Source: Pseudomonadales bacterium (GTDB lineage Bacteria > Pseudomonadota > Gammaproteobacteria > Pseudomonadales > UBA5518). From it: 60,480 nucleotides of DNA. A program made the translations under genes and the position numbers. Below, piece after piece: positions 1 through 60,480 of the stretch (positions within the stretch are counted from its first letter, which is position 1; every line of letters starts with the position of its first letter). The stretch lies in contig DAORUQ010000001.1 of NCBI GenBank assembly GCA_035433265.1, positions 8,954-69,433 on the forward strand. Reading direction: 5' to 3'. The notes below the pieces were generated by a model. The model was not told the DNA's origin. It made no database searches and was given only the letters and a program-made list of their open reading frames with translations.

Positions 1-33
1 CCCGGCGCGCAACCGGCCGCGGCGGCCCCGCCC

Positions 34-792
34 TCACCCTGATACGAGCAGCGCGGCAAGGGACTCGAGCGTCGCGTCCACCTGCGCCATGCAGGCGGCG
101 GCCTCGCGCCGGATCTCGGCCAGCGTGATCGGCTCGGGCGACAGGCCGGCCGCGCGGTTCACCACCATCGCCAGCATGGCGTAAGACAGCCCGAGCTCGC
201 GCGCGAGCGCCGCCTCGGGCAGCGCCGTCATGCCGACGAGGTCGCAGCCGTCGCGCGCGAGGCGCGCGATCTCCGCCGCCGTTTCCAGCCGCGGCCCCTG
301 GGTGCAGCCGTAGACCGCCCGCGGATGCAGCGACACCCGCGCCGCGACCGCGGCGTCGCCCAGCAACGCGCGCATGCCCGCGTCGAAGGGCTCGGCGAAT
401 TCCACGTGATCCAGCGCCAGCAGCACGCCGTCGTGAAAGCTGCCCTCGCGGCCCCAGGTGTAATCGATGGCGTCGTGCGGCAGCCACAACGAACCGGGCG
501 CGGCCGCGGGCGCGATCCCGCCCACGGTGTTCAGCGCCACCACGTGTGTCGCGCCGAGATCCGCGAGCGCGCGCAGATTGGCGCGGTAGTTGATGCGGTG
601 CGGCGCGATCGCGTGCGGCTCGCCGTGACGCGCGAGGTACAGCGCGGGCACGCCGCAAAACGCGCCGGCATGCACCGGCGCCGACGGCTCGCCCCACGGC
701 GTGGCGTGCCGCACGGTCTGCGCGGTGGCGAAGCCCCGCAGTTGCTCCACCGCGCTGCCACCGATGATCGCGAGCCTCGTGCCGTTCTGCAT
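34..792 (-). CDS. mtnP: S-methyl-5'-thioadenosine / purine nucleoside phosphorylase family enzyme (MTAP-like)
   Basis: ORF 34..885 trimmed to the ATG at 792 (MQNGTRLAIIGGS...). PNP/MTAP-type segments are present: ARHGEPHAIAPHRINYRANL, TQGPRLETAAE, LVGMT. Confidence 0.8.
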   Translation of the reverse strand: MQNGTRLAIIGGSAVEQLRGFATAQTVRHATPWGEPSAPVHAGAFCGVPALYLARHGEPHAIAPHRINYRANLRALADLGATHVVALNTVGGIAPAAAPGSLWLPHDAIDYTWGREGSFHDGVLLALDHVEFAEPFDAGMRALLGDAAVAARVSLHPRAVYGCTQGPRLETAAEIARLARDGCDLVGMTALPEAALARELGLSYAMLAMVVNRAAGLSPEPITLAEIRREAAACMAQVDATLESLAALLVSG

Positions 793-929
793 TCTGCGTG
801 CAACTCCCGTGTCCGGATCCCGTGCGAATCGCGCGCGGCACCGTTTGATCCAGCGCAGCATTCGATGCTGGACAGAATAACCCAAAGTGGTATGTTGACC
901 GCGAACGATGAGTTCCCAGGGAGCCGGTC

Positions 930-1253
930 ATGGCCACGATCAGACCAGTCGTCGGTAATTGGTACCAGGAAACCGAGCAGGGCAGCATCTTCGAAGTCGT
1001 GGCGTACGACGAGGAAGAGCAGACGGTCGAGATCCAGCACCTCGACGGCGAGGTGGAGGAATACGAACTCGATACGTGGCGCGAAATGACGATCACCGGC
1101 ATCGAGCCGCCGGAGGACTGGCGCAGCGGTTTCGAACTCGCGCAGGAAGATGCCGAGCTCGCCGACGAACCCATGCACCCGGAGGACTGGTCCGGCGCGC
1201 TGAACCAGATCGAGCCCGACGGCATCGGCATCGAGGACGACTGGGTCGAGTGA
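930..1253 (+). CDS. small, strongly acidic hypothetical protein (107 aa, Trp/Glu/Asp rich)
   Basis: ATG at 930 preceded by GGGAG. The ORF sits cleanly between mtnP and lexA. I cannot name a family with confidence. Confidence 0.55.
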   Translation: MATIRPVVGNWYQETEQGSIFEVVAYDEEEQTVEIQHLDGEVEEYELDTWREMTITGIEPPEDWRSGFELAQEDAELADEPMHPEDWSGALNQIEPDGIGIEDDWVE

Positions 1254-1292
1254 TCGACGCCGTGCGGCGCCGGGCTTGTCCTGACGAGCAGG

Positions 1293-1308
1293 CTGTATAT
1301 ACTTACAG
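1293..1308 (+). promoter_or_regulatory. LexA (SOS) box CTGT-N8-ACAG
   Basis: CTGTATATACTTACAG lies 28 nt upstream of the lexA ATG. It matches the gammaproteobacterial consensus CTGT-N8-ACAG and fits lexA autoregulation. Confidence 0.85.
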
Positions 1309-1335
1309 CACACACGCTCGACCGAGGCGCAATCC

Positions 1336-1932
1336 ATGAGCAATCTGACCGAACGCCAGAGCCAGGTCCTCGACCTTATCCGGCACTACATCGAAGACAC
1401 CGGCTATCCGCCCACCCGCGCCGACATCGCGCGCGAGCTCGGCTTCCGTTCCGCCAATGCCGCCGAGGAGCACCTGCGCGCGCTAGCGCGCAAGGGTGCC
1501 ATCGAGATGACCGCGGGCGCTTCGCGCGGCATACGCCTGAGCGGCGAGAGCGGCATCCCCGTGGTGGGCCGCGTCGCGGCGGGCAGCCCGCTGCTGGCGG
1601 CGGAGCACATCGAGCAGCACGTGCAGGTTCCGGCGCGGCTGTTCTCGCCGGCGGCGGATTATTTCCTGCGCGTCAGCGGCATGAGCATGAAAGACGCGGG
1701 CATTCTCGATGGCGACCTGCTCGCGGTGCACCGTACCGTGGAGGCACGCGAGGGCCAGATCGTGGTGGCGCGCATCGACGACGAGGTCACGGTGAAGCGC
1801 CTGCACCGCACCCGCGACCGTCACGTGGTGGAACTGCTGCCCGAGAACCCCGACTTCTCACCCATCCGCGTCGACCTGCGCGAGCACGAGTTCACGCTCG
1901 AGGGCATCAGCGTCGGCGTGCTGCGCCTGTAA
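1336..1932 (+). CDS. lexA: LexA repressor
   Basis: 198 aa. N-terminal winged helix: [36 protein letters not shown]. Ala-Gly cleavage site: [11 protein letters not shown]24 peptidase Ser/Lys: GMSM ... VKRL. Confidence 0.95.
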
Positions 1933-1933
1933 A

Positions 1934-1963
1934 CCGGCATTCCGTGTGGGTCGGCATTCCTAG
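1934..1963. repeat. degenerate REP-family fragment (two CGGCATTCC half units)
   Basis: ccggcattccgtgtgggtcggcattcctag, between the convergent stops of lexA and the 84-aa ORF. It shares GTGGGTCGGCATTC with the REP units listed below. Confidence 0.5.
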
Positions 1964-2214
1964 TGAAGGATCCGCTCGCCGTCCTCGCGCGCGCCGATGA
2001 ATTCGAGCTCGGCCTCGCCGCCGGCGAGATGCGCGGCCGTCTGGATACCGGCCTCGATCATTGCCCTGGCAATCTCCAGCCGCGCGTCCGAGAGGTATTC
2101 GCGCGAATCGGCGGAAAAATGGATGCGCACCAGCGGCTCGCCCTCGCCGCCGGGTCGGCGCAGCACGACTTCGCCGGAGGCGAGTTCGACGATTTCCAGA
2201 AGTGATGCCGCCAA
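1960..2214 (-). CDS. small conserved-looking hypothetical protein (84 aa)
   Basis: TTG start at 2214 preceded by GGAGG 8 nt upstream. No ATG alternative exists. Function unknown. Confidence 0.5.
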   Translation of the reverse strand: MAASLLEIVELASGEVVLRRPGGEGEPLVRIHFSADSREYLSDARLEIARAMIEAGIQTAAHLAGGEAELEFIGAREDGERILH

Positions 2215-2318
2215 ACGGGCGTCCTCCAGCAGGTGCCGGGTGGCGACAACCGCCAGCCCCGGATGAATTCTAGCCCGTCACGGCGCCGCGCGCCCGCAAG
2301 CGCGCAGTGCCGGGCGCA

Positions 2319-4952
2319 TCAGTCGTCCTTGCTCACCACCCACTTGCCGTCACGCTCGTAGGCACGCCAGCCCGTAGGCTTGCCGTCGACCTCGCTCATC
2401 ACGTACTGGCGGCGCATCTTGCGGCTGTAGCGGATCTGCACCGGATTGCCCGCGTCGTCGCGCACCGGCGCATCGAGCAGGAAGGCGTACTTCGGGTCGA
2501 GCTGCTCGCGCACCGACAGCAGTTCCTCGACCAGCGGCGCGCGCGTCTCGCGGTTCTTGGGAAAGCGGCTGGCGGCCAGGAACAGGCCCGAGGCGCCGTC
2601 GCGCAACACGTAGAAGTCCTCGACCTTCTGGCACTTCAGGTGCGGCATCGGCACCGGCGGCATCTTGGGCGGCGCGGGCTGCCCGTTGCGCAGCAGCTTG
2701 CGCGTATTGCCGCAGTCGCTCGCGGTGCAGCCGAAGTACTTGCCGAAGCGCCCGGTCTTCAGCTGCATGTCCGCGCCGCACTTGTCGCAGGGGATCAGCG
2801 GACCTTCATAGCCCTTGAGCTTGAAGCGGCCGGTCTCGATCTCGTAGCCCGGGCAGTCGGGGTTGTTGCCGCAGACGTGCAGCTTGCGCTGCGCATCGAC
2901 GAGGTAGCTGTCCATCGCGGTGCCGCAGATGCCGCAGCGATGACGCGTGCGCAGCACCCGCGATTCGGCCTCCTCGTCCTCGTCGGCCTCGTCGTGCACG
3001 ACCTCGTCGCCGTGCACCAGGTTGATGGTCTCCTTGCAGCGCTCCGCCGGTGGCAGCGAGTAGCCGGAGCAACCCAGGAACACGCCGGTGCTGCCGGTGC
3101 GGATCTGCATCGGCCGCCCGCACGCCGGGCAAGCGATGTCGGTGCCGACCGGCGTATTGCCGCGCATGCCGCCGTCGGCGGCCTTGGCGGCGTCGAGCCG
3201 CGTGGAGAAGTCGGCGTAGAAATCGTCCAGCACCTTGATCCAGTTGCGCTCGCCCGAGGCAACCTCGTCGAGAGACTCCTCCATGCTGGCGGTGAAGCCG
3301 TAGTCCATCAGGTTGGTGAACTTCTCGGCAAGGCGGTCGGTCACGATGTCGCCGAGTTTCTCGGCGTAGAAGCGCCGGCTCTCGACGCGCGCATAGCCGC
3401 GGTCCTGGATGGTGGAGATGATCGCGGCATAGGTCGAGGGCCGGCCGATGCCGCGCTTCTCGAGCTCGCGCACCAGCGTGGCCTCGGTAAAGCGCGGCGG
3501 CGCCTTGGTGAAGTGCTGGCTGGGCACGAGCTGTTGCAGTGTCAGCTCGGCACCCACCGCCACGTCGGGCAGTTCGACGTCCTCGTCCTTGCGTTGTCCC
3601 GCGGGCAGCACGCGCAGGAAGCCGTCGAATTTGAGGATGCGCCCGCGCGCGCGCAACTCGAAATCGCCCGCGGCCACCTCGAGCGAGGTGCTGAGGTATT
3701 CGGCCGCCGGCATCTGGCAGGCAATGAACTGGCGCCAGATCAGCTCGTATACCCGCACCGCGTCGCGCTCCACGCCCTCGAGCGCATCGGGCAGCAGCGT
3801 CACGTCCGAGGGACGGATCGCCTCATGCGCTTCCTGCGCGCCGGCCTTGCTGCTGTAGACGCCGGGTTTTTCCGGCACGTAGCGCTCGCCGTGCGTGGCG
3901 GCGATGTAGTCGCGGCAGGCCGCGACGGCCTCGGCGCTGAGGTTGGTCGAGTCGGTACGCATGTACGTGATGAAGCCGGCCTCGTAGAGGCGCTGGGCGA
4001 GCATCATGGTCTTCTTCACGCTGAACCCCAGGCGCGTGCTCACGGCCTGCTGCAGCGTGGAGGTGATGAACGGCGCCGAGGGGCGCGTGCGCGTGGGCTT
4101 GTCCTCGCGCGCCCTGACCACGAAGCGCGCCTTCTCCAGCGCGCGCACCGCGCGCTCGGCCTCCTCGCGGTTGCCGGGGCGGAAGTTCTGCTCGCCCTCG
4201 CGGCGCACCTCGAGACGCAATGCCTCCTTCGCGGCGGTCAGCGTATCGGCGTGCAGTTCCCAGAACTCCTCGGGGACGAAGGCGCGGATCTCGCGTTCGC
4301 GCTCGACCAGCAGCTTCACCGCCACCGACTGCACGCGTCCGGCCGACAGGCCGCGCGCGACCTTCTCCCACAGCAGCGGCGAGAGCATGTAGCCGACCAC
4401 GCGGTCGAGGAAGCGCCGCGCCTGCTGCGCGTTGACGCGGTCCATGTCGACCTGCGACGGGCGCTCGAAGGCTTCCTTGATGGCGCTGCGCGTGATCTCG
4501 TTGAACACGACGCGGCGGTACTTGGCCGGGTCGCCGCCGATGGCCTCGCGCAGGTGCCACGCGATGGCCTCCCCCTCTCGGTCGAGGTCGGTCGCGAGGT
4601 AGATTTCATCGGCCGTGCTGGCGGCCTTGCGCAGATCGGCGACCACCTTCTCCTTGCCCGGGAGGATCTCGTAACTGGCACGCCAGCCGTGCCCGGGGTC
4701 CACGCCCATGCGCTTGACCAGTTGCTCGCGCCCCTTCTTCTCGCGATGCTTCGCCTTCTCCTTTTCCGACATCTTGCGCGTCGCGGCGGCGCTGCGCGCC
4801 CGCTCCGAGGCATCGGTCATCTTTGCATTACCGCTGGTCGGCAGGTCACGGATATGGCCCACGCTCGACTTCACGATGAAGTCGCGGCCGAGATACTTGT
4901 TGATGGTCTTCGCCTTAGCCGGCGACTCCACGATGACCAGTGCCTTGCCCAT
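2319..4952 (-). CDS. topA: DNA topoisomerase I
   Basis: ORF trimmed to [22 protein letters not shown] (Toprim start). Contains multiple C-terminal CxxC zinc-ribbon repeats and the terminal KWVVSKDD-type tail. 877 aa. Confidence 0.95.
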
Positions 4953-5031
4953 GATGCTGTCGGTTTTCCAGGGTAAATAGAGAAGGGAGGAAAAAAAGAG
5001 GCGCCATATATACGGGCTGCCCCCTACAGGG

Positions 5032-5538
5032 TCAAGTGCGGATGTCCCTTGCGCCGCGTGCCGCTTCCTCCTGCGCGGCACGGGCGATCACCGCCTCGCG
5101 CAGCCCGAGCAGGGCATCGCGGATGCGCTCGACATCGTCGTCGCGCCCCTTCTCGTTCCACTGCGCCGCCAGCCCCTCCCCGACGCTGCGCAGCCCCGAG
5201 ACGCCCGCGGGCACGGCCGCGCAGACCTCGCCCAGGCTAGCGGCGGGAGCGGCCAGGAACTCCGCATCCTCCCAGGATCCGTCAGTGGCACGGCGAAGCA
5301 GCAGGCGCAACCCGCGCACCTGGGGCAGATCGTCCAGGCGCCACGGCAGCACGTAGTCCACGACGGATTCGCGGCTGCGCCCGGCCTCGACGCGCACCCG
5401 CAGGCCGGCGGCCACTGCGCGCGCGCGCAGGCGCGCGAGCTGGGCCTGGCGCGGCGAAGGACGCATCGCGAGCACGGGGCCGAGCACGAACAGCGCCGCG
5501 ACCCCGATCACGATCAGAAATGGCGTCATCATCGGCAT
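5032..5538 (-). CDS. hypothetical membrane-anchored protein (one N-terminal TM helix)
   Basis: ATG at 5538 preceded by AGGAGA. The [24 protein letters not shown] hydrophobic segment is followed by an Arg-rich soluble domain. Confidence 0.55.
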
Positions 5539-5642
5539 GCGTCTCCTGCGCGCCGCGGGCGCGGCAATTGCGGCGCCGGCAAATTTTGAGCTATGGTAGC
5601 CCAAGGCATTCCGGCAGGGTCAACATCAAGGAAACACCGCTG

Positions 5643-6086
5643 ATGAGCGCATACCGTCACATTCTCCTCGGCCTTGACCTGAGCGTCGAATCGCACCAGG
5701 TGGTGGATCGCGCCGCGGCATTGCGCAATGCCTTCGGCTCCGAGCTCAGCGTGATCCACGTGATCGAGCCGCTCAGCTTCGCCTACGGCGGCGACATCCC
5801 GATGGACTTCTCCGGCATCCAGGAGGAAATCCACAAGCAGGCGCGCACGCACATGACGCAGCTCTGCGACCCGCTGAACATCCCGGAGAAGAACCGCCAT
5901 CTCGTGGTGGGCCGTCCCGAGACCGAGATCCACCACGTGGCCGAGGAGATCGGCGCCGACCTCGTCGTCGTGGGCAGCCACGGCCGCCACGGCCTCTCGC
6001 TGCTGATGGGCTCCACCGCGAACGGCGTGCTGCACGGCGCGAAGTGCGACGTGCTCGCCGTGCGGGTGAAATCGCAGGAAAAATGA
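5643..6086 (+). CDS. uspA: universal stress protein (UspA family)
   Basis: MSAYRHILLGLDLS ... ADLVVVGSHGRHGLSLLMGSTANGVLHGAKCDVLAV. This is the typical USP ATP-binding motif G-2x-G-9x-G(S/T). Confidence 0.85.
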   Translation: MSAYRHILLGLDLSVESHQVVDRAAALRNAFGSELSVIHVIEPLSFAYGGDIPMDFSGIQEEIHKQARTHMTQLCDPLNIPEKNRHLVVGRPETEIHHVAEEIGADLVVVGSHGRHGLSLLMGSTANGVLHGAKCDVLAVRVKSQEK

Positions 6087-6149
6087 GGCAGCGGCGCTGC
6101 CTCGCAGCGCGATCGTCCCCTCCCCTGGTCCGCGGCACCGGCCTGCAGC

Positions 6150-8093
6150 ATGCGTTTCCTGATCCTGTCGGTCGCACTGTTGCTGGCACCGGCGGGCGCG
6201 TTCGCCGGCAACGGCACGGACCTGCTCGCCGCGCAGCGCCAGCACTACCGCGCCGCCAAAGCCGCGCTCGAGCGCGGTGACCCGCAGCCCCTCCTGCGCG
6301 CGCGCACCGAGCTCGCCGACTACCCGCTCTACCCCTACCTCGAGCTCGCGCAACTGCGCCGACGCCTGCCCGCGATGCCGCAAGCCGAGGTGGAGCATTT
6401 CCTGGAGCGCCACGGCAACGGCCTGCCCGCGGCGCGGCTGCGCGCGGCATGGTTGCCGTTGCTCGCCTCGCACGAGCGCTGGCCGGAATTCCTGCGTCAC
6501 TACGTCGAGGATCCGGCGAACACCGAACGGCGCTGCGATCACGCCTGGGCGCTGCTGCAGACCGGCGCGAGCGTCGAGGCCGACCGCAGGACAGCGCAGA
6601 TCTGGGCAACACCGCGCTCGCTGCCAAGGGCATGCGACCGGCTGTTCCAGGCCTGGTACGCGCGTGGCAATCCCGCGCCGGCGCTGGCGTGGCAGCGTTT
6701 CGACGCCGCGATGGCCGCCGGGCAGACCGGACTGGCGCGCTACGTCATGCGCTTCCTCGACGCGCCGGCGCGCGCCGACGCCGAACTGTTCCTGCGCGTC
6801 GCCGAGACGCCCGCGCTGGTGCAACAGCCGGCACGCTTCGCCGGCGCCAACCCGCGCCACGCCGGGATCGTCGCCTTCGGGCTGTCACGTCTCGCCGCGC
6901 GCGACGCGCACGCCGCGCGCGAGGCGTTCGAGCAGTACGCACGTGCCGGACAGATCGATCCGGCCGCGCTCGGCAACGCCGCGCCGCGCATCGCCAGCGC
7001 GCTCGCCGCGGTCTCGCCACGCACGGCGATGCACTGGATCATGGGGCTCGATGCGCGCATGCGCAGCGATGCCCTCGGCGAGGACGCGGTGCGCCATGCG
7101 CTGCGCGGCGAGGGCTGGGACGACGTGCTGGCAACGCTGGACCTGCTGCCGGCGCCGCTGGCCGCCACCGAACGCTGGCAGTACTGGGCGGCGCGCAGCC
7201 GCGACGGCGCCGGCGCGCAGGCCGCGTGGACGCAACTCGGCGCCGTGCGCAGCTACTACGGATTTCTCGCCGCCGATCGCAGCGGCCGCCCCTACGCGAT
7301 GCAGCACCAGCCGCTGCCCGTCTCCGACGCGCAGCTGCGCGCCGTGGAGCGCGATCCGGGCATCCGGCGCGCGCGCGAATTCCAGTCGATCGGCGATACC
7401 CTCGAGTCGCGGCGCGAATGGCTGCACACCATCGGTGCCATGAACCCGTCCGAACGCCTCGCCGCCGCGGCCGTCGCCCACCGCTGGGGCTGGCACCAGC
7501 TCGCGATCAGCACGCTGATCGCGGCCGGGGAATGGAATGCGCTGGAGATGCGCTTCCCCACGGTCTACGCGCAGGACTTCGAGCGCGCGGCGCGCCAGCA
7601 GCGCGTCGGGCAGGACTGGCTCTACGCGATCGCGCGCCAGGAGAGTGCCCTCAACGCCACGGTCCGCTCCCCGGCCGGGGCGCTCGGCCTGATGCAGGTG
7701 ATGCCGGCAACGGCCGAGCTAACCGCGCGCAAGGCCGGCATCCCGTACCGCGGCAGCGCGGACCTGCTCGATCCCGCCACCAACGTGGTGATCGGCAGCC
7801 GCTACATGCGCATGATGCTCGATGAGTTCCAGCACAACCGCATCCTCGCGGCCGCCGCGTACAACGCCGGCCCCGGGCGCGTGAAGCAATGGCTGCGGCG
7901 TCTCCCGGCGACGGTCGAGCACGACCGTTTCGTCGAGGCCATCCCGTTTCGCGAGACGCGCCAGTACGTGCAGAACGTGCTGAGCTTCGCGGTCATCTAC
8001 GCCTATCTCGACGGCCGCCAGGTACCCGTGGTCCAGCCCGCCGAACAACTCATCCGCAATCCCTGGCCGCTGCAGGCCGCGAACGCGCGCTGA
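6150..8093 (+). CDS. slt: soluble lytic murein transglycosylase (Slt70-like)
   Basis: Signal peptide MRFLILSVALLLAPAGAFA, a long superhelical N-terminal domain, and the C-terminal SLT motif AIARQESALN ... GLMQVMPATA ... AYNAGPGRV. Confidence 0.9.
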   Translation: MRFLILSVALLLAPAGAFAGNGTDLLAAQRQHYRAAKAALERGDPQPLLRARTELADYPLYPYLELAQLRRRLPAMPQAEVEHFLERHGNGLPAARLRAAWLPLLASHERWPEFLRHYVEDPANTERRCDHAWALLQTGASVEADRRTAQIWATPRSLPRACDRLFQAWYARGNPAPALAWQRFDAAMAAGQTGLARYVMRFLDAPARADAELFLRVAETPALVQQPARFAGANPRHAGIVAFGLSRLAARDAHAAREAFEQYARAGQIDPAALGNAAPRIASALAAVSPRTAMHWIMGLDARMRSDALGEDAVRHALRGEGWDDVLATLDLLPAPLAATERWQYWAARSRDGAGAQAAWTQLGAVRSYYGFLAADRSGRPYAMQHQPLPVSDAQLRAVERDPGIRRAREFQSIGDTLESRREWLHTIGAMNPSERLAAAAVAHRWGWHQLAISTLIAAGEWNALEMRFPTVYAQDFERAARQQRVGQDWLYAIARQESALNATVRSPAGALGLMQVMPATAELTARKAGIPYRGSADLLDPATNVVIGSRYMRMMLDEFQHNRILAAAAYNAGPGRVKQWLRRLPATVEHDRFVEAIPFRETRQYVQNVLSFAVIYAYLDGRQVPVVQPAEQLIRNPWPLQAANAR

Positions 8094-8163
8094 CGCCCTT
8101 GTCGGGCGCAACCCGCGGTGCAATCATGCATTCGCGCCATACCCAACCAGAGAAGAACGCGTC

Positions 8164-9399
8164 ATGCCGGATCAGCCGATCCTGCTCGCCAGGCAACCGA
8201 TCTACGATGCCTCGCTGAACGTCGTGGCATTCGAGCTCCTGTATCGCGCGATATCGCCGGATTCAGCGGAGATGCGCAATGGCGACGAGGCCTCCTCGCG
8301 CGTGCTGCTGAGCGCCTTTGGCGGCACCGGCATCATGGACATCACCGACGGCAAGCCGGCCTACATCAATTTCACCAAGCACCTGATCATCAACCCGCCG
8401 CCGGTGGATCCGCAGCACCTGGTGATCGAGGTGCTCGAGGACGTCCTCGTCACCCCGGAGCTGCTGGACAGCGTGCGCCGGCTGCGCGCGCAGGGTTACC
8501 GCATCGCGCTGGACGACTTCCAGCACCACCCGTCGCTCGAGCCGCTGGTGGAACTGGCCGACATCGTGAAGCTCGACGTGCTCGAGCTCGGCGAGGTGAA
8601 GCTGCGCGCCGAGGTGCGCCAGCTGCGCAACTACCCCGTGCGCCTGCTCGCCGAGAAGATCGAGTCCTGGGAGATGTACAACCAGTGCGTCGATCTGGGC
8701 TTCAGCTTTTTCCAGGGCTTTTTCCTCGCGCGACCGCAGCTGCTGCACGGGCGCCGCAGCGCGCCGGCGCGCCCGGCGATCGCCGCACTGATGGCGCAGC
8801 TCGCCGATCCGGACATCGGCATCCCCGAGCTGACGACCACCGTGTCGGCCGATCCGGTGCTCAGCTTCAACCTGATCCGGCTGGTCAACTCGCCGATGTA
8901 CCGGCGCGCGCAGCCGATCGAATCGGTGCGCGAGGCGATCTTTGCCCTGGGCGTGGAGCGCGTGCGCGGCTGGTGCTACCTGGTGGCGCTCGCCGGGATC
9001 GGCGGCAAGCCCTCGGAGCTCACCCGCATCGCGATGCGCCGGGCCCGATTCTGCGAGCTGCTCGGCGATATCGCGACCGGCGCCGTTCCCGGTCGCTGCT
9101 TCACCGCAGGGATCCTGTCCACGCTCGATGCGTTCATGGACGCGGAACTCGGCGAACTGCTGGCGAGCCTGGCGCTCAGCGGCGAAATGCACGCTGCGCT
9201 GCTCGCGCGCGAGGGCTGCATGGGCGTCGTGCTGGATACGGCGCTCGCCTTCGAGACCGGGTCATGGGAGCGGGTGCCGTGGAGCATCCTCGCCGCGCAC
9301 GGCATCGACCAGCTCGCCGCCGAGCGCGCCTACCTGGACAGCCTGCACTGGGTCAGTGAAACGCTCGGCGCCATCGACGCAGGCAGCGTATTCAGCTGA
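8164..9399 (+). CDS. EAL + HDOD domain signalling protein (c-di-GMP phosphodiesterase-like)
   Basis: EAL-domain landmarks: FELLYR, INFT, EVLED, ALDDF, KLD, AEKIE, FFQGFF. These are followed by an HDOD-like C-terminal half. Confidence 0.8.
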   Translation: MPDQPILLARQPIYDASLNVVAFELLYRAISPDSAEMRNGDEASSRVLLSAFGGTGIMDITDGKPAYINFTKHLIINPPPVDPQHLVIEVLEDVLVTPELLDSVRRLRAQGYRIALDDFQHHPSLEPLVELADIVKLDVLELGEVKLRAEVRQLRNYPVRLLAEKIESWEMYNQCVDLGFSFFQGFFLARPQLLHGRRSAPARPAIAALMAQLADPDIGIPELTTTVSADPVLSFNLIRLVNSPMYRRAQPIESVREAIFALGVERVRGWCYLVALAGIGGKPSELTRIAMRRARFCELLGDIATGAVPGRCFTAGILSTLDAFMDAELGELLASLALSGEMHAALLAREGCMGVVLDTALAFETGSWERVPWSILAAHGIDQLAAERAYLDSLHWVSETLGAIDAGSVFS

Positions 9400-9658
9400 G
9401 CGCCGCCAGCAGGCCGCGCACCGCGGCCTCGTCGAAGGGCCAGCCGATTTCCTCGCCGAGCAGCGCCGCATTGGCCAGCACCGGGATGCGCGTGCCGTAG
9501 CGTTCCATCAGCGCATCGCTGTCGGCGATGTCGACCAGGCGCAGGCGCACGCCGGCCGCCGCCACCAGCGGCAGCGCGATCGCCTCGGCCAGCTCGCACA
9601 GGTGACAGCCCGCGGTGTGGTAGAGCACGAGCTCGCGCCCGCCGCGCTCAGAGGTCAT
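9392..9658 (-). CDS. glutaredoxin-like small thiol-disulfide protein (CxxC)
   Basis: LVLYHTAGCHLCELA CxxC motif. ATG at 9658, with an alternative GTG at 9664. The start overlaps the amtB 3' end and the 3' end overlaps the EAL-HDOD stop by 8 nt. Confidence 0.7.
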   Translation of the reverse strand: MTSERGGRELVLYHTAGCHLCELAEAIALPLVAAAGVRLRLVDIADSDALMERYGTRIPVLANAALLGEEIGWPFDEAAVRGLLAALS

Positions 9659-10958
9659 AGCCACGCTCGTTGTGCAGCACGACGTCCAGCCCCTCGGTCT
9701 CCTCCTCGGCGCTGACGCGCAGACCCACCAGCGCGCCGGCGACGCGCAGCAGCAGCCAGGTCATCAGCGCCGTGTACAGGCCGACCGCGGCAACGCCGCA
9801 GGCCTGGATCAGCAGTTGCGCACCGATCCCGCGCCCCGCGGCCAGCCCCTGGCCGCTGAAGAACCCGAGCTCGCTGCTCGCGAAGATCCCCGCGGCCAGC
9901 GTGCCGAGAATGCCCCCGACCCCGTGCACCGGGAACACGTCGAGCGAGTCGTCGATCTTCAGCACGCGCTTGAGCCACTGCGTGGCGAAGAAGCACACCG
10001 TGCCCGCCGTGGTACCTATCACCAGCGCCGCCGCGGGGCCCACGAAGCCCGAGGCCGGCGTGATGGTGCCCAGACCCGCGACCAGCCCGGTCACGGCGCC
10101 GAGGGCGCTGGGCTTGCCGAACCTGACCCACTCGATGCCGAGCCAGGTCAGCGCGCCGGCCGCCGCCGAGAGGTGCGTGACCAGCATCGCCATGCCCGCA
10201 TCGCCGTTGGCCGCCAGCGCGCTGCCCGCGTTGAAGCCGAACCAGCCGACCCAGAGCATGCCGGCGCCGGTGACCGTCATCGTCATGTTGTGCGGCGGCA
10301 TGGCGGTCACGCCGAAGCCGTTGCGGTTGCCGATCACCAGCGCCGCGACCAGCGCCGCGACGCCCGCGGTGATGTGCACCACGGTGCCCCCGGCGAAATC
10401 GAGCAGCCCCATCTGCTGCAGCCAGCCGCCGCCCCACACCCAGTGCGCCACCGGGGCGTACACCAGCAGCAGCCACAGCGCCGAGAAGATCATCACGGCC
10501 GAAAAGCGCGTGCGCTCGGCGAAGCCGCCGACGATCAGCGCCGGCGTGATGATCGCGAAGGTCATCTGGAACATCAGGAACACGGGCTCGGGCAGGGTGC
10601 CGCTCTGCGAGCTCTCGGCGACGCCGCCGAGGAAGGCCCGGTCGAAGCCGCCGAACCAGGCGTTGGCCGTGCCGAAGGCGATGCTGTAACCCAGCGCGTA
10701 CCACAGCACCGAGACCAGGCAGGCGATCGAGAAGCACTGCATCAGCACCGTCAGCACGTTCTTGCTGCGCACCAGGCCGCCGTAGAACAGCGCCAGCCCG
10801 GGCAGTGTCATGAACAGCACCAGCGCCGTGGAGGTGAGTATCCACGCCGTGTTGGCGCCGTCCGGCCCGCCGTCCTGCGCCAGCACCGGCGCCGCTCCCG
10901 CGGCGAGCAGCAGTGCGGCCGCGCCGCGCATCCCTCGTGCAATCCCGTCGACTCTCAT
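9648..10958 (-). CDS. amtB: ammonium transporter
   Basis: The 670-aa track ORF is trimmed to the ATG at 10958: MRVDGIARGMRGAAALLLAAGAAPVLA (signal) followed by DGANTAWILTSTALVLFMTLPGLALFYGG and FAGGTVVHITAG. These are Amt/MEP signatures. Confidence 0.9.
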   Translation of the reverse strand: MRVDGIARGMRGAAALLLAAGAAPVLAQDGGPDGANTAWILTSTALVLFMTLPGLALFYGGLVRSKNVLTVLMQCFSIACLVSVLWYALGYSIAFGTANAWFGGFDRAFLGGVAESSQSGTLPEPVFLMFQMTFAIITPALIVGGFAERTRFSAVMIFSALWLLLVYAPVAHWVWGGGWLQQMGLLDFAGGTVVHITAGVAALVAALVIGNRNGFGVTAMPPHNMTMTVTGAGMLWVGWFGFNAGSALAANGDAGMAMLVTHLSAAAGALTWLGIEWVRFGKPSALGAVTGLVAGLGTITPASGFVGPAAALVIGTTAGTVCFFATQWLKRVLKIDDSLDVFPVHGVGGILGTLAAGIFASSELGFFSGQGLAAGRGIGAQLLIQACGVAAVGLYTALMTWLLLRVAGALVGLRVSAEEETEGLDVVLHNERGYDL

Positions 10959-11090
10959 CGCTTTCTCCCGTGGTGGCGACCGCCTTCGCATTATGCTGGT
11001 GCAATCGGGGCGATGCGCGCACGCAAATGGTGCGTCCGGGCGCCGACCAAAGGCATGCCCCGGGCCAGGCCCCGATATCGTGCAACGTCC

Positions 11091-11106
11091 AGCAAAATGC
11101 ACGCCA
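11091..11106 (-). promoter_or_regulatory. candidate sigma-54 (-24/-12) promoter upstream of amtB
   Basis: The minus strand reads TGGCGTGCATTTTGCT, that is TGGC-N7-TTGC with the canonical GG-N10-GC spacing. It lies about 130 nt upstream of the amtB ATG. Confidence 0.4.
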
Positions 11107-11161
11107 GAATGCGTGCCCGAAACGGGGCCCGCGACCGCACTCGGGGGCGCGCCTGGCGTGT

Positions 11162-11977
11162 TCAGTCGCCGTAGGAGAGCTCGTCGGTCTTGCCGCCGGC
11201 CATCACCGAACGCGTCAGGTCGTCGGCGCTCAGCATGCCGGCGTTCCAGTTCGCGATGTAGCGCAGCCCGTCGGCGACACTGTGGTCGCGGCCGTAGAGC
11301 AGCACCTCCTTGGTGCCGCGGATCGCCAGCGGCGAGCGCCGGGCGATGGTGCGCGCGATGTCCATCACCGCGGCCAGCATGCCCTCGCGCGTGGCATGGA
11401 CCTGGTTGACCAGCCCGTGGCGCTGCGCCTCCGCCGCGTCCATGCGCCGCCCGGTATAGGCCAGCTCGCGCATCAGGCCGTCGCCGATCAGCCGCGGCAG
11501 GCGCTGCAGCGTGCCGACGTCGGCGACCATGCCGAGCTCGATCTCCTTGATCGCGAAATACGCGTCCGCGGTGCAGTAGCGCATGTCGCAGCAGCTGATC
11601 ATGTCGACGCCGCCGCCGATGCAGGTGTACTGCACCGCCGCGAGCACCGGCTTGCGGCACTGCTCGATCGCCGTCAGGTTCGCCTGCAGGCGCTCGATGT
11701 GGTGGCGCCGGTGCTCGGCGCGCCGCCCCGGCTCCAGCGACTGGTCATCGAGCGTGGCGAACATCTGCAGGTCGATGCCGGCGCAGAAATGCCGGCCGCG
11801 CGCAGCCAGCACAACGGCGCGCACCGCCGGCTCGCGATCGCACCAGCGGAAGCACTCCTCTAGCTCGCGCCACAGCGCGGCGTTCATCGCGTTGGCCTTG
11901 TCCGGGCGGTTCAGCTCGACCAGCGCCACGTGATCGGCGAGCTCGAGCGCCAGCGTGTCGAAACGGGGAAGATCCAT
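11162..11977 (-). CDS. enoyl-CoA hydratase/isomerase family protein (dienoyl-CoA isomerase-like crotonase)
   Basis: VALVELNRPDKANAMN ... RHFCAGIDL ... AVQYTCIGGGVDM crotonase fold motifs. 271 aa. Confidence 0.85.
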   Translation of the reverse strand: MDLPRFDTLALELADHVALVELNRPDKANAMNAALWRELEECFRWCDREPAVRAVVLAARGRHFCAGIDLQMFATLDDQSLEPGRRAEHRRHHIERLQANLTAIEQCRKPVLAAVQYTCIGGGVDMISCCDMRYCTADAYFAIKEIELGMVADVGTLQRLPRLIGDGLMRELAYTGRRMDAAEAQRHGLVNQVHATREGMLAAVMDIARTIARRSPLAIRGTKEVLLYGRDHSVADGLRYIANWNAGMLSADDLTRSVMAGGKTDELSYGD

Positions 11978-12011
11978 GCGCGAACTCCTGTTGCGTCGTC
12001 GTCGATAGCGC

Positions 12012-12572
12012 TCAGCGCGGCCAACGGTGGAAATGCGCCGCCGGGTCGAGCGCCGGCAGCGGCTTGGGCGTGCCTTCCGGCGTGCCCAGGTAAAGGAAGC
12101 CGATCACGCGATCGCTCGCCGCCAGCCCCAGCTCCTCGCGCAGTTCGTCGGTGTACGTGACGGGGCCGGTGCGCCAGATGCCGCCGAAGCCGAGCGCGTG
12201 CGCCGCGACCAGCATGTTCTGCGCCGCGCAGGCGACCGCGAGCTCCTGCTCGATCGCGGGCACCTTGGGGTTGTCGCGCACGCGCGCCACCAGCACCAGC
12301 ACCAGCGGCGCGCGCAACGGGTTCGCGCGCAGCTTGTCCTGCGCCTCGGCGCCACTGTCGGGCGCGTGGCGTTGCATCGCGCGCGCCATCGCCGCACCGA
12401 GCGCCTCGCGCCCCTGCCCCTCGACGACCAGGAAATGCCAAGGCTGCAGCCGGGCGTGGTCCGGCGCGCGCAGCGCGGCGCGGAAGATCTGCTCGCGCGC
12501 GGCGCCCGCGGGTGCGGGCTCGGCCAGGCGCGCGGCGGAATTGCGGCTCAGCAGTGCGGCGATAGCGTCCAT
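12012..12572 (-). CDS. nitroreductase family protein (YdjA-like size)
   Basis: Trimmed to MDAIAALLSRNSAARL. Contains RAPDHARLQPWHFLVV and a C-terminal GFLYLG. 186 aa. Confidence 0.8.
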   Translation of the reverse strand: MDAIAALLSRNSAARLAEPAPAGAAREQIFRAALRAPDHARLQPWHFLVVEGQGREALGAAMARAMQRHAPDSGAEAQDKLRANPLRAPLVLVLVARVRDNPKVPAIEQELAVACAAQNMLVAAHALGFGGIWRTGPVTYTDELREELGLAASDRVIGFLYLGTPEGTPKPLPALDPAAHFHRWPR

Positions 12573-12647
12573 GTCACGACCTGTGCGGCGATGTCGCGCG
12601 CCACACTGCAATCATCGGCGCGCGATTGCAAGCGCGCCGGCGATGGT

Positions 12648-14507
12648 TCAGTGCATGTCGGCGTAGGGCGATTGCATCTCGAGATCGATCGCCTGCGCGT
12701 AGCCGGGCACGCGCAGCCGGCTGGCGTCCCACTCCAGGTCCTCGCCGTGCAGCACGCCGTGGTCGAACTGGTAGATCGGCGCGGCCTGGCCGCTGCTGGC
12801 GCGCGCGTCGTAGTCGGCGCTGCGCTCGCGCACGCGCTCGTTCAGCGCCGCGTGCTCGCACATGCGCTCGCGCCCGAAGCGTTTCTCCAGCATGCGCGCG
12901 GCGACGTGCGGCGCCAGCACCGTGCAGCTCGCGTTGTTGCCGCCGAAACCCTTGGCGTTGATGATCGCGACATCCAGCTCGCGCGCATCGCGCTCGCGGT
13001 GACGGCGCAGGATGTCGAGGTGCGTGCGGTGCACATCATCGGCGTCGCGCTCCGCGGTGAGGATGCCGGGCAGCAGCCCATGGGCCCAGGTGCCCAGCGT
13101 CATCACCAGCTGGTCGGCGGCGGCGGCGCCGATCGAATGCCCGAGATAGCTCTTCAGCGCGCACACCGGCCAGTCGCGGATGCCGAAAACGCGCGCGGTC
13201 TCGTCGAGGATGTGCGACTCGGTCACGCGGTTCTGCGGCGTGCCGGTGCCGTGCGCCTGCACGAAGGAGCGCCGGCGCAGGGATTCCTCGCCCACGATCG
13301 CGCGCGCCAGCGCGGCGGCGCGCGCCATGGTCAGATAGTTGCCCACACCGGGCGAGGAGATCGACTTCTTGTAGCCGTCGGCGTTGACGAACACCTCCGC
13401 CACCGCGGCGTGGATGGTGGCGCCAAGTTCCAGCGCCAGCTCCGCGTCCATCAGCACCACGAACTGCGCCGATTCGGCGATCGTGAAGCCGCAGTTATCG
13501 GCGAAGGGCCGGCAGGCGCGGGTGTGGTCCGGCGCCACGCCGGGCGCCAGGCCATCGAGGGCGCGCAGCCCCTCGTCGGTGGCGAGCGCGCCCATCGCGG
13601 CGTAACCCTCGATCACTTCCGGCGTGATCGGCGCCTCGGCATTGCCCACCATGGCCACGCGCGCGCGCCCGGAGCGGATGTCAGCGACGCCGTGCGCGAG
13701 GTTGTACAGGAACGAGGCGCAGGCCCCCATGCTGGTGCCGGTGTTGCCGAGGCTGCCGAGGATGTAGGCGTTGATGAAGTCCGCCGGCATCTCGGCGAAG
13801 CCGAAGGGACACTGCTTGGAGGTCACGCGCTTGCCCATCAGGCGCGAGGCCATCATGCCGCCGTTGCCGTGTCCGTCGAGCTGGCTCATGCCGCTGCCGG
13901 CATAGACGCTGACCTGGTCGGGACGCACGCGCGCGCGGATCAGGTCCCAGTCGATGCCGAGCGAGTGCAGCGCGTCGGAGGCGCCGTAGACCGTCATCTG
14001 CAGGCCGCGCGGATGGCTGCGTGCCGGGTAGAGGGCGCGCGGGTCGAATCCGGTGGGCAACTGCCCGGCGGCATTGACCTCGGAGCGCCGCGCCGCCGGC
14101 ACCAGCACCTCGGTCGGCCCCTCGATCAGGACCTCGGCCGTGCGGCCCTGCGTGGCGAGCACCCGCCACCCCGGGGGCAGCGGATCGGGCAACTGCCCGA
14201 TGCCGATGCTCACGCGCATGCCGCCCTCGGCCGGCGACCAGGTCATGCGCCGGTGCCAGGGAATGCCGTCGCTGTCGAAATGCTCCGCGCCGATGCGCCG
14301 CACCAGGGTGTTGGCGCGCATGTGCTCGCGCGCCGCGGCGCTGTCGCTGTCGGGAACGTTCATCAACGCGCCCAGGCTGCGCCAGGTGGCATCGGCCAGC
14401 GGCGCCGGCAGCGCATCGATCACGAGGCGGCGGAAGCCGTGGTGGGCCGAACTGCGGCCGGCGGGCGAGATGCCGCCGAATCCGGCGATGACGGGAAGCC
14501 TGGACAT
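12648..14507 (-). CDS. large (619 aa) beta-ketoacyl synthase, FabY-like (Pseudomonas PA5174-type condensing enzyme)
   Basis: N-terminus MSRLPVIAGFGGISPAGRSS. Cys-His-His triad contexts: GTSMGACASF, QAHGTGTPQN, KSYLGHSIGAA. The length is much greater than FabB/FabF. Confidence 0.75.
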   Translation of the reverse strand: MSRLPVIAGFGGISPAGRSSAHHGFRRLVIDALPAPLADATWRSLGALMNVPDSDSAAAREHMRANTLVRRIGAEHFDSDGIPWHRRMTWSPAEGGMRVSIGIGQLPDPLPPGWRVLATQGRTAEVLIEGPTEVLVPAARRSEVNAAGQLPTGFDPRALYPARSHPRGLQMTVYGASDALHSLGIDWDLIRARVRPDQVSVYAGSGMSQLDGHGNGGMMASRLMGKRVTSKQCPFGFAEMPADFINAYILGSLGNTGTSMGACASFLYNLAHGVADIRSGRARVAMVGNAEAPITPEVIEGYAAMGALATDEGLRALDGLAPGVAPDHTRACRPFADNCGFTIAESAQFVVLMDAELALELGATIHAAVAEVFVNADGYKKSISSPGVGNYLTMARAAALARAIVGEESLRRRSFVQAHGTGTPQNRVTESHILDETARVFGIRDWPVCALKSYLGHSIGAAAADQLVMTLGTWAHGLLPGILTAERDADDVHRTHLDILRRHRERDARELDVAIINAKGFGGNNASCTVLAPHVAARMLEKRFGRERMCEHAALNERVRERSADYDARASSGQAAPIYQFDHGVLHGEDLEWDASRLRVPGYAQAIDLEMQSPYADMH

Positions 14508-14664
14508 GGAGCGTTTTCCTTACTGCGGATGGCTGCGGCAGCCGGGGTGGGTGGCGCGCAACGGATCGATTCCAGTCTATGGCGAAGGCCGCGGGGCGGC
14601 TTGTAAATTCTGGTCATCGCCTTTAACTTTCCGGCCAGCCAATCCGGGAATTTTCCATCCGCCC

Positions 14665-15663
14665 ATGATCAGGGTCATCGTGCTCGCCATCGAGGGCGCA
14701 CTGGCCTCCAGCCTGGTGCTGCCGGTAGAGATGCTGCGCGCCGCGGCGCAGCACGCGCGCGCGCATTCGCGCCGGGCGCCGGGCCTCGAGGTCCGCGTTG
14801 CCGCCGAGCAGCGCGAGGTGCTCACCATGTCGGGGGTGATCGGCCTGCAGGCGGATCTCGCCGCCGATGCCGTGCAGGAGGCCGAACTGATCATCGTGCC
14901 CTCGCTGTGGCGCGCGCCGGCGGCGACCGTCGAGCGCCACCCGCGCATCGGGCGCGCCCTGCGCCGCGCCGCGCGCAGCGGCTCGCGGCTGTGCAGCGTG
15001 GGCACGGGCAGCTATTTTCCCGCGGCCGCGGGACTGCTGGACGGCCGCCAGGCCACCACGCACTGGTCATTCTTCGAGGATTTCGCGCGGCGCTTCCCCG
15101 CCGTGCAACTGCAGCGGCGCCACCTGATCACGCGCTCCGGGCCGTTCTATTGCGCGGCCAGCGTCAACTCGGCCGCCGACCTGACGCTGCACTTCATCGG
15201 GGAATTCTTCGGCGCGGCGGCCGCGCGCCAGGTCGAGAGCCAGTTTTCGCCGGAAATCCGCCGGCCCTTCGGCGCGCAGGGCCTCGGGGAAGGCGATGCC
15301 GGCGCGCACCCCGACGAAGCGATCCGCATGGCGCAGGACTGGCTGCTCGCCAATCCCGGCGCCAGGCTGCGCGTACCCGAGCTCGCGGCGCGCTGCGGTC
15401 TGGGCACCCGTACCTTCAACCGGCGCTTTCGTGCCGCCGTGGGCACCACGCCGCTCGCCTTCGTGCGCACGGCCCGCCTCGAGCTCGCGCGCGACCTGCT
15501 GCGCCAGAGCAATCTCGGCATCGGCGAGATCGCCCACCGCTGCGGTTATGCCGATCCGGGCCACTTCAGCCGCGCCTTCTCCGGCGCCACCGGCAGCAGC
15601 CCCCAGGAGTACCGCGCCCGCGCCCGCGGCAAGCTCTTTCGCGGCCAGCCGGGCTCGCCATGA
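14665..15663 (+). CDS. GlxA-type transcriptional regulator (DJ-1/PfpI domain + AraC HTH)
   Basis: The track ORF is trimmed to the ATG at 14665 (MIRVIVLAIEG...). DJ-1-like N-terminal half with CSVGTGSY. C-terminal AraC HTH: IGEIAHRCGYADPGHFSRAF. Confidence 0.85.
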   Translation: MIRVIVLAIEGALASSLVLPVEMLRAAAQHARAHSRRAPGLEVRVAAEQREVLTMSGVIGLQADLAADAVQEAELIIVPSLWRAPAATVERHPRIGRALRRAARSGSRLCSVGTGSYFPAAAGLLDGRQATTHWSFFEDFARRFPAVQLQRRHLITRSGPFYCAASVNSAADLTLHFIGEFFGAAAARQVESQFSPEIRRPFGAQGLGEGDAGAHPDEAIRMAQDWLLANPGARLRVPELAARCGLGTRTFNRRFRAAVGTTPLAFVRTARLELARDLLRQSNLGIGEIAHRCGYADPGHFSRAFSGATGSSPQEYRARARGKLFRGQPGSP

Positions 15664-15787
15664 CACGCATTTGGCCCGTCGAATGGCCATCATTCTTGTG
15701 TGCGCTCCGGCGATATGGCCAAATGCCGGCCCTGAATTTCCCCAACCCGATGCACTCGCGCGAACGCGCGCTGACAGGAGAAAGGCG

Positions 15788-16969
15788 ATGGACGACTCGA
15801 CGGTGGTGATCGCGGGCGCGGCGCGCACGGCAATGGGCGGCATGAACGGCGCGCTGGCCGGCATGGCGGCGACGCAGCTCGGCGCCGAGGCGATCCGCGC
15901 GGCGCTGGCGCGCAGCGGCATCGCGCCGGAAGCGGTAAACGAGGTCATCATGGGCTGCGTGCTGCCGGCCGGCCTGAAGCAGGCCCCGGCGCGCCAGGCG
16001 GCGCTCGGCGCCGGCATACCCAAGAGCGCGGGCTGCACCACGATCAACAAGGTCTGCGGCTCCGGCATGCAGGCGGTGATGTACGCGCACGACCAGCTGA
16101 AGGCAGGCACCAACGCCATCATGGTCGCCGGCGGCATGGAGAGCATGAGCAACGCGCCGCACATGCTGCTCGGCGCGCGCCAGGGCATCCGTCTGGGCCA
16201 CGCCGAGCTCAAGGACCACATGTTCCTCGACGGGCTCGAGGACGCCTACACCGCGCGCGCGATGGGCTCCTTCGCGCAGGAGACCGCCAACGAGCGCGGC
16301 ATCACGCGCGAGCAGATGGACGCCTACGCGATCCAGTCGCTGACGCGCGCGCTGGCCGCGATCGAGCAGGGCCGCTTCAAGGACGAGATCGTGCCGGTCA
16401 CGGTCAAGGGCCGCAAGGGCGACACCGTGGTCGATACCGACGAGCAGCCGCTCTCGGCCAGGCCCGACAAGATCCCGCAACTCAAGGCCGCCTTCGCCAA
16501 GGACGGCACGATCACCGCGGCAAATTCGAGCTCGATCTCCGACGGCGGCTCCGCACTGGTGCTGACCACCGCGGCCGAGGCGGCGAAGCGCGGCCTGCAA
16601 CCGATGGCGCGCGTCGTGGCCCACAGCCGCCATTCGCACGAGCCCAACCTGTTCACCACCGCACCCGTGTTCGCGATCCAGAAGCTGCTCGCGAAGACCG
16701 GCTGGAGCGCAAGCGACGTGGACCTGTTCGAGATCAACGAGGCCTTCGCGATGGTGGCCATGATCGCGATCCACGACCTCGGCCTGGACCCGGCGAAAGT
16801 GAACGTGCACGGCGGCGCCTGCGCGCTGGGCCACCCGCTGGGCTCCAGCGGCAGCCGCATCATCGTCACCCTGCTGCACGCGCTGAAGCACTACGGCAAG
16901 AAGCGCGGCATCGCGAGCCTGTGCATCGGCGGCGGCGAGGCCACGGCGGTGGCGGTCGAGATGCTCTGA
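15788..16969 (+). CDS. acetyl-CoA C-acyltransferase (thiolase)
   Basis: MDDSTVVIAGAARTAMGG, active-site NKVCGSGMQAV, NVHGGACALGHPLGSSG, C-terminal CIGGGEATAVAVE. Confidence 0.9.
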   Translation: MDDSTVVIAGAARTAMGGMNGALAGMAATQLGAEAIRAALARSGIAPEAVNEVIMGCVLPAGLKQAPARQAALGAGIPKSAGCTTINKVCGSGMQAVMYAHDQLKAGTNAIMVAGGMESMSNAPHMLLGARQGIRLGHAELKDHMFLDGLEDAYTARAMGSFAQETANERGITREQMDAYAIQSLTRALAAIEQGRFKDEIVPVTVKGRKGDTVVDTDEQPLSARPDKIPQLKAAFAKDGTITAANSSSISDGGSALVLTTAAEAAKRGLQPMARVVAHSRHSHEPNLFTTAPVFAIQKLLAKTGWSASDVDLFEINEAFAMVAMIAIHDLGLDPAKVNVHGGACALGHPLGSSGSRIIVTLLHALKHYGKKRGIASLCIGGGEATAVAVEML

Positions 16970-16980
16970 CGCGGCAACCT

Positions 16981-17043
16981 TGTGGGTCGCCATTGATCGT
17001 GGGTCGCCATTCATGCCGACCCACATAAATGCCGATCCACATT
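16981..17043. repeat. REP cluster (one full hairpin unit plus two partial units)
   Basis: tgtgggtcgccattgatc / GTGGGTCGCCATTCATGCCGACCCAC (16999..17024) / ataaatgccgatccacatt, in the thiolase to kstD-like spacer. Confidence 0.75.
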
Positions 17044-17091
17044 AGCCGCTACAATGCGCCGCAACGGAAACAACCGCGGGATAGAACGACG

Positions 17092-18807
17092 ATGACGGCA
17101 GGCGGCAACTGGGATCACGCGGTGGACGTGCTGGTGGTGGGCTCGGGCAACGGCGGCATGACCGCCGCGCTCTGCGCCCACGAGATGGGCGCGGGCAAGG
17201 TGCTGCTGATCGAGAAGCACGACAAGTTCGGCGGCACCAGTGCGATCTCCGGCGGTGGCGTCTGGGTGCCGGGCAACCGCTACGCGCGCGCCGCCGGCGC
17301 CAGCGATTCGCGCGAGGACGCGCTGCGCTACCTAGAGGCCACGGTGCCGGCGGAATCTGTGCCGCGCGAAATGCTGGAGACCTACGTCGACAACGCCCCG
17401 CGCATGCTCGACTTCCTGCACGAGCGCACGCGCGTGCGCTACGTCACGCTGCCGCAGTACCCGGACTACTACTCGATGCTGCCGGGTGCGCGCACCGGGC
17501 ACCGCTCGATGGAACCCGAGCCGCTGATGAAGTCCGAGCTCGGCGACGAGGCCGCGAACCTCGTCGACACGCACCACATGATGTGGATGTTCAACCGCTT
17601 CGCGATCACGCAGGCCGAGGCGCACGACTTCACCGCGCAGCTGCCGGGCTGGTGGAAGCGCGCCGCGATGCTGGTGATCCGCTCGGTGCTCGACCTGCCG
17701 TGGCTGCTGAAGTGGGGGCGCTCGCGGCGTATCTGCACCGGCTGCGCGGGTATCGCGCGCCTGCGCCTCTCGATGATGGAACGTAACCTCCCGCTGTGGC
17801 TGCGCACGCAGCTCGTCGAGCTGCTCACCGATGCCGAGGGCCGCGTCACGGGCGCGGTGATCGAGCGCGAAGGCAAGCGCCTGCGCGTGCAGGCACGCAA
17901 GGGCGTGGTGCTCGCGGCCGGCGGCTTCGAGCACAACCAGCAGATGCGCGAGCAGTACCTGCCCAGGCCCACCGAGGCGCGCTGGAGCGGCGGCATCCGC
18001 ACCAACACGGGCGATGCGATCCGCGAGGGCATGCGCCTCGGCGCGGCGACGCGCCTGATGGGCGATGCGTGGTGGTGCACCACGATCACGGTGCCCGGCG
18101 AGCCATCACCCCGGCTCAGCATCATGGAGAAATCCTACCCCGGCTCCTGCGTGGTGAATGCCGCCGGCAAGCGCTTCACCAACGAATCGCAAAACTACAT
18201 GGCCTACCAGAAGGCGCTGTTCGCCACGCACAGCAACGAAAATCCCTGCGTGCCGAGCTACCACGTCTTCGACGCGCGCTTTCGCCGCAGCTACATCGTC
18301 GGACCGCTGTACAACAGCCGCATGCGCCCGGACTGGGCGCTGCCGCAGCGCTGGTTCGAGGCCGGCTTCGTGCACAAGGCCGATACCATTGCCGAACTCG
18401 CGCGCAAGGCCGGCATCGATCCGGCCGGACTGGAGGAGACGATCCGGCGGATGAACGAGTTCGCCCGCAGCGGCAAGGACCTCGACTTCCAGCGCGGCGA
18501 CGCCGACTACGACCGCTACTACGGCGATCCGCGCGTCACGCCCAACCCTTGCCTCGCGCCCATCGACGAGGCGCCCTTCTACGCGATGCCGATCGACCCG
18601 GGCGATTTCGGCACGCAGGGCGGCCTGGTCACGAATACCAGCGCACAGGTGCTGCGCGAGGACGGCTCCGCGATCGACGGCCTCTACGCGGTAGGCAACT
18701 GCAGCGCCCCGGTGCTGCCGACCTACCCCGGCCCCGGCTCAACCCTGGGCCCCGCGATGACCTTCGCCTACCAGGCCGCCAAGCACATCACGGGCTACCG
18801 CGCGTAG
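17092..18807 (+). CDS. FAD-binding oxidoreductase, 3-oxosteroid 1-dehydrogenase (KstD)-like / fumarate-reductase flavoprotein family
   Basis: Trimmed to MTAGGNWDHAVDVLVVGSGNGGMTAAL (GxGxxG). Contains FGGTSAISGGGVWVP and C-terminal GLYAVGNCS ... YPGPGSTLG. Confidence 0.8.
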   Translation: MTAGGNWDHAVDVLVVGSGNGGMTAALCAHEMGAGKVLLIEKHDKFGGTSAISGGGVWVPGNRYARAAGASDSREDALRYLEATVPAESVPREMLETYVDNAPRMLDFLHERTRVRYVTLPQYPDYYSMLPGARTGHRSMEPEPLMKSELGDEAANLVDTHHMMWMFNRFAITQAEAHDFTAQLPGWWKRAAMLVIRSVLDLPWLLKWGRSRRICTGCAGIARLRLSMMERNLPLWLRTQLVELLTDAEGRVTGAVIEREGKRLRVQARKGVVLAAGGFEHNQQMREQYLPRPTEARWSGGIRTNTGDAIREGMRLGAATRLMGDAWWCTTITVPGEPSPRLSIMEKSYPGSCVVNAAGKRFTNESQNYMAYQKALFATHSNENPCVPSYHVFDARFRRSYIVGPLYNSRMRPDWALPQRWFEAGFVHKADTIAELARKAGIDPAGLEETIRRMNEFARSGKDLDFQRGDADYDRYYGDPRVTPNPCLAPIDEAPFYAMPIDPGDFGTQGGLVTNTSAQVLREDGSAIDGLYAVGNCSAPVLPTYPGPGSTLGPAMTFAYQAAKHITGYRA

Positions 18808-18865
18808 GTCGGCATTCATGCCGACTGGTGCGTGCCCCGATGCCGATGTCGCCATGAATGGCAAC
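18808..18865. repeat. REP pair in inverted orientation
   Basis: GTCGGCATTCATGCCGAC (18808..18825) and GTCGCCATGAATGGCAAC (18848..18865). The pair starts immediately after the kstD-like stop codon. Confidence 0.8.
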
Positions 18866-18873
18866 CCACGTTG

Positions 18874-19812
18874 ATGGCAAACCTGCTGCATCAGCTCACG
18901 CTCTCCGCGCCGCTGTTCCTGCTGGTGCTGGCGGGCTACGGCCTGATCCGCGTCGGGCGCTGGGACGATGCGATCGGCGACGCGCTGGGGCGCTTCGTGT
19001 TCGCGGCCGCCCTGCCGGCCATGCTGTTCCGCCTGATGAGCGGCCTGTCGACGCTGCCGCCGGTGGACGCGCGCCTGCTCGTCGCCTTCTTCGGCAGTTG
19101 CCTCGTGGTGTTCGCGCTCGGGCGTCTCGTCGCGTGGAAGCTGTTCGCGCTCGACGGCGTATCGCAGTCGGTGTTCGCCCTCGGCGGGGTGTTCTCGAAC
19201 AACGTGCTGCTCGGCCTGCCGATCGCGCGGCTGCTGCTCGGCGAAGCGGCGCTGCCCGCGGTCGCGCTGGTGCTGGTGTTCAACTCGCTGATCCTGTGGA
19301 CGCTGGTGACCGTCAGCGTGGAATGGGCGCGCCACGGCGAGCTCTCCGCGCGCGGCTTCGGCGCCACGCTGAAGAGCGTGCTGACGAACCCGGTGGTGGT
19401 CGCGATCCTCTCCGGCACCGTGTTCGGCATGAGCGGCGTCGCGCTGCCCGCCGTCCTCGACACCACGCTCGGCATGGTCGCCGGGATGGCCGCGCCGCTC
19501 GCGCTGATCGCGCTCGGCATGGGCATCTCGCGCTACCGCGTGCGCGAAGGTTTGCCACTGGCAAGCGCGATCATCGTGATCAAGCTGCTGGTGCAGCCGC
19601 TGGTGGTGTGGGCGATCGCGCGCGCGATCGGGCTGCCGCCGCTGGAAACGCAGGTCGTGGTGCTGCTCGCCTCGATCGCGGTCGGCGTGAACGTCTACCT
19701 GATGGCCTCGCAGTTCCAGGTGCTGCAGGGCGCGGTGGCGGCGAGCATCGTGCTGTCCACGCTCGCCTCGTCGATCACCACGCCGCTGCTGCTGGCGCTG
19801 TTGTCGCCATGA
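18874..19812 (+). CDS. AEC (auxin efflux carrier) family transporter
   Basis: Trimmed to MANLLHQLTLSAPLFLLVLAGYGL. About 10 hydrophobic segments and 312 aa. The last three codons plus stop (TCG CCA TGA) lie inside a REP hairpin. Confidence 0.85.
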   Translation: MANLLHQLTLSAPLFLLVLAGYGLIRVGRWDDAIGDALGRFVFAAALPAMLFRLMSGLSTLPPVDARLLVAFFGSCLVVFALGRLVAWKLFALDGVSQSVFALGGVFSNNVLLGLPIARLLLGEAALPAVALVLVFNSLILWTLVTVSVEWARHGELSARGFGATLKSVLTNPVVVAILSGTVFGMSGVALPAVLDTTLGMVAGMAAPLALIALGMGISRYRVREGLPLASAIIVIKLLVQPLVVWAIARAIGLPPLETQVVVLLASIAVGVNVYLMASQFQVLQGAVAASIVLSTLASSITTPLLLALLSP

Positions 19813-19902
19813 ATGGCGACCTACGGGGGTGCGGTAGCGCCGGCCCCCGTGGGTCCGGATTCATCCGGACACATGCCGCCGCAGGTCCGGATTCATCCTG
19901 AG
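19803..19902. repeat. REP cluster (three units)
   Basis: GTCGCCATGAATGGCGAC (19803..19820), GTCCGGATTCATCCGGAC (19853..19870) and degenerate GTCCGGATTCATCCTGAG (19885..19902). There is also an ACGGGGG/CCCCCGT inverted repeat between units. Confidence 0.8.
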
Positions 19903-19910
19903 CTACGGGG

Positions 19911-21524
19911 CTAACGCGTGATCGTGAATTCGTCGAGCACCTGTCCGTGCTCGTCGACGAAGCGCGAACGCAGCGTGCTCTTGCCGGCATCGAGCACCAC
20001 CGAGCCCTTCAGCGCGAGCCCGTGCGGGCGGTGCCCCGGCTCCTCGCCGTCGAACGTGCGGTGCGCCGGGTGCGCCAGCCAGGTCTCGTCGCTGCACATC
20101 ATGCGCTGGCCCGGCCGGCAGGGCTTGGCGGTATCCGCCTTGCCCGCGCTGCCGGCCACCGTGTAGACGACGCGGTCGTCGGCGCCGCTCGCGGGGCTCA
20201 GCTGGCGGTAGGGCGCTTCGCCCTGCCCCAGCGCGGGCGCGCCGGCCGCGTCGAGCGCCGCGTGTTGTGCGGCATCGAAGGTATCGGCCATGCCGAAATG
20301 CCCGTGCAGGTACCACGAACGCTCGTAGGAGTGCGCGTGGCCGCTGTAGACCGCGTCCACGCCGTGCGCCTGGAACACCGGCCCGAAGGTCTCGCGCATG
20401 TCGATCTCGGCCTGCTCCACGTCCGAGTCGTGGTTCATGCCCTTCGAGTAGGGCGGGTGGTGGAACACCACCACGGTCCAGTCCAGCCGGTTCGCGGAAA
20501 GGTCGTCGACCAGCCATGCGCGCATCGCGGCGCGCTGCGCCGGGTCGCGGTTCGAGATCTGCGAATCCAGGCTGACCACGTGCACGTTGCCGTGGTCGAA
20601 GGAGTAGTACTGCTCGGTGCCGCTGGGCACGCCGCCCGTCTCGCCGGCCGCGGGCAGCGCGAAGATGTTCAGGTACGGAAAGCCCTCCGCATCCGGCCCG
20701 TCGCCGTCGCTGTCGTAGCTGCGCGGATCGGCCGACTCGCTGCTGCCGCCGAGCGGCATCGGCACCGGCCCCTTGTCGCAGCCGGGCACGGGAAACAGCG
20801 TGCATACATCCACGTTCGTGACGCCCATCTCGTGGTTGCCGATCGTGGGCCAGGTCGCCACGCGGTGCAGCAGGCTGCCGTAGACATCGAAGAAGGCGCC
20901 CTGCCACTGCGCGTCGGTGCCGGCGAGATAGGCGTTGTCCCCGAGCAGCAGCAACAGGTCGAGCGGTTCGTCGCCGGCCTGTTCGCGGCTGTACTTCAGG
21001 TATCCCTCCATCACCGCGCGCGCCTCGCCGCGATGGCTGGCCCGCCCCATGAACTCCTCGGTCTCGGTTCCCGAATCGCCGAGGATCCAGATATGCGTGT
21101 TGCCGTCGGCGGGCACCTGGCCCGCGCGCGGCGCGGTGCGGAACCACTGTCCCGCGGGCGCGCTGGCGGCGCCGCCGAGCGAGTAGTAGTACACGGTATC
21201 GGGTTGCAGCCCGATCAGCACCGCCTGGCGGTGACCGGCGTCCTCGCTGGCGCTCACACGGATATCGAGCCGCTCCATTTCCGTGCCGGCGCAGATCACG
21301 TCGGCCTCGCCGTGCCAGCGCACGATCGCGCCGGTGGCCGAGACCTGCTGCAGGAACAGTCGACTGGCGGGCGTCTCGGTGCCGGTGCACACCGGCGCCG
21401 GCGGCGTGCGCTGCGCGGCGCAGGCGCCAAGCAGCGGGAGCGCGATGATTGACAGGGCGCGGATCCACCCGCGGATTCCCGGGCACACATTCCGGCGGTC
21501 TTTGCTCACGAGCTTTCTCCTCAT
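19911..21524 (-). CDS. metallophosphoesterase lipoprotein (purple acid phosphatase-like)
   Basis: Lipobox LPLLGAC. N-terminal FN3-like region (DTVYYYSLG). Calcineurin-like motifs GDSG, GDNAY, GNHE, VVFHHP, GHAHSYER. Confidence 0.8.
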   Translation of the reverse strand: MRRKLVSKDRRNVCPGIRGWIRALSIIALPLLGACAAQRTPPAPVCTGTETPASRLFLQQVSATGAIVRWHGEADVICAGTEMERLDIRVSASEDAGHRQAVLIGLQPDTVYYYSLGGAASAPAGQWFRTAPRAGQVPADGNTHIWILGDSGTETEEFMGRASHRGEARAVMEGYLKYSREQAGDEPLDLLLLLGDNAYLAGTDAQWQGAFFDVYGSLLHRVATWPTIGNHEMGVTNVDVCTLFPVPGCDKGPVPMPLGGSSESADPRSYDSDGDGPDAEGFPYLNIFALPAAGETGGVPSGTEQYYSFDHGNVHVVSLDSQISNRDPAQRAAMRAWLVDDLSANRLDWTVVVFHHPPYSKGMNHDSDVEQAEIDMRETFGPVFQAHGVDAVYSGHAHSYERSWYLHGHFGMADTFDAAQHAALDAAGAPALGQGEAPYRQLSPASGADDRVVYTVAGSAGKADTAKPCRPGQRMMCSDETWLAHPAHRTFDGEEPGHRPHGLALKGSVVLDAGKSTLRSRFVDEHGQVLDEFTITR

Positions 21525-21580
21525 AGGCTCAGCGCACGTTCTCGATGCAGCAGGCTGCGATCATCGGGCTCAGGGTGCGG

Positions 21581-22015
21581 CTAACGCCTGCCCTGAGCTG
21601 CCGGGGCACGCGGCATGAACACCGCCGGCGACACGGCGAAGCGCCGCGCCAGCGCATCGATCTGCCGCACGTTGAGCGCGCGACGTCCCGACAAGACTTC
21701 GGACACCACGCCCTGGCTGCCGATTTCGGGCAACCCGGATTGCGTCAGGCCGTGCTGCTGCATCAGGAAGCGAAGCACCCCCACGGGATCACTGCCCTCC
21801 GGAAGCCTGTGTGCGTCCTCGTAGTCGCCGATCAATTCCCCCAGCGTGGCCACCAGATCCGCCAGCGGGTGGTACTCATCGCCCGCGCCGGCATCCAGCA
21901 GTTCGTTCAGTGCACGTACCGCCTGCCTGTAGTGGGTCCTCGTGCGAATCGGGCGCAGCGGCACCTGCTCGCAAAGTGCTTCGTAATGGCGTGTGAGTTC
22001 CTTGACAGCAAGCAT
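21581..22015 (-). CDS. higA: HigA-type antitoxin (HTH, COG5499-like)
   Basis: ATG at 22015 lies 3 nt after the higB stop and is preceded by GGAGG. C-terminal XRE HTH: GLTQSGLPEIGSQGVVSEVLSGRRALNVRQIDALARRF. Confidence 0.8.
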   Translation of the reverse strand: MLAVKELTRHYEALCEQVPLRPIRTRTHYRQAVRALNELLDAGAGDEYHPLADLVATLGELIGDYEDAHRLPEGSDPVGVLRFLMQQHGLTQSGLPEIGSQGVVSEVLSGRRALNVRQIDALARRFAVSPAVFMPRAPAAQGRR

Positions 22016-22017
22016 GC

Positions 22018-22299
22018 TCACTTCCTCCACTTGTCGTACTGCGCATGCGTGAACACATGCCGGATGAACAGCAGCTGACGGTCAAAATGAATTGCAGCGA
22101 TCAGCCGATACCTGTTACCAGCAATGTCGAATACGTAGAAATCACCCACCCGGTCGACCGAATTGAAACTACGCCGCAGATCTGCAAAGTTACGCAAATG
22201 CGACGCTTCGACGATGTGTCGCCACGTTCGCAGCGGGTCCGCGGACGCAGGATGCAGCGTCGCGAAGTCGGTGAGCGCCTTGTTGCTGATAACGCGCAT
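22018..22299 (-). CDS. higB: HigB-family type II toxin (mRNA interferase, PF09907-like)
   Basis: MRVISNKALTDFATLHPASADPLRTWRHIVEASHLRNFADLRRSFNSVDRVGDFYVFDIAGNRYRLIAAIHFDRQLLFIRHVFTHAQYDK. This is the typical HigB_toxin pattern. 93 aa. Confidence 0.85.
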   Translation of the reverse strand: MRVISNKALTDFATLHPASADPLRTWRHIVEASHLRNFADLRRSFNSVDRVGDFYVFDIAGNRYRLIAAIHFDRQLLFIRHVFTHAQYDKWRK

Positions 22300-22326
22300 G
22301 CCGGTATCTCCGATCAGCGGCACGGT

Positions 22327-22341
22327 ATCTCACGTTGAGAT
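22327..22341. promoter_or_regulatory. perfect palindrome ATCTCA-CGT-TGAGAT, candidate HigA operator
   Basis: Lies 28 nt upstream of the higB ATG, in a locally AT-richer spacer. Confidence 0.4.
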
Positions 22342-22455
22342 TGTTTGTAAAGGACTTGCAATCCCTGCGTCCACGTCGCGACTCAGCGCCCGGGCCTGTT
22401 TCACCGCAGCCGCCAGGCCGCGACCGCGGCAGGCCGGCGAAAAACTCCCGGGCTC

Positions 22456-23061
22456 TCAGTCCCGCGCCCCGAGCCCGCGCATCAGCAACTCGAGAATGCT
22501 CGCCCCCTCGTCCGCGCCGACCTCGAACAGCGGGTAGTCGGCCACCGCCTGGCGCGTCAGCAGGCTGTGGATGTTCTGCAGGCTGTGCGCGGTGCGGGCC
22601 ACGTCCATGTCGGCGCGGAACTCGCCGGCGGCAATGCCTCGCGCGAGCGCCTCGCGCACCCACGCCTGCGCATCGCGTATCGATTGCGCCGCGGCCGCGC
22701 GGTCGAGCAGCAGGCTCGGCTGGACCGCGTCGGCGTAGATGATCTTCAGCAGCGTGCGGTGGCGCTCGCCGGGACGGATGCCGGTCAGCAACCAGTCGCG
22801 GATGCCCTCGCGCGCCGTGGGTGCCGTGCCCAGGGTGGCGCGCATCTGCGCGAGCAGTGCGTCGATCAACTGGTGGTTGAGCGCGAGCAGCAATTGCTCC
22901 TTGCCGGGAAAGTGCTCGTACAGCGTCGAGCGCGACACGCCCGCGAGCTTCGCCACCCGGGCGAGCCGCGCGTCGCGAAAGCCCTGCGCCACGAAGACCT
23001 CGGCCGCCGCCGCGAGCAGCCGGTCGCGCACACCGCCCGCGGACTGACTTGCGCTATCCAT
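22456..23061 (-). CDS. TetR family transcriptional regulator
   Basis: N-terminal HTH: RDRLLAAAAEVFVAQGFRDARLARVAKLAGVSRSTLYEHFPGKEQLL. Confidence 0.9.
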   Translation of the reverse strand: MDSASQSAGGVRDRLLAAAAEVFVAQGFRDARLARVAKLAGVSRSTLYEHFPGKEQLLLALNHQLIDALLAQMRATLGTAPTAREGIRDWLLTGIRPGERHRTLLKIIYADAVQPSLLLDRAAAAQSIRDAQAWVREALARGIAAGEFRADMDVARTAHSLQNIHSLLTRQAVADYPLFEVGADEGASILELLMRGLGARD

Positions 23062-23159
23062 GACGCCCTCCTTGCCTTTGGCTTTACCCGGACATTATTG
23101 ACCATTAATGTCCGATGCGTTAGCGTGCCGCTCACCTGGACTACGCCAACGGCAGGCCC

Positions 23160-24056
23160 ATGAAAATATCGATCACGATCACCTCGGAGTACAACCGCCT
23201 GTTCGGCCACGACTTCACGCGGCTGATGGACGTGGGGCGCTGGGCCGAGGCGGCCGGCATCGACCAGCTCGACATCGCCGAGCACCTGCTGATGGGCGAC
23301 GGCAAGTCCTACCCCTTCGGCGAGTACCCGGCGCCGCTCGACGACCCGTGGCCGGAGCCGATCGCAGCCCTCGCCGCGATCGCGGCCGTGACGCAAACCG
23401 TGCGCCTCGGCACCGGCGTGCTGATCGCGCCGCTGCGCCCGCCGGCCCTGCTCGCCAAGCAGCTCGCCACGCTCGACCGCATTTCCAACGGCCGGCTCGA
23501 CATCGGGCTGGCCGCGGGCTGGCAGCGCGAGGAGTACCAGGCCTGCGCGATCCCCTTCGCGCAGCGCAACCAGCGCATGGACGACACCGTGCGCGCCTGC
23601 CGCGCGCTGTGGACGGGCGAGCGCGTCACGCTGAAGCTGCCCACCGTCGAGCTCGACAACGTGCTCGCGGTACCCGCGCCGGTGCAGCAGCCGCTGCCGA
23701 TCTGGTACGGCGGTGCACCGACGCCGGCCACGGCGCAGCGCATCGCCGAGTTCGGCCAGGGCTGGGTACCGCTGTTCCTGCCCGAGGACGCGCTCGCCAC
23801 GGGCATCGCGCTGATCGGCGAGGCCTTCGCCGCGCGCGGCCGCGATCCCGCCACGCTGCAGGTGCGCCACCAGCTGTTCGCGCAGTTCGATGCCAATGGT
23901 CGGCTGGACCTGGACGCCACCTTCGCTCCCGTGGAACGGCTCGCCCGCATCGGCGTGACGATGGTGAGCCTGGGGCTCGGCTGGAGCATCCGCGACCCGG
24001 CCGACGTCGAGGCCACGATCGCGGCCATCGGCGCCTGGGGCAGGAAACTTCGCTGA
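23160..24056 (+). CDS. LLM-class (luciferase-like) flavin/deazaflavin-dependent oxidoreductase
   Basis: 298 aa. Contains LGTGVLIAPLRPPALLAKQLATLDRISNGRLDIGLAAGW. It resembles the Rv2161c/TIGR03619-type subgroup from memory, and the cofactor is not determinable here. Confidence 0.75.
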   Translation: MKISITITSEYNRLFGHDFTRLMDVGRWAEAAGIDQLDIAEHLLMGDGKSYPFGEYPAPLDDPWPEPIAALAAIAAVTQTVRLGTGVLIAPLRPPALLAKQLATLDRISNGRLDIGLAAGWQREEYQACAIPFAQRNQRMDDTVRACRALWTGERVTLKLPTVELDNVLAVPAPVQQPLPIWYGGAPTPATAQRIAEFGQGWVPLFLPEDALATGIALIGEAFAARGRDPATLQVRHQLFAQFDANGRLDLDATFAPVERLARIGVTMVSLGLGWSIRDPADVEATIAAIGAWGRKLR

Positions 24057-24105
24057 CCCGGCGAGTCGCATCGCGAACAGAACCTGGACACGGGAGACAC
24101 TACGG

Positions 24106-24876
24106 ATGAGCAACACCCTGGACGGAAAATCGGCACTGGTGACCGGCGGCGCCGGCGGCTTCGGCAAGGCCTGCGCGCTCGCGCTCGCGCGCGACGGAGC
24201 GGCCGTCACGCTGATGGGACGCAACGCCGCCTCGCTCGCGCAGGCGCGCGCCTGGCTGCTGGCGCAGGCGCCGGATGCCCGCATCGCCGTGCACGCGGGC
24301 GACGCGACCGCGGATGCCGACGTGCAGGCCGCGCTCGCGAGCGCGGTCGCGCACGGCGGCGGACTCGACATCGTGGTCGCCACGGTGGGCGGCGGCGGCT
24401 ACCGCACGGTGCTGGAGCAGGAACTCGCGACCTTCATGGCCGACATGCAGCTCAACGTCGGCTCTGCCTTCGCCGCGGTGCACCACGGCGCGCCGCTGAT
24501 GAAGGACGGCGGCGCCTTCGTGTTCATTTCCTCGACCGCCGCCGTGCTGTCGTTCCAGGGGCTGTCGAGCTACTGCGCCGGCAAGGCGGCGCTCGACCAC
24601 TTCGTGCGCGTCGCGGCCGACGAGCTCGGCTCGCGCGGCATCCGCCTGAACTGCGTGCGCCCCGGGCTCACGCACACCGACGGCATGGACCCGTTCTTCG
24701 CGAACCCGGCCTACGTGGAATCGTTCAAGCCGCTGATCCCGCTGGGACGCACCGGCATGCCCGTGGACGTCGCGGCCGCGGTCCGCTTCCTGGCCGGCCC
24801 CGAGTCCTCGTGGATCACCGGGCAGAGCTTCGCGGCAGACGGCGGCAACGAGCTGCGCGGCGCGCCGCGCGGCTGA
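24106..24876 (+). CDS. SDR family oxidoreductase
   Basis: TGGAGGFG glycine motif, catalytic SSYCAGKAA (YxxxK), and C-terminal ITGQSFAADGG. Confidence 0.9.
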   Translation: MSNTLDGKSALVTGGAGGFGKACALALARDGAAVTLMGRNAASLAQARAWLLAQAPDARIAVHAGDATADADVQAALASAVAHGGGLDIVVATVGGGGYRTVLEQELATFMADMQLNVGSAFAAVHHGAPLMKDGGAFVFISSTAAVLSFQGLSSYCAGKAALDHFVRVAADELGSRGIRLNCVRPGLTHTDGMDPFFANPAYVESFKPLIPLGRTGMPVDVAAAVRFLAGPESSWITGQSFAADGGNELRGAPRG

Positions 24877-24905
24877 GCGCCACCGTATCTCGAAGGCCCG
24901 CCGCT

Positions 24906-25547
24906 TCAGCTGAACGCGTGCGCAAGGCCCGGCCGCGCGTCATCGACCAGCACCTCGCCCGGCTGCAGCCGCGGCTTGCGCGGCCAGTTTCCGGGCGCCG
25001 CGCGGCCCACCGCGATCATCATCACCGGCAGGTAACGCTCGTCGATGTGGAACTCGCGGCGCAGCGCCTCCGGGTCGAAGCCGATCATCGGCCCGCTGGC
25101 GAGGCCGCGATCCGTGGCCGCGAGCATCAGCGCCATCGCGGCCATGCTGGCCGAGCGGATAGCCTCCTCGCGGGCAAATGCCGGCTTGCCTTCGTAGGCA
25201 CCCTGCCCGCTCGCCGCGAAACCGGCTGCGCCGGGCGCATCGAGCAGCCCGGCCTCGCGCGAGCGCTCGGCGATCAGCGGCAGGCGCTCGGCGCCACGCG
25301 TATCGCCCAGCACCACGAAGGTGGCCGCGGCATCGCGCACTTTCTGCTGGCCGTAGGCCACCTGCTGCAGCGCCGCGCGTGCAGCAGGGTCGCGCACCAC
25401 CAGGAAGCGCGCGTGCTGGATGTTGTAGGCCGAGGGCGCCTCCATCGCGGCGGCGACCAGTGCCTCCACCTCCTCGGGTGCCAGCTCGTGGGTGGTGTCG
25501 AACTTGTTGGCGGAAATGCGCGCCGCCAGCGCCTGTTGTACGTTCAT
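24906..25547 (-). CDS. nitroreductase family protein
   Basis: ATG at 25547 preceded by AGGAGA. Contains MNVQQALAARISANKF, APSAYNIQHARFLVV and a C-terminal region typical of NfnB-like folds. Confidence 0.8.
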   Translation of the reverse strand: MNVQQALAARISANKFDTTHELAPEEVEALVAAAMEAPSAYNIQHARFLVVRDPAARAALQQVAYGQQKVRDAAATFVVLGDTRGAERLPLIAERSREAGLLDAPGAAGFAASGQGAYEGKPAFAREEAIRSASMAAMALMLAATDRGLASGPMIGFDPEALRREFHIDERYLPVMMIAVGRAAPGNWPRKPRLQPGEVLVDDARPGLAHAFS

Positions 25548-25573
25548 GCCTGTCTCTCCTTGTTGAATGGTCA

Positions 25574-26415
25574 TCATTGCGCCAGCGTTCCCGCGCGGTA
25601 ATCCGCGATGGCCTGGCGAATCTCGTCCTCGGTGTTCATCACGAACGGCCCGTAGTGCGCGATCGGTTCGCCGAGCGGCCGGCCGGCCAGCACCAGCAGG
25701 CGCGCGCCGGCCTGGCCTGCGTGCAGCGCGAGCGCATCACCGGCGCCGAAGATAGCCGTCTGTCCGGCCTGCACCGGCTGTTCGCCGGCGAGCGCGCCGT
25801 CGATCACGTAGACCAGCACCGACTCCGCGGGGGGCACCGGCAGCGTCGTGGCGCTGCCCGCGGGCAGTACGAGCTCCAGCACCCGCGCGCCGGCGGCAAG
25901 GCGGTCCAGCGGGCTCGCGACTTCTTCGCCCTCGAGCTGCCAGCGCCCGCCGAAGACCTTGGCGCGCGCGCCGCCCGGCAACTCGCGCTGCGGCAGCGCG
26001 GCGGCATCGGCCTGCGCGTACTCGGGCGCTTTCATCTTCTGGGCCGCCGGCAGGTTCACCCACAGCTGGAAGCCGTGCAGGCGGCCTTCCTGCGCCAGCG
26101 GCATCTCGGAATGGATCACGCCACGGCCGGTGGACATCCACTGCGCGCCGCCGTCGCGCAGCGCTTCGCGATGCCCGAGGTGGTCGCGGTGCTCGAAGCC
26201 GCCGTCGAACATCAGCGTGAAGGTCTCGATGCGCGGTGCGGGTGGGGCGGGAAGCCGCCCATGTAGTCCGCCGCCTCGTCGGCGCGGATCTCGTCGATCA
26301 TCAGGAAGGGATCGAGGTCGTGGCGGTGCAGGCCCAGCGTGCGGCGGATCTTCACGCCGTCGCCGTCCGAGGTGGGGCGGCTGTCGAGGATCTTGTCGAT
26401 GCGGCGGGTGTTCAT
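25574..26415 (-). pseudogene. pirin family gene interrupted by a 1-nt frameshift (pseudogene or sequencing error)
   Basis: The N-terminal part MNTRRIDKILDSRPTSDGDGVKIRR...GGFPPHPHR is in frame 26233..26415. The continuation IETFTLMFDGGFEHRDHLGH... and the rest of pirin are in frame 25574..26230. Only 2 nt (26231-26232) sit where the Gly codon of the conserved HPHRG motif is expected. Confidence 0.75.
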
Positions 26416-26513
26416 GGCGCTCACTCCGTGCGGTTTGAAGGATTGACACCAGAATACATCCGTTGGATAAATTGAAAACCGCGATTCTTCGCTATAAACG
26501 ATCGAGAATATCG

Positions 26514-27425
26514 ATGACTACTGCAACGCTGGAACAGTGGCGCCTGCTGGCCGCCGTGGTGGACCATGGCGGCTTTGCCCAGGCGGCCGAACAGCTGCAC
26601 AAGAGCCAGTCCACCGTGAGCCACGGCGTGAAGCAGTTGCAGCAGGCGCTGGGCCTGCCGCTGCTGACGCTGGCCGGGCGCAAGGCCGTGCTCACGCCCG
26701 GGGGCGAGACCCTGCTGCGCCGCGCGCGCTACCTGCTGGAGGAAGCCGCGGCACTGCAGCATCTCGCCGACACGCTGGCGCAGGGCTGGGCCGCGCGCGT
26801 GAGCCTGTCGGTGGATGCCATTTTTCCGCAGGAGGCCCTGTTCGAGGCGCTGGCCGCCTTCGGCCGCGAGAGTCCCGACACGCGCGTGGAAGTGCAGGAA
26901 TCGGTGCTCTCGGGCGGCACCGAGGCGCTCTTGCAAAGGCAGGCCGAACTGGTGATCACCGGTCGGGTGCCGCCGGGCTTTCTCGGCGAGCCGCTGCTGC
27001 GTCTCGGGTTCATCGCGGTGGCCCACCCGGCGCACCCGCTGCATCAAATCGGGCGCGCTCTGCGCCTGGAGGACCTGCGGGCGCACCAGCAGGTGGTGAT
27101 CCGCGATTCCGGGGTGCGGCTGCGCGCGGATTCCGGTTGGCTGGGTGCCGAGCGGCGCCTCACCGTCTCGCATCCGGCCACCTCCATCCAGGCGCTGTGC
27201 CGCGGGCTGGGGTTTGCGTGGGTGCCGCGCGAGAAGATCCGCGCGGAACTCGACAGCGGCCAGCTGAAAGCGCTGCCGCTGGTCGAGGGCGCCACGCGCT
27301 GGGCCGAGCTCTACCTGGTGCTGGCCGAGCGCGAGGCCACCGGGCCCGCCGCGCGACGGCTTGCAGAGCTGCTGCGCGAGGCCGCCGCGCGCTGCCGCGC
27401 GCACGCCGACGGCGGCGCCAACTGA
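26514..27425 (+). CDS. LysR family transcriptional regulator (divergent from pirin)
   Basis: Trimmed to MTTATLEQWRLLAAVVDHGGFAQAAEQLHKSQSTVSHGVKQLQ (LysR HTH). Confidence 0.9.
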   Translation: MTTATLEQWRLLAAVVDHGGFAQAAEQLHKSQSTVSHGVKQLQQALGLPLLTLAGRKAVLTPGGETLLRRARYLLEEAAALQHLADTLAQGWAARVSLSVDAIFPQEALFEALAAFGRESPDTRVEVQESVLSGGTEALLQRQAELVITGRVPPGFLGEPLLRLGFIAVAHPAHPLHQIGRALRLEDLRAHQQVVIRDSGVRLRADSGWLGAERRLTVSHPATSIQALCRGLGFAWVPREKIRAELDSGQLKALPLVEGATRWAELYLVLAEREATGPAARRLAELLREAAARCRAHADGGAN

Positions 27426-27497
27426 CATGCCCTGCTGTGCGGAGGGAACGGCTCGCGCTATCGTGCGCAACGGCACGCAGCAGGGTGGCATCGGATC

Positions 27498-28568
27498 ATG
27501 ATGGACGCGGTTCTCCTGGCCGGCGGCTTCGTCGTGCTGGTGCTGGGCGCAGAGCTGCTGATACGCGGATCCTCGCGCCTGGCGGCCGCGGCAGGCATGC
27601 CCTCGCTGGTCATCGGTCTCACCGTGGTCGCCTTTGGCACCAGCGCGCCGGAACTGGCCGTCAGCGTCGGCTCGACGCTCGGCGGCTCGCCCGACATCGC
27701 GCTCGGCAACGTGGTCGGCAGCAACATCTTCAACGTGCTGCTGATCCTCGGGCTCTCGGCGCTGATCGCACCGCTGACGGTGTCGGCGCAGCTGGTGCGT
27801 TTCGATGTGCCGGTGCTGATCGGAGTCTCGCTGCTGGTTTGGCTGATGGCGCTGGACCACGCGATCGGTCGCCTCGAGGGCGCGGTGCTGGGACTGATGC
27901 TCGCCATTTACCTCGATGTCCAGATCCGCATGGGCCGGCGCAGCGACGGCCGCGACGTGCCCGTCGTACCGGCGGCGCGCGGCCGCGCCGCGTTCGCGGC
28001 CAATGTGCTGCTGATCGTCGCGGGACTGGTACTGCTGGTGGCCGGCGCGCGCTGGCTGCTCGCCGGCGCCACCGGCATCGCGCGTGCCGCCGGCGTGTCG
28101 GAGCTCGTGATCGGCCTGACGATAGTGGCGGCCGGCACCTCGTTGCCCGAGTTGGCCACCTCGGTGCTGGCGGCGCTGCGCGGTGAGCGCGACATCGCGG
28201 TGGGCAACGTGATCGGCAGCTGCATGTTCAACCTGCTCGCAGTGCTGGGGCTGACCGCCGCGCTGGCGCCCACCGGCATCCGCGTGGCCGGGGCCGCGCT
28301 GGCCTTCGACATCCCGGTGATGGCAGCGGTCACGCTGGCCTGCCTGCCGGTATTCTTCCGCCGCCAGCTCATCGCGCGCTGGGAAGGCGGCGTGTTCACG
28401 CTTTATTACGTCGCCTATGCGCTGTACCTCGGGCTGGCGGCGAGCGGCCACCAACGCCTCGACGGCTACCGCGAAGCGATGCTCGGCTTCGTGCTGCCGC
28501 TGACAGTGCTCACCTTTGCGCTCATCGCCTGGCGCAGCTGGGTCAAGGACGGCGCGCCATCGCGCTGA
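27498..28568 (+). CDS. calcium/sodium antiporter (CaCA, YrbG-like), copy 1
   Basis: Two alpha-repeats: GLTVVAFGTSAPELAVS and GLTIVAAGTSLPELATS. About 10 TM segments. Confidence 0.85.
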   Translation: MMDAVLLAGGFVVLVLGAELLIRGSSRLAAAAGMPSLVIGLTVVAFGTSAPELAVSVGSTLGGSPDIALGNVVGSNIFNVLLILGLSALIAPLTVSAQLVRFDVPVLIGVSLLVWLMALDHAIGRLEGAVLGLMLAIYLDVQIRMGRRSDGRDVPVVPAARGRAAFAANVLLIVAGLVLLVAGARWLLAGATGIARAAGVSELVIGLTIVAAGTSLPELATSVLAALRGERDIAVGNVIGSCMFNLLAVLGLTAALAPTGIRVAGAALAFDIPVMAAVTLACLPVFFRRQLIARWEGGVFTLYYVAYALYLGLAASGHQRLDGYREAMLGFVLPLTVLTFALIAWRSWVKDGAPSR

Positions 28569-28654
28569 GCGGGCATTCCTGCCGCCGCGCGCCCTTCCCT
28601 GCCGCGGTGCGGCAGGCTATGGTGCGCGGCAGTTTGCAGCCGGGATAAAGGTCC

Positions 28655-29716
28655 ATGTCGAACGTGCTTCTCCTGATCGGCGGATTCGTGGTGCTGGTGC
28701 TGGGCGCCGAGATACTGGTGCGCGGCGCCTCGCGCCTGGCCGCGGCCGCGGGCATGCCCCCGCTGATCATCGGCCTCACCGTCGTCGCCTTCGGCACCAG
28801 CGCCCCGGAGATGGCGGTCAGCGTCGGCTCGGCGCTCGGCGGCTCGCCCGACATCGCGCTGGGCAACGTGGTGGGCAGCAATATCTTCAACGTGCTGCTC
28901 ATCCTCGGGCTCTCGGCGCTGGTCGCGCCACTGGCGGTGTCTGCGCAACTGGTGCGTTTCGATGTGCCGGTGATGATCGCAGCCTCGCTGCTGGTGTGGC
29001 TGATGGCGCTCGACCAGTCGATCAGCCGACTCGAGGGGCTGGTGCTGGCACTGATGATCGCGATCTACATCGACATGCAGATCCGCATGGGGCGCCGGGG
29101 CGACGATGGCGATGTGCCCGCGGTGCCGGAGGCGCGTGGCGCCGGTGCGATGGCGCTCAATGCGGTGCTGATCGTCGCGGGCCTCGTGCTGCTGGTGGCC
29201 GGCTCGCGCTGGCTGCTCGCGGGTGCCACCGGCATCGCACGCGGCTTCGGTGTCTCGGAGTTGCTGATCGGCCTCACGATCGTGGCGGCCGGCACCTCGT
29301 TGCCCGAGTTGGCCACCTCGGTGCTGGCGGCGCTGCGCGGCGAGCGCGACATCGCCGTCGGCAACATCGTGGGCAGCAATATCTTCAATATTTTCGCGGT
29401 GCTGGGCTTCAGCGCCGCGCTATCGCCCGCCGGCATCCACGTGGCCGAGGCGGCACTGGTGTTCGACATCCCGGTGATGACCGCCGTGGCGCTCGCCTGC
29501 CTGCCGGTGTTCTTCCGCCGCCACCTGATCGCGCGCTGGGAAGGCGGCGTGTTCGCGCTTTACTACATCGCCTACACGCTATACCTGGTGCTCGCGGCGA
29601 CCGCGCACCAGCGGCTCGACGATTACCGCGAAGCCATGCTCGGCTTCGTGCTGCCGCTCACGCTGCTCACCCTGGTGATCATCCTGTGGCGCACCTGGGT
29701 GGGACGGAAGGCCTAG
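28655..29716 (+). CDS. calcium/sodium antiporter (CaCA, YrbG-like), copy 2
   Basis: Same alpha-repeat motifs (GTSAPEMAVS, GTSLPELATS). Collinear with copy 1. Confidence 0.85.
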   Translation: MSNVLLLIGGFVVLVLGAEILVRGASRLAAAAGMPPLIIGLTVVAFGTSAPEMAVSVGSALGGSPDIALGNVVGSNIFNVLLILGLSALVAPLAVSAQLVRFDVPVMIAASLLVWLMALDQSISRLEGLVLALMIAIYIDMQIRMGRRGDDGDVPAVPEARGAGAMALNAVLIVAGLVLLVAGSRWLLAGATGIARGFGVSELLIGLTIVAAGTSLPELATSVLAALRGERDIAVGNIVGSNIFNIFAVLGFSAALSPAGIHVAEAALVFDIPVMTAVALACLPVFFRRHLIARWEGGVFALYYIAYTLYLVLAATAHQRLDDYREAMLGFVLPLTLLTLVIILWRTWVGRKA

Positions 29717-29812
29717 GTCGGCATTCCGTGGGGCGGCATTTACGCCGACTTGTGCCTGCCCGGATGCTGCTGTCGCCATGAATGGCGACCTACGGGCATG
29801 AATGGCGACACA
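29717..29812. repeat. REP cluster
   Basis: GTCGGCATTCCGTGGGGCGGCATTTACGCCGAC composite, then GTCGCCATGAATGGCGAC (29772..29789), then partial CATGAATGGCGAC (29797..29809). Confidence 0.75.
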
Positions 29813-29815
29813 CCG

Positions 29816-30580
29816 TCAGCGGCGGAACTGGCGGAAATCGGGGGGGCGCTTCGCGATGAAGGCCTCGATCGCCTCGCGGTTCTCGGGAGTGCCGACGCTG
29901 CGCACCATGCCCGCGTCCTCGGCCGCCAGCGCGGCGTGCAGGCCGGCGCGGTGCACCGCCTTCAGCGTGCGCTTGGTTTCCTGCAATGCGCTGGTGGGCC
30001 ACTGCGCGATCTCGCGCGCTTTCGCCAGCGCATGCGCGAACAGCTCCGCGTCAGGCAGCACCGCGGTGGCGATGCCGGTCTCCAGCGCGCGCGTCGCCGT
30101 GATCCATTCCGCGGTGAACAGCAGCTCCGCCGCGCGGCGCGCGCCGATGTTCGCCTGCAACTGGTAGCTGGAAGCAAATTCCGGCACCAGCCCCAGGCTC
30201 ACGAAGGGCAGGCGCATGCGCAGGCTCTCGCCCACGTACAGCACGTCGCAGTGGAACAGCAGCGTCGCGCCGCCGCCGACCGCGATGCCGTTGGCCGCGG
30301 CGACCAGCGGCTTGTCGAAATCGCACAGCAGCCGCGCACAGCGCGCGAAGGGATGGTCGGCCCCGGCGTCGCTGAACTCGTAGAGGTCGGTGCCCGAGGA
30401 GAAGTTTCCGCCGGCGCCGCTCACCAGCACCACCGCGACGCGCTTGTCGCCCTGCGCCTCGGCGATGGCGTCGGCGAAAGCCGCCCACTGCTCGAAATTG
30501 AACGCGTTCTTGCGCTCGGGCCGGTTCAGCGTGAGCTTCAGCACGCCGTCGTCGAGTTCCTTCAGTATCGTGTCGCTCAT
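29816..30580 (-). CDS. enoyl-CoA hydratase/isomerase family protein
   Basis: Trimmed to MSDTILKELDDGVLKLTLNRPERKNAF. Contains GNFSSGTDL and AANGIAVGGGATLL. Confidence 0.85.
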   Translation of the reverse strand: MSDTILKELDDGVLKLTLNRPERKNAFNFEQWAAFADAIAEAQGDKRVAVVLVSGAGGNFSSGTDLYEFSDAGADHPFARCARLLCDFDKPLVAAANGIAVGGGATLLFHCDVLYVGESLRMRLPFVSLGLVPEFASSYQLQANIGARRAAELLFTAEWITATRALETGIATAVLPDAELFAHALAKAREIAQWPTSALQETKRTLKAVHRAGLHAALAAEDAGMVRSVGTPENREAIEAFIAKRPPDFRQFRR

Positions 30581-30612
30581 GTGTGCTCCCGCGCGGGTGG
30601 CCGTTCCAGGGC

Positions 30613-31314
30613 TCAGCTCACGAAGCGCACGTTGTCGGCCAGCGCCGCGCGGCCGAGCCGGCAATCGTTCGCCGCATTCGCGGTGTCCTCGTAGCCGAAG
30701 GAGATGCCGAACAGCAGCCGGTGCGAGGCGTCCACGCCGCACTCGGCGCGCACCTGGTCGCAGAGGAAGCTGAGCGCCGTCTGCGGGCAGCTCCCGAGCC
30801 CGTGGGCCGCGAGCGCCAGCATCAGCGTCTGCGCGTACATGCCCGCGTCGGCCGCCTCGCGCACACCGGCCCAGTCCGGGATGAACAGGAAGGCAACGTG
30901 CGGCGCGTCGAAGAAAGCGAAGTTGCGCATGAACGCCGCGCCCCGCGCGGCCTTGTCCTCGCGCGCGATGCCCATCGCGCCGTAGAGCTTTTCGGCGGCG
31001 TCGTACTGGCGCTCCTTGTAGACACCCGCGTACTTGCCGGCATAAGGGAAGTCCATCGAGACCTGCCCCGAGGCGAAATCCGCCATGAAGCGCTGGCGCA
31101 GGCGCTCACAGGCCGCTCCGCTCGCCACCGCGGCGAGCCAGGGCTGGGTGTTGCAGTTCGAGGGTGCGCGGTTGGCCAGCGCGAACACATGCTCGATCAG
31201 CGGCTGCGGTACGGGATCGGGACGGAAGGCGCGCACCGAGCGGCGCGCCAGCACGGCGGCATCGAAGCTCAGGGAATCGTCTTTCGCCGTGACTGCTGCT
31301 GCAATGGTCGTCAT
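30613..31314 (-). CDS. nitroreductase family protein
   Basis: Trimmed to MTTIAAAVTAKDD...RRSVRAFRPDPVP...APSNCNTQPW. 233 aa. Confidence 0.8.
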   Translation of the reverse strand: MTTIAAAVTAKDDSLSFDAAVLARRSVRAFRPDPVPQPLIEHVFALANRAPSNCNTQPWLAAVASGAACERLRQRFMADFASGQVSMDFPYAGKYAGVYKERQYDAAEKLYGAMGIAREDKAARGAAFMRNFAFFDAPHVAFLFIPDWAGVREAADAGMYAQTLMLALAAHGLGSCPQTALSFLCDQVRAECGVDASHRLLFGISFGYEDTANAANDCRLGRAALADNVRFVS

Positions 31315-31346
31315 GGATGAAGGGTCCTTGGCTGACGGGATGGCGT

Positions 31347-32165
31347 TCACTTGCCCTTGAACTCGGGCGGGCGCTTTTCCTTGAAGGCCTTCATGCCCTC
31401 GCGCGCGTCCTCGGTGGCGAATACCGGCCAGCCCACCTCGTCGGAGCGCAGCATCGCGTCGGCTTCCGCCAGGCACTCCTCGTGCTCGCGCAGCGACTTC
31501 ATCACCGCCTTCACGGCCACGGGTCCGTTCCTGCCGATCTGGGCGGCGATCGCCAGTGCCTCGTCCAGCGTCTTGCCCTTGGGCACGATGCGGTTGATGA
31601 GGCCCCACTCGAGCGCTTCCTGCGCCGTCACGTGGCGCCCGGTCAGCAGGATCTCGGCGGCGAGGCAGTAGGGAATCTGGCGGCGCAGGCGGATCGTGGA
31701 GCCGGACATCGGGTACAGCCCGCGCGCGACCTCGGTCACGCCGAACACCGCGTCCTCGGCCGCCACGCGGATGTCGGTGCCCTGCAGGATCTCGGTGCCG
31801 CCGGCCAGCGCGTAGCCTTCCACCGCGAGCACGATCGGCTTCAGCGGGCGGTTGTCGCGCAGCAGCGCCTGCCAGTGCAGGTTCGGCACGTCCTTCATCA
31901 GCGCCTGGATCTCGTCGGCCTCCGCGCCGCCGCCCGAGGGGCCGGTCTTCAGGTCCATGCCGGCGCAGAAGGTGTCGCCACGCGCGGTGAGCACGGCGCA
32001 GCGCAGCGAGTCGTCGCTGTCGAGCAGGCGCCAGGCGCGGTACATCCCGACCAGCATCGGCGGGTTGAAGGCGTTCTTCGCCTCCGGGCGGTTCAGGGTC
32101 ACGACCAGCGTGTGTCCGTCCCTCTCCACGAGGCAGGTGCCGGTGCCGATGCTCAGTTGTTCCAT
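31347..32165 (-). CDS. enoyl-CoA hydratase (crotonase family)
   Basis: The track ORF (871 aa, fused by an open upstream frame) is trimmed to MEQLSIGTGTCLVERDGHTLVVTLNRPEAKNAF. Contains DTFCAGMDL and AVEGYALAGGTEIL. Confidence 0.85.
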   Translation of the reverse strand: MEQLSIGTGTCLVERDGHTLVVTLNRPEAKNAFNPPMLVGMYRAWRLLDSDDSLRCAVLTARGDTFCAGMDLKTGPSGGGAEADEIQALMKDVPNLHWQALLRDNRPLKPIVLAVEGYALAGGTEILQGTDIRVAAEDAVFGVTEVARGLYPMSGSTIRLRRQIPYCLAAEILLTGRHVTAQEALEWGLINRIVPKGKTLDEALAIAAQIGRNGPVAVKAVMKSLREHEECLAEADAMLRSDEVGWPVFATEDAREGMKAFKEKRPPEFKGK

Positions 32166-32242
32166 GGCTGTGTTTCCTGTCGTGATAATCGGGGACGATT
32201 GGCGTTGCCCGCGGCCGTGACCGTCGCGGCCATGGGCCGCTC

Positions 32243-33874
32243 CTACGGCGCGCGGTGCGTGCCGGCCAGCGCGATTTCCTTCGCGCGCGCGTAATTGGGC
32301 TTGCCGTTCGGCTGGCGCGGGATCTCGCCGACCACGTGCAGCTCGCGCGGCACCTTGTAGCCGGCGATGTGCTTGCGCGCCTCCTGCTGCAGCTCCTCCA
32401 GCGTGGGCGCCGCGCCGCGCGGCGAGATCACCGCGGTGACCTTCTGCCCCCAGCGCTCGTCGGGCGTGGCGACGACCAGCGCATCGAACACGGCCGGGTG
32501 GTTCTTCAGCGCCTGCTCGACTTCCTCGGGGAAGATCTTCTCGCCGCCGCTGTTGATGCAGTTCGAGCCGCGGCCGAACACCGTGATCGAGCCGTCCATT
32601 TCCAGCCGCGCCGAGTCGCCGGTCAGCAGCCAGCGCTTGTCCTCGACCGTCACGAAGGTCTTGGCGGTCTTCACCGGATCGTTGAAATAGCCGACCGGGA
32701 TGTGGCCGGAGCGCGCGAATATGCCCATCTCGCCAGGCTGCGCGTGGCGCAGTTCCTCCTCGACGATCACGTCCATGTACGGCGTGCGCGTCACGTTGCC
32801 GAGGCCGTTCTCCGCGTCCGCGCGGCGCTGGCCGTTGTCCATGCCCATCTGGCCGCCCTCGGAGGAACCGAAGGAGTTCGTGATCAACACGTTCGGGAAA
32901 TGCTCGCGGAACTTCGCCTGCTTGGACTCGGAGAACACCGCGCCGCCCGAGCCCACGTTGAACACGCAGGAGAGATCCCAGCGCCCGGGGTTCTGCGCCA
33001 GCACATCGAGCAGCGGGATCGCCATCGCGTCGCCGACGATCGAGACGGCATTGATGCGCTCGCGCGCGACGATGTCCCACACCTCCTCGCCGTCGAGATG
33101 GTGGCTCGGGTTCAGCACCAGCTTGCCGCCCGCCAGCAGCTGGATGCAGGCGTACCACCAGCAGGCGCCGTGCATCAGCGGCGCCAGCGCCATGCCGGTG
33201 ACCACGAAGCCATCCTTCGCGCGCACCGCGATGTCCTCGGGCTGCTCGATCGGCCCGGCCGGGTGGAAGTGGCCGCCGCCGCCCATCGCGGCGTAGAACA
33301 CCGCCTTGTGCGGCCACATCACGCCCTTGGGCATGCCGGTGGTGCCGCCGGTGTAGAGCAGGAACAGGTCGTCGTCGGAGCGCTCGGCGAAATCGCGCGC
33401 GGGCGAACCCTGCGCCAGCGCCGCGTCGTAGCCGATGGCGCCGATCGTGGCCGGATCTAAGGCCGTGCCGTCGTCCACCGCGATCAGCGTCTTCAGCTTC
33501 GGCGCGGCGGCGCGCACCGCCGCGAGGTGCGGCACGAACTCGCGGTGGTGGATGCAGCCGGCCATCTCGGCGTTGTTCAGGATGTAGGACAGTTCCTCGT
33601 CGACGTAGCGGAAATTCACGTTGACCGGCACCGCGCGCACCTTGAAGCAGGCGAGCATGCCCTCGAGGTATTCGTTGCAGTTGTACAGGTACAGCCCGAC
33701 CTTGTCGCCGGCGCCGATCCCCTGCGCGGCCAGGTAATGCGCGAGGCGGTTGGCACGCTCCTCGAGCTGCGCGTAGGTCAGGCGCGCATCGCCGCAGACC
33801 AGCGCCTCGCGCTCGGGCACCGTGTCGGCGACAATTTCGAACAGGTCGGCGAGATTGAAATGCCTGGCTGGCAT
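32243..33874 (-). CDS. acyl-CoA synthetase (AMP-binding), FadD19/FadD17-like
   Basis: Trimmed to MPARHFNLADLFE. Contains VPVNVNFRYVDEEL, the AMP motif LLYTGGTTGMPKGVMW, and a C-terminal GEKIFPEEVE ... GKPNY. Confidence 0.85.
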   Translation of the reverse strand: MPARHFNLADLFEIVADTVPEREALVCGDARLTYAQLEERANRLAHYLAAQGIGAGDKVGLYLYNCNEYLEGMLACFKVRAVPVNVNFRYVDEELSYILNNAEMAGCIHHREFVPHLAAVRAAAPKLKTLIAVDDGTALDPATIGAIGYDAALAQGSPARDFAERSDDDLFLLYTGGTTGMPKGVMWPHKAVFYAAMGGGGHFHPAGPIEQPEDIAVRAKDGFVVTGMALAPLMHGACWWYACIQLLAGGKLVLNPSHHLDGEEVWDIVARERINAVSIVGDAMAIPLLDVLAQNPGRWDLSCVFNVGSGGAVFSESKQAKFREHFPNVLITNSFGSSEGGQMGMDNGQRRADAENGLGNVTRTPYMDVIVEEELRHAQPGEMGIFARSGHIPVGYFNDPVKTAKTFVTVEDKRWLLTGDSARLEMDGSITVFGRGSNCINSGGEKIFPEEVEQALKNHPAVFDALVVATPDERWGQKVTAVISPRGAAPTLEELQQEARKHIAGYKVPRELHVVGEIPRQPNGKPNYARAKEIALAGTHRAP

Positions 33875-33983
33875 GAATGCGTGCTCCGGTGGCCGTGGGA
33901 GGACGGCAGAGGATACGCGAGGGCCCGGAGGCGCGACAAATGACAAACCGGCAATCAAGCACGCGGGCGCGGCGCGCAGCGGC

Positions 33984-34379
33984 TCAGGGAACCAGCGCCG
34001 CCTGCATGTTGTGCGCGATGTGTCCGGCCACCCGGCGCGCGCGCTCGGCGTGCGGCCCGCTGTAGCCCTCGTCGAGGGTGGTGCAGAACAGCGCCAGCCA
34101 GCGCTCGAAGTCGGCCGGCTCGAGCTTCTGCTTCGCGTGCAGCGCGCGGTGGATGTTCATGGTGTGGCGCCGGTAGCTGTCGCTGCCCAGGATGAGTTTC
34201 TCCCAGTACGAGCAGATGATCGGCAGGTGCTTCGCGAGGTCTATCGCAGCGACGTCGAGGAAGATCGGGGCGAGCCGCTCGTCGGCGAGCACGCGCGCGT
34301 AGAAGGCCTCGATGAAGGCGCGGATGCGCGCGGGGGAGTCGAGGTCCGGCAGGGGGCTAGCGCTTGCTCTTCCTGACAT
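33984..34379 (-). CDS. group III truncated hemoglobin-like globin
   Basis: 131 aa. IRAFIEAFYARVLADERLAPIF ... HLPIICSYWEKLILG ... HTMNIHRALH pattern. The ATG at 34379 overlaps the der 3' end by 23 nt. Confidence 0.7.
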   Translation of the reverse strand: MSGRASASPLPDLDSPARIRAFIEAFYARVLADERLAPIFLDVAAIDLAKHLPIICSYWEKLILGSDSYRRHTMNIHRALHAKQKLEPADFERWLALFCTTLDEGYSGPHAERARRVAGHIAHNMQAALVP

Positions 34380-35763
34380 GCTGCATCATCCGCTTGCGCT
34401 TGTATTCCTGGCGCGGCGTCAGCGTGTTGCGCTTGCCCGCATACGGGTTCGTTCCGGTCACGAACTCGATGCGCAGCGGCGTGCCCACCAGCTTCAGTTC
34501 GCGACGGTACACGTTCTCCAGGTAGCGGCGGTAGTGCTCGGGAACGTCCGCAGTCTGGTTCCCGTGGACCACGATCACCGGCGGGTTGCTGCCGCCCGGG
34601 TGCGCCATGCGCAGCTTGATGCGCCGCCCGTGCACCAGCGGCGGCGGGTGCGACGCCACGGCATCCTCGAGGATCGCCGTGAGGCGGTTGGTGGGCAGCT
34701 TGCGCCGCGCCGATGCGTAGGCACGATCGACCGCGGCATAAAGCTGGCCCACGTTCGAGCCGTGCAGCGCGGAGATGAAATGCACCTCGGCGAAATCGGC
34801 GAACATCAGCCGCCGATCGAGCTCGCTCTTCAGGGCGGCCTTCCTGTCGGTGCCGAGACCATCCCACTTGTTGCAGACGATGATCAACGAGCGCCCGCTC
34901 TCGATCACGTGCCCGATCAGGTGCACGTCCTGCTCGAACAGACCCTCGCTGGCATCGACCAGCACGAGCGCCACGTTGGCATCGGCGATCGCCTGCAGCG
35001 TCTTCACGATGGAGAACTTCTCCACCGTCTCGTGCACGCTGCGCTTGCGCCTCAGGCCCGCGGTGTCGATCAGCGTGTAGCGCTTCTCGCCGCGCTCGAA
35101 ATCGACGTAGACGCTGTCGCGCGTGGTGCCCGGCTGGTCGAAGACCACGACGCGCTCCTCGCCGAGGATGCGGTTCACCAGCGTGGACTTGCCCACGTTG
35201 GGGCGCCCGACCACCGCCACCCTGACGCGCTCCTCGCCCGCCTCGCCTTCCTGCGCCTGCGGCTCGCCGGCATCCGGGAAGGCGTCGATCAGTGCCTGCT
35301 GCAACTGCTGCACGCCACGCCCGTGCGAGGCGCTCACCATCAACATGGTGGCCGCGCCGAGCTCGTGGAACTCCGCCCCGGAGAGCAGCTCATCGGTGCC
35401 GTCGATCTTGTTGACCACCAGCACGAACGGCTTGCCGCTCTCGCGCAGCAGCGCAACGATGCGCTGGTCGGCCGGCGTCACGCCCGCGCGCGCATCGACC
35501 AGCACCAGCGCGAGGTCGCACTCGGCGACCGCGGCCAGCGACTGGCGCGCCATCTCGGCATCGATGCCGGCCTCCTCGCCGCTGAGCCCCCCGGTGTCGA
35601 TCAGGATGAAGCGGTGCTCACCGGCGCGGAACTCGCCGTACTGGCGATCGCGCGTGAGCCCCGGGATGTTGGCAACCAGCGCATCGCGGCTGCGCGTGAG
35701 ACGGTTGAACAGCGTCGACTTGCCGACGTTGGGCCGTCCTACCAGCGCGATGACGGGCAGCAT
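34357..35763 (-). CDS. der: ribosome biogenesis GTPase Der (EngA)
   Basis: Two GTPase domains (GRPNVGKST twice, DTGG/DTAG, NKID/NKWD) plus a KH-like C-terminus. Confidence 0.95.
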   Translation of the reverse strand: MLPVIALVGRPNVGKSTLFNRLTRSRDALVANIPGLTRDRQYGEFRAGEHRFILIDTGGLSGEEAGIDAEMARQSLAAVAECDLALVLVDARAGVTPADQRIVALLRESGKPFVLVVNKIDGTDELLSGAEFHELGAATMLMVSASHGRGVQQLQQALIDAFPDAGEPQAQEGEAGEERVRVAVVGRPNVGKSTLVNRILGEERVVVFDQPGTTRDSVYVDFERGEKRYTLIDTAGLRRKRSVHETVEKFSIVKTLQAIADANVALVLVDASEGLFEQDVHLIGHVIESGRSLIIVCNKWDGLGTDRKAALKSELDRRLMFADFAEVHFISALHGSNVGQLYAAVDRAYASARRKLPTNRLTAILEDAVASHPPPLVHGRRIKLRMAHPGGSNPPVIVVHGNQTADVPEHYRRYLENVYRRELKLVGTPLRIEFVTGTNPYAGKRNTLTPRQEYKRKRMMQHVRKSKR

Positions 35764-35774
35764 CGTGGCGCCTC

Positions 35775-36983
35775 TCAGCGGCTCTCGACACGGTAGGCCC
35801 GCAGCCCGCCGTCGTTGCCGTACACGTACAGCATGTCATTGCCCGTGACCATGTCGGCGCGCACGCCGTCGCCATCGGCGCGCACGCGTCCGACGAAATG
35901 GCCGTCGGCCTGCGACAGCAGGTGCACGTAGCCGTCGAAATCGGCCACCGCGACATGGCTGCCGATCGCCGCCGGCGTGCCGGGCTGGCGCCGTGCCAGC
36001 TGGTCGTTCTGCCAGCGCAGCGCGCCGCCCGCGGCCTCGTAGGCGCTCACCGTGCCGCTCGCCTCCGCCACGTAGATATTGCCGAAGCCCTCGGCGATGC
36101 CGACGTAGCTCGAGGCATCGCGCGCCCACACCGGGCGCCCGTTGGCGATGTTCAGGCCGCCGAGCTTGCCCTGGTAGGTCACGGCGAACACATTGGCGCC
36201 GACCAGCAGCGGCCGGCCCTCGATGTCGATGGTGCGCTCGATGTCCGATTGCCCCTGCGGATTGGCGATGCGGCCATCCCACAGCACCGTGCCGGTGTCG
36301 GCCTTGATGGCCACGATGCGTCCGCTGGCGAGCGCCGCATACGCGACACCCTCGCTCAGCAGCGGTGCGGCGGTGCCGCGCAGCGTCAGCAGCGGATTGC
36401 TGCTGTCGTGCGTCCAGCGCCGCGCGCCGGTCGCCGCGTCCAGGCCCGTCACCTTGCCGTCGAGCGTCTGCACCACGACCACGTCCCAGTCCGCCGCGGG
36501 TGGAGCCAGCACCTCGCTGCTCACGCTCGCGCGCCACAGCTCGCGCCCCGTCGCGCTCTCCATCGCGATCACGCGCCCGCGGGTGTTGCCCACCAGCACC
36601 AGGTCGCCGCCCACGCCCACGCCGCCGGAGAGCTCGGTATCGACGTCGACCTTCCAGCGCCGCTTGCCGCTCGCCGCATCGAGGGCCACCACCGTGCCGT
36701 TCTGCGCCGCGGCATAGATCGCGTCACCGTAGAGCGCGGGCTGCAGGCGGTTGTACAGTTTCCCCTGGCCGTTGCCGACGCCGGTGCTCCAGACCTTGCG
36801 GATGTCCACCTCGGGGCTGAACTCCACCAGCTCGGCCGGCGCGAGCGCGGCATCCTCTTCGTCGTCGCCGATGCTCTTGACGTAATCCACCATGCCGCAG
36901 GCGCCCAGCATGCCCGCGAGGGATGCCGCGAGCAGTGCCCGCAGCAGCGCCGGGCCGAGCCGTTTCTTCTCGCCGATCATCAT
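35775..36983 (-). CDS. bamB: outer membrane protein assembly factor BamB
   Basis: Trimmed to MMIGEKKRLG...SLAGMLGAC (lipobox). PQQ-like beta-propeller repeats. 4-nt overlap with the yfgM stop. Confidence 0.9.
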   Translation of the reverse strand: MMIGEKKRLGPALLRALLAASLAGMLGACGMVDYVKSIGDDEEDAALAPAELVEFSPEVDIRKVWSTGVGNGQGKLYNRLQPALYGDAIYAAAQNGTVVALDAASGKRRWKVDVDTELSGGVGVGGDLVLVGNTRGRVIAMESATGRELWRASVSSEVLAPPAADWDVVVVQTLDGKVTGLDAATGARRWTHDSSNPLLTLRGTAAPLLSEGVAYAALASGRIVAIKADTGTVLWDGRIANPQGQSDIERTIDIEGRPLLVGANVFAVTYQGKLGGLNIANGRPVWARDASSYVGIAEGFGNIYVAEASGTVSAYEAAGGALRWQNDQLARRQPGTPAAIGSHVAVADFDGYVHLLSQADGHFVGRVRADGDGVRADMVTGNDMLYVYGNDGGLRAYRVESR

Positions 36984-37774
36984 TGCTTGGTCGCTCCCGT
37001 GTCGGGGGTCGTGGCATCCGCCGCTGCCGGATCCGCAGCCGCCGGGGCAGCGCCCGCGGCGGGCTCGCCCAGCTCCAGTTCCTGCAGCTTGAGCTGCAGC
37101 AGGCGCGACGCCGTGGCGCCCTCGCGGCTGCCGGCACGCTCCACCGCCGCGCGATAGGCCGCGATGGCAGCCGCGGTATCGTTGCGCCGGCTCAGGATAT
37201 CGCCGCGCAGCTCCAGCTTCTCGACCGCGAAATCGTCCGTGCCCGCGGCATCGAGCACGGCCAGGGCATCGTCGGAGCGCCCCAGCGCGAGCAGCACGCG
37301 CGCCAGCCGCACGCGCGCCAGCGCGCCGAGCTGCGGATCGGCGTACCGCCCGAGCAGGCCGTCGATGCGTGTGGCCAGCGCGCCGCGCGCCACGTCGGGC
37401 TGGCGCTCCAGCAGGGCGCGCAGCTCGGCCTCGGCCGCGATGAGTTCGTTCTTCCCGACGTGCAGGCGCGCCAGCATCAGCGAGGCGTAGTCGGCGTAGC
37501 GCGAACCGGGACTCAGCTCCTTGAGTTGCGCCGCGAGATGCGCGGCGGTGGTGCCCTGGATCGGGTCGGCGGCCGCCGCATCGACGGCCTGCAGCAGCTG
37601 CTGGTAGGTGACGGCCGCCTGCTCGCTCGCGCCCTGCTGGCGCTGCTGCCACCACTGCCAGCCGAACACCAGCGCCAGCGCCAGCCCGACGCCGATCAGG
37701 GTCGAGGAGCCGTTGCGCGCCCACCACTCCTTGAGTGCCTTGATCTGGTCTTCTTCAGTACCGTAAGGATCCAC
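36980..37774 (-). CDS. yfgM: YfgM-like TPR membrane protein (SecYEG-ancillary)
   Basis: EEDQIKALKEWWARNGSSTLIGVGLALALVFGW, then a TPR-like periplasmic domain. The position between hisS and bamB is conserved. Confidence 0.8.
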   Translation of the reverse strand: MDPYGTEEDQIKALKEWWARNGSSTLIGVGLALALVFGWQWWQQRQQGASEQAAVTYQQLLQAVDAAAADPIQGTTAAHLAAQLKELSPGSRYADYASLMLARLHVGKNELIAAEAELRALLERQPDVARGALATRIDGLLGRYADPQLGALARVRLARVLLALGRSDDALAVLDAAGTDDFAVEKLELRGDILSRRNDTAAAIAAYRAAVERAGSREGATASRLLQLKLQELELGEPAAGAAPAAADPAAADATTPDTGATKQ

Positions 37775-37811
37775 GATCTCTCCCCGTTGCGCTCTCTCTG
37801 TGCGCCACCGC

Positions 37812-39095
<1,284 letters not shown>

Positions 39096-39179
39096 CGCGC
39101 TGGTCTCCGGTTTCAACAGGCGAACCGCCGGCGCCGGGGGCAGGCGGAGCAAAAAAACATGCGCACGGTATAGCCGGAA

Positions 39180-40304
39180 TCAGGCTTTGGCAATGAGGCT
39201 CCCGGCGGCGGAATCGCGCGCCGCGGCCTGCTCGGCCAGCGCGGCGCGGATTGTCTGCTCGAGATCGTCGATCAGCGAGCCGGACTCCACCTTGTGATGT
39301 GGCTTGCCGCCGACGAACACCAGGTTGCGCGGCGCGCTGCCGGTGACGCCCACGTGGGCCTCGCGCGATTCCCCGGGTCCGTTGACGTAGCAGCCGATGA
39401 CCGCCACGTCGAGCGGCTCGCGCACGTCCTCGAGGCGACGCTCGAGCTCGTTCATCGTCGCGATCACGTCGAAGTTCTGCCGCGAGCAGCTCGGGCAGGC
39501 CACGAAGTTTATGCCCTTGGCGCGCAGGCGCATGCTTTTCAGGATGTCCCAGCCGACCTTCACTTCCTCGACCGGGTCGGCCGCGAGCGAGATGCGGATG
39601 GTGTCGCCGATGCCGTCCATCAGCAGCATCCCGAGCCCCACGGATGACTTCACGGTGCCCGCGCGCAGGCCGCCGGCCTCGGTGATGCCAAGATGCAGCG
39701 GCTGCTCGATCTGCGGCGCGAGCTTGCGGTAGGCCTCGACCGTCATGTAGATGTCGGAGGCCTTCAGGCTGACCTTGAAGTCGTGGAAATCGTGCTTGTC
39801 GAGGATGTCGATGTGGCGCAGCGCCGACTCCACCATCGCGTCGGCGCAGGGCTCCGGGTACTTGCGCTGCAGTTCCTTCTCCAGCGAGCCGGCGTTCACG
39901 CCGATACGGATCGGGATGCCGTTGTCGCGCGCCGCCGCGATCACCGCGCTCACGCGATCCTCGCGCCCGATGTTGCCCGGGTTGATGCGCAGGCAGTCCA
40001 CGCCGGTCTTCGCCACGGCGAGCGCGATCTTGTAGTCGAAGTGGATGTCCGCCACCAGCGGCACGCCGACCTGCGGGCGGATCTTCGCGAAGGCGGCCGC
40101 GGCATCCATGCTCGGCACCGAGACGCGCACGATGTCGGCGCCCGCGGCGGCCAGCTGATTGATCTGCCCGACCGTGGCCGCGACATCGCAGGTCTCGGTG
40201 TTGGTCATGCTCTGCACCGAGATCGGCGCATCGCCCCCGACCGGGACCGAACCGACCATGATGCGGCGCGAGCGCCGGCGCACGATGGGTGATGGATGCA
40301 GCAT
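39180..40304 (-). CDS. ispG: 4-hydroxy-3-methylbut-2-en-1-yl diphosphate synthase (flavodoxin)
   Basis: [28 protein letters not shown] and the C-terminal cysteines ACPSCSR ... GCYVNGPGE. Confidence 0.95.
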
Positions 40305-40317
40305 GGGCGGCGCTGCC

Positions 40318-40815
40318 TCAGGGTGCGGCGCGCGGCGGCGCGAGCAGCGGCACCACCTGCGGCCCGCTGGCGGTGTCGACGGTCACCGCGGCGGTGCCCG
40401 GCTCGCGCACGGCGGCCTGCGGCTCGCGATTCTGGAACAGGAACAGCGCGCTCACGGCGAGCAGCGCCAGCACCATGCCCACGCGCCCGGCACCCGAGGC
40501 GCCGCGCCAGCGGTCGCGCTTGGCCACGCTCGCACGCTTCTCGGTCTTGCCCGCGGGGCTCGTCACGCGCAGGCGCGACAGCACCTCGTCGGCGTCGATG
40601 CCGAGCAGCCGCGCGTAGTTGCGCAGGTAGCCGCGCACGAAGGTCTCGCCGCGGATGCGGTCGTAGCAGTCCTTCTCCAGCGAGTTCACCACGGACTGCA
40701 GCAGGTGCAGCCTGTCGGCGACCTGCTCCACGCTCATCCCCGCGGACTCGCGCGCCGCGCGCAGCATGGCGCCGGGGCTGCGCTGATCCGTGCTCGACGT
40801 GTCTTCCTGGGCCAT
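40318..40815 (-). CDS. rodZ: RodZ-like HTH membrane protein, short form (165 aa)
   Basis: XRE-like HTH ([31 protein letters not shown]) followed by [16 protein letters not shown] and one TM ([16 protein letters not shown]). Only about 35 residues follow the TM. Confidence 0.7.
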
Positions 40816-40821
40816 GTTGTG

Positions 40822-41604
40822 TCAGCGCTCGCTGGAAGTACTGGAGAACTCCCGGTATTCCGCGGAATCCGGGTACATGCTTTTCAGCTGCAGGGAGTAG
40901 CTGGCCTCGGCATCGCGATCGCCCGCCAGGCGCGCGAGGCGGATGCCGAGCAGCAGGCTGCGCGGCGTCTGGCGCGGCGCCAGGCGCCGGAACTGCTCGT
41001 AATAGCGCGCCGCCTGCTCATGGTCGCCGCGGTCGTAGTTGATCGCGGCGAGCTCGAGCATCGCCGGCCACTGGCGCCGGTCCATCTTGACCGCGCGCGC
41101 GAGCGCTTCCTCGGCCTTCGCGGTCTCGCCCACCTTCTGGTAGGCGCGCCCGAGGTTCGCGAACGCCGCGCCGCGCGATTCGTACAGCGTGTCCGCCACC
41201 ACCTGCTCTAGCTCGCGGATCGCGCCGCGCGTGTCGCCACGCTCGTAGAGGAAGGCGGCGTAGTTGTTGCGCGCGCGCGAGAACTTCGGGTCGGAGGCGA
41301 TCGCCTTGCGAAAGTGCTCCTGGGCCAGCTCGTATTCGCCGGTCTTCCAGAACACCTGTGCCAGCGTGTCGTGCACCGGCGCGGCGTTCGGGTCGAGCTC
41401 CAGCGCGCGCTTGAGGTGCACGATCGCCTTTTCCGTGTTGCCCTGGTTCAGGTAATCGGTCGCGGCCTTGACGCGACTGGCCACCTCGGCCTGCTTGTCG
41501 GCCTTGAACGTGGAATTGGTGGTGGTCACGCAGCCCTGCACGAGCAGCGCCAGCACGAGCGGCGCCAGCAGCCGGATCCACGGGCCCGGGCCACGCGCGC
41601 TCAT
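40822..41604 (-). CDS. pilW: type IV pilus biogenesis/stability TPR lipoprotein PilW (PilF in Pseudomonas)
   Basis: Lipobox LLVQGC followed by TPR repeats. Conserved position between rlmN and rodZ. ATGA overlap with the rlmN stop. Confidence 0.8.
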
Positions 41605-42761
41605 GCGCGAACCCCCGGCGCGCGATCGCAGGCAAGCGCCGCGCGATGGCGCGCGCTGCGCCGCGTGCGGTCCTGCACCTGGCCGACCAGCTGCCCGCAG
41701 GCGGCGTCGATGTCGTCACCGCGCGTGGTGCGCACCGTGACGCGGTGCCCGGCCTCCGTGAGGACGCTCCAGAAGCGGCTCACGGCATTGCGGCTCGGTC
41801 GCTCGTAGGACGATTGCGGGAAGGGGTTGAAGGGAATCAGGTTGATCTTGCACGGATAGCCGCGCAGCAGGGCCGCGAGCTCGCGCGCCTGTTCGACGCT
41901 GTCGTTGACACCCTTGAGCAGCGTGTACTCGACCGTGATCACGCGCTTGCTGTCGGTCTGCGCGTCCATGTAGCCGCGCGCGGCATCGAGCAGGCTCGCG
42001 ATCGGGTAGCGGCGGTTGACCGGCACCAGCTGGTCGCGCAAGGCGTCGTTGGGGGCGTGCAGGGAGATCGCGAGCGAGGCTTCGCTGACGGCGGCCAGGC
42101 GCTCGAGCGCCGGCACCACGCCCGCGGTGCTCAGCGTCACGCGGCGCTTGGAGATCCCGTAAGCGAAGTCGTCCATCATGAGATCCATCGCCGCCACGAC
42201 ATTGTCGAAGTTTAGCAGAGGCTCTCCCATGCCCATCATCACCACGTTGGTGATGCTGCGCTGGCCACCGCGCTTGGGCAGGCCAAAGGAACGCGCCGCG
42301 ATCCAGACCTGCCCGATGATCTCGGCGGCCGTGAGGTCGCGCTGGAAGCCCTGCTTGCCGGTGGAGCAGAAACTGCAGTCGAGCGCGCAACCCACCTGCG
42401 AGGACACGCACAGCGTGCCGCGCCCGTCCTCGGGGATGAACACCGTCTCGACACAGCTGCCGCCGGTGACGCGCACCAGCCACTTGCGCGTGCCGTCGGC
42501 GGAGATGTGCTCCTCGGCCACCTCCGGCGCGCGCACCTCGGCGCACTGCGCCAGCCGCTCGCGCAGCTTGCGGCTGATGTCGGTCATCTGCTCGAAGGAA
42601 TCCACGCCCTGGTGGTAGATCCACTTGAACAGCTGCTGCGCCCGGTAGGGCTTTTCGCCCAGCGCGACCAGGAACTCCTCCATGCGCGCGCGCGGCATGC
42701 CCAGCAGGTTGACCCGTGCCGGGGGCGTGTCGCTCGCGATCAGGGCGGCGGAGTTTTCCAT
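41601..42761 (-). CDS. rlmN: 23S rRNA (adenine2503-C2)-methyltransferase, radical SAM
   Basis: Trimmed to [10 protein letters not shown]...[26 protein letters not shown] radical SAM cluster motif. GMGEPLLN. Confidence 0.95.
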
Positions 42762-42780
42762 GGACGACAGCGCCGACGCC

Positions 42781-43209
42781 TCAGGCGCGATCGCACAGCT
42801 CGGTGGCGGCGAAGAAATACGCGATCTCGCGCGCCGCGGAAGCGGTCGAGTCCGAGCCGTGCACCGCATTGGCGTCGATGCTCTGGGCGAAGTCGGCGCG
42901 GATCGTGCCCGGGGCCGCGTCCTTCGGGTTGGTCGCGCCCATCAGCTCGCGGTTCTTCGCCACGGCGTTCTCGCCCTCCAGCACCTGCACCAGTACCGGG
43001 CCCGAGGTCATGAACTCGACCAGCGCCGGGTAGAACGGACGGCCCTTGTGCTCGGCATAGAAGCCGCCGGCGGTGGCGTCGGTCAGGCGCAGCATCTTCG
43101 CGGCCACGACGCGCAGGCCGTTCTTCTCGAAACGCGAGAGGATTTCGCCGACGACGTTCTTCGCCACGGCGTCAGGCTTGATGATCGAAAGGGTGCGCTC
43201 GAGGGTCAT
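42781..43209 (-). CDS. ndk: nucleoside-diphosphate kinase
   Basis: [15 protein letters not shown] ... NAVHGSDS (active-site His). 142 aa. Confidence 0.95.
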
Positions 43210-43226
43210 TCGGTACTCCGGATCGT

Positions 43227-43254
43227 GAAAAGGGTGCGGCAGCCGCGCCGCACC
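43227..43254 (-). terminator. GC hairpin + short U-tract between iscS and ndk (terminator or 5'-UTR structure)
   Basis: The minus strand reads GGTGCGGC-GCGGCT-GCCGCACC followed by CTTTTC. It lies 18 nt upstream of the ndk ATG and downstream of a TATAAT hexamer. Confidence 0.35.
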
Positions 43255-43271
43255 GGCCAAAAAGGAGCGGC

Positions 43272-43277
43272 ATTATA
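43272..43277 (-). promoter_or_regulatory. exact TATAAT hexamer, candidate ndk -10 box
   Basis: The minus strand reads gtgcgTATAATgccg in the iscS-ndk spacer. An exact TATAAT is rare in this GC-rich sequence. Confidence 0.35.
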
Positions 43278-43331
43278 CGCACCGCGCGGCCCCCCCCGGT
43301 AAGGGGCATCAGGCCGCGATAATGCCGGCTT

Positions 43332-44510
43332 TCAGGCCAGCATCCCCGGCTCCGGCACCGCGCTGCCCCGCAGCCGCGTCACGGCCCGGCGGATGGTATC
43401 GGCCGCCAGCGCGACATCTTCATCGGTGCTGAAGCGCCCGAGGCTGAAGCGCAATGACGCATGCGCCAGCTCGTCGCCCAGTCCTATGGCACGCAAAACG
43501 TGGGAAGGTTCCAGGCTGGCCGAGGTGCAGGCCGAACCCGAGGACACCGCGATGTCCTTCATCGCCATGATCATCGACTCGCCCTCCACGCCGGCGAACC
43601 GCACGTTCAGCGCCCCGGCCACGCGCCGTGCCGGGTCGCCGTTCTGTCCCACGCCCCCCAGGTCCGCGATGGACGCCCACAGCCGGTCGCGCAGCGCCGC
43701 GATGCGCCCGGCCTCGGCCTGCATTTCGGCGCGCGCCAGGCGCGCCGCCTCGCCCATGCCGACGATCTGGTGGGTGGGCAGCGTGCCGGAACGCATGCCG
43801 CGCTCATGGCCGCCGCCGTGCATCTGCGCCTCCAGCCAGACCCGCGGCAGGCGCCGCACGTACAGCGCCCCCACACCCTTGGGGCCGTACATCTTGTGCG
43901 CCGACAGCGAGGCCAGGTCGACCGGAAGCGCCGCGAGGTCGATCGGGAGCTTGCCCGCGCCCTGGGCGGCATCGACGTGGAACACGATGCCGCGCTCGCG
44001 GCACAGCGCGCCGAGGGCGGCGATGTCGTTGACGGTGCCGAGCTCGTTGTTCACGTGCATCACGCTCACGAGGATCGTGTCCTCGCGCAGCAGCGGCGCC
44101 AGCGCGGCGGGCTGCACGATGCCGCCGGCGTCCGGGGCCACGTAGCTCAGCTCGAAACCCTCCGTCTCCAGCTGGCGGCAGCTGTCGAGCACCGCCTTGT
44201 GCTCGATCGTCGAGGTGACGATGTGCCGCCCCTTGCGCCGGTTGAAGTGCGCTACACCCTTTAGCGCCAGGTTGTCGGCCTCGGTCGCCCCGCTGGTCCA
44301 GACGATCTCGCGCGGATCGGCGCCCACCAGCTCGGCCACCTCGCGCCGCGCCTGCTCCACGGCCTCCTCGGCGCGCCAGCCGTAGATGTGCGAGCGCGAG
44401 GAGGGATTGCCGAAATTGCCGTCGATGGTCAGGCATTGCGCCATGCACGCGGCCACGCGCGGATCCACCGGCGTGGTCGCGAGGTAGTCGAGGTAGACGG
44501 GCAGGCGCAT
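43332..44510 (-). CDS. iscS: cysteine desulfurase (IscS/NifS group I), short C-terminus
   Basis: Trimmed to [22 protein letters not shown]-Lys context [18 protein letters not shown]. Active-site loop [19 protein letters not shown]. 392 aa. Confidence 0.9.
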
Positions 44511-44533
44511 CGCGGGGAGTGGCCGGCAGGCTC

Positions 44534-45028
44534 TCAGTTCAGCGCGGTGACGCTGATATCGCCCGCCACGCGCTCGCGCGAGCCGTGGGTCCCGCGCTCG
44601 TGCTGGCGCCGCGAGACCCGCTGCACATCGCTGCGCGCGACCAGTTCGCCCAGCGTGATGCCGTTGAGGAAGGAATGGATCTGTTCGCTGAGGTCGTTCC
44701 ACAGCGTGTGGGTCAGGCAGATTTCACCCTGCTGGCAGCCGCCCTTGCCCTCGCAGGCCGTGGCTTCGTAGCTCTCGTTCACGGCATCGATGATCGAGGC
44801 GACGCTGATCTCGGCTCCCGGACGCTGCAGGCGATAGCCGCCACCGGGGCCGCGCACGCTGCTCACCAGCCCGCTGCGGCGCAGGCGCGCGAACAGCTGT
44901 TCCAGGTAGGAGAGCGAGATTTCCTGGCGCCCGGAGATATCGGACAGGCTCACCGGACCCCCGCCCTCGTGCAGCGCGAGATCGAGCATCGCGGTCACGG
45001 CATAACGTCCCTTGGTGGTCAGGCGCAT
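44534..45028 (-). CDS. iscR: Fe-S cluster assembly transcriptional regulator IscR (Rrf2 family)
   Basis: [29 protein letters not shown], and cluster-ligand cysteines in [19 protein letters not shown]. Confidence 0.9.
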
Positions 45029-45082
45029 CGTGGGTTCCTGGCGTGGATTCGGGTCCCAGTATTCGTATTCCGAGTGTGGCAG

Positions 45083-45871
45083 TCAAGAATTGGGCGGGGA
45101 TGCGCGCTGCGCCTCGGCGCGGGTCTTGCCGATCTCGGTGAGGATCCCGCGCAGGATATTGAGCTCCATCTGGTCCATCCGCACGCGGTTGAACAACCGG
45201 CGCAGGCGCGTCATCAGCTGGCGCGGCGCGGCCGGATTGAGGAAGCCGATATCGGCCAGCGTCGCGTCGAGGTGCTCGTAGAAACGCTCCATGCCCTCGA
45301 CGGTCGCGAGCGGCTCGTCCCAGTCCGGCGCCGTCAGCGCTCCCTGCTGCTCCAGCGCGGTCATGCGCAGCTCGTAGCACAGCAGCTGCACCGCGGCGGC
45401 CAGGTTGAGCGAGCTGTAGTCGGCGCTGGTGGGCACGTGCACGTGCCAGTGGCACAGCCGCAACTCCTCGTTGCTGAGCCCGGAGTCCTCGCGCCCGAAC
45501 ACCAGCGCGATCTCCTCGCCGCGACGCTCCCCGAGGCACAGCGGTCCCAGCTCGCGCGGCCCGAGCTGCGGCAGCTGGATGCGCCGCTCGCGCGCGCTGG
45601 TGCCGATCACCAGGCTGCAGTCGGCCACGGCCTCCGCCAGCGAGGCCGTGACCACCGCGGATTCGAGCAGGTCCACGGCCTGCACCGCGCGGTAGGTGGC
45701 CTCGCGGTGAGGGAATTCGACCGGGGCGGCGAGGTACAGGCGCCGCAACCCCATGTTCTTCATCGCGCGCGCCGCCGCGCCGATGTTGCCCGAATGCACC
45801 GTGCCCACCAGCACGACGCGCACCCGCGCGAGCAATTGCCCGATTGCGGCCTCGTCCGTCGTCTCGCTCAT
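45083..45871 (-). CDS. trmJ: tRNA (cytidine/uridine-2'-O-)-methyltransferase TrmJ (SpoU family)
   Basis: VRVVLVGTVHSGNIGAAARAMKNMG ... LVFGREDSGLSNEEL ... SLNLAAAVQLLCYE. Confidence 0.85.
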   Translation of the reverse strand: MSETTDEAAIGQLLARVRVVLVGTVHSGNIGAAARAMKNMGLRRLYLAAPVEFPHREATYRAVQAVDLLESAVVTASLAEAVADCSLVIGTSARERRIQLPQLGPRELGPLCLGERRGEEIALVFGREDSGLSNEELRLCHWHVHVPTSADYSSLNLAAAVQLLCYELRMTALEQQGALTAPDWDEPLATVEGMERFYEHLDATLADIGFLNPAAPRQLMTRLRRLFNRVRMDQMELNILRGILTEIGKTRAEAQRASPPNS

Positions 45872-45994
45872 TACCGTCCCTTGCGTCCGAAAGCGTGCAT
45901 TTTGCGCGGCCCGTTCCGTCCTGCAAAGCTCCGCGCGGCCGTGCTGCTATAATCGCGCGCCCTTTTCGGGGTCCGCACAAGGAGCTTCCCGCCC

Positions 45995-46804
45995 ATGCAT
46001 CCCATGGTCAATATCGCACTCGCGGCCGCCCGCAAGGCAGGCGAGATCATCGCGCGCGCGGCCGACCGGCTCGACATGATCGAGGTGGGACGCAAGTCCG
46101 GCAACGATTTCGTGACCGAGATCGACAAGGCCGCCGAGCGCGAGATCATCACCCAGCTGCGCAGGGCCTACCCCGATCACCTGATACTCGCCGAGGAGAG
46201 CGGCGCCTCGGGCGACGCCGCGCGCGCCGGCGGTTACCAGTGGATCATCGATCCGCTGGACGGCACCACCAACTTCATGCGCGGCATCCCGCACTTCGCG
46301 GTCTCGATCGCCTGCGTGCGCGACGGCCGCCTCGAGCACGCCGTGGTCCTCGACCCGGTGCGCCGCGAGGAGTTCACCGCCACGCGCGGCCAGGGCGCCC
46401 AGCGCAACGGACGTCGCATCCGCGTCAGCACGCGCGCCGGACTCAAGGAAGGGGTGCTCGGCACCGGCATCCCGTTCTGCGAACCCTCGATCCGCCACCT
46501 CCCGGCCTACCTCCAGACCCTGGAGCAGTTCGCCTCGCACACCGCCGGGATCCGCCGCGCCGGCGCCGCCGCGCTCGATCTCGCCTACGTCGCGGCGGGA
46601 CGGCTGGACGGTTTCTGGGAAATGGGGCTCAAGCCCTGGGACATCGCCGCGGGCGCCCTGCTGGTGCAGGAAGCCGGCGGCCTGATCAGCGACTTCGACG
46701 GCGGCAATGACTGGATGGAGAGCGGCCGCATCGTGGCCGCGAACCCCAAGTGCCTCAAGGCGATGCTGCAGGTGATCCGCCCGGCGCTCGGCAGCGCCGC
46801 GTAA
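45995..46804 (+). CDS. suhB: inositol monophosphatase family protein SuhB
   Basis: MHPMVNIALAAARKAG, EES, WIIDPLDGTTNF, WDIAAG motifs. Confidence 0.9.
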   Translation: MHPMVNIALAAARKAGEIIARAADRLDMIEVGRKSGNDFVTEIDKAAEREIITQLRRAYPDHLILAEESGASGDAARAGGYQWIIDPLDGTTNFMRGIPHFAVSIACVRDGRLEHAVVLDPVRREEFTATRGQGAQRNGRRIRVSTRAGLKEGVLGTGIPFCEPSIRHLPAYLQTLEQFASHTAGIRRAGAAALDLAYVAAGRLDGFWEMGLKPWDIAAGALLVQEAGGLISDFDGGNDWMESGRIVAANPKCLKAMLQVIRPALGSAA

Positions 46805-46822
46805 CCGGTAGAAACGGACGGC

Positions 46823-47743
46823 TCAGGGCGTTTCCTGGGCCTCGAGCTTTTCCGGGGCCGGCAGCAGCAGGTCCTTGCGGTCCAGGCCGAGCCACAGCGA
46901 AAACGCCGAGGCGATGTAGATCGTCGAATAGGAACCGGCGATGATCCCCACGAACATGGCCAGCGAGAAACCCTGCAGTTGCGGGCCGCCGGCCACCAGC
47001 ATCGCGACCACCACCAACTGCGTCAACGCAGAGGTCGTGATGGTCCTGCCCAGCGTCTGGGTCAGCGACACGTTGCACACCGTGAAACGGTCCACCCGGC
47101 GCATCTTGCGGAAGTTCTCGCGGACGCGGTCGTAGATCACGATCGTGTCGTTGATCGAATAGCCGACCAGCGACAGCACCGCGGCCAGCGCCGCGAGGTC
47201 GAACTCCCACTGGAAGATCGAGAACAGGCCCACCGTGACCAGCACATCGTGGAAAATCGCCACGATCGCGCCGGTCGCCATCTTCCACTCGTAGCGTATC
47301 GCCACGTAGCCGGCCACCAGCGCCAGTGCGAGCAGCAGCGCGAGCCCACCCTGGTCGCGCAGCTCGTCGCCGATCTGCGCGCCCACGACGTCGGTGCGCT
47401 TGAGCGTCGCGACCCTGGCGCCGCCCACGGCGGCCAGCACCTGCTGCCCGACCGTTGCACTGTCGCCCGGCGGCAGGCGCACCAGCACGTCGCGCTCGGA
47501 GCCGAAATGGACCACGGAGGCGGACTCGAACCCGGCCTGCGCGAGCTGCCCGCTCACCGTGGCCGTCTGCACCTCCTCGCGAAAGCCGAGCTCCACCACG
47601 GTGCCTCCGGTGAAGTCGAGCCCGAGGTTGAGCCCCTGCACCGCCAGCGAGATCAGCCCGGCCAGGCACAGCGCGGCCGACAGCCCCGCCGTCCACGCGC
47701 GCCACTTGAGGAAATCGATGAACTTCGGTTGTTCGTCTTGCAT
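46823..47743 (-). CDS. secF: protein translocase subunit SecF
   Basis: LNLGLDFTGGT, DTIVIYDRVREN, and a six-TM layout. Confidence 0.95.
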   Translation of the reverse strand: MQDEQPKFIDFLKWRAWTAGLSAALCLAGLISLAVQGLNLGLDFTGGTVVELGFREEVQTATVSGQLAQAGFESASVVHFGSERDVLVRLPPGDSATVGQQVLAAVGGARVATLKRTDVVGAQIGDELRDQGGLALLLALALVAGYVAIRYEWKMATGAIVAIFHDVLVTVGLFSIFQWEFDLAALAAVLSLVGYSINDTIVIYDRVRENFRKMRRVDRFTVCNVSLTQTLGRTITTSALTQLVVVAMLVAGGPQLQGFSLAMFVGIIAGSYSTIYIASAFSLWLGLDRKDLLLPAPEKLEAQETP

Positions 47744-47756
47744 ACGCGGTACTTTC

Positions 47757-49619
47757 CTAGATCGAGATCTTCGTGAGGCGACGGCCGCCGTAGACCAGGT
47801 TCGCCAGCGCCCGCGTGACCACCACCGCGGTGAACATCGAGGTCATGATGCCGATCGACAGCGTCACCGCGAACCCGCGCACCGGCCCGGTGCCGATGGC
47901 GTAGAGGATCACGCCCACGATCAGGGTCGTGAGGTTGGAGTCCATGATGGTCAGCCAGGCGCGGTCGTAGCCGGCCCCGATCGCCGAGTGCGGCGGCATG
48001 CCGTTGCGCAGTTCCTCGCGGATGCGCGCGTTGATGATGACGTTCGCATCGACCGCCATGCCCACCGTCAGCACGATGCCGGCGATGCCCGGCAGCGTCA
48101 GCGTCGCCGACAGCAGCGACATCGCCGCGACCAGCAGCAGCACGTTGCTGATCAGCGCCACCACCGCGAACACGCCGAACATGCGGTAGAGCACCAGCGT
48201 GGCGATGAACACCAGCGCCGCCCCGATCATCAGCGACTGCACGCCCATGCGGATGTTGTCGGCGCCGAGCGACGGCCCCACGGCGCGCTCCTCGACGAAA
48301 TCGAGCGGTGCCGCCAGCGCGCCGGAACGCAGCAGCAGCGCGAGCTCCGCGGACTCGGCCGGGCTGTCGAGGCCGGTGATGCGGAACTGCGTGCCCAGCG
48401 CCGACTGGATGGTGGCGAGGCTGATGATCTTCTTCTCGTCGTAGCGCTCGAGCACCGGGGTCTCGATGCCATCGGGACCCGTCTCGTAACCCACCGTGCG
48501 GGTCTTGCGCTCGAGGAACAGCACCGCCATGCGCCGCTTGATGTTGTCGCGCGTGGCGCGGTTCATCAGCGTGCCGCCCTGGCTGTCGAGGTTGATGTTG
48601 ACCTGCGGGCGGCCGTTCTCGTCGAAGCTCGACGTGGCACCGGTCACGCGGTCGCCGCCGATGATCAGCTCGCGCTCGAGCCAGGCGCTGCGCTCGCCCG
48701 AGCGCTGGTCGCGGAACTGGAACTGCTCCTTGTCGGAGCTCGCCGCGTCCGGGCGCGCCTCCAGGCGGAACTCGAGGTTGGCGGTCTTGCCGAGGATGCG
48801 CTTGGCCTCGGCGGTGTCCTGCACACCGGGCAGCTCGACCACGATGCGGTTGCGGCCCTGCTTCTGGATCATCGGCTCGGCCACGCCGAGCTCGTTGACG
48901 CGGTTGCGCAGCGTGGTGAGGTTCTGGTTGACCGCGTAGTCCTCCATCTCCTTGATCTGCTGCGCGCCGAGCGTCAGTTGCAGGAGGAACTTGTCGCCGC
49001 GCTCCTCCATCACGCGTTGCAGCTCGGGCATCGCGTCCTGGATCACGCCGACCGCGGCGGTGCGCGTCGCGGCATCGGCGAACGCGGCCTCGATGCGATT
49101 GCCCCCGACCACCCTGACCAGCCCGCGCACGCGTGCCTCGCGCAGCTTGTTCTTGAGATCCGACTCGTAGACCGAGATGCGCTTGGCGACCGCGGCATCG
49201 GTATCGACCTGCAGCAGGAAATGCACGCCGCCGCTCAGGTCGAGGCCGAGCTTGAGCGGCGCGCCGCCGATCGCCGCCAGCCACGCCGGCGTGGTCGGCG
49301 CCAGGTTGAGCGCCACCACGTAATCATCACCCAGCGCGCGCTTGATCACCGACTGCGCGCGCAGCTGGTCCTCGATGCCGGTCAGGCGCAGCAGGGCCGA
49401 ATCGGAGTCGAACTCGCTGCCGACCGTCGCGATCTGCTTGTCCTCGAGCGCCGCGAGCGCCTTGTCCATCACCGGCTGGCCGATCTCCAGCGCGCTGCTC
49501 GCGCCGGAGATCTGGACCGCCGGATCCGGCGGGTAGAGATTCGGCAGCGAGTAAATGGCGCCGAACAGCAGCGCGAACGCGACCAGCAGGTTCTTCCAGA
49601 GGGGATATCGGTTCAGCAT
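47757..49619 (-). CDS. secD: protein translocase subunit SecD
   Basis: Trimmed to MLNRYPLWKNLLV. Contains LGLDLSGGVHFLLQVD, a large periplasmic domain and a C-terminal six-TM bundle. Confidence 0.95.
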   Translation of the reverse strand: MLNRYPLWKNLLVAFALLFGAIYSLPNLYPPDPAVQISGASSALEIGQPVMDKALAALEDKQIATVGSEFDSDSALLRLTGIEDQLRAQSVIKRALGDDYVVALNLAPTTPAWLAAIGGAPLKLGLDLSGGVHFLLQVDTDAAVAKRISVYESDLKNKLREARVRGLVRVVGGNRIEAAFADAATRTAAVGVIQDAMPELQRVMEERGDKFLLQLTLGAQQIKEMEDYAVNQNLTTLRNRVNELGVAEPMIQKQGRNRIVVELPGVQDTAEAKRILGKTANLEFRLEARPDAASSDKEQFQFRDQRSGERSAWLERELIIGGDRVTGATSSFDENGRPQVNINLDSQGGTLMNRATRDNIKRRMAVLFLERKTRTVGYETGPDGIETPVLERYDEKKIISLATIQSALGTQFRITGLDSPAESAELALLLRSGALAAPLDFVEERAVGPSLGADNIRMGVQSLMIGAALVFIATLVLYRMFGVFAVVALISNVLLLVAAMSLLSATLTLPGIAGIVLTVGMAVDANVIINARIREELRNGMPPHSAIGAGYDRAWLTIMDSNLTTLIVGVILYAIGTGPVRGFAVTLSIGIMTSMFTAVVVTRALANLVYGGRRLTKISI

Positions 49620-49685
49620 GCGCGGACAGGGATCCATGGCGTGGATGCGACGACCCCGGCATGTGCCGGGGCCCGAAGGCGCGGG

Positions 49686-49691
49686 ATTATA
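49686..49691 (-). promoter_or_regulatory. exact TATAAT hexamer, candidate secD -10 box
   Basis: The minus strand reads gtggcTATAATcccg. It is followed by the palindrome CCCCGGCA-CA-TGCCGGGG (49654..49671) before the secD start. Confidence 0.35.
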
Positions 49692-49704
49692 GCCACGAGA
49701 AGCA

Positions 49705-49721
49705 GGCGCAACAAATGCGCC
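49705..49721 (-). terminator. hairpin just after the purL stop (weak terminator candidate)
   Basis: The minus strand reads GGCGCA-TTTGT-TGCGCC followed by TGCTTCTC. It begins 4 nt after the purL stop. Confidence 0.3.
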
Positions 49722-49724
49722 GCC

Positions 49725-52700
49725 TCAGCCCAGCCAGGCGCGCGCGTTGCGGAACAGGCGCATCCAGCCCCCGTCCTCGCCCCAGCCCGGCGCCCGCCAG
49801 GAGTTCTGCACGGTGCGGAACACCCGCTCCGGGTGCGGCATCATGATCGTCACCCGCCCGTCGCTGCTGGTCACCGCCGCCACGGCCCCCGCCGAACCGT
49901 TGGGGTTGGCCGGGAAGCGCTGCGTCGGGTTGCCGCGGCTGTCGACGTAGCGCAACGCCACGCGGCCGTCATGCTCGAGGCCCGCGAGCGCGCCGGGCAG
50001 AAATTCGGCCTGTCCCTCGCCGTGCGCGACCGACACCGGGATCATCGACCCCTCCATGCCGCGCAGCAGGATCGAGGGGCTCGATTCCACGCGCACCAGC
50101 GCCACCCTCGCCTCGTACTGCTCCGAGGCGTTGCGCACGAAGCGCGGCCAGTGCGCGCTGCCCGGGATGATGTCGCGCAGCCCGGACATCATCTGGCAGC
50201 CGTTGCAGACACCGAGCGTGAAGGTGTCGCCGCGCGCGAAGAAGCCCTGGAACTGCGTGCGCGCGCGCTCGTTGAACAACACCGTCCTGGCCCAACCGCC
50301 GCCGGCGCCCAGCACGTCGCCGTAGGAGAAGCCGCCGCAGGCCGCGATGCCGCTCACCGATGCCAGGTCGAGCGCGCCCGAGAGCACGTCGCTCATGTGT
50401 ACGTCGATGGCCTCGAAGCCGGCGCGGTCGAAGGCCGCGGCCATTTCGTACTGGCCGTTGACGCCCTGCTCGCGCAGCACCGCGACGCGCGGACGCGCGC
50501 CAGTGGCGATGAACGGCGCCTCGATGCGCTCGGCGGGGTCGTAGGCGAGCCGCGCGCCGAGGCCCGGATCGTCGGCATCGAGCAGCGCGTCGTATTCCTC
50601 GCGCGCGCAGTCGGGATTGTCGCGCAGCGCCTGCATGCGGAAGCTGAGCTCAGCCCAGGCGCGATGCAGCGCGGTGCGCGAGTTCTCGTAGACCACGCGC
50701 TCGCCGTTGCGGATGCGCACGGTGTCGCCGCGCGCGGGGCGCCCCAGCACGTGCGCGTACGCCCCGAGACCGGCCGCCGCGAAATACGCCCGCACCGCCG
50801 CGAGGTCGGCATCGCGCACCTGCATCACCGCGCCCAGTTCCTCGCTGAACAGCGCGGCGAGCGCGGCGGCGCCGAGCGCGGCGATGTCGACATCGAGCGC
50901 CGCCCGCCCGGCGAAAGCCATCTCGCACAGCGTCACGAACAGCCCGCCGTCGGAACGGTCGTGGTAGGCGAGCAGCAGGCCCTCGGCGATGCAGCGTTGC
51001 AGCGCCGCGAAGAAACCGCCGATCAGCGCGGGATCATCGAGATCCGGCGCGCTGTCGCCGACCTGCTTGTAGACCTGCGCCAGCGCCGAGGCACCGAGGC
51101 GGTTGCGCCCGCGCCCGAGATCCACCAGCAGCAGCTGCGATGCGCTCTCGTCGCGACGGATTTCCGGCGTCACCGCCAGGCGCACGTCGGTCACCGGCGC
51201 GAAGGCCGAGACGATCAGCGACAGCGGCGCGGTCACGGCCCTCGCCGCACCCGCCTCGCTCCAGCGCGTCGTCATGGACATCGAATCCTTGCCCACCGGG
51301 ATCACGATGCCGAGCGCCGGACACAGCTCCATGCCCACCGCGCGCACCGCCTCGAACAACGCCTGGTCCTCGCCCGGGTGGCCGGCGGCGGCCATCCAGT
51401 TCGCGGAGAGTTTCACGTCGGCAAGGCGCGCGATCGGTGCCGAGGCGATGTTGGTCAGCGCCTCGCCCACCGCCATGCGCGCCGAGGCGGCGGCATCGAT
51501 CAGCGCGAGCGGCGTGCGCTCGCCCATCGCCATCGCCTCGCCCGCGCAGGTGTCGAAGCTCGTGGTCGTGATGCCGGCATCGGCCACCGGCACCTGCCAG
51601 GGACCGACCATCTGGTCGCGGCTCACCTGCCCCGTGACGCTGCGATCGCCGATGGTCACCAGGAAGCCCTTGCCCGCCACGGCCGGCAGGCGCAGCACGC
51701 GCTCGACGGCGTCCGCGATATCCACATGATCCAGCGCGAGCGGCACGCGCGCGGGCACGGTGCGCGCGAACTCGCGGTGCATGCGCGGCGGCTTGCCGAA
51801 CAGCACCGACAGCGGCAAGTCCACCGGCCGCGAGCCGTCACGGGCGTCGGTCAGCGCGAGGTGCGCCGCCGCGCTCGCCTCGCCGACCACCGCATAGGGG
51901 CAGCGCTCGCGCTCGCAGATCGCGGCGAAGCGATCGAGATCGGCGGCGTCCACCGCCAGCACGTAGCGCTCCTGCGCCTCGTTGCACCACAGCTCGAGCG
52001 GCGAGAGCCCGGTATCGGCGCTGGGAATCTTCTCGAGCGCGATGCGCCCGCCGCAGCCGCCGTCCTTCACCAGCTCGGGCAGCGCGTTGGAAAGCCCTCC
52101 GGCGCCCACGTCGTGGATGAAGCGGATCGGGTTGCGCTCACCAAGCTGCCAGCAGCGGTCGATCACTTCCTGGCAGCGGTGCTCGATCTCGGCGTTGTCG
52201 CGCTGCACCGAGGCGAAGTCGAGCTCCTCGTGGCTCGCGCCCGAAGCCATCGAGGACGCCGCGCCACCGCCCAGCCCGATCAGCATCGCGGGCCCGCCGA
52301 GCACCACCAGGCGCGTGCCCTCGCCCATGGCGCCCTTGAGCACGTGCCCCTCGCGGATGTTGCCCAGGCCGCCGGCGACCATGATCGGCTTGTGATAGCC
52401 GCGCACCTCGCCCTCGTGCACCTCCTCGAAACTGCGGAAGTAGCCGCAGATCGCGGGACGGCCGAATTCGTTGTTGAACGCCGCGCCACCGATCGGGCCC
52501 TCGAGCATGATCTCGAGCGCCGAGGCGATGCGCCCGGGCTTGCCGTGATCGGTCTCCCAGGGTTGCGCGAATTGCGGCACGCGCAGGTTCGACACGCTGA
52601 AGCCCACGAGGCCGGCCTTGGGGCGCGCGCCGATACCCACCGCGCCCTCGTCGCGGATCTCGCCGCCCGATCCGGTGGCCGCACCCGGGTACGGCGCGAT

Positions 52701-53606
52701 CGCGGTCGGGTGGTTGTGCGTCTCGACCTTCATCAGGATGTGCACAGGCTCGGGGTGATACGCGAACACGCGCGTTTCGGGATCGGGAAAGAAGCGTCCC
52801 GCTTCGTGCCCGCGGATCACGGCGGCGTTGTCGGAGTACGCGCTCAGCACCGCCGGATCCGCGGCCTGCTCGTGCGTGTTGCGGATCATGCCGAACAGGC
52901 TGTGCGACTGCGGCTCGCCGTCGATGCTCCAGCTCGCATTGAAGATCTTGTGGCGGCAGTGCTCGCTGTTGGCCTGCGCGAACATCATCAGCTCCACATC
53001 GGCGGGATTGCGTCCGAGCTCGACGAAGGCCGCGCACAGATAATCGATCTCGTCATCGGCGAGCGCGAAACCGAACTCACGATTCGCGCGCTCCAGCGCC
53101 GCGCGGCCACCGCCGAGAATATCCACCGTGCGCAGCGCGCGCGGCGCCTCGTGCACGAACAGCTTCGCCGCGTCCTCGAGGCTCGCGAACACCGCCTCGA
53201 CCATGCGATCGTGCAGCGGCGCGGCGATGCGCGCGCGTAACTCTGCAGCAATCGTGCCTTCGCAATTCACGTAATACGCGATGCCGCGCTCGATGCGCCG
53301 CACGCGCGCCAGGCCGCAGTTGCGCGCGATGTCGGTGGCCTTGCTCGACCACGGCGACAACGTGCCCGGGCGCGGTACCACGAGAAACAATTCGCCCGCG
53401 AATTGTTGCGCCTCGCGATGCGGGCCGTAATCGAGCAATTGCCGCAGCATCGCGCTCTCGTCGTCGCGCGCTTCTCCGTCGATCTCGATGAAATGCATGA
53501 ATCGCGCCTGCACATCGCGCACATCGGCGGCGATCGATTGCAGTTCGCCGAGCAGCCGGCGAAGACGGAATGGCGAAAGCGCCGAAGCGCCGGCGAGAGT
53601 CAGCAT
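49725..53606 (-). CDS. purL: phosphoribosylformylglycinamidine synthase (large single-chain PurL)
   Basis: 1293 aa. Begins [19 protein letters not shown]. Contains FGM-AIR synthase-like domains and a C-terminal glutaminase with the GVCNGCQM nucleophile. Confidence 0.97.
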
Positions 53607-53657
53607 GACTGTTCCCGAAAATTGAAATTGAATGAAATGTTGTGCCTCGAGCGCAGA

Positions 53658-53663
53658 ATTCTA
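53658..53663 (-). promoter_or_regulatory. TAGAAT hexamer, candidate purL -10 box
   Basis: The minus strand reads acggTAGAATtctg, about 50 nt upstream of the purL ATG in the AT-rich spacer. Confidence 0.3.
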
Positions 53664-53782
53664 CCGTATGCCCCGAAGCGCCAGTTAGCTGCAATTGCGT
53701 ACGATTTTGACATCAACATTCGCGCGATGGCGTACAACACACCGATAGCGATTACTAACATTCGTGCGCACGCGGAAAAACG

Positions 53783-53809
53783 TACCGCGAAATAGCGGTA
53801 ATTTTTTTT
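53783..53809 (+). terminator. orphan intrinsic-terminator-like element (hairpin + T8)
   Basis: TACCGC-GAAATA-GCGGTA followed by ATTTTTTTT. No plus-strand gene ends upstream of it. On the minus strand the same hairpin is followed by CGTTTTT. Confidence 0.4.
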
Positions 53810-53842
53810 GTCCGATTGGGTTCCCATCGCGCGATTGGCGAC

Positions 53843-53848
53843 TAGAAT
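53843..53848 (+). promoter_or_regulatory. TAGAAT hexamer, candidate mltF -10 box
   Basis: ggcgacTAGAATcgac, 34 nt upstream of the ATG at 53882 and downstream of the T8 element. Confidence 0.3.
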
Positions 53849-53881
53849 CGACCCCCGCCAGGTACAGCAAGAGTGTGACCT

Positions 53882-55375
53882 ATGTGGATCACAGCAACTA
53901 CTGGAACACTGGAAAGCAGGCCACGGCCCATCACGAACGTCCTGAAAGGCGCATTGATGGGCATTCTGTGTGCAGTTCTCGCCGCGTGTCCCAGCGAGAC
54001 CATTCAGTCACACTCCGGCCCGCTTCCACGAGATTCCCTCGACGAAGTCCTGGCGCGCGGCAAGCTGCGCGTCGTCAGCCGGGTCAACCCGGCGACCTTC
54101 GTCGTAGACAAGCACGGCCCTTCCGGGATCGAGTTCGAGCTCGCGCGCGCGTTCGCCGAGAAAATCGGCGTCGAGCTCGAGATGATCCCGGCGGCCAACA
54201 TCGCCGAGGTCTATGCCGCGCTCGACAGCGGCACGGCGGACATGGCCGCCTCGGGCCTGTCGGCGCGCCTTTCCGGCACCTCGAGCTACTGGTACAGCTC
54301 GCCCTACCTCGAGGTGCGCCAGCAGATCGTCTACAGGAGCGGCGCGGCCCGCCCGCGCTCCGTCGCCGACCTGGTGGGCAAGCGCGTGATGGTGCTCGCG
54401 CAGAGCAGCTCCGCCGACGCGCTTGCCGAGGCGCAGCGCGCGCATCCCGGCCTCGGCTGGATGGAAGCCACGCGCATCGAGACCTTCGAGCTGCTGCGCA
54501 AGATCATGGACGACGAGATCGATTACGCGATCGTGAAGTCCAATGAATTCGAGATGCACGAGGGCCTGTTCCCCGGCATCGAGATCGCCTTCGAGCTCGA
54601 GGAGCGCGAGCAGCTCGCGTGGGCCACCGCCGAGCGCGGCCGCAATGCGCGACTGCACTCCTCGATGCAGAATTTCCTCGCGCGCTACGAGGAATCGGGC
54701 GAGCTGGACCTGCTGCGCGAGCGCTTCTTCGGTTACCTGCCCGAGATCAACCGCAAGGCGCTGACCGCGTTTGCCGAGCGCGTCGAATCGCACCTGCCGC
54801 GATTCGAGGGGGTGCTGCGCAGGATCGGCGCCGAGGAAGGCATCGACTGGCGCCTGCTGGCCGCGATCAGCTACCAGGAATCGCACTGGAATCCGCGCGC
54901 GGTGTCGTACACCGGCGTGCGCGGCATGATGATGCTGACGAAGGTGACGGCGCGCGAGGTCGGCGTGACCGATCGCACCAACCTCGAGCAAAGCCTGCGC
55001 GGCGGCGCGCGCTATTTCCTGAAACTGGTGGAGCAGGTGAGCGAGGACATCGCGCCCTCGGAACGCGAGCTCTTCGCGCTCGCCGCCTACAACATCGGCC
55101 CCGCGCACGTCGAGGACGCGCGCCGCATCGCCGAGATGCGCGGCGCCGATCCGGACGTGTGGGCCGACGTGGAGAAGCAGCTGCCGCTGCTGACAAAGCG
55201 CGCATGGCATTCGCGCACCCGCCACGGCTACGCGCGCGGCTACGAAACCCTGAGCTTCGTCAACCGCATCCGCCAGTACCACCGCTTCCTCGAGCACCAC
55301 GACGAGGAATCGAACATGCTGCAGGTCGCGCAGAACGCGCGCACCTCGTTCGCGCAGCTGCCCACCCGCTCCTGA
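53882..55375 (+). CDS. mltF: membrane-bound lytic murein transglycosylase F
   Basis: Lipobox AVLAAC, an N-terminal solute-binding-like domain (KLRVVSRVNPATF), and a C-terminal SLT domain (ISYQESHWNP ... GMMMLT ... AYNIGPAHV). The start is uncertain (alternative ATG at 53957). Confidence 0.85.
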   Translation: MWITATTGTLESRPRPITNVLKGALMGILCAVLAACPSETIQSHSGPLPRDSLDEVLARGKLRVVSRVNPATFVVDKHGPSGIEFELARAFAEKIGVELEMIPAANIAEVYAALDSGTADMAASGLSARLSGTSSYWYSSPYLEVRQQIVYRSGAARPRSVADLVGKRVMVLAQSSSADALAEAQRAHPGLGWMEATRIETFELLRKIMDDEIDYAIVKSNEFEMHEGLFPGIEIAFELEEREQLAWATAERGRNARLHSSMQNFLARYEESGELDLLRERFFGYLPEINRKALTAFAERVESHLPRFEGVLRRIGAEEGIDWRLLAAISYQESHWNPRAVSYTGVRGMMMLTKVTAREVGVTDRTNLEQSLRGGARYFLKLVEQVSEDIAPSERELFALAAYNIGPAHVEDARRIAEMRGADPDVWADVEKQLPLLTKRAWHSRTRHGYARGYETLSFVNRIRQYHRFLEHHDEESNMLQVAQNARTSFAQLPTRS

Positions 55376-55391
55376 CCACACAAAAATGTGG

Positions 55392-55409
55392 GTCGCCATT
55401 CATGGCGAC
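55392..55409. repeat. REP unit overlapping the tadA stop codon
   Basis: GTCGCCATTCATGGCGAC preceded by the TGTGG flank. The tadA codons TCG CCA TGA (minus strand) lie inside it. Confidence 0.8.
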
Positions 55410-55867
55410 ATCCGGCGGCGGCGGAAGAAATCCCGCATCATCCGCGCCGCATCGTCCGCGCACACGCCCTCGCTCCACGCCACGCGATGGTTCAGAAAAG
55501 CCGCGTCCAGCAGCGCGAGGTTGCTCGCCACCGCGCCGGCGCGCGGCTCGCGCGCGGCGAACACCACGCGCGCCACGCGCGCATGCACCAGCGCGCCCGC
55601 GCACATCGCGCAGGGCTCGATGCTGACGTACAGCGTGGAACCGCTCAGCCGGTAGTTGCTCAACGCATTCGCCGCGGCGCGCAGCGCCACGATCTCGGCG
55701 TGCGCGGTGGGATCGCAGCGCCCGATCGGCGCGTTCCAGCCCTCGCCGAGCACCTCGCCGTCGCGCACCAGCACCGCGCCTACGGGCACTTCGCCCGCGC
55801 CCTCGCCCGCGCGCGCTAGCTCGAGCGCGCGGCGCATCCAGTGCTCGTCTTCTTCTGCGCTCGTCAT
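55400..55867 (-). CDS. tadA: tRNA adenosine(34) deaminase
   Basis: The track ORF is trimmed to MTSAEEDEHWMRRALELA. Zinc motifs: HAEIVALR and EPCAMCAGAL. Confidence 0.9.
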   Translation of the reverse strand: MTSAEEDEHWMRRALELARAGEGAGEVPVGAVLVRDGEVLGEGWNAPIGRCDPTAHAEIVALRAAANALSNYRLSGSTLYVSIEPCAMCAGALVHARVARVVFAAREPRAGAVASNLALLDAAFLNHRVAWSEGVCADDAARMMRDFFRRRRMSP

Positions 55868-55959
55868 GTGCGTTCTCCCGTCGTGGCGCCAGCGCGCGCG
55901 CCCGCGATGATAGCCCAGCTCGACGCGGCAACCGCGCCGCGCAGCCCCTGCAACCGTCC

Positions 55960-56709
55960 TCAGGCCGGCAGCGGCAATTCGCCCTCGCTCAGGAAGGTCT
56001 CGAGGACGAAGCGGACGACGGCGCTCGCGCCCACCTGCTTGAACGCGACTTCGCGTGCGCCGGCCTCGCACAGCCAGCGCGTGGTCTCCCGCGGCGCCGG
56101 CTCGCTGAAAGCGGCGGGCGAAATCAGCCCGACGCACAAGCCGTGTCCCGGGTCGCGCGCCGACGGGTACTCGAAGGCCTCCACGCCCGCCTCGCGCATC
56201 GCGGTCCCCAGCAGCTGCGTCTGCACGTAATCCTTCGGGTGCGCGATCGTCGCGGCGAAACGCGCGAACGGTGCCTCGTGCAGCTTCACCCCGCGCGCCG
56301 TCCGGTAGAGCGCCGAGAACAGCGTGTGCTGCGAACGGATGGCCGCCTTCGGCGGCGCCGCGTCCATCGAGTACCAGAACACGAAGCGGTAATAGGCGGC
56401 CTCGGCCAGCGTGGCATCCGTGCCGCAAGCGCCGTAGAAAATGCCCGGCTCGTGCACGCGCCCGAAGCGCGAGCCCCACGACAGCGGCGGATAGCGAAAC
56501 GGCGTCTTCAGCAGGTAGTGCAGGCCTTCGGTCCCGGCACGGTACGGGGGCTTTACCTCGTCCAGCATCGCTTCCAGCAGCGCCTGCTCCTCGAGGGTGT
56601 CGACGTAGCCGAGCGTCGCGACCTGCTCCTGGCTCTCGACGAGGCGATACAGCGTGCCCGCCACGCGGCGAATCTGCGCGGCGCCGTGGCACGCCTCCCA
56701 GATCGTCAC
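55960..56709 (-). CDS. RES domain toxin (NAD+-targeting RES family)
   Basis: GTG start at 56709 overlaps the antitoxin stop (GTGA). Contains LYRLVESQEQ, FRYPPLSWGSRFG (R), AFEYPSARDPGHG (E..S). 249 aa. Confidence 0.85.
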   Translation of the reverse strand: MTIWEACHGAAQIRRVAGTLYRLVESQEQVATLGYVDTLEEQALLEAMLDEVKPPYRAGTEGLHYLLKTPFRYPPLSWGSRFGRVHEPGIFYGACGTDATLAEAAYYRFVFWYSMDAAPPKAAIRSQHTLFSALYRTARGVKLHEAPFARFAATIAHPKDYVQTQLLGTAMREAGVEAFEYPSARDPGHGLCVGLISPAAFSEPAPRETTRWLCEAGAREVAFKQVGASAVVRFVLETFLSEGELPLPA

Positions 56710-57077
56710 ACCTTGCCCCGCAGGGCATCGACGAACTGCAGCACGGTGACCAGGCCCTGGATGCTCTCGATCTGCCGCGCCGGGACGCCCCCCGTCGCCT
56801 TGTTCGCGCTGCGCATGAAGTGCCGGATCCAGTCCTGGTCGCCGCCGGTGAGCGCGTACAGCGCCCGCGCCACGCGCACGAGGAGCAACGCCAGCTCGCC
56901 CGCCTTGGACCGCGGATCCAGCGCGGGTTGCTGTTTGAGCCGGCTGATCGCCGTGCGGTGCATGCCGAGCACGGCGGCCAGCTCCGCCTGTTTCAGCCCG
57001 AGCTGCGCCGCGGCGCTCAGCACGGCCTTGGCCAGCACGACCTCGGGCGCGGCTTGGGGGTGCGGCTGGGTGGACAT
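56706..57077 (-). CDS. Xre-like antitoxin with DUF2384 (MbcA/ParS-type) toxin-binding domain
   Basis: HTH: LGLKQAELAAVLGMHRTAISRL. C-terminal: DQDWIRHFMRSANKATGGVPARQIESIQGLVTVLQFVDAL. RBS GGGAG upstream. Confidence 0.85.
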   Translation of the reverse strand: MSTQPHPQAAPEVVLAKAVLSAAAQLGLKQAELAAVLGMHRTAISRLKQQPALDPRSKAGELALLLVRVARALYALTGGDQDWIRHFMRSANKATGGVPARQIESIQGLVTVLQFVDALRGKV

Positions 57078-57097
57078 GCGCGGCTCCCGGGGAAAAT

Positions 57098-57135
57098 GCT
57101 ATCTGCACATATGCTATGCACGATGTGCGGATAGC
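57098..57135. promoter_or_regulatory. imperfect 13-bp inverted repeat, candidate antitoxin operator overlapping -10-like TAGCAT boxes
   Basis: GCTATCTGCACAT (57098..57110) and ATGTGCGGATAGC (57123..57135) have one mismatch. ATGCTAT occurs twice as a direct repeat. The element lies 21-58 nt upstream of the antitoxin ATG. Confidence 0.45.
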
Positions 57136-57155
57136 ACAACCCGTAATTGCCCCGC

Positions 57156-57851
57156 TCAGCCGCCGATCGCCGCGACTTCCGCCGGCGCCAGGTGCCGCCA
57201 TTCGCCTGGCGCGAGCGCCGCATCGAGCACGATCCCGCCGACCGCGAGCCGGTGCAGCGCGAGGACCTCGTTGCGGAAGACGCCGAACATCCGCCTGACC
57301 TGGTGGTAGCGGCCCTCGTGGATCGTGAGCTCCGCGCGGGTGGCGGACAGGGTCACCAGCCGCGCGGGCTGCGTCACCAGGTTCTCGTAGCGCAGATAGA
57401 TACCTGCCGCGAAGCGCTCGGCGTATTCCGGCGTGATCGGGTCGCGTGTATGCACGAGGTAGGTCTTGGGAATCTTGCGCTCGGGCAGCGTGATGCGGCG
57501 CGTCCAGTTGCCGTCGCTGCTGAGCAGCAACAGCCCCGTGGTATTGAAGTCGAGCCTCCCGGCGAGGTGCAGTTCCTCACGCGCCGGCAGGTCGATCAGA
57601 TCGAGCACCGTACAGTGCTTGCGGTCGGTGGTGGCGCTGACGCAGCCGCGCGGCTTGTGCAGCATCAGGTACACGGGCTCGCGCGCGCGCAACAGCCGTC
57701 CCGCCACCTCGACGCGGCAAAAGGTCGAGACCGCCTGGCTGCCGTCGGTGGCCGGCACGCCGTTCAGCAGCACCTCGCGCGCGGCGATCATGTGCTGCGC
57801 GCTGCGCGCCGAGCACGCCAGCCGGGAGCCTATGAAGCGGTCGAGTCGCAT
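57156..57851 (-). CDS. rsuA: 16S rRNA pseudouridine synthase, RsuA family
   Basis: Trimmed to MRLDRFIGSRL (S4 domain). Catalytic HLAGRLDFNTTGLLLL. KTYLV. EGRYHQVRRMF. Confidence 0.8.
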   Translation of the reverse strand: MRLDRFIGSRLACSARSAQHMIAAREVLLNGVPATDGSQAVSTFCRVEVAGRLLRAREPVYLMLHKPRGCVSATTDRKHCTVLDLIDLPAREELHLAGRLDFNTTGLLLLSSDGNWTRRITLPERKIPKTYLVHTRDPITPEYAERFAAGIYLRYENLVTQPARLVTLSATRAELTIHEGRYHQVRRMFGVFRNEVLALHRLAVGGIVLDAALAPGEWRHLAPAEVAAIGG

Positions 57852-58041
57852 CGGGGTTGATCTACCTCGCGTAGTTCGCGGCTGTTGCCGAAGCATCCAC
57901 GGCGCCTTGGTGTGGATGCGCCCAAGAATTCATCGACTATCGTAGCGCGGCTGCGCCGTTCCATGGAGAACCATGGATGAGCTCGACAACCGCCCCCGTT
58001 GTTGCCAACATCGACCGACGAGAGCATCCAGAATCCAGTCA

Positions 58042-59559
58042 ATGCCGTCTGCAAACACATCGGCCGAGTTATTCCGGCACGTCAGCGCCGAGAAAGCCGG
58101 CATCTACCGCAGCATCATGGCGAGTTTCGCCGCGGCAAAGCGCCAGTTCCGGCTGCACATGCGACCCGACGAAGTGCTGACCGAGGCTCGGTGGACCGAT
58201 GGCGCACCAAAGCTCGAGGAAGTTCAGGCCGCGCTCGCTCAACTCGCCGAATGGGGCAACCTCGAGGCGCAGCCCGACACAGCACGCGTCGCCAGCATCA
58301 GCGACTTTTACCGCGCCCGCTTCCTCTACCGGCTCTCCCATGGCGGCGATGCGGTCGAGACAGCCCTCGCGGCCTTCGCCGACGCACTCGAACGGCGCGC
58401 CGAACTGCAGACGATCGCGCTGGAGGACATCGCCAGCCGGCTCAGGACCCTGCTCGCGCTGGCCGACGCGCCGGCGATCGATGCGGCGAAGCTGCACGAG
58501 ACGCTGCGCGATCTGGTGCGTGTGTTCGAGGGCCTGGCCGACAACGCCCAGGCATTCATGGCCGGCATGGCCCGCAGCATCGAGCTGCAACAGGCCGATG
58601 CCACCGCGGTGGTGGCTTACAAGCAACGGCTGATCGACTACCTCGAACGTTTCATCGGCGATCTGGTCGGGCGCTCCGGCGCGATCGCAGAGCACATTGC
58701 CGCGCTGCATCCGCGCATCGATCCACTGCTGTGGTCGGCCGCGCAACGCGAGGCGCGCGACGCCGCTCCCGCTGACCAACAAGCGCAGACCGAGGCGCTC
58801 GCACAGCGCCAGCAGGCGTGGCGTGAACGCTGGGGGGGCCTGCGCAGCTGGTTCGTCAGCGCCCATCATGAACCGCCTCAGGCCGAGGTGTTGCGCTCGA
58901 AGGCGCGCGCGGCGATTCCGCAGCTGCTGGCGGCGGTCGCGGCGCTGAACGAGCGGCGCAGCGGGCGCAGCGACCGCTCGGCCGACTTCAGGGTGCTCGC
59001 CGGCTGGTTCGCGAGCTGCGCGGGCGATGACGACTCGCACCGCCTCGGTCGCGCCGCCTTCGCCCTCAACCCGGCGCGGCATTTCTCGTTGAATCCGGAC
59101 GCCGGCAACGAACTGCCGGCCACGACGCCGTGGGCCGAGGCGCCGCCGCTGCGTATCCACCCGCGCCTGCGCGAGTACGGCGAGGCCGCTCCACGAGGTC
59201 CGCTGCCCAGGGTGCATGAACGCTCGGAGGAACGCGCCCTGCTCGCGCGCCAATTGCGTGAAGAACATCTGCAGGTCGAAGCCGCGCGTGCACGCCTGGC
59301 CACGGGCCGGATGACGCGCCTGTCCGACATTGGGCGCCTCGATCCGCACGCCTTCGCGCTGTTGCTGTCGCTGCTGGGCGAGGCGTTGAGCGCGCAATCC
59401 TCTCCCGAGGACGTGATCGAGCGCCAGACCGGCGATGGCCTGCTGCGGATTCGTCTCGAGCCGATGGCAGCACACACGCGGGCCGAAATCCTCACCGATG
59501 CCGGCGTCTTTGCCGGCCGTGACCACCGCATCACGATCACCGCCACGCATACGCCCTGA
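58042..59559 (+). CDS. jetA: Wadjet JetA-like protein (TIGR02677 / DUF2397 family)
   Basis: The N-terminus ELFRHVSAEKAGIYRSIMASFAAAKRQFRLHMRPDEV fits the family start. About 505 aa and largely helical. An alternative ATG is at 57973. Assigned by motif recall, not by search. Confidence 0.75.
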   Translation: MPSANTSAELFRHVSAEKAGIYRSIMASFAAAKRQFRLHMRPDEVLTEARWTDGAPKLEEVQAALAQLAEWGNLEAQPDTARVASISDFYRARFLYRLSHGGDAVETALAAFADALERRAELQTIALEDIASRLRTLLALADAPAIDAAKLHETLRDLVRVFEGLADNAQAFMAGMARSIELQQADATAVVAYKQRLIDYLERFIGDLVGRSGAIAEHIAALHPRIDPLLWSAAQREARDAAPADQQAQTEALAQRQQAWRERWGGLRSWFVSAHHEPPQAEVLRSKARAAIPQLLAAVAALNERRSGRSDRSADFRVLAGWFASCAGDDDSHRLGRAAFALNPARHFSLNPDAGNELPATTPWAEAPPLRIHPRLREYGEAAPRGPLPRVHERSEERALLARQLREEHLQVEAARARLATGRMTRLSDIGRLDPHAFALLLSLLGEALSAQSSPEDVIERQTGDGLLRIRLEPMAAHTRAEILTDAGVFAGRDHRITITATHTP

Positions 59560-60480
59560 TGAGAAGCGACAGCACCGCGATCGGCCAGCAGCAGGCCCGC
59601 CATCAACGCGAGGAGATCGCCGACGCGCTGCGCGCCCTGCTGATGACGCCGTTGATGACGCCTGCACATGCCGAGTTCGCCGCGGTGCGCCGCCATGCCG
59701 ATGCGCTGCGCGAATGGTTCGTCCGCGAGACCGGCTGGGCGCTGCACATCGAACGCGACGCGGCACGCCTGTACAAGCGCCCGGCCGACCTGAACGACGC
59801 CACCCGCGGGATGCCCGGCTACGAGCGCCGCCGCTATGTGCTGCTGTGCCTCGCCTGCGCGGTGCTGGAGCGTGCCGACCCGCAGATCACACTGCACGTG
59901 CTCGGCGACCGGCTGCTCGCCCTTGCCGCGGAACCGGCGCTGGCCGCGCTCGGCTTCAGCTTCACACTCCAGGCGCAGCACGAGCGGCGCGAGCTGGTCG
60001 CGGTGTGCCGCACACTGCTGGAGCTCGGCGTGCTGCATCGCGTGGCCGGTGACGAAGAGGGCTTCGTGCGCGGCGGCAACGCAGGCCCGGACAGCCTCCA
60101 CGACGCGCTCTACGACGTACAGCGGCGGGTTCTAGCCGGTATGCTCGCGGCATCGCGCGGCCCTTCCACATGGCCCGCGGACGAAGCCCCGGCCACGCTC
60201 GAGGCGCGGCTCGCCGCTCTGGTTACTGAGCCCGTTCCAGACAGCGACGAAGGCCGACGTACGGCGCTGCGCCACCACCTGGCGCGCCGCCTGCTGGACG
60301 ACCCGGTGATCTACCTCGACCGCCTCGACGCCGACCAGCGCGCCTACTTCCTGAACCAGCGCGGCACCATGGCCATCCGGCTGTGTGACGCCACCGGGCT
60401 GGTCGCCGAACAGCGCGCCGAGGGGCTGGCGCTGGCCGACGAGGACGGCGAACTGACCGACGTGGCGATGCCGGCCGAGG
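59559..60480 (+). CDS. jetB: Wadjet JetB-like protein (TIGR02678 / DUF2398 family), 5' partial at window edge
   Basis: It is absent from the ORF track because the frame has no stop before the window ends. The ATG at 59559 overlaps the jetA stop (TGATG). MRSDSTAIGQQQARHQREEIADALRALLMTPLMTPAHAEFAAVRRHADALREWFVRETGWALHIERDAARLYKRP. The frame stays open for 307 codons. Confidence 0.75.
   Translation, partial: MRSDSTAIGQQQARHQREEIADALRALLMTPLMTPAHAEFAAVRRHADALREWFVRETGWALHIERDAARLYKRPADLNDATRGMPGYERRRYVLLCLACAVLERADPQITLHVLGDRLLALAAEPALAALGFSFTLQAQHERRELVAVCRTLLELGVLHRVAGDEEGFVRGGNAGPDSLHDALYDVQRRVLAGMLAASRGPSTWPADEAPATLEARLAALVTEPVPDSDEGRRTALRHHLARRLLDDPVIYLDRLDADQRAYFLNQRGTMAIRLCDATGLVAEQRAEGLALADEDGELTDVAMPAE

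Follow-up and report, generated by a model that had tools for sequence, protein, structure and literature searches.

The 3' end of the window (the whole 60,480-nucleotide stretch of DNA that was analysed) appears to lie within a complete chromosomal type II Wadjet operon, jetA-jetB-jetC-jetD, of ~8.2 kb, a reading to which we assign a probability of roughly 93%. Wadjet is a bacterial defence that recognises circular plasmid DNA and cuts it. The window ends within the second gene, so that of the four genes of this JetABCD system it contains the first and three-quarters of the second. The residual doubt arises because jetC and jetD were read on near-identical contigs and not in the window, and because the activity is predicted from characterised relatives outside this clade. 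About 5% of bacteria carry a member of the family. The system is a known one, and public data already contain it under the same annotation. The features assigned in the window are as follows.

57983..58041, + strand: leader of the jet cassette, candidate promoter (nucleotide conservation)
58042..59559, + strand: jetA, kleisin-like subunit, 505 aa (PF09660, TIGR02677, JetA2)
59559..60480, + strand: 5' part of jetB, KITE subunit, 307 of 412 codons (PF09661, TIGR02678, JetB2), cut by the window end

Identification of jetA and its start codon

The mechanical ORF list contains an ORF at 57973..59559 (+) encoding 528 aa. JetA matched PF09660 over the whole profile (E = 8e-145), TIGR02677 (6e-199, 662 bits, curated cut-off 166) and the PADLOC model JetA2 (2e-202). 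It also aligned over residues 36-476 with the JetA of the type II system of Neobacillus vireti (PDB 9QE0 chain E; 5.9e-28, 101 bits). A preliminary description of the window had read this gene as a DUF2397/TIGR02677 JetA, and the Pfam, TIGRFAM and PADLOC matches, far above curated cut-offs, bear this out.

The same description began the locus at 57973. A plus-strand ORF does open there, but the jetA start is most likely ATG 58042, giving a protein of 505 aa. Position 57973 is merely the earliest possible ORF start, and the related loci L001 and L003 have ATA at that position. Between 57973 and 58042, indels of 1, 2 and 4 nt are present in L004, L014 and L032, and break the frame. ATG 58042 is invariant in 11 of 11 aligned sequences, and public gene calls start jetA at this codon, yielding a 505-aa protein whose identical sequence is found on 16 contigs. 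On these grounds, jetA was placed at 58042-59559. An exact-sequence look-up of public records returned no match for the 528-aa form of JetA, and likewise none for the 245-aa product of the pseudouridine synthase ORF, because public gene calls use internal start codons.

Identification of jetB

The TGA stop codon of jetA (59557-59559) shares one base with an ATG at 59559-59561. The resulting TGATG overlap at 59557-59561, noted in the preliminary description as a sign of translational coupling, can be read directly in the sequence. The frame from 59559 is open for 307 codons, up to 60480. jetB is missing from the ORF list because its frame is still open at the window end, which is the explanation that had been offered (the want of a stop before 60480).

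The JetB fragment matched PF09661 (1e-82, profile positions 1-267 of 363), TIGR02678 (3e-101, 339 bits against a cut-off of 125, profile positions 1-278 of 376) and PADLOC JetB2 (2e-114, 381 bits). These matches are decisive for its prior assignment as a DUF2398/TIGR02678 JetB. The 307 residues in the window agree without exception with the N-terminal 307 of the 412-aa JetB encoded by the near-identical contig L082, and this full-length JetB matched TIGR02678 at 1e-123 (413 bits). A phmmer search of PDB with the partial JetB alone gave no match. Searching PDB with a 20-sequence JetB family profile gave the N. vireti JetB (9QE0 chain D) as the only meaningful match (7.6e-5), its significance being limited to the first lobe, residues 31-181.

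No frameshifts or stops were found in jetA or in the visible part of jetB. Two antisense ORFs, 58069..59766 (565 aa) and 58878..60101 (407 aa), overlap jetAB. A filter requiring >80% G+C at third codon positions was passed by only two frames, both on the plus strand (0.81 and 0.87). The antisense ORFs are most likely chance ORFs, as is usual in DNA of 70% G+C.

Assignment to type II

The preliminary description held that the subtype could not be determined from two genes. We find that it can: the PADLOC matches to JetA2 and JetB2, together with the N. vireti JetA and JetB matches, identify the system as type II from jetA and jetB alone. All PADLOC matches of the window JetA and JetB are to type II models, except for a marginal one to JetB1 (E = 0.0045, 15 bits). 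The type I model JetA1 gave no PADLOC match to the window genes. A type I assignment was rejected on the lack of JetA1, the E value of JetB1, and the comparison for JetC of JetC1 (5e-12) with JetC2 (E = 0). The lengths of JetB (412 aa) and JetC (1400 aa) fit the type II pattern.

Continuation of the operon beyond the window

A look-up of the 505-aa JetA retrieved four contigs, each from a different sample and 99.6-99.97% identical to the window. One of these, L081 (ENA ERZ27275376, 28.4 kb), covers window positions 50414-60480 at 99.87% identity without gaps. Another, L082 (JGI 3300005660), covers 56972-60480 at 99.97% identity with one mismatch, and encodes a JetA identical to that of the window.

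On L081 and L082, jetB (412 aa) is followed on the same strand by jetC (1400 aa, TTG start) and jetD (397 aa), the intergenic gap before jetC being 11 nt and that before jetD 3 nt in L082. The preliminary description had predicted a jetC of >1000 aa and then a jetD of ~400 aa on the same strand, to be sought by extending the contig by ~6 kb. This extension was made by proxy on contigs 99.87-99.97% identical to the window, and JetC and JetD are present as predicted. A strain-specific deletion or insertion downstream is formally conceivable, as jetC, jetD and the last 105 codons of jetB lie outside the window.

JetC matched TIGR02680 (E = 0, 1730 bits), PADLOC JetC2 (E = 0) and PF13558. JetD matched TIGR02679 (1e-137, 459 bits) and PADLOC JetD2 (4e-131). 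It consists of DUF3323 and DUF2399 domains, and its L003 and L006 orthologues match PF11796 and PF09664 in Pfam. Among the profiles that had been proposed for this locus, PF09660, PF09661, PF13558 and PF09664 were thus recovered, but JetD carries PF11796 in place of PF11795 as its N-terminal domain, and PF13555 was unmatched: a Pfam scan of the L003 and L006 orthologues at E <= 1e-3 gave no match to PF13555, JetC matching PF13558 only.

The catalytic motifs are intact. JetC contains a Walker A motif GNNGTGKS (K66) and a Walker B motif LVLLDE (E1307), and JetD contains the Toprim motifs CENPN (E266) and DFD (D315/D317). In alignable relatives, GKS is conserved in 71 of 71 sequences, LDE in 61 of 61 and DFD in 59 of 60. 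The Toprim Glu is present in all 58 listed sequences of the 59 aligned, and the full CENPN in 53.

A conserved leader upstream of jetA

The ~60 nt preceding 58042 show nucleotide homology restricted to the 13 closest loci. This homology begins abruptly at TCGACA (57983-57988), and the sequences are unrelated further upstream. The stretch 57983..58041 is non-coding, as the frame-breaking indels in L004, L014 and L032 show. TCGACA is separated by a 17-nt spacer from CAACAT (58006-58011), and the pair is plausible as a candidate weak sigma-70 promoter. A sigma-70 consensus scan of 57700-58200 reported no promoter at its threshold, so the proposal is based on conservation.

A short palindrome, TGTTGcCAACA, is present at 58000-58010. 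It is degraded in L005 and L006, and could be due to chance. A sigma-54 promoter on the palindrome was rejected, as its GG and GC elements would be 3 nt too close together and the match lies on the wrong strand. A Rfam scan of the whole window gave no match, and the conserved leader is therefore not a known RNA element.

Genomic context and mobility of the operon

A scan across 185,579 species-representative genomes gave 384 stretches that encode relatives. The closest JetA proteins, 85-89% identical, come from Thauera, Azoarcus, Aromatoleum, Zoogloea and Rhodocyclaceae MAGs. The operon appears to belong to a high-G+C proteobacterium, the nearest relatives here being Rhodocyclales.

The window is chromosomal, and its genes upstream of jetA include iscS, rlmN, pilW, rodZ, ispG, hisS, der and a SpoU methylase gene, continuing with genes for inositol monophosphatase, secF, secD, purL, mltF and tadA. 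After tadA come a RES toxin with an Xre/MbcA/ParS-type antitoxin and a pseudouridine synthase (all on the minus strand), and then jetA. On the 3' side of jetD, L081 and L082 carry a VapC(PIN)/RHH pair and then a P-type cation ATPase. The jet operon is chromosomal, adjoined by housekeeping genes and flanked by toxin-antitoxin pairs. The G+C content of the jet genes (0.69-0.73) is like that of the flanks.

The preliminary description regarded this as the clearest defence-type system in the window, and a PADLOC search of the 50 window proteins agrees, revealing no second defence system. A PADLOC match to SspA/DndA is attributable to the housekeeping protein IscS (43332-44699), and one to LeoA is probably the housekeeping GTPase Der (34357-35760).

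The neighbours of the cassette in Azoarcus, Thauera, Aromatoleum and Zoogloea are entirely different from those in the window. As the flanking genes are unrelated in every one of these genomes, the cassette was acquired or moved independently, and the operon acts like a horizontally mobile cassette with a leader of its own. Some of the neighbours in relatives look defence-related, including a TIR protein, SNF2 helicases and an SMC_N/AAA ATPase.

In two genomes, L005 and L006, the flanking core genes share 88-93% nucleotide identity with the window. Here tadA is followed directly by jetABCD-vapBC and then by RES-Xre, so that the order of the two blocks is reversed relative to the window. Nucleotide identity to the window is 81.5% for the jet genes and 92% for vapBC. 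On a speculative reading that we consider doubtful, jetABCD, the ~60-nt leader and vapBC would be a discrete unit that changes its position inside a variable spot beside tadA, one rich in toxin-antitoxin genes. The swapped blocks in these two genomes, and the greater divergence of the jet genes compared with the core genes and vapBC, would then hint that alleles have been replaced, or acquired repeatedly, at a defence hotspot where toxin-antitoxin modules serve as anchors, and the invariant GTTGCCA core of the leader would be a candidate operator for Wadjet expression.

Predicted function and alternative readings

By analogy with the characterised type I and type II systems, a motor unit would be built from the kleisin JetA, a single tandem-KITE JetB and two copies of the SMC-like ATPase JetC, and motor units would dimerise via the JetA N-terminus. 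The complex would load on DNA and extrude loops using ATP. On a small circle, extrusion would run to completion and the complex would stall, recruiting and activating the Toprim nuclease JetD. JetD would then cut the DNA without sequence specificity, while linear DNA and the very large chromosome would escape. The net result would be the restriction of incoming plasmids.

A genuine JetABCD-II could instead have as its main natural targets other circles, such as phage replication intermediates, ICE circles or phage-plasmids, in place of classical plasmids. DNA shape and size are sensed and not sequence, which would make any small circle a substrate, and the toxin-antitoxin modules around the operon, like the TIR and SNF2 proteins adjoining it in relatives, give the surroundings the look of a defence island. 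We consider this unlikely, as published work on type I and type II shows plasmid restriction; the sequence itself gives nothing to separate the two readings of the target.

It is less probable still that the source organism has only the decayed or truncated remains of a Wadjet locus (jetAB only, or with jetC or jetD disrupted) lacking a defence function. The window stops before jetC, and decay or interruption does occur in relatives. Of the 60 related loci in which the sequence extends 8.3 kb or more beyond the start of jetA, 54 have jetB-jetC-jetD complete and in order, and ~10% of related loci were degraded or interrupted (L054, L079, L050, L016 and L080, with L063 only marginal, owing to JetB coverage). 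L054 is without jetC, L079 is without jetC and jetD, in L050 jetB and jetC lie ~4.9 kb apart, and the L016 locus is in fragments. The window locus differs from these in that jetA and the visible jetB are uninterrupted, and in that the four near-identical contigs, which are independent, all run into an intact jetC, and into an intact jetD where they are long enough. Comparison of the four genes with the L003 and L006 orthologues gave dN/dS values of 0.12-0.25 (0.12-0.14 for jetA), which indicates purifying selection on jetA, jetB, jetC and jetD and argues against a remnant.

A nuclease-free condensin of the MksBEF/MukBEF type, serving chromosome organisation or segregation and not defence, is hardly credible: JetABC is homologous to MukFEB, JetC has a weak SMC_prok_B match (1.5e-6) and the neighbourhood is one of housekeeping genes, but that match scores 26 bits against a cut-off of 567, jetC is succeeded by the gene for a Toprim JetD whose E and DxD are intact (both on the near-identical contigs and in 54 of 60 related loci), none of the four proteins matches its Wadjet type II model with an E value above 1e-130, and the operon moves among unrelated genomic contexts in the manner of a defence cassette.

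The host, which seems to live in wastewater or environmental communities, is likely to be refractory to transformation by small circular plasmids. For genetic work on this host, deletion of jetC or jetD would be worth considering.

Comparison with known systems

The locus is one more proteobacterial type II Wadjet, which PADLOC or DefenseFinder would flag automatically. A literature search under the names DUF2397 and DUF2398 found no papers, and the Pfam and TIGRFAM accessions led to a Ralstonia survey.

The preliminary description took the system to be a known one and not a new one. This is correct, as one type II Wadjet, that of N. vireti LMG 21834 (nvJET-II; PDB 9QE0/9QE1; bioRxiv 10.1101/2025.03.10.642339), has previously been reconstituted and its structure solved. 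The N. vireti system is composed of JetA1B1C2 motor units with a single tandem-KITE JetB and a MukB-like hinge, and it performs loop extrusion and circle cleavage like type I, but requires Mn (bioRxiv 10.1101/2025.03.10.642339). The operon described here shares with it the same four families (DUF2397, DUF2398, a TIGR02680-type SMC and a DUF3323+DUF2399 Toprim protein) in the same gene order. JetB is enlarged in both (412 aa here compared with 388 aa), as is JetC (1400 aa here). The sequences are nevertheless remote, and the host is a proteobacterium, whereas N. vireti is a Firmicute.

Type I Wadjet, represented by the JetABCD of E. coli GF4-3 and P. aeruginosa PA14, follows the same logic, in which a motor made of kleisin, KITE and SMC subunits works with a Toprim nuclease. 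Type I extrudes loops and cuts small circular DNA regardless of sequence, sparing linear DNA, and plasmid restriction has been published for type I and type II systems. The families differ, however: JetB1 of type I is a MukE-like DUF4194 protein, and the PADLOC type I models barely match here. Type I contains a homodimer of a 242-aa KITE protein, has a V-shaped resting state, and Mg alone suffices for its activity. JetD and JetABC cannot be exchanged between type I and type II. MukBEF and MksBEF have a homologous SMC-kleisin-KITE architecture, and the hinge and dimer geometry of type II are MukBEF-like, but these complexes lack a nuclease subunit and function in chromosome organisation, whereas the locus described here has JetD.

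The closest comparison is with the orthologous jetABCD of Azoarcus sp. Aa7, Thauera sp. WH-2, Thauera terpenica 58Eu, Aromatoleum anaerobium and Zoogloea ramigera (L001-L004 and L032). JetA in these organisms is 87-89% identical to that of the window, the gene lengths and the ~60-nt leader are common to all, and JetB, JetC and JetD are 81-91% identical to those of L003. This clade offers Gram-negative orthologues with mutual identities of 85-89% that can be set beside the sole characterised type II system, which is that of a Firmicute.

Gene order beside tadA

We compared the gene blocks in window 55400-60480 with those of two related genome loci that carry the window's flanking core genes (L006, positions 9300-19883, and L005). 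The window order is tadA, RES-Xre, rsu, jetABCD-vapBC (the type II Wadjet operon and a toxin-antitoxin pair) and an ATPase gene, whereas L006 and L005 have tadA, jetABCD-vapBC, RES-Xre and an HTH gene, with the blocks swapped relative to the window. Nucleotide identity between the window and these two loci is 88-93% in the core flanks and 92% in vapBC, but merely 81-81.5% in jetABCD and RES-Xre. The swapped block order, together with the lower identity of jetABCD and RES-Xre than of the flanks and vapBC, suggests that the tadA-adjacent site is a variable toxin-antitoxin/defence hotspot. The genes accompanying jetABCD are as follows; the last entry lies on L081 and L082, near-identical metagenome contigs that continue past the window's end.

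Window 55960-56709, minus strand: RES-domain toxin (from domain content and gene calls)
Window 56706-57077, minus strand: antitoxin with Xre-like-HTH and Xre_MbcA_ParS_C domains (from domain content and gene calls)
Window 57156-57896, minus strand: pseudouridine synthase (S4 and PseudoU_synth_2 domains), ORF maximum, divergent from jetA
L081 15975-16658 and L082 9417-10100, minus strand: VapC (PIN) toxin and FitA-like RHH antitoxin, ~180 nt past jetD

The RES toxin and Xre antitoxin genes overlap by 4 nt and form a complete type II toxin-antitoxin pair (window 55960-57077), with tadA on one side and the pseudouridine synthase gene on the other. Public gene calls start the synthase at 57851 (231 aa), compared with 57896 for the ORF maximum. 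No homologue of it was found adjoining the Wadjet operon of L005 or L006.

In L005 and L006, jetD is likewise followed by the same VapC/RHH pair (92% identical), and a further related locus, L007, has a copy near jetD in inverted orientation (76-80% identical). The pair may be a co-traveller of the Wadjet cassette.

Sequence at the 5' edge of the cassette

At ~9975-10006 of L006, and at the same place in L005, GCTTGCCCGACGGTAT occurs twice in tandem, directly 5' of TCGACA, the start of cassette homology. This duplication could be a junction scar. The palindrome TGTTGcCAACA at window 58000-58010 overlaps the putative -10 element upstream of jetA. Its GTTGCCA core shows no variation in the 13 closest loci, but L005 and L006 carry only a degraded version of the full palindrome. 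The palindrome could be an operator, or a chance occurrence.

Other defence matches and related loci

PADLOC gave one window protein very strong SspA/DndA matches (~1e-165), which can be ascribed to IscS, a housekeeping cysteine desulfurase (43332-44699, minus strand). The probable source of the LeoA/LeoBC matches is the ribosome-biogenesis GTPase Der (34357-35760, minus strand). Neither gene represents a defence system.

Decay or interruption is seen in some of the related Wadjet-II loci. In L054, jetC is gone and both jetB and jetD are truncated; L079 retains jetAB, with jetC and jetD not detectable there; ~4.9 kb separates jetB from jetC in L050; L016 is fragmented; and jetC coverage is partial in L080. 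Genes neighbouring the orthologous cassettes were noted at L003 5225-8017 and 18362-20821, L004 8477-9604 and L007 6732-9875. Among them are a 930-aa SMC_N/AAA_21 ATPase, a TIR_2-domain protein and SNF2-family helicases, one of which carries a SWIM finger; all are possible further defence genes.
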